From positions 1,860,001-1,892,000 of the forward strand of contig CP060262.1 of NCBI GenBank assembly GCA_022646745.1: a stretch of DNA of 32,000 nucleotides, given 5' to 3'. The position numbers were made by a program, and so were the translations under genes. The stretch comes from Planctomycetales bacterium (GTDB taxonomy: Bacteria; 4484-113; JAFGCY01). Within the stretch, counting starts at the first letter, position 1; each line of letters starts with the position of its first letter. The notes under the pieces were generated by a model. The model had not been told where the DNA came from, made no database searches, and saw only the letters and a program-made list of their open reading frames with translations. Positions 1 through 32,000 of the stretch are shown here, one piece after another.

Positions 1-1364
1 CCGAGTTGCTGGAGCGGGACGGGCAGCAGCTTGCACCTGATCCGGCCCTGCTTGCCAGGCAGGCCGATCTGCTGGCGGGCCTGGCACGCTATGCGGAATC
101 CCTCGACGTGCTTTCTCGGGCCATCCAGCTGGCCAGGGAGTCAACCGGCCAGGCTGACCCGCTGCTGCACAAGTCGCGGGCCGGAATCCTGTTCGAGATG
201 GAGCGTTGCCAGGAAGCACTGGAGGAGATATCGCGCTCGGCCAGGGCCCGTGAGCAACTGGGGCTCGACGAGGACTGGGAGTTGTCAAAACTGCGGGGCA
301 ACTGCTTCTACATCCTCGGCCGCAATGAGGAGGCGCTGGCCGCCTACAGCCGGGCCGAGGACATCCAGCGAAGGCAGGGCATGCCTGTCTATCCCTACCT
401 GCCGATGAACCGCGGCGCTGTCTACATCTCGGAGCATCGTCTTCAGGAGGCTCTGCAATGCTTCGAGGAGTCGGCAACACTGCTGCAGGCACAGGGCATG
501 CAGCCGCACTATGCACTGGAGATGAACCGTGGCGTGCTGCTTTCGCAGCTCGGCCGGATCGCTGAGGGACTGGAGGCCTACAACCGGGCCGAAGACTTGC
601 TTAGGGAGGATGGCAAGCCGGAGGATGCCGACCTGCTGATGAACCGTGGGATTGCCTGTTACCGGCTGGGCCAGGCCAGCGAGGCACTGGAGCACTTCCG
701 CCGCAGTGAACAGCTGCGCCATGAGCGCGGCATGCAGGAGTCATACGTGCTGGTGTTTCACCGTGCGATCGCTCTGCAGCGCAGTGGCGAGGTGCAGCAG
801 GCCATCGCCCAGGCCTACCGCGCGATTGCCATCTGCAGTGAGCAGGGACTGACAATCAACCGCTTCGTGGCCGAGACCCTGCAGGACTGGCTGGCCAGCG
901 GTGCCACAGAGCCCGTTGCCAGCGAAGGGGAGGCCGCCCAGTGCAGCTATGATGCCTTCATTTGCTACCGCCGCAATGTGGCAATGGGGCATGCGATGCT
1001 GCTGAAGACGCACCTCGACCTGAACGGCCGCTCGGTGTTCCGCGACCAGGACAACCTGCCGGTTGGCCGCTTCCGCGAACAGCTGGCGGAGGCCGTCTGC
1101 AGCTCGCGCGTGCTGATCCTGCTGCTGACGCCGGGCATCTTCGAGGAAGCTGACGACGATGATGAGGACTTCCTGCTGTTCGAACTGGCAACAGCGCTCA
1201 GCTGCGGCACGCGCATCATCCCGGTGGCGATGGAGGGCTTCATCTGGCCGGAGGCCTCCGAACTGCCGGCGGAGGTGCGCGGCATCGCCCAGTTCAACGG
1301 CCTGTCCTTCTCCAGTGAGTTCTTCACCGCCTTCATGGACAAGCTGCTGAAGTGGATGGAGTAA
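1..1364 (+). CDS. TPR-repeat protein with C-terminal TIR domain, probably 5'-truncated by the window edge
   Basis: The frame is open to position 3, so the TTG at 6 is probably not the true start. The N-terminal ~300 aa contain repeated TPR-like helices, including three ~48-aa units each carrying MNRG. From nt ~945 the C-terminus reads SYDAFICYRRN...SRVLILLLTPG...DFLLFELATAL, which matches the TIR_2 pattern (YDxFISY; buried beta strand; xxEL helix with a candidate catalytic Glu at nt 1182-1184). Confidence 0.8.
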   Translation, partial: ELLERDGQQLAPDPALLARQADLLAGLARYAESLDVLSRAIQLARESTGQADPLLHKSRAGILFEMERCQEALEEISRSARAREQLGLDEDWELSKLRGNCFYILGRNEEALAAYSRAEDIQRRQGMPVYPYLPMNRGAVYISEHRLQEALQCFEESATLLQAQGMQPHYALEMNRGVLLSQLGRIAEGLEAYNRAEDLLREDGKPEDADLLMNRGIACYRLGQASEALEHFRRSEQLRHERGMQESYVLVFHRAIALQRSGEVQQAIAQAYRAIAICSEQGLTINRFVAETLQDWLASGATEPVASEGEAAQCSYDAFICYRRNVAMGHAMLLKTHLDLNGRSVFRDQDNLPVGRFREQLAEAVCSSRVLILLLTPGIFEEADDDDEDFLLFELATALSCGTRIIPVAMEGFIWPEASELPAEVRGIAQFNGLSFSSEFFTAFMDKLLKWME

Positions 1365-1502
1365 GGGGTGCGGAGGTCAGCCGTAAGGTTGACAACGTGG
1401 AGACCTGGCGAATGTCAGACAACGAAAGTTCTGGATGAATAACTAGGGGACACGAAGATCTTGGCAATTTCCCACTCCCTGGATTAAATCTTGGCAGTAT
1501 GG

Positions 1503-2867
1503 CTACTGCCCGGAGACTGTTGATGGCAGCCCTTCGATGTCATATCCGCTCATAAAACGGTCCGATTCCAGCCATGAACAGCAGATGACTGCGAAGCGTT
1601 CATCCAGCCTTACATTGACATAGTCATAATCCGAGATGAGCGTGGGTGGTTTGAATATGTACTCATGGCTTTCGCTTGTCACCAGGTAAATAAGACCCTG
1701 CCTTTCAAAATAGGAGCGCAAAAGGGGAATTGCCTTTACCTCGTTGTCGAAGTCATCCCCATCATGTTTTCGAAACAGCCAAAGCAGGAACTTGCCGCAC
1801 GGGTCGCCTGCGGATATCCTCAGGCCCGGGAAGCTCGTGTAAACGTAGTCATCTCCGGGGGTTTTCCACCACATGAAGAAGCGCTGCCTGTCGTAACCCA
1901 GTGATGCCATATAGTCTCGGTACTGTTCCGAAAATTCTCTACTGCGTCTGCGTCCTTCCAGGTGCTGCAGCAGAGATGGCTGGCTGTTGCCAAGTGCTGC
2001 GGCTGCCTGATCCAGAAACTCCTGCTTGCTCTTGTCGTACTCATTGTATGACTCCCACTCGAAAAGCACATTGCCTACGTTGTCAAGCAGATACCAGGGA
2101 GTGTGTTGAGAGTAGTGCTCGCGGTCGTTGATCACCAGCCTGGCCAGGAATAAAGATGGCCCAACCGGTTCAATTGTAAATGTGTGGCTAAGCCAGATCG
2201 CTGTGGGGAAGCTCCTGATGCGGTCGTCAATGACTTCGTAAGCGTCGGGGTTGCTCAGGGCAAGTCCAGCCGGGGTCATATCATTCTCGTCATCGTCTCC
2301 TATAAGCATGTAAGCCAGATTGCCGTTGTCAAGGAGGATCATGGTCCACGGCCAATGGGCATCGTGATGAATTGGATAGTGGACCAGCCTGAAGGATGTA
2401 TCCATCAGCCACGCGTCATCTGACGAATCCGTGACCAGCAGCTTTCCTGAGACGATGTCCAGCTCAGCTCTTTCTTTTGCAACGAATCCGGGAATCTGCT
2501 GCCGGTTGACCATCTGGCCCTGAGAATCCAGCACACTGAGCATGCCAGATTTGTCCAGCATCACGAATCCTGTGCCAGGGAACATGATCGTGTGCGCGAT
2601 GTCGGAAAGTTGCCAGTCCGGGCGGTGCATCAGTTCATCGCCATTTCGATCCCAGAGGTGGAAGCCACTCTTCTTGCCGAACCAGACGGTGTTTCCGTTT
2701 CCAACAGTATGGATGTTGTAGAACTCTTCACCGAGCTCGCTTTCGGTCACTCGCCAGCGCTCAACAAGGTTCAGCTCAACGGGTGCCGCGCTCCACGCCA
2801 TTTGGCTGGGATAACTCAGTAGTAGGCAGGTAGCGATTAGCTGCCGCGTCAGCCAGCGCTTGTCCAT
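1503..2867 (-). CDS. secreted hypothetical protein (454 aa), no domain recognised
   Basis: Long ORF. I chose the internal ATG at 2867 because AGGAGA lies 6 nt upstream and the protein then begins with a signal peptide (MDKRWLTRQLIATCLLLSYPSQMAWS|AAP). GC is visibly lower (about 50% in hand-counted stretches) than in the flanking genes. Confidence 0.75.
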   Translation of the reverse strand: MDKRWLTRQLIATCLLLSYPSQMAWSAAPVELNLVERWRVTESELGEEFYNIHTVGNGNTVWFGKKSGFHLWDRNGDELMHRPDWQLSDIAHTIMFPGTGFVMLDKSGMLSVLDSQGQMVNRQQIPGFVAKERAELDIVSGKLLVTDSSDDAWLMDTSFRLVHYPIHHDAHWPWTMILLDNGNLAYMLIGDDDENDMTPAGLALSNPDAYEVIDDRIRSFPTAIWLSHTFTIEPVGPSLFLARLVINDREHYSQHTPWYLLDNVGNVLFEWESYNEYDKSKQEFLDQAAAALGNSQPSLLQHLEGRRRSREFSEQYRDYMASLGYDRQRFFMWWKTPGDDYVYTSFPGLRISAGDPCGKFLLWLFRKHDGDDFDNEVKAIPLLRSYFERQGLIYLVTSESHEYIFKPPTLISDYDYVNVRLDERFAVICCSWLESDRFMSGYDIEGLPSTVSGQ

Positions 2868-3021
2868 GCCGGTTCTCCTGAAGTGATATTGATAGAAGTT
2901 TAGCATAGCAGGGATTAAGCAGTTAAAAGCAATTCTCACGAATCCTATGGATCATACGGAGCAGACGCCAGGCTGGCGCAACCACTATGCGGAAAGTGAT
3001 TGTCGCCTTGCCCTACTGACA

Positions 3022-3056
3022 GAAAATCAAAAAGGACGGACCCTAAGGCCCGTCCC
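3022..3056 (-). terminator. rho-independent terminator downstream of the aminotransferase gene
   Basis: The minus strand reads GGGACGGGCCTTAGGGTCCGTCC followed by TTTTTGATTTTCT, i.e. a GC stem plus a T-tract. Confidence 0.6.
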
Positions 3057-3104
3057 TGATAAGTCCTGCTTCCCCAAGCAGGGGCGAATAACTAACTCAG
3101 TGCT

Positions 3105-3181
3105 GAGCAATGAAGAGTGAGCAATGATCCCATGCAACCCGGTAGCCAGTCTCATTGCTCATTGCTCATCACTCATTGCTT
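3105..3181. repeat. word-built imperfect palindrome (GAGCAATGA / TCATTGCTC) at the 3' end of the aminotransferase gene
   Basis: Left arm 3105-3127 is gagcaatgaagagtgagcaatga. Right arm 3159-3181 is tcattgctcatcactcattgctt. 18 of 23 positions are complementary by hand alignment, with a ~31-nt loop. An extra hairpin CCTGCTT-CCCC-AAGCAGG lies at 3065-3082. Confidence 0.7.
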
Positions 3182-3183
3182 CT

Positions 3184-4509
3184 TCACGCTCCCACCGGCG
3201 CGCTGGCAACAGCCTTCAGGCTGTCGGCGAATGCGTTCATCACCGTCTCCAGCTGCTCCTGCGTGATGATCGCCGGCGGCTGGATGCGGATCGTGCTCGG
3301 GTTGTTGATCGTCTGCGCAACCAGCACGTCGCGCATGAACAGCTCGTCGGCGATGCGCGTGCCGAGCTCCGGGGTCTGCAGCTCAAAGCCGATCCACAGC
3401 CCGATGCCGCGCACCTCACGCACCAGCTGCGGGTTCTGCATTGCCAGTTCGGTGAGCTGGGCCTTCAGCCAGGCGCCCTTGTCCTCGGCCTGCTGCAGGA
3501 TGTTGTCATGTTCGTAGACCTCGATCGAGGCCAGCGAGGCGGCACAGGACAGCTGGCTGCCGGCGAAGGTGTTCGTCAGCCACCAGGGGTTCTTCTCCAT
3601 CCCCCGGAAGTCGGGGTCGTTCTCACGGTGCCCGTGGAAGGCGCGGCTGTTGGCAATCAGCGCGCTCTGCGTCGCCATTCCGCCGCCCAGCGCCTTGCCG
3701 AGCGTGACCAGGTCCGGCTCGAGCCCGAAGTGCTCGCTGCAGAACCAGCGCCCGCTGCGGCCCCAGCCGCTCTGCACCTCATCCACATGCATGATCGCAC
3801 CGACCTCTGTGCAGCGTGCGCGCACCGCCTGCAGGAACTCGCGGCTCGGCACGTTGATGCCGCCCTCGCCCTGCACCGGCTCGACGATCACGCTGGCCAC
3901 CTCGGTGGTGATGCTGTGGTCGAGGTTGTCAATGTCGTCGTAGGTGTGCACCTGGAAGCTCGGCAGCAGGCTGCCGAAGGGCTGGCGCAGCGGGATGCGG
4001 TTCGTCGCGGCGAGCGCGCCGGTGGTCTTGCCGTGGAAGCTCTTGGAGAAGCTCACGTGCCGCGTGCGCCCCGTTGCCAGCCGCGCCATCTTCAGCGCGG
4101 CCTCATTGCTCTCGGCCCCGCCGCAGTGGTAGTAGACGTACTGCAGGTCGCCCGGCGCGCGCTTGGCAATCTCGCCGGACAGCACCGCTGCCAGCGGGTT
4201 GAGCAGCTCCTGGCTGTACAGCCCGATGCGCTCCATCGCCTGCTGCACGCGCTTCATAACATGCGGGTGGCGGTGCCCGAGCAGGAACACACCGTAGCCG
4301 CCGAGGCAGTCGATGAAGCCGTGCCCGCTCATGTCGTACATCATCACGCCCTCGCCACGCCATTCAACGGCGTGGCTGGGGTTCTTGGCCGAGCGCTTGT
4401 ACTCGATGAAGCCCGGGTTCATGTGCTCCCGGTAGTTGCTGAAGGTCTCATCGAGGATGCGCTTGCGATCCGCTTCCTCGGGATATGCATTGAATAGGTA
4501 GTCGAACAT
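3184..4509 (-). CDS. patA: class-III PLP aminotransferase, putrescine aminotransferase (PatA/YgjG)-like
   Basis: Blocks match E. coli YgjG as I recall it: MNPGFIEYKRS, FIDCLGGYGVF..GHRHP, YSQELLNPL, EPVQGEGG, DEVQSGWGRSG, LGKALGGG (PLP lysine), TIRIQPP. GGAGG RBS upstream. The symbol is tentative. Confidence 0.85.
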   Translation of the reverse strand: MFDYLFNAYPEEADRKRILDETFSNYREHMNPGFIEYKRSAKNPSHAVEWRGEGVMMYDMSGHGFIDCLGGYGVFLLGHRHPHVMKRVQQAMERIGLYSQELLNPLAAVLSGEIAKRAPGDLQYVYYHCGGAESNEAALKMARLATGRTRHVSFSKSFHGKTTGALAATNRIPLRQPFGSLLPSFQVHTYDDIDNLDHSITTEVASVIVEPVQGEGGINVPSREFLQAVRARCTEVGAIMHVDEVQSGWGRSGRWFCSEHFGLEPDLVTLGKALGGGMATQSALIANSRAFHGHRENDPDFRGMEKNPWWLTNTFAGSQLSCAASLASIEVYEHDNILQQAEDKGAWLKAQLTELAMQNPQLVREVRGIGLWIGFELQTPELGTRIADELFMRDVLVAQTINNPSTIRIQPPAIITQEQLETVMNAFADSLKAVASAPVGA

Positions 4510-4790
4510 TGTTCCTCCCCGGGCCGTTTCGCCCGCCTGCTGCTCCGGGATAAACCCGGATTGTCAGATGTCCTGAATCATTCAGGCAAGATCGGCTGAA
4601 TGGGAGGCCTCCGGCACCTTCTGCGGCATCAGCGGAGGTTCATGCGGATTGTGGGGGTTGCGCCCGTCATGCTGCCAGCCGCGCCGGATCAGCGGGTTGT
4701 ACACCCAGGACGGACGGATCACTATTACTGCCTGGTCCACGGACTGATTGTAACAGCCCGGACAGGCCCACCAGGGCCTTATGCCGGGGC

Positions 4791-5042
4791 TTAATTCAGC
4801 AGGTGCGCGCCGAAGCCGATTTCCTCGACACTGCGCACGAAGTGCTGCGGATCGCCCGGTTCAGCGCGCAGCTCGATCAGGCAGCTGTCGCGCTCTGAGC
4901 TGACTTCCACGTTCAGCACCTCAGGCAGCTTCATCAGCGTTTCCTTGACGCGCATCGCGCAGCCGCCGCAGTGCAGCCCGGACAGGCCCAGCCTGAAATG
5001 GTGGGCGGATTCATGTGCCTGTTGTTCCTGTGTTTCGCTCAT
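4791..5042 (-). CDS. heavy-metal-associated (HMA) domain protein, CopZ-like metallochaperone
   Basis: 83 aa with the metal-binding loop GLHCGGCAMRVKETL (a variant of GMxCxxC) and a ferredoxin-like beta-alpha-beta-beta-alpha-beta length. Confidence 0.8.
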   Translation of the reverse strand: MSETQEQQAHESAHHFRLGLSGLHCGGCAMRVKETLMKLPEVLNVEVSSERDSCLIELRAEPGDPQHFVRSVEEIGFGAHLLN

Positions 5043-5076
5043 AACCCTGATTTACCTCCCTGTGCAGCGCAATTAA

Positions 5077-5102
5077 TGTAACCTCCGTGGCCGCCGTGCG
5101 TC
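5077..5102 (+). promoter_or_regulatory. candidate ECF-type promoter (TGTAAC-N16-CGTC) for the sigma factor gene
   Basis: AAC ends at 5082 and CGTC lies at 5099-5102, giving a 16-nt spacer. This matches the generic ECF GGAAC-N16/17-CGTC architecture. It sits 11 nt before the GTG start, so the leader would be very short. Confidence 0.35.
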
Positions 5103-5112
5103 CGGTTATGAT

Positions 5113-5673
5113 GTGTTAGCGATGGTATTGCAGCGCAATCAGGACAATGTGGCGGTTCGCAACGAGCAGTTCACTGTCCATTATGAGGAGATCCATCTCC
5201 AGGCCTGGCGTCTTGCGCTGTACCTCTGCGGCCGTCGTGAGGACGCCGAGGACCTGCTGGCTGAGACCGTGGCCGGAGCGATCCGTAACTTCGACAAGCT
5301 GCGCGACGTCAGTAAGTTCAAGGGCTGGTTCATGAAGAGCATGCGCAACCTGCACATCGACCACATCCGCCGCTCAAAGAGGCAGATGGACGTGGCCGAT
5401 TTCGGCGGGGATGTGATGGTCTGGGAACGGCTCGGGCGTTACCCGCAGATCGAGGGGCCGCAGCGCAGTGCCGAGGCCCGGCAGATCTTCCGGGCAATCG
5501 ACATGCTGCCGGAAAGCCTGCGCACCCCGCTGGTGCTCAACGCCCTCGAGGGGCTGGACATCCGCGAGATCGGGGATGTGATGGGGCTCGGGCAGAGTGC
5601 CGTGAAGGTGCGTATCCATCGCGCCCGCAAGAAATTAATGGAACTTCTCGGTGAGGATTTCGAGGTCAGCTAA
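5113..5673 (+). CDS. ECF-family RNA polymerase sigma-70 factor
   Basis: Region 2 reads EDAEDLLAETVAGAIRNFDKL...FKGWFMKSMRNLHIDHIRR. Region 4 HTH reads LEGLDIREIGDVMGLGQSAVKVRIHRARKKL. An alternative ATG start is at 5122. Confidence 0.9.
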   Translation: MLAMVLQRNQDNVAVRNEQFTVHYEEIHLQAWRLALYLCGRREDAEDLLAETVAGAIRNFDKLRDVSKFKGWFMKSMRNLHIDHIRRSKRQMDVADFGGDVMVWERLGRYPQIEGPQRSAEARQIFRAIDMLPESLRTPLVLNALEGLDIREIGDVMGLGQSAVKVRIHRARKKLMELLGEDFEVS

Positions 5674-6891
5674 ATGACTGGCATGGGTAAATACAGCAAG
5701 GATCCGCTTGATCTGGCCAGGGGCCAGATGGACTTCGCGCGGATGGCATCTGATGCTCCGACGAGCAAGCAGATCCTCTTCAAGGCACAGACGATCATCC
5801 CCGCCGTACCGGCCAAGCCGGTCTGGCAGAAGGCCGCCCCCGCTGCGGGTGCCGCACTGGCCGCCGGCCTGCTGTTCGTGCCGGTGATCCCGCAGGGCAG
5901 CAGCCTCGAGCGCCTGGACGTCAATTTCGAGGGCAGCCTGACCCGTGAGCATGCCCAGCAGATGCAGTTCGAGATCCGCAATGCGCTGCCCTCAGACATC
6001 CTGATGGGCAGCAGCTTCAGCGCTGGCAGCACGGCCGATGCCGGCCAGCTCAGCCTGAGCTTCAGCGCCGCCGGCGAGCCGCAGCTGTCCTCCACGGTGG
6101 AGCGCGTCGTGATGGACAAGGCCGGTGAGAATGGCCCGCTGTTCGGCAGGCTGGACAGAGCCGCTGAGCTGCACAGCCGTGACAGTATCGTCAGCCGCGC
6201 AGTTGCAATGTTCGGCGGCAGCGGCGATGCACCTCAGTATGTTGACCCCGGCAACCAGACCGCCCGCGAGATCCTGCGCAACCCGGAGCTGCTTGAGCAG
6301 GGACTGGGCAAGGTGCTCGAGGAGCAGGGCTACGCCATTGGCGGGCTGGAGTTCCTTGACCGTCCCGCGGCCGATACCGCCGATTCCGGCGACCTGCGTG
6401 TGATTGAACTCGACTGCTGGCCACGCGCCATCCGCTTCACGGTGGATGCGCCGGACCTGGCCCGCTTTGAGCACAATGACCTGCGAAATGCCTGCGCAGT
6501 CTGGCTTGATTCGATGAACCTCGGTGCCAGCCGTCCCGGCCTGGCGCAGATGCCGTCCCGCCTGCTGCCGATCGTGGTGGAAGTCGTCGGCCCCGATGGC
6601 CGCACGGACCGCCACCTGACGGAGCGCCTGCAGGCAATGATCCAGCAGCCGGATGCGCAGCAGATCACTGACACCAGCAGCTGGAAGCCCCAGCTTGTGG
6701 TCAAGCAGGCCGTCAGCGAGCTGATGCAGGACGGACGTGACTATGCGGTTTCATATGAGCAGGTTGATGATCCGGCCTACAACCGCGACGTCAACTTCTA
6801 CTGGGCCACGGTTTACCTCTCAAACAGCACCGAGCAGGAGCCGGTACTGGACGAGCGCACGAAGGACCTCGAGCAGCAGATCGATTTCTGA
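5674..6891 (+). CDS. single-pass membrane protein, putative cognate anti-sigma factor
   Basis: The ATG abuts the sigma gene's stop (TAAATG), indicating translational coupling. It has a ~55-aa cytoplasmic N-terminus, one TM (AAPAAGAALAAGLLFVPVI) and a ~330-aa external domain with no motif I recognise. There is no HxxxCxxC zinc anti-sigma motif, so the function is inferred from position only. Confidence 0.6.
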   Translation: MTGMGKYSKDPLDLARGQMDFARMASDAPTSKQILFKAQTIIPAVPAKPVWQKAAPAAGAALAAGLLFVPVIPQGSSLERLDVNFEGSLTREHAQQMQFEIRNALPSDILMGSSFSAGSTADAGQLSLSFSAAGEPQLSSTVERVVMDKAGENGPLFGRLDRAAELHSRDSIVSRAVAMFGGSGDAPQYVDPGNQTAREILRNPELLEQGLGKVLEEQGYAIGGLEFLDRPAADTADSGDLRVIELDCWPRAIRFTVDAPDLARFEHNDLRNACAVWLDSMNLGASRPGLAQMPSRLLPIVVEVVGPDGRTDRHLTERLQAMIQQPDAQQITDTSSWKPQLVVKQAVSELMQDGRDYAVSYEQVDDPAYNRDVNFYWATVYLSNSTEQEPVLDERTKDLEQQIDF

Positions 6892-7384
6892 GGCCGCAGT
6901 CCCATATCGCCCCTCGTGGTGTTTCAAGCAGCTGCGAAGTTCCACAGGTTAATTCCCGGCTTAATTGCGAATTGCTCTCAATGTAATTCCCGCGATAAAT
7001 GCAGGTCTGCTGCACATTCTTTCGCTTATCCCCTGTTGGGTTTATCCCCGCGACGCAAGTAAAAGCGGTGCTGCCATGATCCATTTGGGCCAGCTCCAGG
7101 GCAGGACTGCCAGCTTCCCGGAGGCCGGGTCAAGCCCGTTGGTCGCTTGTGATCTGTTCTGCCGCAAATGATGTTTGAGGAGGGCAGTAATCTGGGAATT
7201 GTAAGTTGGTTCGGCTGTTATATATCCCTGCCCTGGAAGAACCGTTGCGGCATAGCTCAGGTCCGTTTCACGGGCCATTCCCGCATAGTTCTGTACCGGC
7301 TATGAAAATTCCGGATTCGTGGTATAATTCGGCCTTGATGCGGACTTCGCGCAAGTGGGCTCCACGTCAACCATGGGTTTTTCC

Positions 7385-7390
7385 TATAAT
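7385..7390 (+). promoter_or_regulatory. perfect TATAAT -10 box upstream of the small lipoprotein gene
   Basis: TATAAT lies 31 nt upstream of the ATG at 7422. No convincing -35 was found. A second extended -10 (TGGTATAAT) lies at 7319-7327. Confidence 0.3.
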
Positions 7391-7421
7391 AGTACTATTA
7401 TCATGTTTAGTGGAGGGCGAT

Positions 7422-7553
7422 ATGCGCTTTATCACGAACTTCCTGCTGGCCCTTGCCTTTGCCGGGCTGGCGCTGTCGGTGGCTAGCTGCTGCAGCAGCG
7501 ACGGTGATGTGCTTCCTGTTGTCCACGATGAGGGCGGCGGCGGTAACGTCTAA
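7422..7553 (+). CDS. 43-aa lipoprotein mini-gene
   Basis: GGAGGG RBS 4 nt upstream of the ATG. Signal peptide plus lipobox (LALSVAS|C). The mature peptide would be ~21 aa, ending in GGGGNV. A strong terminator follows. The track ORF 7206..7553 is an upstream extension that I do not accept. Confidence 0.55.
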   Translation: MRFITNFLLALAFAGLALSVASCCSSDGDVLPVVHDEGGGGNV

Positions 7554-7609
7554 GTTTGAATCACTGGCAAAGATTGACTGAGCCTCCGGAGGCCCGGTCA
7601 TTCCAAAGG

Positions 7610-7634
7610 AAGGGACCTTGGTCCCTTTTTTTTT
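7610..7634 (+). terminator. rho-independent terminator
   Basis: AAGGGACC-TT-GGTCCCTT followed by a T-run of 9-10. Confidence 0.85.
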
Positions 7635-7761
7635 GCGCGAAAATACTGCATCCCCTGTTACTCATACTGCCTCAGCTTCTGACCCCTGCCTCCTGCCTTT
7701 TGCTTTTTGCCTCTCCAAGCCCGGCCCTCCAGATTCCAGCCTCAATTAACATTGTCTATTA

Positions 7762-7789
7762 TTGACTAATTGAATCATTATGGTAAAAT
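7762..7789 (+). promoter_or_regulatory. sigma-70-type promoter TTGACT-N16-TAAAAT with TGn extension
   Basis: TTGACT at 7762-7767, TG at 7781-7782, TAAAAT at 7784-7789. It lies ~29 nt upstream of the ATG at 7818. Confidence 0.5.
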
Positions 7790-7817
7790 ACACTAACAAT
7801 CGTATAGGGAGGCAGTG

Positions 7818-8231
7818 ATGGATCTGAATGCGCAGTTGTTTGAGGACAGCACGGTGTATTGCCTGCTCTGGGCCTTGCAGCATAAGGGAGAAATTGACAG
7901 GGGAATCCTCATGGAGCATGGCTTCACGGACGTGGAAGCCGCCAACATCCTTAAGGACGAGGCCGGCCGCCTGCGTGCCCTGAAGCGCCGCGTAGCCTCC
8001 GCAGCCGCAATCACTCCCGAAAGCCTGGCCGCCATGCTGCGTGCGAAGCTGAGCGAAATGCTGTCGCGCGTGGAGAAGAGCACGGAGCTGTCCAGCCTGC
8101 TGCGCAGCCTGAAGGGCCTGCCGGACTGGCTGTTCCCGCAGTGGAAGCTCGAAGCCGAAGAGCAGCGCAACCTCGATGCCCTGCGCCGACTCGCGGAGAA
8201 GTCCGGCGTGCTGCCGGCGCTTGGCGGCTGA
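7818..8231 (+). CDS. hypothetical protein (137 aa), helical, no domain recognised
   Basis: AGGGAGG RBS at 7806-7812, 5 nt before the ATG at 7818 (the GTG at 7815 is too close to the RBS). Amino-acid composition is balanced, in contrast to the R/S/P-rich antisense ORF 7793..8413. Confidence 0.7.
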   Translation: MDLNAQLFEDSTVYCLLWALQHKGEIDRGILMEHGFTDVEAANILKDEAGRLRALKRRVASAAAITPESLAAMLRAKLSEMLSRVEKSTELSSLLRSLKGLPDWLFPQWKLEAEEQRNLDALRRLAEKSGVLPALGG

Positions 8232-8374
8232 AGCCGCTCAGGCGGAGGTCCGGCGCGAGCCAGGCGCGGAGGTCGAACGCAAGCTCGGCAAATGGAGCGC
8301 GTAGCGATTGCACGCGTTTGCGTATAACAGCTGCGCATAACGATGCATCGTGCTCGTATGGGTGGTTCTGTCAA

Positions 8375-8405
8375 CGCTAAGTCGCTAAGTCGCGAAGCCG
8401 CTAAG
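8375..8405. repeat. tandem 8-mer CGCTAAGT (about 3.5 units, degenerate)
   Basis: Reads cgctaagtcgctaagtcgcgaagccgctaag. Confidence 0.8.
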
Positions 8406-8617
8406 AAGAACATGGAAAAGGAAATTGGTACCGGCGCTGCCTTGCAGCGCTAACACGAGAGAGGCATCTTCGTGCGCAATGCGATGCGAGTGGAAGGGAA
8501 TCTGAACCACCAGGGCACCAAGACACCAAGCGGAAATCATTCTCTCCCAAGCGTGATTCATCGCGCACGAAGTCACCGCTCATGCGCTGGCGGCACCGGG
8601 TGCCGCCGGTACTCTTC

Positions 8618-8668
8618 CTCATTCTGCTTCTGCTTCTGCTTCTGCTTCTCATTCTGCTTCTGCTTCTG
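8618..8668. repeat. hexamer microsatellite [CTCATT][CTGCTT]x4[CTCATT][CTGCTT]x2
   Basis: Read directly: 51 nt of exact hexamer phasing. The same CTCATTCTG word recurs at 11886-11920, and its complement at 11833-11856. Confidence 0.9.
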
Positions 8669-8677
8669 AAAATCCTC

Positions 8678-8699
8678 GTGCCCTTTGTGCCCTTTGTGC
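8678..8699. repeat. tandem 9-mer GTGCCCTTT x2.4
   Basis: Reads gtgccctttgtgccctttgtgc. Confidence 0.85.
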
Positions 8700-8769
8700 T
8701 TATTCCTAAAACCATGCCCGCAACATGCACCATCTAAAATTAATCCATCCCCCGAGGAAGGTGTTCACG

Positions 8770-10425
8770 ATGAAAGGCGCACGCAAGGTCACGCCCCCGA
8801 CTGGAACGGAACTCAGCTGCCAGGGCTGGGTGCAGGAAGCGGCTTACCGCATGATCCAGCACAACCTGGCTCCCGATGTGGCGGAGAACCCCAACGAGCT
8901 GATCGTCTACGGTGGCACCGGCCGCGTCGCACGCAACTGGCAGTGCTTCGATGACATCCTGCGCCACCTGCGTGCGCTGAAAGGTGATGAGACCCTGCTC
9001 GTGCAGTCCGGCAAGCCCGTCGGCATCTTCCGCACCCACGAGTGGGCGCCGCGCGTGCTGATCTCCAACAGCATGCTCGTGCCGCACTGGGCCACTGGCG
9101 ACAAGTTCCGCGAGCTGGAGGCCGCCGGCCTGACCATGTACGGCCAGATGACCGCCGGCAGCTGGATCTACATCGGCACCCAGGGCATCCTGCAGGGCAC
9201 ATATGAAACGCTTGCCGAGCTGGCGCGCCAGCATTTCGCCGGCAGCCTGGCCGGCACGCTGACCGTCACCGCGGGCCTCGGCGGAATGGGCGGGGCCCAG
9301 CCCCTGGCAGTCACCTTCAATGACGGCGTGGCGCTCTGTGTGGAGATTGACCACAACCGCATCATGCGCCGCATCGAGCAGAACTACCTCGACACCTGGA
9401 CCGACAGCCTCGACGAAGCACTCAGCAAGTGCGAGGAGGCCGCCAAGGCCCGCAAGGCGCTCTCGGTCGGCCTGCTTGGCAACGCCGCCGAGGTGCTGCC
9501 GGAGCTGGTCAGGCGCGGCGTGAAGGTGGACGTTGTCACCGACCAGACCAGCGCGCATGATGAACTGCACGGCTACTACCCGGCGGGCCTGTCCTTCGCG
9601 GATGCCAACGACCTGCGTGAAAAAGACCCGGCGGAGTACATCGCCCGCAGCAAGGACAGCATGGTGACGCACTGCCAGGCGATCATCGACCTGAAGAATA
9701 ATGGCGCGATCGCCTTCGATTATGGCAACAACCTGCGCGGCCAGGCGCTGGCGCATGGCCTGACTAACGCCTTTGACTACCCGGGCTTCGTGCCGGCCTA
9801 CATCCGCCCGCTGTTCTGCACCGGCACCGGCCCCTTCCGCTGGGTGGCGCTCAGTGGCGACCCGGCGGACATCCACGTGACGGACCAGGCCATCAAGGAC
9901 CTCTTCCCCGAGAAGGAGCACCTGCACCGCTGGATTGACATGGCGCAAAAGAAGGTCAGCTTCCAGGGCCTGCCCTGCCGCATCTGCTGGCTGGGCTATG
10001 GTGAGCGCGACCTCGCCGGCCTGCTGTTCAACGACCTCGTCAAGCGCGGCAAGGTCAAGGCCCCGATCGTGATCGGGCGCGACCATCTCGACAGCGGCTC
10101 CGTTGCCAGCCCCAACCGTGAGACGGAGGCGATGAAGGACGGCAGCGATGCCATCGGCGACTGGCCGATACTCAACGCGCTTGTCAACAGCGTCAGCGGT
10201 GCGAGCTGGGTCAGCGTGCACCACGGCGGTGGCGTTGGCATCGGCTACAGCCTGCATGCGGGCATGGTGGTCGTGGCGGACGGCACGGATTCCCAGGCGG
10301 AAAAACTGCAGCGCGTGCTGACAACGGACCCGGGCACGGGTGTGATGCGCCACGCCGATGCGGGCTACGAGGACGCCATCGAATGCGCCAAGGAACGGGA
10401 TGCTAGGGTGAGTGGAGTGATATAA
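8770..10425 (+). CDS. hutU: urocanate hydratase
   Basis: Full-length match to the urocanase pattern ([82 protein letters not shown]). I chose the ATG at 8770 because GAGGAAGG lies just upstream. Confidence 0.95.
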
Positions 10426-10454
10426 CCCGAAACCCGATCCCGCCGCACCTCAGC

Positions 10455-10460
10455 TATCAT
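10455..10460 (+). promoter_or_regulatory. -10-like TATCAT, 6 nt upstream of the DUF1801 ATG (leaderless candidate)
   Basis: The sequence is TATCAT-caagtc-ATG, with no purine-rich SD in between. Confidence 0.3.
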
Positions 10461-10466
10461 CAAGTC

Positions 10467-10898
10467 ATGGCAGGCAAGTCAGAGAACAAGACCAAGGCCA
10501 CCGAAGTCTCGGTGGACAGCTTTCTCGCGGGAGTCAGTGATGCAAAGAAGCGTGCGGATGCCGACACGCTCGTGGCACTGATGAAGCGCATCACCAAGAA
10601 GGAAGCGCAGATGTGGGGGCCGAGCATCATTGGCTTCGACAGCTACCATTACCGCTATGACAGCGGGCGGGAAGGGGACATGTGCGCGCTGGGCTTCTCG
10701 CCGCGCAAGGACAGCCTCAGCGTCTATGTGCTCGACGGCCTCGATAACTACGGCGATGCGCTGGCAAAGCTCGGGCCGCATAAGATCGGCAAGAGCTGCC
10801 TGTACATCAAGCGCCTCAGCGATGTGGACATGAAGGTGCTGGAGAAGATCCTGCGCGACTCATACAAGTACGTGAAGCAGAACCTGGATGTGAAGTAA
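10467..10898 (+). CDS. DUF1801 (YdhG-like) domain protein
   Basis: 143 aa with typical features: VDSFLAGV..., MWGPSIIGFDSYHYRYDSGREGDM..LGFSPRKDSLSVYV, CLYIKRLSDVD. Confidence 0.75.
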   Translation: MAGKSENKTKATEVSVDSFLAGVSDAKKRADADTLVALMKRITKKEAQMWGPSIIGFDSYHYRYDSGREGDMCALGFSPRKDSLSVYVLDGLDNYGDALAKLGPHKIGKSCLYIKRLSDVDMKVLEKILRDSYKYVKQNLDVK

Positions 10899-10900
10899 GA

Positions 10901-10976
10901 GAGGGATCAGGGACCTGGGACCGGGGATCAGTCACCAGGGAACAGGGAACGGGGAACAGGGAACAGGGAACAGGGC
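10901..10976. repeat. G-rich word tract (GGGATCA / GGGACC / GGGAACA iterated)
   Basis: Starts 3 nt after the stop codon. GGGAACA is repeated about 5 times at 10937-10975. The same words recur at 17137-17166, and the complement gttccctgttccctg occurs at 11862-11876. Confidence 0.85.
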
Positions 10977-11021
10977 GGAAGTATTCTGGGCTATTCGTCA
11001 GGCCGAGGCGAAGAATCCTTG

Positions 11022-11058
11022 GCAAGGCCGGAGGCCGCGCAGCACGCCTCCGTCGTGG
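11022..11058 (-). repeat. 37-nt dispersed element, copy A (inverted relative to copies B and C)
   Basis: The reverse complement reads ccacgacggaggcgtgctgcgcggcctccggccttgc. Copy B reads ccacgccacaggcgtgttgcgcggcctccggccttgc. Confidence 0.8.
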
Positions 11059-11097
11059 AAATGGAATGCCGTTGGTCAGGCGCGTACAGTTTGACAA

Positions 11098-11178
11098 CAC
11101 AGAGATCCACAGAGTTCCACAGAAATTGGCAATGTCATGATCCTGGTTTCCTCTGTGTATCTCTGTGGAACTCTGTGG
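11098..11178. repeat. word-built hairpin (CCACAGAG arm / CTCTGTGG arm)
   Basis: Left arm is cacagagatccacagagttccacagaaa. Right arm is tttcctctgtgtatctctgtggaactctgtgg. Pairing is imperfect and several registers are possible. Confidence 0.75.
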
Positions 11179-11285
11179 TTAATGACTCCGTGTTCTCCTC
11201 CAGCTCCATAACCCGCCTGGGTCTGGGCCTCCGATTGTGCGACTTGCGCCGCACCTCCGTCTCTCCCTCCGCTATCCTCTTCCCC

Positions 11286-11789
11286 ATGGAAATCACCGGC
11301 ACCATCCTCGAGCGCAGCCGCGCGATCCAGTTCAGCAGGCGTTACCTGCTGGGCTGTCTTGACCAGATCACGGACGAAGCGCTTGACTTCCGGCTCACGC
11401 CGCCGAATGGTCAACTGACCTACAGCATCCGTGAGCACCTGCTGCACCTCGCCGATGAGGGGGAGCTCTGCGTCTGGCTCAGCAAGCACAAGCGAGACAT
11501 GCCGGACGATGCCTGGCGGGTGAAACCCAATGGCGACGGCAGCTGGACCGTGCAGGGTGACTGGCCGACGCGAGACAGCATTCGCACCGAACTTGAAAAG
11601 AGCTGGGCCATGCAGGATGAATTCTTCTGCGGCCGCCCGGCCACGGAGATTGACGCCGTAATTTCCGACACGCACCCGCAGCTAATCTGGGAGGCGATCG
11701 ACTGGCTGCTGATCCATGAAAGCCAGCACCGCGGCCAGGTGATGACGCTCGTCCGTATGGCGGGCTTCGAACCACCGAAATGGCAGTGA
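11286..11789 (+). CDS. DinB-family (DinB_2 / DUF664-like) metal-dependent protein, paralog 1
   Basis: Contains SIREHLLHLADEG...LIHESQHRGQVMTLVRMAGFEPP, the His-triad pattern of DinB four-helix bundles. I chose the ATG at 11286; the track ORF's first 89 codons run through the repeat elements. Confidence 0.8.
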   Translation: MEITGTILERSRAIQFSRRYLLGCLDQITDEALDFRLTPPNGQLTYSIREHLLHLADEGELCVWLSKHKRDMPDDAWRVKPNGDGSWTVQGDWPTRDSIRTELEKSWAMQDEFFCGRPATEIDAVISDTHPQLIWEAIDWLLIHESQHRGQVMTLVRMAGFEPPKWQ

Positions 11790-11949
11790 ACAGTGGTCAG
11801 TAGGCAGTGGTCAGTAGTCAGGTGAAGTTGGCAGAATCAGAATGAGAATGAGCAGATTCAGTTCCCTGTTCCCTGAAACCCCGATCTGCTCATTCCGCTT
11901 CTCATTCTGTTTCTCGTTCTGATCACTGCCCACTGACTACTCACCACTG
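11790..11949. repeat. ~160-nt imperfect palindrome built from nested words, filling the DinB1-DinB2 spacer
   Basis: Word order is CAGTGGTCAGTAG.. / CAGAATGAGAATGAGCAG / gttccctgttccctg (centre) / CTGCTCATTC..CTCATTCTG / ..CTACTCACCACTG. The arms are ~75-80% complementary by hand alignment. Confidence 0.8.
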
Positions 11950-11952
11950 TTC

Positions 11953-11958
11953 TATACT
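11953..11958 (+). promoter_or_regulatory. -10-like TATACT, 6 nt upstream of the DinB2 ATG (leaderless candidate)
   Basis: The sequence is TATACT-catccc-ATG, with no SD. Confidence 0.35.
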
Positions 11959-11964
11959 CATCCC

Positions 11965-12453
11965 ATGATCAGCCGCTGCACTGAATTCGACTTCGTTACC
12001 TTCGGCCGCGAATATTTGCTCATCGCACTTGAGCGCTGCACCCCGGAGGTGCTGGACTTCCGCCCGGATGCAGGGGAGCATCGCATGTATTCAATCCGTG
12101 AGCACTTCCTGCACATCGCCGACATCGGCGAGCAATATGTCAACGTGAACTTCGTCGGCTTCTGCACCATGGACGCACACATGCGCCTGGCCTCAAAGGG
12201 CATGGGCAAGGAGTTCTGGGTGAACGGAGATTTCCCTGACAACGCGAGCATCAGGGCGGAACTGGAAAAGAGCTGGCAGCTGCAGGACGAGGTTGTTTTC
12301 GACAGACCGGTGGAGGACCTTCTGAAGCCGGCCACCCTGCGCGGTTCGACGCTGGCCGAGGAGCTGAGCTGGTTCATCTTTCACGAAAGCCAGCACCGTG
12401 GCCAGATCATGACCCTGATGCGCCTCGCCGGTGTGGAGCCACCGGCATGGTAG
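11965..12453 (+). CDS. DinB-family protein, paralog 2
   Basis: Contains SIREHFLHIADIGEQ...FHESQHRGQIMTLMRLAGVEPP. It is collinear with paralogs 1 and 3. Confidence 0.85.
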   Translation: MISRCTEFDFVTFGREYLLIALERCTPEVLDFRPDAGEHRMYSIREHFLHIADIGEQYVNVNFVGFCTMDAHMRLASKGMGKEFWVNGDFPDNASIRAELEKSWQLQDEVVFDRPVEDLLKPATLRGSTLAEELSWFIFHESQHRGQIMTLMRLAGVEPPAW

Positions 12454-12459
12454 CTGCAG

Positions 12460-14385
12460 TTACTGCACCGGGTTGTATCTCACGATGGCGGTGGCACTGT
12501 TGTCAAAGTTGTCGACATCTGCCGTGCCGGGGCTGTCAACGATCACGAGCCTGTCCTCACTGCTGCTCACGTAATCCCCGAGCTCACTGAACACCACGGC
12601 CGTATCAGACAGAGTGATGAGACCGCTGCCATCGGAGCTCGACAGCCCGAAACTGCCGTAGCGCGGGACAAGATCCGAACAGCGTGAGCTCGGATAGATG
12701 CCACCGGTGAAGAAGTAGCCACCGTCAGGCGCAGCCATTACGAAGCCGAACGCTGAGCTGAGCTGCAGATTTCCCTGGTATGCCAGGTCTGAAGCAGCGA
12801 ACCTGAAGATCGTGTTGTATATGGTGAATCCCTGCTGGACATTCCCGAACAGGCGCAGGCCGCCTTCGCCGTCATTCTCGATCCGGGCCATGCCGTACAG
12901 GAATTCCGGCAGGCTTGCATGGAACTGTGTGGCCGCGGAGACCGTTCCGTCGGTGGCAATCCTGCAAAGCACAGCACCACGGTCTTCCGGCGTGCCAAGG
13001 CCGCTGCCGGGTGTTGTTTCCAGCATGCAGAGCAGCAGCTTGCCGTCGGATTCAAGGCTCATCACACCAGTGGAGCTGGTACTGTCATTCGACCAGTACT
13101 TTGCATACTGCGCAGCTCCCGCGCTGTCCAGCTTCGCCAGGAACAACCCGTCGGTGATTCCCACCTCACCCTTCAGGTGAACGCTGTCGTCATCGGGATC
13201 ACAGAGGATCTGCAGGGGGCGTTCGTCACGGAATGTCGGTTCGACCAGTTTATTCCACAGCAGGTTGCCATCCGTTGAAAGCTTGAGGATGTATGAAAAC
13301 TGGGTCACGTCAGGCTTGGGAGCGACTCCGGCCCAGGCGCTGTTGCCGATCACCAGAACGTTGCCACTGCCATCCACAGCGATCCCATTGGGCATCTCCT
13401 GTTCAGGTCCAGTCAGGCGCGTGGCCCAGATGATCTCGAGGTTGCTGGTGAGCTTGATCACCGCAATGTCACCCTTGTCTCCCTGGCTCAGTTCATCGCG
13501 GATGGATGCCGTCACATAGATATCACCGTTGGCGGCGAGCGCCATGTAGGGCCTGTCAACGACCGGTGATGTGAGTGTCTCATCGTCCAGCCTGATCTCC
13601 TTCGCATCAAGCAGGTTGCCGGACTGGTCGTATCTCAGCAGCAGGTCGTAGAACTCCGCCTGCGGCTGGCTGACGTTGGAGCGCCCGATGCTCATCAGCC
13701 TGCCAGCGCTATCCTGCATGAACATGATCGGCTGGTCGGTTGCCGGAGAGCCCACACTGGAATCGAAGCTGTGCAGCCAACCATCGAGCAGCGGCACAGG
13801 GTAATCCTCCAGGCGCATCTGTGACACGGTGGCACTCCCGTTCCAGGCAACGACAGCCAGGTGGGCCTTTCCAGCCGGGCTGCTGAAAGTGCCATAGGGC
13901 TCGCTCAGCTCCATTGAATCGGAACCTGGGGCAGCGAAGCGCCAGCGGCCGGTGGAGTAGTCGGCGATTGCCAGGAATACCTGCGCTCCGGCATCGGGTT
14001 CGCCAGAGAGCACATAGCTGCAGCCGGTGGCGCGGCAGATCGCGGGAAAGTCATACTGGTAGATGGCCCATGAGTACTCCCCGGTTCCGGCAATCAGGTG
14101 CAGAGTGCCTCCGGAATCCATTGCCATGGCATCCTTCAGCAGGTACTGCGATCCGAGCCGGTTGTTGGTCCCGCTGCTGACTTTCGTTGCTGCATCATCA
14201 AGCAGCAATGGAGATGGCAGCCCGGCGAATTCCGGTGCCTGGATGCTGGCTGGATCCGGATGCTGATCCCGGAGTTCCGAGCCGGTCGAACATGACAGGC
14301 AGAGCAACATCCCGGCAATGCTGGCAAGGCTGCAGAGGACACTGAACAGCGTTCGAAAGTCCACAAACCACTTCATTCCTGTCAT
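12460..14385 (-). CDS. secreted or membrane-anchored beta-propeller-repeat protein (SBBP/PQQ-like blades)
   Basis: I chose the ATG at 14385 (GGGAGA 6 nt upstream). The longer track ORF would overlap the DinB3 start. The N-terminus is hydrophobic (MKWFVDFRTLFSVLCSLASIAGMLLCLSCS). Blade-like motifs recur: DSAGRLMSIG, DQSGNLLDA, ANGDIYVTAS, DGSGNVLVIGNS, STDGNLLWN, ESDGKLLLC, ATDGTVSAA. Confidence 0.75.
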   Translation of the reverse strand: MTGMKWFVDFRTLFSVLCSLASIAGMLLCLSCSTGSELRDQHPDPASIQAPEFAGLPSPLLLDDAATKVSSGTNNRLGSQYLLKDAMAMDSGGTLHLIAGTGEYSWAIYQYDFPAICRATGCSYVLSGEPDAGAQVFLAIADYSTGRWRFAAPGSDSMELSEPYGTFSSPAGKAHLAVVAWNGSATVSQMRLEDYPVPLLDGWLHSFDSSVGSPATDQPIMFMQDSAGRLMSIGRSNVSQPQAEFYDLLLRYDQSGNLLDAKEIRLDDETLTSPVVDRPYMALAANGDIYVTASIRDELSQGDKGDIAVIKLTSNLEIIWATRLTGPEQEMPNGIAVDGSGNVLVIGNSAWAGVAPKPDVTQFSYILKLSTDGNLLWNKLVEPTFRDERPLQILCDPDDDSVHLKGEVGITDGLFLAKLDSAGAAQYAKYWSNDSTSSTGVMSLESDGKLLLCMLETTPGSGLGTPEDRGAVLCRIATDGTVSAATQFHASLPEFLYGMARIENDGEGGLRLFGNVQQGFTIYNTIFRFAASDLAYQGNLQLSSAFGFVMAAPDGGYFFTGGIYPSSRCSDLVPRYGSFGLSSSDGSGLITLSDTAVVFSELGDYVSSSEDRLVIVDSPGTADVDNFDNSATAIVRYNPVQ

Positions 14386-14482
14386 CTGGATTCTCCCGCA
14401 GCGGAATCCAGTCAGTTCGCTGGTCCCGCAATAGTTGGCCAATCGGCTAGGATAGCACGCAGGCAAGTGGTGATACCGCTCA

Positions 14483-14488
14483 TATAAT
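14483..14488 (+). promoter_or_regulatory. perfect TATAAT, 6 nt upstream of the DinB3 ATG (leaderless candidate)
   Basis: The sequence is TATAAT-ttctgt-ATG, with no SD. Confidence 0.35.
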
Positions 14489-14494
14489 TTCTGT

Positions 14495-14989
14495 ATGGCA
14501 GGACCATGCACAGAGTTGAACCTCATCCATTTCGGCCGCTCATATCTGCAAAAGGCGCTCGATAACAGCGCGGGCGTGCTGGACTTCCGCCCGCAGGCAG
14601 TGGCTATGGCGGCCGGTCAGCGGCTGTTCTCGATCCGCGAGCACTTCCTGCACATCGCTGACATCGGCGAGGTGTTCATTCTCGAGTCCGTGCTCGGCGA
14701 GCACAAGCCTCGCGGCAGCTGGCGCGTGATCTACGAGGACCGTGGCGGATTCAGCCTCGGTGGTGAATACCCGGATGTCGCGAGCATCCGCTCTGAGCTG
14801 GAGGCAAGCTGGGCCTTCCAGGATGAGCACCTGCTGTCCCGGCCGCAGGCGGAACTTGCAAATGCAGTCGGGCATCGCGGACGGACACTGGCGGAGGAGC
14901 TCGGCTGGCTGGTGTTCCACGAGAGCCAGCACCGCGGGCAGATCCTCACACTGATGCGGGAAGCCGGAGCGGAACCGCCACATTGGTAG
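14495..14989 (+). CDS. DinB-family protein, paralog 3
   Basis: Contains SIREHFLHIADIGEV...FHESQHRGQILTLMREAGAEPP. Confidence 0.85.
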   Translation: MAGPCTELNLIHFGRSYLQKALDNSAGVLDFRPQAVAMAAGQRLFSIREHFLHIADIGEVFILESVLGEHKPRGSWRVIYEDRGGFSLGGEYPDVASIRSELEASWAFQDEHLLSRPQAELANAVGHRGRTLAEELGWLVFHESQHRGQILTLMREAGAEPPHW

Positions 14990-15054
14990 GCTTGTAAGGT
15001 AACAGGAGCTGGGTTGTCGGCACTGGCGGAGGCCAGGCAGTTTGCCTGTCTCCA

Positions 15055-15146
15055 TTGCCAAGCTTGCAGCTTGGCAACCATTGTGCGGCTTGCACCTTTG
15101 ATGAAGCAGATTCGAAGCCCCTTCATTGCCAGGCTTACAGCCTGGC
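15055..15146. repeat. pair of related perfect hairpins between convergent genes
   Basis: TTGCCAAGCT-tgc-AGCTTGGCAA at 15055-15077 (10-bp stem). GCCAGGCT-tac-AGCCTGGC at 15128-15146 (8-bp stem). Both are preceded by the same cattgcca context. A smaller hairpin CAGGC..GCCTG lies at 15034-15048. Confidence 0.8.
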
Positions 15147-15177
15147 CTCCAATGGCATAGCTGCGCAACGCATCCTG

Positions 15178-16425
15178 TCAGCCGTGGCTGATCTTCATGT
15201 GCATCGCGGCCAGGTTACCGGCGCTGCGTCCGCTGGCAACGGCGCGGTTGATGCTCGGCGTGCCGGGGTAGTCGCCACACAGCAGCAGGCCGCGCTCGCG
15301 CAGAAGCTGGTCGTTGGCCGGGATGCTGCCCATCGCGCTCGGTACCGGCAGGGCATCTGGGATGTCGTAGCTGGCCAGCAGCTCCCAGTCGTCAACCTGA
15401 CCGCCGAACCAGCTGAGCAGTTGGTTGCGCAGCGGGCCCTGCAGCTCATCCATGCCGCCGTCCATTATCAGGCTGTTGGCAATCAGCTGCGCGCGATTGC
15501 CGAAGGCATAGCCCAGCTGCACGTTGCTCGGGATCGCCATGCTGCAGACCGGGCCCTGCTCAGCACCGCCCGGCAGGTAGATGATCGGGTCAGCCGTCGG
15601 CGGGCTGGGCACGGCGAAGTGGAAACTGCGGATGCCGTTCATCCTTGGCAGCCCGGCCAGACCGGTCAGCCTGGCCGCGGTCGCGGCATCCGTTGCCATT
15701 ATCGCCAGTTGGCAATCCACACTGGCACCGCCGGCAAGCCTGAGGATTCCCTTGCCGATTTCCTCCACCGGGCAGTTGCAGTGGATGCGCTGCGGGTCAA
15801 GCGGGCGGGCCATCAGCCGCGGCAGGGCCTGCATGCCCTCCGCCGGCAGGCTGGCCAGGCCCTGGCTGAACAGCAGCACCATCTCGCGCATGTTGCGCCA
15901 GGGGATGTCGAGTGTCTTGTCGAGGAATACCGCGGAGAAGAAGGGCTGTAGGAAGTCAGCGATGAAGCGCTCGCTGAAGCCGAGAGTTGGCAACACTTCG
16001 AGGGCTGGCAGGTCCAGGCTGGCCGGTTCGCTGCCGGCATTGGCCAGTGACAACCTGGCCAGCGCGGTGTAGTCGCCGAGGTTGGCCGGGCTGGAGCCGA
16101 GGCTCGTCAGCGCGCGGCCCGGCAGGCGCTGTGGGTCGTAGAAGGCGGACATCCGGCCGGCGCTCATGATGCGCGCCCCGAGCTGGAAGCTCTGCAGCCC
16201 GAGCAGTTCCATATCAACCGAGCGGTGCAGGGCGGCATAGGCGGTGTTCAGCACCTGGAAGCCCCGGTCCACCAATGTACCGTCGAGGTCGTCGGTGCGC
16301 ATCCGTCCACCGGGTGCGTCCGAGGCTTCAAGCAGCAGCCAGTCCACCTCATTGGCCTGCAGCGCGGCGGCTGCTGCCAGCCCGCTGACGCCTCCCCCGA
16401 TGATTGCGACTTCCGCCTTCACCAT
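15178..16425 (-). CDS. FAD-dependent oxidoreductase, amine-oxidase / phytoene-desaturase superfamily
   Basis: N-terminal dinucleotide-binding motif VAIIGGGVSGLAAAAAL...LLEASDAPGGR. C-terminal GDY...S.N.A..SG, typical of flavin amine oxidases. Confidence 0.85.
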   Translation of the reverse strand: MVKAEVAIIGGGVSGLAAAAALQANEVDWLLLEASDAPGGRMRTDDLDGTLVDRGFQVLNTAYAALHRSVDMELLGLQSFQLGARIMSAGRMSAFYDPQRLPGRALTSLGSSPANLGDYTALARLSLANAGSEPASLDLPALEVLPTLGFSERFIADFLQPFFSAVFLDKTLDIPWRNMREMVLLFSQGLASLPAEGMQALPRLMARPLDPQRIHCNCPVEEIGKGILRLAGGASVDCQLAIMATDAATAARLTGLAGLPRMNGIRSFHFAVPSPPTADPIIYLPGGAEQGPVCSMAIPSNVQLGYAFGNRAQLIANSLIMDGGMDELQGPLRNQLLSWFGGQVDDWELLASYDIPDALPVPSAMGSIPANDQLLRERGLLLCGDYPGTPSINRAVASGRSAGNLAAMHMKISHG

Positions 16426-16602
16426 TGCATTCTAGCCAAGGAACGCACTTTTGGGGTATGCGCGCTCATGAGGAAACTGTGGAGTTTTACTTGCAGGGCC
16501 AAGATCACGATTGTCTTATCAGCTGCAGCATCCGCCGGAGGCTAATACAGCTCCGGGACCGGCGGGCTGAGTGCTGCGGCTGGGAAAAACAGGTGGTATC
16601 CT

Positions 16603-17136
16603 ATGGAAAAGCTGCGATTGGGCAGGTTGTTCTGCCTGGGTCTACTGATTGCTGCGGCCGCTTTGCTGCCGTTGTTCACATCCCCCGCGAATGCCGCTGA
16701 CGGCCAGAGCCTGCGCGAGAAGCGTGCGGAAGTCAGCGGGATGAAGCGCATCTCGGACAAGCGTGACGGTGAAAGCGTAGTGCTTACGAGGGAGCTGCCA
16801 TCGCTGGCGGACTATGCCCCCGTGCCGACCGGGCATTGGGCCTACCCGGCGCTCAGGCACCTCAGCAAGCAGGGCCTGCTGAATGGCTACCCGGACGGAT
16901 TCTTCAAGGGTGACCGCCCGCTGACCCGCTACGAGTTCGCCCAGGCGATGTCCAACCTGCTTCCGATGGAGCAGGCCGACAGCCAGGCACAGCTCGCGGT
17001 GGTGGCATTGCAGACGGAATTCTCCGGCGAGCTCAGCGACATCGCGGCGCGGATTGACGAGATCTCCATGCAGCTTGCCGAAATGCAGGCGCGACTCGGC
17101 GCATTGAGCGCGGCGAACGAGGCGGCCACTCCATAG
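16603..17136 (+). CDS. secreted SLH-domain protein with a short coiled-coil tail
   Basis: Signal peptide ...LFTSPANA|ADG. One SLH module (PTGHWAYPALRHLSKQGLLNGYPDGFFKGDRPLTRYEFAQAMSNLL). A heptad-like tail follows (ELSDIAARIDEISMQLAEMQARLGAL). Confidence 0.85.
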   Translation: MEKLRLGRLFCLGLLIAAAALLPLFTSPANAADGQSLREKRAEVSGMKRISDKRDGESVVLTRELPSLADYAPVPTGHWAYPALRHLSKQGLLNGYPDGFFKGDRPLTRYEFAQAMSNLLPMEQADSQAQLAVVALQTEFSGELSDIAARIDEISMQLAEMQARLGALSAANEAATP

Positions 17137-17280
17137 GGACCGGGGATCAGGGACCGGGGACCAGGAGGTGCGACCACGCCAAGGCGTGGTAGTCGCACAA
17201 CAGGAGGTCAGGCGAAAGCCTGACAACAGTGGTCAGTTGCCAGCGGTTGGTGCTCAGTAGCAGCGGCGCCCCCGCCGCTG
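17137..17280. repeat. 3'-flank composite of G-rich words plus three GC hairpins
   Basis: gggaccggggatcagggaccggggacc. Nested hairpin GTGCGAC-CACGCC-aa-GGCGTG-gta-GTCGCAC (17168-17198). GTCAGGC-GAAA-GCCTGAC (17206-17223). The cagtggtcagt word. CAGCGGCG-cccc-CGCCGCTG (17261-17280). Confidence 0.8.
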
Positions 17281-17359
17281 GAGTGTGTAAGGGGATCTCT
17301 GCATTGCCAGCTCATCAATGAAGCCTGGCCAGCTTGCTGCGGAATCAGCCTTAGTTTTT

Positions 17360-17396
17360 CCACGCCACAGGCGTGTTGCGCGGCCTCCGGCCTTGC
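17360..17396 (+). repeat. 37-nt dispersed element, copy B (left bracket of the low-GC cassette)
   Basis: Reads ccacgccacaggcgtgttgcgcggcctccggccttgc. Its 5' part is itself a hairpin (CACGCC-aca-GGCGTG). Confidence 0.85.
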
Positions 17397-17427
17397 CTGG
17401 AGGAATCTCTATAGCTAGAGCCATGGG

Positions 17428-17825
17428 TTGACATCGCCGCCTGCTTCTTCATCCCCGGCGGGGCTGTGGCTTCGTGGAGCAGGGAACTACGGCATGTACT
17501 ATGGAATCAAGGGTGGCAAAGTCGTTTACATCGGCAGATCTGGCAGTATTCTGGATCGGATAAATACTGGCGTATGAAGAAGAGGTTTGACGATACGATT
17601 TGAATAAAGCAATTCCAAGACTTGACCAGTAATCAATCCAGGGCGATAGAGGATTTCCTGATCAGGACAACCAGAGGTGGTCCCAGACCACCACATGGCA
17701 CCGGTCAATTATGGAACAAACGAAACGAAGTCTGGGCCGGACATTCACACCATAAGGAATGGTATGAATGGGCAAGAAGGGAAATTGACAATAGAGGTTT
17801 TCAGTTCCCGGATGAACTGCTTTAG
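17428..17825 (+). pseudogene. decayed GIY-YIG-type nuclease module, split over three reading-frame pieces
   Basis: Piece 1 (frame of ATG 17494) reads GNYGMYYGIKGGKVVYIGRSGSILDRINTGV*, which aligns by eye with the UvrC/I-TevI GIY...YIG...R motif. After a frame change comes ..RMKKRFDDTI* (TGA at 17601). The piece in the same frame after the TGA (track ORF 17622..17825) reads SRAIEDFLI...GQLWNKRNE, supplying the Glu and Asn expected later in the fold. There is no homopolymer at the break points. Confidence 0.4.
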
Positions 17826-17837
17826 AATGGAGTCAGC

Positions 17838-18635
17838 ATGAAGCATCCCGTTATCGGAAAGTTGTACCTTTATTCCCCTTGTGCTGAATTCACAGTTCAC
17901 ATAACGCCGGTCGAATACTGCAATGCAGGATTGTTCAAGGGAGCTCTGCTGTGCTATATCTTCAAGCCTGAAAAGTCAGCGGAAGAGTTGTACTCAAATG
18001 CCAGCGGTGATGACCTGCTCATTCCCGCGTTCTTTACATTCAAGGAATACTTCAGGGATGGATCATTCTCATATGTTCCTGCCGACAAGTCCGTTCCTCT
18101 GCCATTGTTTCGCCAGCATGGATTTAATTCTGACATATTGAGAAGGGATTTTCGCCCCGACAAGTGGTATGACATTAGCGATAAGCTGATTCCTGAGAAC
18201 ATCATTCCTGACCACTGTTCGCCTGGAGCCTTGTCCTCTTTACCTGGAATTTGCAAACACGTTGCCAAGGCACTGAATATCGACATTAACTGTGATCAAC
18301 TATATCCTGACGAGGAAGAGGATAGCAGGAAGTCGCAGTTGCCAGCGGATGATCATGTCAACAAACGCAGCATGTTTCTTGTTGTGTCGATTCCACATGG
18401 CCCGGATGCCTGTAAGAATCCTGAACAGGACATCATGGGGATTGAGGATGCGCTTATTGCTGCCCTTGTGCCTGCCAAACTGGGGACCTGTGATGGAGAT
18501 GAAGCAGGCGAGAATGATACTGACCTCTTTGTGAAGATCCGCCCCAGGAAGTTTCCGGAAGCAATTCAGGCAATTCGAAATGCGCTTGATGACGTGGGTG
18601 TACTGAAATATGAGCTTTCGTGGATCAAGGGATGA
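17838..18635 (+). CDS. hypothetical 265-aa protein (low GC), candidate immunity-type partner of the nuclease remnant
   Basis: The ATG lies 12 nt after the upstream stop and is preceded by TGGAG. GC is about 45% in a hand-counted 93-nt sample. No motif was recognised. The immunity role is inferred from position only. Confidence 0.65.
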   Translation: MKHPVIGKLYLYSPCAEFTVHITPVEYCNAGLFKGALLCYIFKPEKSAEELYSNASGDDLLIPAFFTFKEYFRDGSFSYVPADKSVPLPLFRQHGFNSDILRRDFRPDKWYDISDKLIPENIIPDHCSPGALSSLPGICKHVAKALNIDINCDQLYPDEEEDSRKSQLPADDHVNKRSMFLVVSIPHGPDACKNPEQDIMGIEDALIAALVPAKLGTCDGDEAGENDTDLFVKIRPRKFPEAIQAIRNALDDVGVLKYELSWIKG

Positions 18636-18748
18636 AAAGGGGAATCCACCTCCTTTGCAGTTCAAAGTCGTAACGGAATGTCTATCTGAAGGATACATCG
18701 AAACAGTTGGAATCCAGGACTTCCTGAATCCAACTTGCAAGTGCAACC

Positions 18749-18935
18749 CAGACCGGCGAATACTTGCTCGAACCGGCGACTTACTCTGTAGTTTCCGCGC
18801 GATTCGCTGGGAAACAATGCCCGTTCGGCCAGCGAGGAGCTGTGCTCTGAGCTGAGCTGCAGACCAGCGAGACCCTGTTCGAGCTGGCAATGGAATGCAG
18901 ACCGGCGAGCGCTCGTGCGAACCGGCAATACTTGT
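18749..18935. repeat. three degenerate ~31-nt direct repeats CAGACC(G/A)GCGA-N9-10-CGA(A/G)C(C/T)GGC(G/A)A
   Basis: Copies lie at 18749-18780, 18860-18890 and 18898-18935. Confidence 0.65.
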
Positions 18936-18968
18936 AACCGACACACTCGCCGGCATCACAGATATCCC

Positions 18969-19005
18969 AAACGCCATAGGCGTGCTGCGCGGCCTCCGGC
19001 CTTGC
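18969..19005 (+). repeat. 37-nt dispersed element, copy C (right bracket of the low-GC cassette)
   Basis: Reads aaacgccataggcgtgctgcgcggcctccggccttgc. It has the same orientation as copy B, 1.6 kb away. Confidence 0.85.
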
Positions 19006-19146
19006 GAAGGAATTTCCTGGCGGCTTCCGGCGACAGGAGTGTCGCCGCTACGTTCACCGGTCACACTTGCCCGACTGACAGCGGGCCTCCTACAGTCAGA
19101 CTGACACACGGCCTCCCCGCCGATTCAGACTAGTTTCCCCCGGGGC

Positions 19147-19176
19147 TTGATATACATCCTGCGTGTTCCATAATAT
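19147..19176 (+). promoter_or_regulatory. candidate sigma-70 promoter TTGATA-N17-ATAATA (TAATAT alternative)
   Basis: TTGATA at 19147-19152; cATAATAt at 19169-19176. Two 5'-UTR hairpins follow: GTTGATA..TATCAAC at 19241-19260 and GGACGTCA..TGACGTCC at 19281-19306. Confidence 0.4.
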
Positions 19177-19319
19177 AAGGGCTAGTGGAGCACGCCGGAG
19201 CGGGCCTTGTGCCCGTCCCGCAGAAGAATTCCGTGGCTTTGTTGATAAGGAAGTATCAACTACGAACATGACCATGGAACGGACGTCAGGCTTTATGTGA
19301 CGTCCTGCGAGGTAACTGG

Positions 19320-21401
19320 ATGAATCTCAAGCTGAGCTATCTGACTGGATTGCTGCTGTGCCTGCTGTGGCTGGTACCGGCGACGGGCGCCGTCCCGGAC
19401 GGGATCCGCGCTGATGACTTCGTCGAATCAAGCTATGCCGTGCTGACCCAGCCGGTGCAGGACCGCACCCAGGTGCGTCCGGGCGAGACCATGATGCTCG
19501 GCCTGCGCACGGTGACCTACGAGGACCAGGGCATCAAGTTCCACATCTACGGCGTTGAGCCCAGCACAGCCGGCTACATCCCCAGCAACTGGGAGATGGG
19601 CGAAAGTGAAATAGCGACATTCGGCGAGGCGGACTGGCCGGCGGCCCACCTCGAGAAGAGCGAGATCGGCGACATGTACTGGCTGATGGGCCAGAACGTG
19701 GCGAAGATGGAGGCCACGATCAATCCCGATGCTGCTCCCGGCAAGTACATGCTGACTGGCAAGCTGTTCTTCATGGCCTGCACCGAGGAGATGTGCCTCG
19801 CCCCGAGCCTCGTCGAACTGAACTGGCCGGTGGAAGTCGTTGCCAGCGACTTCGCCGGCGACATCATGGTCGACCCCGGTGTGTTCAATGAGTCCTATCC
19901 GGTCAGCTATGCACAGGACTTCAGCCTGCCACCCGCTGAGGATGAGGGCAGCGGCATTGACGAAACCGGCGATGGCGGAGGTGATGCTGCCGTGGCTGGC
20001 AGCACCGACGGTGGTGGAGGCGCAGCTGGCGACCTGCTCGGCAAGCTCAAGCAGAGCAAGGCTGAGAAGGAGCCGATCCCCTTCCTGAACATCTTCCTGC
20101 TGGCACTGGCCGGCGGCCTGATCCTGAACGTGATGCCCTGTGTGCTGCCCGTTGTCAGCATCAAGGTGATCTCACTCGTGAAGAGCGCGCATGAGGACCC
20201 GAAGCAGATCTGGGGCCACGGCTTCGCCTTCAGCGGCGGTATCCTCGCGGCCTTCGCCGTGCTGGCGCTGGCGGTCACGATCCTGCAGAGTGTCGGCAAG
20301 GCCAGCGGCTGGGGTTTCCAGTTCCAGAACCCCTGGTTCGTGGTGGCGATGGTCACGATCATCTTCGTGTTCGGCCTCAGCCTGGCCGGCGTGTTCACCA
20401 TCAAGCCACCCGAGGCGATCACGCATACCGGCGAGAAGCTGGCTGAGAGCGAGACGCTGGGCGGCTCATTCTTCAAGGGTGCCTTGGCAACGGTACTCGG
20501 CACCCCCTGTGTCGGACCCTTCCTCGGCCCGGCACTCGGCGTGGCCTTCACCACCGAGCACAGCTGGCAGGTGTTCCTGATCTTCTTCGCGATCGGCGTC
20601 GGCATGGCGGTGCCCTACATCCTGATGCTGCCCTTCCTGACGAAGATGGGCCGCCGCGAGCGCGGCCAGCTGTCCCGCAGGCTGCTGGAAAGCAAGGACA
20701 AGCTCGTGCTGTTCGAGCGCGTGATGGCCTTCCTGATGTTCTTCACCGTGGTCTACCTGCTGAGCATCCTCGCCGGCATTGGCAACGAGAAGACACTCGT
20801 GTGGATGGCCTTCTACCTCACCGGGCTGGGGTTTGCCGCCTGGGCCTGGGGTGAGATGGTGCTGCGTGGCCGCCAGACGATGCTGCGCGGCATGCCGATC
20901 GTATTCCTGATCGTGCTTGCCACTGCCTGGTTCGGCCTGACCCGCGTGGCACAGACGACCGTCAACACAATGACCCCGGAGGCCCAGGCCGAACTCGGTG
21001 GCGCAGGTGTTGACAATGCCGTTGAGCAGGCGGAAGCCTCCGCACATGGCAACTGGGTGCCCTTCAGCATGGCGGCACTTGAGCAGTATCTCGCTGAAGG
21101 CCGGACGGTGCTGGTGGACTTCACCGCCGACTGGTGCCCGAACTGCAAGACCAACGAGGCTGTCGCGCTCAATGTGCCCAGCACCCAGCAGCTCGTCAAC
21201 GACGAGGACGTGGTGATGATGCAGGCGGACTGGACCGTGCCGAATGACGAGATCAAGAACATGATCAACGCGCTTGGCTTCGCCAGCATTCCGCTGGTCG
21301 GCATCTTCCCGGCCAACGACCCCGGCAACCCGGTGGTGGTGGACGGAGTCTACAGCGCGGCGCAGATCCAGGAGCATATCCGCGAGGCGCTCAAGCGCTG
21401 A
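19320..21401 (+). CDS. dsbD: three-domain protein-disulfide reductase, DsbD family
   Basis: Signal peptide. N-terminal alpha-domain Cys pair (FFMACTEEMCLAP). Membrane core with the two conserved Cys (NVMPCVLPV and GTPCVGPFLGP). C-terminal thioredoxin domain (DFTADWCPNCK). Confidence 0.9.
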   Translation: MNLKLSYLTGLLLCLLWLVPATGAVPDGIRADDFVESSYAVLTQPVQDRTQVRPGETMMLGLRTVTYEDQGIKFHIYGVEPSTAGYIPSNWEMGESEIATFGEADWPAAHLEKSEIGDMYWLMGQNVAKMEATINPDAAPGKYMLTGKLFFMACTEEMCLAPSLVELNWPVEVVASDFAGDIMVDPGVFNESYPVSYAQDFSLPPAEDEGSGIDETGDGGGDAAVAGSTDGGGGAAGDLLGKLKQSKAEKEPIPFLNIFLLALAGGLILNVMPCVLPVVSIKVISLVKSAHEDPKQIWGHGFAFSGGILAAFAVLALAVTILQSVGKASGWGFQFQNPWFVVAMVTIIFVFGLSLAGVFTIKPPEAITHTGEKLAESETLGGSFFKGALATVLGTPCVGPFLGPALGVAFTTEHSWQVFLIFFAIGVGMAVPYILMLPFLTKMGRRERGQLSRRLLESKDKLVLFERVMAFLMFFTVVYLLSILAGIGNEKTLVWMAFYLTGLGFAAWAWGEMVLRGRQTMLRGMPIVFLIVLATAWFGLTRVAQTTVNTMTPEAQAELGGAGVDNAVEQAEASAHGNWVPFSMAALEQYLAEGRTVLVDFTADWCPNCKTNEAVALNVPSTQQLVNDEDVVMMQADWTVPNDEIKNMINALGFASIPLVGIFPANDPGNPVVVDGVYSAAQIQEHIREALKR

Positions 21402-21440
21402 CGCGGCGGGCCGGCTGCCCGTCGCCACGTGTAACATCAA

Positions 21441-24095
21441 GTGGTGCACCGCCCGATCCTGACTGCGATGCTGCTGGCCTGCCTGCTGGGCAGTTCCTGC
21501 ACGCAGCCGCAGCCGGCGGGTAATCCCACTCCGGCGCGGCGTGCCCAGGCGGACTGGATGGACCTGCACCATCCCGGCCCTTATGCGACGGTCACACCTC
21601 CAGGCGGCCAGCCGGAGCGTTGCCAGAGCTGCCACCAGTTCGAGACTTTGTCAACGATTCCGTCCTTCCTGCCGGCCGAGCTGCAGGACGATCCAGCAGG
21701 CGAGTACTCTGACCCCACTGAACCGCTGCAGGTCGGCGGCACGCATCCCGGCGGCTGGCTGGACTGGCATGACCCGGGCATCGTCGGCTGCGTCGGCTGC
21801 CACGGCGGGAATCCGCAGGGCCTGAGCTACAACGAAGCCGGCCACTCCAGCATGTTTGACAACAACGATGAGCTTGACGGCGCACCGGTCAATGTGCTGC
21901 GCGAGGCTTCCTGTGGGCGTTGCCATGCCGGGGAGCTCGTGCCCGCCGCGCCGCTGCTGAGCGAAGGCCGCAGCCTGATGCGTGAACTGCGCTGCAGCGC
22001 CTGCCACAGCCTGCCGGACTGGCTGAGTGCGGGCTACGCCGGGCCTGACCTCGGCCGCGTGGGCGAGAAGTACAGCGCCGGGATGATCGCGCTCGTGCCG
22101 ATGCATGTGCAGCAGTTCAAGCCCGGCAGCCGCATGCCGACATTCGACCTGCCGGAGGCGGAGGCGGCGCACATTGCCAGTTTCCTCGCCGGTGATTCGG
22201 ACATGCTGGAAGATGACAACAAATCCACAGTCGACCCCGCCGATCCGCAGGCGCTGGCCCTGCTGGCAGAGTCGCGCTGTGTGAATTGCCACGTGCTGCC
22301 CGCCCTGCCGGAAGGACTTGACATTGCAAGCCTGCCGGAGGAGGTGCGCCTGCTCTGGGAGATGCCGCAGGGCATGCTCGGGCCAAGCCTCGAGCTGGTC
22401 GGGCGGCGGCTCAGTGCGGCATGGATCGCGGACTTCCTGCTAAACACGCATGAGCGTAACGCCGGCAGCCGCATGCCACAGCTGGAGCTGGATGCCCAGC
22501 AGGCGCAGCTGCTTGCGGACTGGCTGGTCAGTGCCAGCAAGGACAGCGGGACGCCACTGCCGGCGCTGCCGGATGTGTCCGCCGGCTACCCGGTGGAGGG
22601 CAACAGCCTGTTCATCGGTCGCGGCTGTGCGGGCTGCCACAGCATCGACGGCCGCTCGCTGGCCGGCAACCCGGTCGGGCCCTCACTGGCCGGGGTCGGA
22701 GAGCGCACGCTGGAGCAGATCCAGACCAAGGCCCCCACGATAGACAGGCTGTACGACTACCTCGATGGCAACATGCGTGACCCGCAGTCCGTTGGCAACC
22801 AGTACATGCCGCGCTTCAACCTGACTGACGGGGAGCGGCTGGCGATCGTCACCGCCCTGCTGGCTGAACCGCAGGACGACTCGCACCGCATGGCGCCGCT
22901 CCGGGAAACGCCTGCATCCGACCCCGCCGCAATCAGGACGGACTGGCAGGCCTACTGGCAGTACCCGGTCGAGCCGCAGGGCAGCGGTGACCACATGCTG
23001 TCGCGCCTGGAGCGCGACCTGCGGCCGGAAAGCTGCGCGGTCTGCCATCGCCAGCAGTACACACAGTGGCAGGGCACGCGCCACAGCCTGGCAATGGGGC
23101 CGGGCATTGTGGGCCAGATCGTGGACATGGACAGTGCCAACTACAGCTCCTGCCTGAAGTGCCATGCCGTACTGTCAGAACAGCAGCATGTGCGGAAGCT
23201 GGATGGCAAGTGGCAGGACAACCCGGATTACAAGGAGCAGCTGTACCTGAGCGGCAATTCCTGCGCCAGCTGCCATGTACGGGCGCACACGCGCTTCTCC
23301 GCCGTTGACACTTTCCAGCGTTACCCCTGGGCGGATGGTGCTGTTTCCGCCCACAGTCTGGAGCGCAGCCCGCTCTTGCAGTCCAGCGATTTCTGCTGGA
23401 ACTGCCACCAATTTGATGAGAGCCGCACGCTGGCGGATGGCGGGCCGCCGTTGCAGAACACCAACATTGAGCACCGCGAATGGCAGCAGCGCAGCGGTGA
23501 CACCCGCAGCTGCCAGGCCTGCCACATGCCCGAGGGTGCCCACACTTTCCTTGGGATCCACAACGAGCAGTACGTGCGCGATTCACTGAAGCTCAGCGAG
23601 TCACTGGTGCTTGAAAACAACACTGGACTGTCTGCACGCCTGACGATAGACACAAGCGAGATCGGGCACCATTTTCCGACATATGTCACTCCAGTGGCCA
23701 TCATCGAGTTCGAGCTGTATGACGGCGATGGAAAGCTGCTGGAGGGTTCGCAACAGGAACAGCGCATCGGACGAGATTCACGGACCAGGGCGAAGGAGGG
23801 CGGTGGCCGCGAATGGTACGACGAGTCAGATACGCGCATCCCGGGGGGCACGGTGCGGGACTTCGACTTCCCGATAGACATGGGTGCATTCCCAACTGCA
23901 GCCTCGGCCAGGCTCTTGCTGCGTGTTGAGCCTGACCACTTCTATCACAATTCATACAAGCGCTGGATCGAGGATGAAAAGCGCAGCGAGGCCGGACGGG
24001 AGCTGCTCAGGCAGGCGCTGGATGAGACTTCACGCGAATCCTCCGGCTATACGGTGTATGAGGCAGATCTGATGATCTCGCCGTTGCTGGACTGA
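21441..24095 (+). CDS. 11-haem c-type cytochrome, probable lipoprotein
   Basis: I counted eleven CxxCH motifs: CQSCH, CVGCH, CGRCH, CSACH, CVNCH, CAGCH, CAVCH, CLKCH, CASCH, CWNCH, CQACH. Three central units resemble class-I domains (CxxCH...GP(D/S)L..VG......MP.F.L). The C-terminal five haems are closely packed, as in multihaem cytochromes. The N-terminus reads MVHRPILTAMLLACLLGSSC. The GTG start is uncertain (21441, 21444, or the ATG 27 nt downstream). Confidence 0.85.
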   Translation: MVHRPILTAMLLACLLGSSCTQPQPAGNPTPARRAQADWMDLHHPGPYATVTPPGGQPERCQSCHQFETLSTIPSFLPAELQDDPAGEYSDPTEPLQVGGTHPGGWLDWHDPGIVGCVGCHGGNPQGLSYNEAGHSSMFDNNDELDGAPVNVLREASCGRCHAGELVPAAPLLSEGRSLMRELRCSACHSLPDWLSAGYAGPDLGRVGEKYSAGMIALVPMHVQQFKPGSRMPTFDLPEAEAAHIASFLAGDSDMLEDDNKSTVDPADPQALALLAESRCVNCHVLPALPEGLDIASLPEEVRLLWEMPQGMLGPSLELVGRRLSAAWIADFLLNTHERNAGSRMPQLELDAQQAQLLADWLVSASKDSGTPLPALPDVSAGYPVEGNSLFIGRGCAGCHSIDGRSLAGNPVGPSLAGVGERTLEQIQTKAPTIDRLYDYLDGNMRDPQSVGNQYMPRFNLTDGERLAIVTALLAEPQDDSHRMAPLRETPASDPAAIRTDWQAYWQYPVEPQGSGDHMLSRLERDLRPESCAVCHRQQYTQWQGTRHSLAMGPGIVGQIVDMDSANYSSCLKCHAVLSEQQHVRKLDGKWQDNPDYKEQLYLSGNSCASCHVRAHTRFSAVDTFQRYPWADGAVSAHSLERSPLLQSSDFCWNCHQFDESRTLADGGPPLQNTNIEHREWQQRSGDTRSCQACHMPEGAHTFLGIHNEQYVRDSLKLSESLVLENNTGLSARLTIDTSEIGHHFPTYVTPVAIIEFELYDGDGKLLEGSQQEQRIGRDSRTRAKEGGGREWYDESDTRIPGGTVRDFDFPIDMGAFPTAASARLLLRVEPDHFYHNSYKRWIEDEKRSEAGRELLRQALDETSRESSGYTVYEADLMISPLLD

Positions 24096-24463
24096 TCCGC
24101 GATCCACAGCTTTCATCAATTCTATACTCACTGGCCCTGTTCTGTTATACTCCGGATACTTTGGTGTCTTGTTGGTTGAATCGCTGACTTGACGCTTCGG
24201 TAAGTAAGAGGTAATTGCAATGGGCCTTGCAAGTACAGTTTCGACAAACCCGAATGCGCTTCGTTGTTCCTCTTGCTCGCATATTCCCAGACAGAATCCG
24301 CGCCCTTTCGCGCGCGTATTCACCGGCTGAACGACTGACTGATTAGCAAGGAGGAACGCATATCTGCGGGCTCGGGCCATGCCGCAGAAACTTATCGCCC
24401 CTTAGCGGGCCCCCTGAACACGTTCATTTTTTATTCCATACCAATACCTATATAGGAGTTATT

Positions 24464-27400
24464 ATGAAGACTCATGTGAACTGGTGTAGGCACCTCGGGC
24501 TGTCGCTCGTGGCGCTTACGTTGGTCTTCGTAGCAACTGCCTGCGGTGGAGGTGGCGGTGGCGTCACTAATGAGATGACGCTGGCGGCATCGGACACGGG
24601 CCAGTCCATTGGCAACAATGGGCGTGGCGTCGGCCAGGAGCTGACGGTCTCAGAGAACGAGATCGGCAGGCTCAGTGCTGAACAGCAGGCTTTGCTATCT
24701 GACGCGGGCTGGAACCAGCCCTACATTCCCCCCAGGGCCGGCACCCCGATCCAGGGTCCCAGCCATGAGATGCTGATGGCGCAGCTTCGTGAGATGGCTG
24801 AGCGCGGCGTTACGATGCTGCCCCGCGGCGTCGAGGGGGAAGGCACGAAGGGAGCCAGCTGGCTGGACCAGCGCGGCTTCAACCCGGGCGTTGACAGCGG
24901 CCTCGTCAAGGGCCAGTACAAGGCTGATGATACTGGCGCCAACGGCGTGCCGGACTTCGGTTGCAACGCCTCCGGTGCACTGATGGCTGACAACGGCCAG
25001 TCCGACATCGAGGACGTGATCTTCGCCTACGGCGGCAGCATGCCGGCCCAGGCGATCAGCTGGGTGGCTGAGGGCCTGTCGACCATCAACCACTTCAACA
25101 GCGTCGGTGGTGGTGGTGACGATGCGTACACCGCCGTCTACCAGCTGTTCGCTGACAGTGAAAATGCAGATCCCAACAACCAGGGAAACAATGACATCGG
25201 TGAGATCGGCTACCGTGCCGACCTCGGCCCCTACGGCATCGGTTACGGCCAGGGCAGCGGCCCCAACGGCACGCTGTGCGACGGAACCGCCTACGGTGTC
25301 CGCAATGCGTTCTGGATGACCTTCAATGAGAAGTTCTTCGGCCTGCCGAGCGGCCAGGCCACTGCGCTGTACAACATCCTGATTGCTCCCTCAGAAGAGG
25401 AGACCGCGGACCAGGTCAGCCCGATGGACACCTCCGCGAACTTCCAGACCTTCTACTTTGGCAACGTGTCCTCCTGCTACGGGGATGCGATGATCGTCGG
25501 CATCAACGCAGCTGACAGCGGTTGCGACATGTTCGACGAGGCCTCCAATGCGCCGTGGCAGGACCGTACGGCAGATGGCAACAGCTACCCGAACATCCTG
25601 CACAACCCGGTCTTCGGCGTGATCCTGGCCCGCTGGGCCGGCGGCAGCGTCAATGCCAGCAGCCAGTTCTTCGGTGAGGAGGCATATCCCAGCGGAGCCA
25701 ACATGCTCGGCTGGCCCGTGGCCCGTCCGTTCGCATACAACAACGGCGCCGCGCTGCTCAATGCCAACGGTGCCTACTACGCCTTCGGCCAGTTCTTCGA
25801 GAAGGGTTTCATGTGGTGGATCGACTACGACCAGAACAGCAACCCGACCGCGAGCGACGAAGCGCAGATGTACATCTACGACGGCAACAACACCTTCTGC
25901 GAGGGTGAGTACTCCAAGGTCGAGCCTGACGTGTTCTACGGCGGCAGCGGCGACCTCGGCGTTGCCATCACCGTGGACGGCGTGCGCTACGGTGCCGGCG
26001 ACTGGTCCGCCCCGCAGCTGTCCGACGACGGTACCTATTACCAGATCGGCATGCTGCTGGACGAGAACACCGGCATCAGCAGCGTGACCATCGCTGCCAG
26101 CGCGCACGGCTTCGGCGGTGTGACGGCTGACGGTGCCGATGTGGGCCACCCCGAGTGGGGCGCCTGCCTGTACAAGCACAGCACATGGTCATGGCGTGAC
26201 GGTACGGTCACGGCAGCCGGCACGGCCTTCGATCCGAGCCAGTTCGCCCGTACCCACACCTACAGCAGCAATGCGATCAAGACCAATGTCGAGGGTGTGT
26301 ACACGATCCGTAACCAGGTCGTGGACGCCGATGACAACATCGCCTACGGTGACAGCCTTCCGATGCACCTCGGACACGGCGGCGCCGGTGGTGGCGGTGG
26401 CGACACCGAAGTCTGGGTCATCCGCAACGACGGCGGTGACTTCCAGCTCAACCTCGACGCCCTGACCGGCGACCTTGACGCCCTTGGCGTTGGCTACAGC
26501 GTGGTCGACTACAGCGCAACCGTCGCTGACGACTTCGCTGCCAACCCGAACGCGAAGGTCGCGATCTGGTACCGTGGTGGACCGGGTGGCGCGGGTGAGT
26601 CCGCGACCTACACCACCGCCTGGACCAGCGGTGAGATGGACAACTACATCCAGCTGATGAGCGACGGCTTCGGCGTGATGCTGATGAGCCAGAACCACGG
26701 CTACGATGGAGACCTGTTCTTCACCAACGGCTGGAGTGGCATCTACGGTTATGCGACCCTGCCGGCCTCCGTCCCGGATGCCGACCGCCGCATGCCCTGG
26801 GCCTCCAGCCTGTGCACCGATGACGGTATCGGTTTCGGTGGTTCGCTTGGTTTCATCCCGACCGCCCCGAGCAACTTCATCGGTAACCCGAGCGGCGCGA
26901 ACTTCGGTGCCGACGGTACCAACGCCGCGGAGCGCTACACTGGTAGTGGTTCCTCGGGTGAGCTGCCGATCAGCTTCGGCATGGCAACCGGCCGCCAGTA
27001 CTGCGGTATCGGTTACTACAGCTCCTTCTTCGCGGGCTCCTGCGCAGGTCCGGCCTTCCGTGCCGGTATCGGCCACCAGCCCAACGCGCTTGGCTTCGAC
27101 CTGGGCTTCCTGTCCTGGGGTAACAGCCAGGCCCCGGATGCCAACATCGGCTTCTTCCCGAGCTACAGCCACAGCTTCGGCACCGGCAAGGTGTGGAACG
27201 TTGGCTACAGCTGGGCAGGCACCAGTGTGACGGCTTCCGCTTCCGGCACGATGGACCGCGCCGACCTGCTGAACAACATCCTCGGTTGGCTGGATGACAG
27301 CCTGACCTTCGGTGGTGGCGGCGGCGGTGGCGCCGGCTTCGAGGAGTACGATGGTCCTCCGGAGATCGTCTGCGTGACCCCGATCGCCTGGGACAAGGTG

Positions 27401-29473
27401 AACGGTGCTGTGACGCAGGGTACCGCCGGTGTGGGTGGCCAGAACTACCCCGACCCGAACGGTTCCAACGTCTTCGGTCCGGACATCTCGGCCGGCTTTG
27501 ACTACGCTGTTGAGTACGACACCGGCGTCCGCACCCCGGGCGACGATGACGGCGGCCTGAATGGCAACGACATGGACTTCCAGTTCCCGTTCTACGGCTT
27601 CCTGCAGTGGGACGACACCCTCGGCGCCATCCCCGGCGACGTGGAGGCTGCTGAGATCATCGATGTCAACTACAGCGGTATCGCCCTGAGCGACATCTCC
27701 GCTGACTGGACCAAGTTCTCCGCCCCCTACGGTGGTGTGTTTGATCCTTCCGCCCTCGGCCTCCGTCCGGCAGCCGCCTGGTTCCTGACCGAGACCGACA
27801 ACTTCGGTAACATCAACACCGCCAGCTACGGCGATGCCTTTGGCCCGAACCTGACCTTCAGCAATGACGACGACCTGGTTGCCACCGAGGCGATCGCGCA
27901 CTGGGCACAGGGCACGATGTACGGCGGTTCCCCGGCGTACCTCGCCTGGGCGATGTATCCCGGCCATAAGTCCGTCCAGTTCGACAACGCTGACATCGCC
28001 GTGGGTTACTACGGTGAGGGCGACGTGCTGTGGGAGGACTTCATCGCCGACCACGACATCCAGGTCGGACGTGACCTGTGGGCCTACCTGCGCAGTGACT
28101 ACTCCTTCACCACCCCCGGTGAGGGCCGCACGGTTGACTTCGACTACAACACCGTATTCGGTTTCAACGGCGACCTGAACCGCAACGGCGTGGCCGGAGA
28201 GGCCGCTGACAAGTTCCCGGTGCGTGTCCGCTTCTTCACTGATGTGGATGCCTACGACGACTACTTCGATGACCTGAACGGTTACCCGAACTTCTGGCCT
28301 GATGGCGACTCCTTCATCGAGGGTGGTTGCTACATGGTGGACAACGGACTGCCGAACTACCCGGTCAGCATCTTTGACGATTCCGACGAGGATGATCCGA
28401 AGGACACCGTCTCCGGCAGTGGCCCGGACTACAACGTCGCCCTGTACTTCGAGCTGGCCTTCGGCGTCGGCCCGTACGACGTGGAACTCGACTGGGATTA
28501 CGACTTCATCGGCTGGGGCAACAGCGGTTACACCATGACCCTGCCCAACAGCCCGTTTGCCAACAATGGCAAGCTTTCCGATGTCGTGAACGTTGACCCG
28601 ACCCCGGCTGGCGGCGACGGGGACTACTTCTTCGCCCTGCAGGTGACCGACAGTTCAGTTCCTGCTCGCACGGATGAGTTCTTCTGGCCCGATGCGGTGC
28701 CGCTGCAGCCCAGCCTGAGCTACCTTGTGGTGGATGACAGCACGCAGAGCGGTGACCTGAGCGCCAGCCAGTGCGCCACTGCCCTGACGACCATCTACGG
28801 CAGCCCCGTGTCCGTTGTCAACAGTGCCACGCTGAGCCCCGGTGACCTGAATGGTTATTCAGTGGTCGTCTGGTGCACCAACCACCGCTTCAACAACTCC
28901 GGCGGTACGGGTCCGGGAATTGTCCAGTCTGACTATGACGTGATCGCACCGTACATGGACCAGGGTGGTAACCTCGTGATGTTCTGGCCCTGCCAGGGAC
29001 CATTCAGTGGTACGACGCAGATTTACTACAACCAGGGACAGATCGACCTGTGCAAGGACTACCTCGGTTACATCAACTCGACCTTCCGGATGTACTACCG
29101 CAACGGCACATCCTCAAGCTACGATCCGCACATCACGGATAGCGGACTGAGTATCGGCCCCGGCGCGAGCAACATGAACTACATTGATCGCAACGGTTCC
29201 AACCCCGGATACTACTGCGGATACTTCAATGATTCGGACCTGACCGGTTCTGACGCGGCCTGGTCGTTCACGTCCTCCCGCCGGATCATCCAGCGTTACG
29301 ACTCAAACGGAGCTTCGGAGGGCGGAGTGGCCCTGGTCAACCAGTTCTACTTCTGGAATTCCGAAGCGACCTCCTCACTGAGCGGTTCCCCGCTTGGTGG
29401 CAGTGTCGCAGCGTCCCAGGTGATCATGTTGAAGAACATGCTCAACTACATGGACCCGCTGCTGCTGCCCTAG
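24464..29473 (+). CDS. giant (1669-aa) secreted lipoprotein with poly-Gly linkers, function unknown, copy 1
   Basis: AGGAG RBS 5 nt upstream. Lipoprotein signal LVFVATA|C followed by G6. Coding-like G/D/Y/N-rich composition. The long antisense ORFs (25391..26179, 26189..28054) are R/A/H/V-rich shadows. A terminator follows. Confidence 0.9.
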   Translation: MKTHVNWCRHLGLSLVALTLVFVATACGGGGGGVTNEMTLAASDTGQSIGNNGRGVGQELTVSENEIGRLSAEQQALLSDAGWNQPYIPPRAGTPIQGPSHEMLMAQLREMAERGVTMLPRGVEGEGTKGASWLDQRGFNPGVDSGLVKGQYKADDTGANGVPDFGCNASGALMADNGQSDIEDVIFAYGGSMPAQAISWVAEGLSTINHFNSVGGGGDDAYTAVYQLFADSENADPNNQGNNDIGEIGYRADLGPYGIGYGQGSGPNGTLCDGTAYGVRNAFWMTFNEKFFGLPSGQATALYNILIAPSEEETADQVSPMDTSANFQTFYFGNVSSCYGDAMIVGINAADSGCDMFDEASNAPWQDRTADGNSYPNILHNPVFGVILARWAGGSVNASSQFFGEEAYPSGANMLGWPVARPFAYNNGAALLNANGAYYAFGQFFEKGFMWWIDYDQNSNPTASDEAQMYIYDGNNTFCEGEYSKVEPDVFYGGSGDLGVAITVDGVRYGAGDWSAPQLSDDGTYYQIGMLLDENTGISSVTIAASAHGFGGVTADGADVGHPEWGACLYKHSTWSWRDGTVTAAGTAFDPSQFARTHTYSSNAIKTNVEGVYTIRNQVVDADDNIAYGDSLPMHLGHGGAGGGGGDTEVWVIRNDGGDFQLNLDALTGDLDALGVGYSVVDYSATVADDFAANPNAKVAIWYRGGPGGAGESATYTTAWTSGEMDNYIQLMSDGFGVMLMSQNHGYDGDLFFTNGWSGIYGYATLPASVPDADRRMPWASSLCTDDGIGFGGSLGFIPTAPSNFIGNPSGANFGADGTNAAERYTGSGSSGELPISFGMATGRQYCGIGYYSSFFAGSCAGPAFRAGIGHQPNALGFDLGFLSWGNSQAPDANIGFFPSYSHSFGTGKVWNVGYSWAGTSVTASASGTMDRADLLNNILGWLDDSLTFGGGGGGGAGFEEYDGPPEIVCVTPIAWDKVNGAVTQGTAGVGGQNYPDPNGSNVFGPDISAGFDYAVEYDTGVRTPGDDDGGLNGNDMDFQFPFYGFLQWDDTLGAIPGDVEAAEIIDVNYSGIALSDISADWTKFSAPYGGVFDPSALGLRPAAAWFLTETDNFGNINTASYGDAFGPNLTFSNDDDLVATEAIAHWAQGTMYGGSPAYLAWAMYPGHKSVQFDNADIAVGYYGEGDVLWEDFIADHDIQVGRDLWAYLRSDYSFTTPGEGRTVDFDYNTVFGFNGDLNRNGVAGEAADKFPVRVRFFTDVDAYDDYFDDLNGYPNFWPDGDSFIEGGCYMVDNGLPNYPVSIFDDSDEDDPKDTVSGSGPDYNVALYFELAFGVGPYDVELDWDYDFIGWGNSGYTMTLPNSPFANNGKLSDVVNVDPTPAGGDGDYFFALQVTDSSVPARTDEFFWPDAVPLQPSLSYLVVDDSTQSGDLSASQCATALTTIYGSPVSVVNSATLSPGDLNGYSVVVWCTNHRFNNSGGTGPGIVQSDYDVIAPYMDQGGNLVMFWPCQGPFSGTTQIYYNQGQIDLCKDYLGYINSTFRMYYRNGTSSSYDPHITDSGLSIGPGASNMNYIDRNGSNPGYYCGYFNDSDLTGSDAAWSFTSSRRIIQRYDSNGASEGGVALVNQFYFWNSEATSSLSGSPLGGSVAASQVIMLKNMLNYMDPLLLP
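25976..26644 (+). repeat. 669-bp tract identical base-for-base to 31332-32000
   Basis: Compared by hand line by line. The last mismatch is G25975 versus T31331. Identity then continues to the end of the window. Confidence 0.9.
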
Positions 29474-29514
29474 TGCAAGCTGCCTGAGCCTGGTCGGCTG
29501 AACTGACCAAACCG

Positions 29515-29544
29515 GCCCCGGAGTCACTGGCTCCGGGGCTTTTT
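29515..29544 (+). terminator. rho-independent terminator after giant gene copy 1
   Basis: GCCCCGGAG-tcactgg-CTCCGGGGC followed by TTTTT. Confidence 0.85.
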
Positions 29545-29816
29545 CATTTCCGGATGTTGCAGAGAGGAAATTCTCAGCAGATACATATAAGTAAAGTACG
29601 GTCAAGTGATCATCTGCTTAATCGGATCAATCGAACCCTTTACCTTTCCTTAACGATGGGGTTATAGTCTAGGTGCACAGCATATAGGTAAACGGGCCAA
29701 CGAACGCAGGAGGAACACGCATGCGTGTCAGTGCCTTAATGGGGCTACCTAGCGCAATCGCGCGCCATCTTCTTCGTTCTTACCCACTTTCATCCCACAC
29801 CCTTACAGGAGTTTGT

Positions 29817-32000
29817 ATGAAGACTCATGTGAACTGGTGTAAGCACCTCGGGCTAACGCTTGTGGCGCTTACGGTAGTCTTCGTAGCAGCTTCCTGCGGT
29901 GGTAACGGCGGTGGTATCTCGGCGAATGTCGAGACCCAGACCGGTACCTCCAACACCGTGATCGACGGAGGTCGTAACGGTGTTGTATCAGCGGAGCTTA
30001 CCGTCTCTGAGAATGAGATCGGCAAGCTCAGTGCTGAGCAGCAGGCACTGCTTTCAGACGCGGGCTGGAACCAGCCCTACATCGTCCCCAAGGCCGGCAC
30101 CCCGATCCAGGGCCCGAGCCATGAGATGCTGATGGCACAGCTTCGTGAGATGGCTGAGCGCGGCGTCGAGATGCTGCCCCGCGGCGTCGAGGGAGAAGGC
30201 ACGAAGGGAGCCAGCTGGCTGGACCAGCGCGGCTTCAACCCGGGCGTTGACAGTGGCCTTGTGAAGGGCCAGTACAAGCCCGCCGACACCGGCGCCAACG
30301 GCGTGCCGGACTTCGGTTGCAACGCCTCCGGTGCGCTGATGGCTGACAACGGCCAGTCCGACATCGAGGACGTGATCTTCGCCTACGGCGGCAGCATGCC
30401 GGCCCAGGCGATCAGCTGGGTGGCTGAGGGTCTGTCGACCATCAACCACTTCAACAGCGTCGGTGGTGGTGGTGACGATGCGTACACCGCCGTTTACCAG
30501 CTGTTCGCTGACAGCGAGACCGCGAACCCGAGCAACCAGGGCAACAACGACATCGGTGAGATCGGCTACCGTGCCGACCTCGGCCCCTACGGCATCGGTT
30601 ACGGCCAGGGCAGCGGCCCCAGCGGCACGCTGTGCGACGGAACCGCCTACGGTGTCCGCAATGCGTTCTGGATGACCTTCAACGAGAAGTTCTTCGCCCT
30701 GCCGAGCGGCCAGGCGACTGCCCTGTACAACGTGCTGATCGCCCCCAGCGGTGATGAGGGTGCGGACCAGGTCAGCCCGATGGACACCTCCGCAAACTTC
30801 CAGACCTTCTACTTTGGCAACGTGTCCTCCTGCTACGGGGATGCGATGATCGTCGGCATCAACGCAGCTGACAGCGGTTGCGACATGTTCGACGAGGCCT
30901 CCAATGCGCCGTGGCAGGACCGTACGGCGGATGGCAACAGCTACCCGAACATCCTGCACAACCCGATCTTCGGCGTGATCCTGGCCCGCTGGGCCGGCGG
31001 CAACGCCAACTCGGACAGCCAGTTCTTCGGCGACGGCAGCTTCCCGAGTGCGGCGAGCATCGTCGGCTGGCCCGTGGCCCGTCCGTTCGCATACAACAAC
31101 GGCGCCGCGCTGCTCAATGCCAACGGTGCCTACTACGCCTTCGGCCAGTTCTTCGAGAAGGGTTTCATGTGGTGGATCGACTACGACCAGAACAGCAACC
31201 CGACCGCGAGCGACGAAGCGCAGATGTACGTCTACGATGGCAACAACACCTTCTGCGAGGGTGAGTACTCCAAGGTCGAGCCCGACGTGTTCTACGGCGG
31301 CGCTGGCGACCTCGGTGTCGGCGTGACCGTTGACGGCGTGCGCTACGGTGCCGGCGACTGGTCCGCCCCGCAGCTGTCCGACGACGGTACCTATTACCAG
31401 ATCGGCATGCTGCTGGACGAGAACACCGGCATCAGCAGCGTGACCATCGCTGCCAGCGCGCACGGCTTCGGCGGTGTGACGGCTGACGGTGCCGATGTGG
31501 GCCACCCCGAGTGGGGCGCCTGCCTGTACAAGCACAGCACATGGTCATGGCGTGACGGTACGGTCACGGCAGCCGGCACGGCCTTCGATCCGAGCCAGTT
31601 CGCCCGTACCCACACCTACAGCAGCAATGCGATCAAGACCAATGTCGAGGGTGTGTACACGATCCGTAACCAGGTCGTGGACGCCGATGACAACATCGCC
31701 TACGGTGACAGCCTTCCGATGCACCTCGGACACGGCGGCGCCGGTGGTGGCGGTGGCGACACCGAAGTCTGGGTCATCCGCAACGACGGCGGTGACTTCC
31801 AGCTCAACCTCGACGCCCTGACCGGCGACCTTGACGCCCTTGGCGTTGGCTACAGCGTGGTCGACTACAGCGCAACCGTCGCTGACGACTTCGCTGCCAA
31901 CCCGAACGCGAAGGTCGCGATCTGGTACCGTGGTGGACCGGGTGGCGCGGGTGAGTCCGCGACCTACACCACCGCCTGGACCAGCGGTGAGATGGACAAC
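29817..32000 (+). CDS. giant lipoprotein, copy 2 (3'-truncated by the window; absent from the supplied ORF track)
   Basis: ATG at 29817 with AGGAG 5 nt upstream. It translates MKTHVNWCKHLGLTLVALTVVFVAAS|CGGNGGG... There are 728 in-frame codons to the window end with no stop. It is collinear with copy 1 (offset 5353 nt, later 5356 nt). Confidence 0.9.
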   Translation, partial: MKTHVNWCKHLGLTLVALTVVFVAASCGGNGGGISANVETQTGTSNTVIDGGRNGVVSAELTVSENEIGKLSAEQQALLSDAGWNQPYIVPKAGTPIQGPSHEMLMAQLREMAERGVEMLPRGVEGEGTKGASWLDQRGFNPGVDSGLVKGQYKPADTGANGVPDFGCNASGALMADNGQSDIEDVIFAYGGSMPAQAISWVAEGLSTINHFNSVGGGGDDAYTAVYQLFADSETANPSNQGNNDIGEIGYRADLGPYGIGYGQGSGPSGTLCDGTAYGVRNAFWMTFNEKFFALPSGQATALYNVLIAPSGDEGADQVSPMDTSANFQTFYFGNVSSCYGDAMIVGINAADSGCDMFDEASNAPWQDRTADGNSYPNILHNPIFGVILARWAGGNANSDSQFFGDGSFPSAASIVGWPVARPFAYNNGAALLNANGAYYAFGQFFEKGFMWWIDYDQNSNPTASDEAQMYVYDGNNTFCEGEYSKVEPDVFYGGAGDLGVGVTVDGVRYGAGDWSAPQLSDDGTYYQIGMLLDENTGISSVTIAASAHGFGGVTADGADVGHPEWGACLYKHSTWSWRDGTVTAAGTAFDPSQFARTHTYSSNAIKTNVEGVYTIRNQVVDADDNIAYGDSLPMHLGHGGAGGGGGDTEVWVIRNDGGDFQLNLDALTGDLDALGVGYSVVDYSATVADDFAANPNAKVAIWYRGGPGGAGESATYTTAWTSGEMDN
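31332..32000 (+). repeat. partner of the 669-bp identical tract (25976-26644)
   Basis: See the entry for 25976-26644. Confidence 0.9.

Follow-up and report, generated by a model that had tools for sequence, protein, structure and literature searches.

The window, that is the whole 32,000-nt stretch of DNA which was analysed, ends with a tandem pair of genes for giant Gly-linker lipoproteins, as a sequence-only reading had claimed. Gene 1 (24464..29473, plus strand) is an open reading frame of 1669 aa, and gene 2 (29807..32000 with its RBS, plus strand; RBS AGGAG at 29807-29811, ATG at 29817) is still open at the window end and is missing from the ORF list because it extends beyond it. As stated earlier, both genes lie on the same strand directly after those for DsbD (19320-21401, plus strand) and for an 884-aa cytochrome with 11 CxxCH motifs (21441-24095, plus strand), the cytochrome gene being directly upstream of gene 1. 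The second gene had been placed 344 nt after the first; it does exist, but its ATG is at 29817 and not 29818, which leaves a spacer of 343 nt, and the pair occupies 23.6% of the window instead of at least a quarter. An alternative in-frame ATG at 29722 would give a possible 32-codon extension of gene 2, although the start at 29817 is preferred as homologous to the start of gene 1.

Gene 1 has its own RBS and a clean terminator, in agreement with the first description. The 5' spacer (24096..24463, plus strand) carries GGAG at 24455-24458, is 90% identical to relative L006 over all 368 nt and gave no match in Rfam; no plus-strand terminator was found between the cytochrome gene and gene 1. The intrinsic terminator (29514..29550, plus strand) is strong and consists of a 12-bp stem (29514-29540) with 9 GC pairs and a subsequent T-run, the sequence downstream of the stem being TTTTCATTTC. 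Gene 1 encodes P0001 (NCBI MAG 'Planctomycetales bacterium', locus H7A35_07550; 100% identity), whose N-terminus reads MKTHVNWCRHLGLSLVALTLVFVATA and continues with CGGGGGG after the cleavage site. Signal peptide, lipobox ..VATA|C (Cys27) and Gly6 tether span aa 1-33 (24464..24562, plus strand). The -3 residue of the lipobox is a non-canonical Ala; Cys27 and Gly28 are invariant in 21/21 aligned homologues. Runs of at least four Gly occur at aa 28-33, 215-218, 642-646 and 950-956 (nt starts 24545, 25106, 26387 and 27311), and the last three (25106..25117, 26387..26401 and 27311..27331, plus strand) coincide with the additional linkers noticed before at ~25105, ~26380 and ~27310. The invariance of Cys27 throughout the 21 homologues and the retention of the linkers at the same positions in the family consensus show that these features are not due to chance. 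The mature product (174 kDa, pI 4.05) has the amino-acid make-up usual for beta-rich extracellular proteins (G 14%, D 9%, N 6.4%, Y+F+W 13%, K 1.1%, R 2.4%, few Cys).

Searches of Pfam, NCBIfam and PDB sequences with the whole protein and block by block were all empty and led to no assignment to a well-characterised family, no internal repeats exist, and a motif scan detected no HExxH, CxEQ, LPxTG, PEP-CTERM or RTX array, which upholds the earlier statement that catalytic, adhesin-repeat and sorting domains cannot be recognised. AlphaFold models (mean pLDDT 62) consist mostly of beta strands and beta-sandwiches with two beta-alpha-beta modules. In Foldseek these models come closest to chains of several Ig domains and to extender regions of adhesins (protocadherin, complement C5, RbmA, SiiE, 'large adhesion protein'), all matches having low TM-scores (at most 0.14 of the query); as the models are of moderate quality and the TM-scores low, 'Ig-like stalk' can serve only as a coarse description. 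The complement matches bring to mind bacterial alpha-2-macroglobulin-like protease traps, which are membrane-anchored lipoproteins of ~1650 aa built of macroglobulin beta-sandwich domains. Size, lipoprotein anchor and multiple beta-sandwich domains are indeed like those of E. coli YfhM/ECAM, and the model of the C-terminal half was aligned to complement C5 and C3c over 349-547 columns (E 1e-3 to 8e-3), but with TM-scores of just 0.08-0.14; none of 21 members (0/21) matched Pfam A2M, MG or thioester domains, the CxEQ thioester motif is missing, and two alpha/beta modules with exchangeable tails do not fit A2M architecture. Such a trap is already disfavoured and seems highly improbable.

The part of the protein shared by genes 1 and 2 (aa 28 to ~1400) is divided by the linkers into four blocks. 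Block A (aa 58-214; 24635..25105, plus strand) is the family signature, with the motif E.EI..L...QQ.L.SD.GWNQPYI and invariant columns E64, I67, L70, Q74, D80, G82, W83 and P99; it is found in every N-terminally complete relative, including distant ones, and is modelled as helices at aa 64-114 with the remainder at low confidence. Block B (aa 220-640; 25121..26383, plus strand) comprises an alpha/beta subdomain followed by beta-sandwiches (pLDDT ~70-88 across aa 278-633) and has a W-rich motif, LGWPV...GAYYA.G.FFEKGF.WWIDYD.; its invariant residues include the polar E446, D454, D465, R390, R616, Q618, D621 and D630 as well as C354, W391, W451, W452 and C479. The LGFP-type repeat proposed at nt ~25703-25830 was not supported: the 66-aa segment, searched in isolation, has no Pfam match at E<=10, and the protein has no internal repeat. 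Block D (aa 957-1400; 27332..28663, plus strand), with the motifs NGND.DFQFP.Y, DKFPVR.R and EGGCY, is predicted to be a beta-sandwich stalk (pLDDT up to 96), and its top Foldseek matches are Ig-like chains (protocadherin, PADI6, complement C5, transglutaminase) at E 2e-4 to 2e-3 and low TM-scores.

Block C (aa 647-949; 26402..27310, plus strand) is an autonomous alpha/beta module of ~300 aa with the terminal helix R..LL.N.L.WL. It stands alone at the C-terminus of ~25 proteins, most of those scanned being lipoproteins with PKD, TIG or dockerin-like domains. Its predicted beta-alpha-beta-alpha-beta-alpha-beta core (pLDDT ~85) holds a ~90-residue insertion modelled with low confidence, and conserved polar residues are S742-Q743 (C-terminal end of strand beta-4), S884, N938, E724 and D670. 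Two beta-alpha-beta stretches, one in block C and one in the tail of gene 1, had been compared to ThuA/GATase1-like flavodoxin-type modules. The pattern is visible in the AlphaFold secondary structure of both, and core, terminal amphipathic helix and L..N.L.WL-type motif are all reminiscent of non-catalytic ThuA/class-I glutamine-amidotransferase-like modules (PF06283 and relatives). Homology of the two stretches to each other was not supported, however (hhalign 15% probability, terminal helix only), and neither was ThuA/GATase1 membership: Pfam, NCBIfam and PDB searches, including one of PDB with a profile built from 16 diverse sequences of block C, gave no match, the Cys-His-Glu triad is absent, and block C differs from these modules by its insertion. 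What stood of the flavodoxin comparison is a Foldseek match between the model of the C-terminal half and two flavodoxin-fusion entries, 5v57 and 5zkp (~95 columns, probability 1.0), reported without its aligned residues and probably located on the gene 1 tail, judging by the beta-alpha-beta pattern.

The strong polar conservation of blocks B and C could mean that the giants are novel envelope-anchored enzymes, e.g. polysaccharide, peptide or cell-wall hydrolases, in which one or both blocks would be catalytic domains of a new kind, the variable tails serving to bind carbohydrate or to target the substrate, as in modular CAZymes. These invariant residues would fit an active site equally well, in other lipoproteins block C is joined to PKD, TIG and dockerin-like modules, a typical architecture of secreted degradative enzymes, and the Trp/Tyr-rich motifs of block B may resemble sugar-binding surfaces; the closest Foldseek matches of the N-terminal half include GH123 glycosidases, though only at E 1.6e-3 and TM 0.08. 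Against this, HMM, PDB-sequence and significant structural matches to enzyme families are all absent, and so are HExxH, GxSxG at a conserved site and a Cys at the GATase-type elbow. Moreover, because A-B-D members (P0028, P0030) are devoid of block C, it is not the core catalytic unit of the family. An enzymatic role is rated as possible, though rather unlikely.

Downstream of block D the two genes part abruptly. The gene 1 tail (aa 1401-1669; 28664..29470, plus strand) is an alpha/beta module of class I whose start is flavodoxin-like and which has no confident AlphaFold model for aa 1500-1669, whereas the full gene 2 product (P0002, 1613 aa) has a class-II all-beta tail; the tails are only ~16% identical and the final ~220-270 aa are unrelated. 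Hence the second 'flavodoxin-like' stretch sits in a non-conserved tail, and gene 2 has an unrelated all-beta domain there. Tails related to that of gene 1 are found in P0018, P0005-7, P0009, P0019 and P0021, and a profile search with it in 5.8 billion clusters gave only 3 matches at E<=0.01. In the family as a whole tails belong to several unrelated classes or are missing, and some members have PKD, PQQ-propeller or SBBP matches. A conserved body in tandem arrays with abruptly unrelated C-termini is also what polymorphic toxins or contact-dependent effectors would display, the body serving for delivery and the tails as toxin domains. Yet no toxin-family match was obtained for the tails, which are beta-sandwich, alpha/beta or beta-propeller modules of binding type, tailless members exist, no ORF for a possible immunity protein was noticed in the spacer of 343 nt, and lipoprotein anchoring speaks against effector release, so that toxin function appears very remote.

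The bodies of the paralogs, in turn, are conserved. The in-window part of gene 2 (728 aa) shares 92% protein and 93% DNA identity with gene 1; synonymous differences drop to zero past aa ~600, and windowed nucleotide identity is 100% between 26114..26647 (plus strand) of gene 1 and ~31470-32000, which are the ~530 nt of gene 2 before the window end. P0001 and P0002 are 98-100% identical in each 50-aa window of aa 551-950. The identical tract suggests gene conversion between the paralogs, though part of it could stem from an assembly or polishing artefact. Gene-2-type tails of two genomes (P0002 and P0003) are 73% identical, and with same-genome cores 100% identical in DNA this amounts to concerted evolution. 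Such a pattern is known from clustered multi-copy genes with a conserved 5' part, differing 3' parts and inter-copy recombination or gene conversion, namely the Sap homologues of Campylobacter fetus and the variable lipoproteins of Mycoplasma and Borrelia, the latter being lipid-anchored. By analogy, the giants might be S-layer or outer-sheath subunits, and the tandem paralogs alternative surface variants made by recombination; they are large, acidic, Lys-poor proteins with few Cys, and an SLH-domain protein is encoded nearby (16603-17136). In the giants themselves, however, neither SLH nor any other known domain for S-layer anchoring is present, lipid anchoring is unusual among S-layer lattice proteins, and their conserved part consists of ~1400 aa of structured domains. 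Since each gene has its own RBS, with a promoter-like site upstream of gene 2 and a terminator between the two, both copies look independently expressible and unlike silent cassettes; no machinery for switching was noticed. This makes the S-layer explanation an unlikely one.

The reading which we favour, at roughly even chances, is that of a lineage-specific giant lipid-anchored envelope scaffold presenting exchangeable binding modules; lipidation, surface exposure and binding are what we infer here. The Sec/SPII signal would be cut ahead of Cys27 and this residue lipidated, and the Gly6 tether would keep the very acidic, mostly beta-sandwich protein at a membrane surface, which is most likely that of the cell. 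Blocks A to D with their poly-Gly hinges may form a common scaffold or stalk, on which the C-terminal module is exchangeable: alpha/beta in gene 1, jelly-roll-like all-beta in gene 2, a beta-propeller, PKD or none in other members. The paralogs would therefore present different binding specificities, which suggests not catalysis but a part in adhesion, in particle or polymer capture or in the architecture of the envelope. The repertoire would arise and be maintained through tandem duplication, through exchange of modules at the linkers and through gene conversion in the scaffold.

Known surface proteins offer partial parallels to such a scaffold. SusE/SusF-type SGBPs of Bacteroidota have a lipidated N-terminal Cys, a flexible linker, a beta-sandwich chain and distal ligand-specificity modules without catalysis, and the giants share the presumed lipid anchor with linker, the chain and the distal modules; SGBPs are, however, proteins of 300-500 aa with recognisable Pfam or CBM-like domains, encoded in PUL operons next to SusC/D, whereas the giants reach 1669 aa, lack SusC/D context and consist of orphan domains throughout. 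RTX/T1SS adhesins (MpIBP, SiiE, LapA, FrhA) are likewise very large, acidic and beta-rich, consisting of a scaffold that bears ligand-binding modules at its end, and weak Foldseek matches include SiiE, MpAFP/MpIBP, FrhA and 'large adhesion protein'. In contrast to these adhesins, with many tandem Ig-like repeats and T1SS export with RTX repeats, the giants have no internal repeats or RTX array and carry an N-terminal Sec/SPII signal instead.

An exhaustive HMMER search with a body profile (aa 58-1225) against 1.84 billion representative proteins retrieved only 133 relatives, and those traced to a genome all belong to uncultured MAGs that bear the label Planctomycetales, "bacterium" or UBP7. 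The family is very small and restricted to a single lineage of uncultured bacteria. The points at which its architectures differ coincide exactly with the linkers (A-B-C-D+tail, A-B-D, A-B, C-D, [PKD/TIG/dockerin-like]-C). Relatives, too, are multi-copy and tandem, with such arrays at L001, L003, L007, L008, L013 and L016. As to conservation of the neighbourhood, put forward as a check, the DsbD-cytochrome-giant order is not found at the 85%-identical orthologue L005 or at more distant loci, and is retained in the nearest relative L006 only.

The tandem pair of giant glycine-linker genes proposed by the sequence-only reading has been confirmed. Gene 1 is an open reading frame of 1669 codons at 24464-29473 (+), with its own ribosome-binding site (GGAG, 6-9 nt 5' of the ATG) and, after the stop codon, a clean terminator at 29514-29550 consisting of a 12-bp, 9-GC hairpin and a T-run. 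Runs of at least four Gly occur in its product at aa 28-33, 215-218, 642-646 and 950-956, in agreement with the linker positions noticed by eye. The second gene is real as well, is preceded by AGGAG at 29807-29811 and leaves the window, but its start lies at 29817, one base away from where it had been placed, so that the spacer between the two genes is 343 nt. The 728 residues of gene 2 visible in the window are 92% identical to gene 1. An in-frame ATG at 29722, 95 nt 5' of the gene 2 start, offers a potential 32-codon extension; we prefer the homologous start (MKTHVNWC, with AGGAG), which the NCBI annotation (P0002, the gene 2 protein) also uses.

The N-terminus of the gene 1 product (MKTHVNWCRHLGLSLVALTLVFVATA followed by CGGGGGG) is predicted to be a lipoprotein signal cleaved by signal peptidase II, since MKTHVNWCRH-LGLSLVALTLVFV-ATA, followed by Cys, has the positive n-region and the hydrophobic h-region expected of one, together with a lipobox Cys. 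This residue, Cys27, is invariant in 21/21 homologues, and the family consensus at the lipobox reads ..AA.SCGG. Position -3 of the gene 1 lipobox is occupied by Ala, not by Leu, Val or Ile, which we take to be compatible only with the permissive PROSITE-type pattern. The mature product has a mass of 174 kDa and a pI of 4.05; Gly, Asp, Asn and aromatic residues are abundant in it, Lys and Arg very scarce.

Gene 1 is 100% identical to the hypothetical protein H7A35_07550, encoded on a 4.1-Mb contig of the NCBI MAG 'Planctomycetales bacterium', and gene 2 corresponds to the adjoining H7A35_07560 (1613 aa). Among 5.8 billion protein clusters, only 21 homologues came to light (32-90% identity). When the conserved body (aa 58-1225) was made into a profile and 1.84 billion representative proteins were searched exhaustively with HMMER, no more than 133 of them matched at E<=1e-3, and many of these were fragments. 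Among GTDB species genomes the family is restricted to MAGs labelled 'bacterium', 'UBP7 HKST-UBA01' and 'uncultured Planctomycetales'; the label 'UBP7' for a close relative does not match the current description of that phylum (genomes of 0.8-1.4 Mb, 36-53% GC). Judged by these sequence searches, the giants are a closed family without a relative in Pfam, NCBIfam or PDB. They rank among the largest genes of their genomes and are present in several copies per genome, and are therefore probably a major envelope component of this uncultured lineage from wastewater and sediment. MAGs of uncultured bacteria commonly carry giant orphan surface proteins. The giants are an orphan family of a familiar general kind, that of large, modular surface proteins whose distal modules vary. 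The family alone opens no long-standing question and will not surprise specialists in MAG 'dark matter'; its value lies mainly in the new domains that it supplies and in the case that it offers of linker-bounded module exchange combined with concerted evolution.

The linker positions are conserved across the alignment of the 21 homologues, in which mean column identity is 28-57% from aa 28 to ~1400, the last ~270 residues being non-conserved. The linkers delimit four blocks in gene 1 (A, aa 58-214; B, aa 220-640; C, aa 647-949; D, aa 957-1400), followed by a variable tail (aa 1401-1669). No fewer than four new domain families (A to D) are defined by this analysis. When block HMMs were run on all 149 retrieved proteins, the canonical architecture A-B-C-D plus tail was accompanied by A-B-D proteins without block C (P0028 and P0030), A-B proteins of ~550-635 aa, C-D proteins (for example a 1287-aa gene adjoining three full-length copies in L001, the locus of a relative) and block C alone, as the C-terminal ~300 aa of ~25 proteins. 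The evolutionary cuts coincide exactly with the Gly linkers. In most of the stand-alone block C proteins that were scanned, PKD, TIG or dockerin-like modules are present, and a lipobox signal opens several of them; block C is therefore clearly an autonomous, mobile extracellular module. Block A contributes the N-terminal signature E.EI..L...QQ.L.SD.GWNQPYI, which is kept down to relatives of ~27% identity. Five 'mini' relatives of 227-240 aa (P0113, P0120, P0123, P0129 and P0130) were also found, in which the opening ~35 residues of block A run straight into the final ~100 of block B.

The tail is the most changeable part of these proteins. Protein identity between gene 1 and gene 2 is 56% over aa 1-50, 82% over aa 51-100, 84-98% over aa 101-550, 98-100% over aa 551-950 and 64-96% over aa 951-1400, and from aa ~1450 on it falls to ~16%, at which the two tails are unrelated; the breakpoint lies directly after the common ...FFWPDAVPL.P. 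Across the family there are at least two unrelated classes of tail, and some members have none (P0011 and P0013). The class I tail is alpha/beta (gene 1, P0018, P0005-7, P0009, P0019 and P0021), the class II tail is all-beta with an F.EDFE..W start and a ..DN end (gene 2, P0003, P0004, P0008, P0010, P0012, P0014, P0017 and P0020), and certain other members bear long extensions with Pfam/NCBIfam matches to PKD, PQQ-propeller or SBBP domains. A gene-2-type tail of 73% identity occurs in P0003, from another metagenome, and MAG AC1.30 (locus L005) holds a full-length gene-1-type orthologue (best segment 85% identical); from these two observations the duplication appears to be older than the species concerned. 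An old duplication whose paralogs nevertheless share an identical centre is, as read from the sequences, a signature of gene conversion. Nucleotides 1651-2184 of gene 1 (window 26114-26647) are 100% identical in DNA to ~31470-32000 in gene 2, with zero synonymous differences, whereas the 5' ends of the paralogs are 70-77% identical. The identical tract is either a recent gene conversion or an assembly collapse or polishing artefact in the source MAG. Independent support for gene conversion comes from the short-read assembly of HKST-UBA01, the nearest relative, where contigs end inside giants at aa 607, ~985 and 339, as would be expected if a near-identical central repeat existed there too. In the giants, three natural processes can be seen cleanly at work together: modules are exchanged at poly-Gly hinges, tails are swapped and tandem paralogs evolve in concert.

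With regard to function, we infer that the giants may serve as a lipid-tethered extracytoplasmic scaffold displaying alternative binding modules, a reading that has about an even chance of being correct. It is drawn from the SPII-type signal and the acidic composition, from the predicted beta-sandwiches, from the domains that accompany block C in other proteins and from the exchangeability of the distal modules; the lipid-tethered scaffold would stand outside the cytoplasm and carry interchangeable binding modules at its distal end. An S-layer or variable-surface protein, which overlaps with the scaffold reading, is improbable, as neither an anchoring domain nor a sign of silent cassettes was found. 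Anchoring through SLH domains was rejected, the giants having no SLH match; in the window such a match is confined to a separate small ORF at 16603-17136.

The absence of recognisable domains, including any known sorting C-terminal domain, had been remarked in the sequence-only reading and was borne out. Pfam and NCBIfam, queried with the whole proteins, the 21 homologues, the Gly-delimited blocks, sub-blocks and five tail classes, gave nothing above threshold for gene 1, gene 2, the homologues or any isolated block or tail, T9SS C-terminal domain models included. Apart from the PKD and propeller matches in the long tails of other members, block A alone gave a match, to TY-Chap3, which stayed below threshold (E 0.001-0.016; 16-20 bits, the cut-off being 27). 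In sequence searches of the PDB, performed with the single protein and with family, block C plus PKD and pure block C profiles, only the PKD of partner proteins was matched. Profile searches of the 5.8 billion clusters returned three matches for the class I tail and four for block C, none of which carried a Pfam domain. Scanning by regex and hydrophobicity detected no HExxH, CxEQ, LPxTG, PEP-CTERM, RTX array or C-terminal transmembrane segment, and self-BLAST found no internal repeats. The LGFP-type repeat suspected in block B was not upheld by the HMM test (PF08310: no match with the whole protein at E<=1 or with isolated aa 405-470 at E<=10, and no internal repeat), its remaining likeness being at the level of the motif LG.P...G...F..G..WW. 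An RTX/T1SS giant adhesin was rejected too, internal repeats being absent and GG.G.D confined to two poly-Gly linkers; such adhesins use a C-terminal T1SS signal, whereas the giants have an N-terminal Sec-type signal.

Structure prediction with AlphaFold2, performed in two halves with the 21-sequence alignment, gave moderate models (mean pLDDT 61.6 and 62.0). Block A was modelled as a short helical part with long low-confidence stretches, block B (aa 278-633, pLDDT ~70-88) as a small alpha/beta part followed by beta-sandwiches, and block D as a beta-sandwich with pLDDT up to 96. Block C begins with a confident beta-alpha-beta-alpha-beta-alpha-beta core (aa 650-742), followed by a low-confidence insert of ~90 residues, more strands and a terminal helix; the gene 1 tail, modelled up to aa ~1500, also begins with a beta-alpha-beta pattern (aa 1419-1507). 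In Foldseek searches against the PDB no match at E<1e-3 was obtained for the N-terminal half, and the C-terminal half gave weak matches (E 2e-4 to 1e-2, TM <=0.14) to Ig-like domain chains of protocadherin, PADI6, complement C5, transglutaminase and RbmA. The giants share only weak structural similarity with complement C5 and C3c; a bacterial alpha-2-macroglobulin fails on the defining features of that family, for an A2M-family Pfam match is found in 0/21 members and the C.EQ motif is absent. A polymorphic toxin likewise fails on its defining features.

The C-terminal half also matched the flavodoxin-fusion entries 5v57 and 5zkp (Foldseek probability 1.0, 95 columns). This match is placed on the gene 1 tail (pLDDT ~60), because of the beta-alpha-beta pattern predicted there, the aligned query residues not being part of the output; for block C, neither flavodoxin nor GATase was among the top 50 matches. 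The predicted secondary structure of block C and of the gene 1 tail would fit a flavodoxin-like three-layer alpha/beta/alpha fold. The suggestion of flavodoxin-type modules related to ThuA/GATase1 is thus in keeping with the predicted fold, but membership of that family finds no support: Pfam/NCBIfam models (PF06283, PF07090 and related ones) had no match at E<=10 in block C or the tail taken singly, a profile of 16 diverse block C sequences had no PDB sequence match, and the HMMER search with the body profile, block C included, yielded family members only. The Cys-His-Glu triad of true class-I amidotransferases is absent, block C having a conserved S742-Q743 and no conserved Cys after beta-4. 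Nor do the two regions detectably share one module, as had been proposed, since hhalign of block C against class I tails gave 15% probability over the terminal helix only.

Many polar residues are invariant, for example S742-Q743 where strand beta-4 of block C ends, and could point to a novel enzyme, the main rival reading, in which blocks B and/or C are catalytic and the tails are targeting modules; that some members have lost block C speaks against this, and we consider it rather unlikely. It is a long shot that block C, and possibly block B, represents an undescribed lineage-specific extracellular catalytic or ligand-binding fold, used in the giants and at the ends of PKD/dockerin-like lipoproteins. 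If true, the giants would be the principal surface machinery by which this lineage captures or degrades a particular polymer or prey surface, tail swapping would diversify specificity while gene conversion homogenises the scaffold, and a new type of modular surface 'toolkit' without counterpart in cultured bacteria would be at hand.

The gene order DsbD-cytochrome-giant, to which the sequence-only reading had drawn attention, is present upstream of gene 1 on the same strand but is kept only in L006, the locus of the nearest relative (protein identities of 78% for DsbD, 89% for the cytochrome and 96% for the giant). Window 19320-24095 (+) encodes a DsbD homologue with DsbD_TM and thioredoxin domains and, 39 nt further on, an 884-aa cytochrome with 11 CxxCH motifs, an MtrC/MtrF domain II/IV-like match and a lipobox-like N-terminus (LLGSSC), possibly lipid-anchored and serving extracellular electron transfer. 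Across all its 368 nt, the spacer before gene 1 (24096-24463) shares 90% DNA identity with L006, a level close to that of the flanking coding DNA. It has neither an Rfam match, as is true of the entire window, nor a terminator predicted on the plus strand, and could be a regulatory region or a long 5' UTR. As the order is absent from L005, L001, L002 and L003, the link to DsbD and the cytochrome is not a family feature. More recurrent are tandem or clustered giant copies (L001, L003, L007, L008, L013 and L016), and more widely conserved than the DsbD-cytochrome neighbourhood is a repeated cassette in L007, L008 and L019, in which a giant is followed by an ankyrin-repeat protein (~425-455 aa) and an FG-GAP/ASPIC-UnbV protein (~1250-1310 aa). 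In two lineages, with giants matching gene 1 at 36% (L003/L004 1-9878) and 85% (L005 1264-9448), the giant gene has five or six paralogous membrane proteins directly 5' of it; they comprise 400-940 aa, with one transmembrane helix after an N-terminal segment of ~40-60 aa and no Pfam match.

Elsewhere in the window, an ORF cut by the window start (6-1364, +) encodes TPR repeats and a C-terminal TIR_2 domain (Pfam E 1e-7), an architecture that recalls signalling or defence proteins. Low-GC islands at 1001-3000, 7001-8000 and 17001-19000 (0.51-0.56 against 0.60-0.68 elsewhere), whose ORFs at 1503-2939 (-) and 17838-18635 (+) have no Pfam match, may be recently acquired or non-coding DNA. The ORF at 16603-17136 (+) encodes a small secreted protein with its SLH domain, and a 688-aa protein with an SBBP beta-propeller repeat is encoded at 12460-14526 (-); both hint at an SLH-anchored envelope layer and more surface proteins in this organism.
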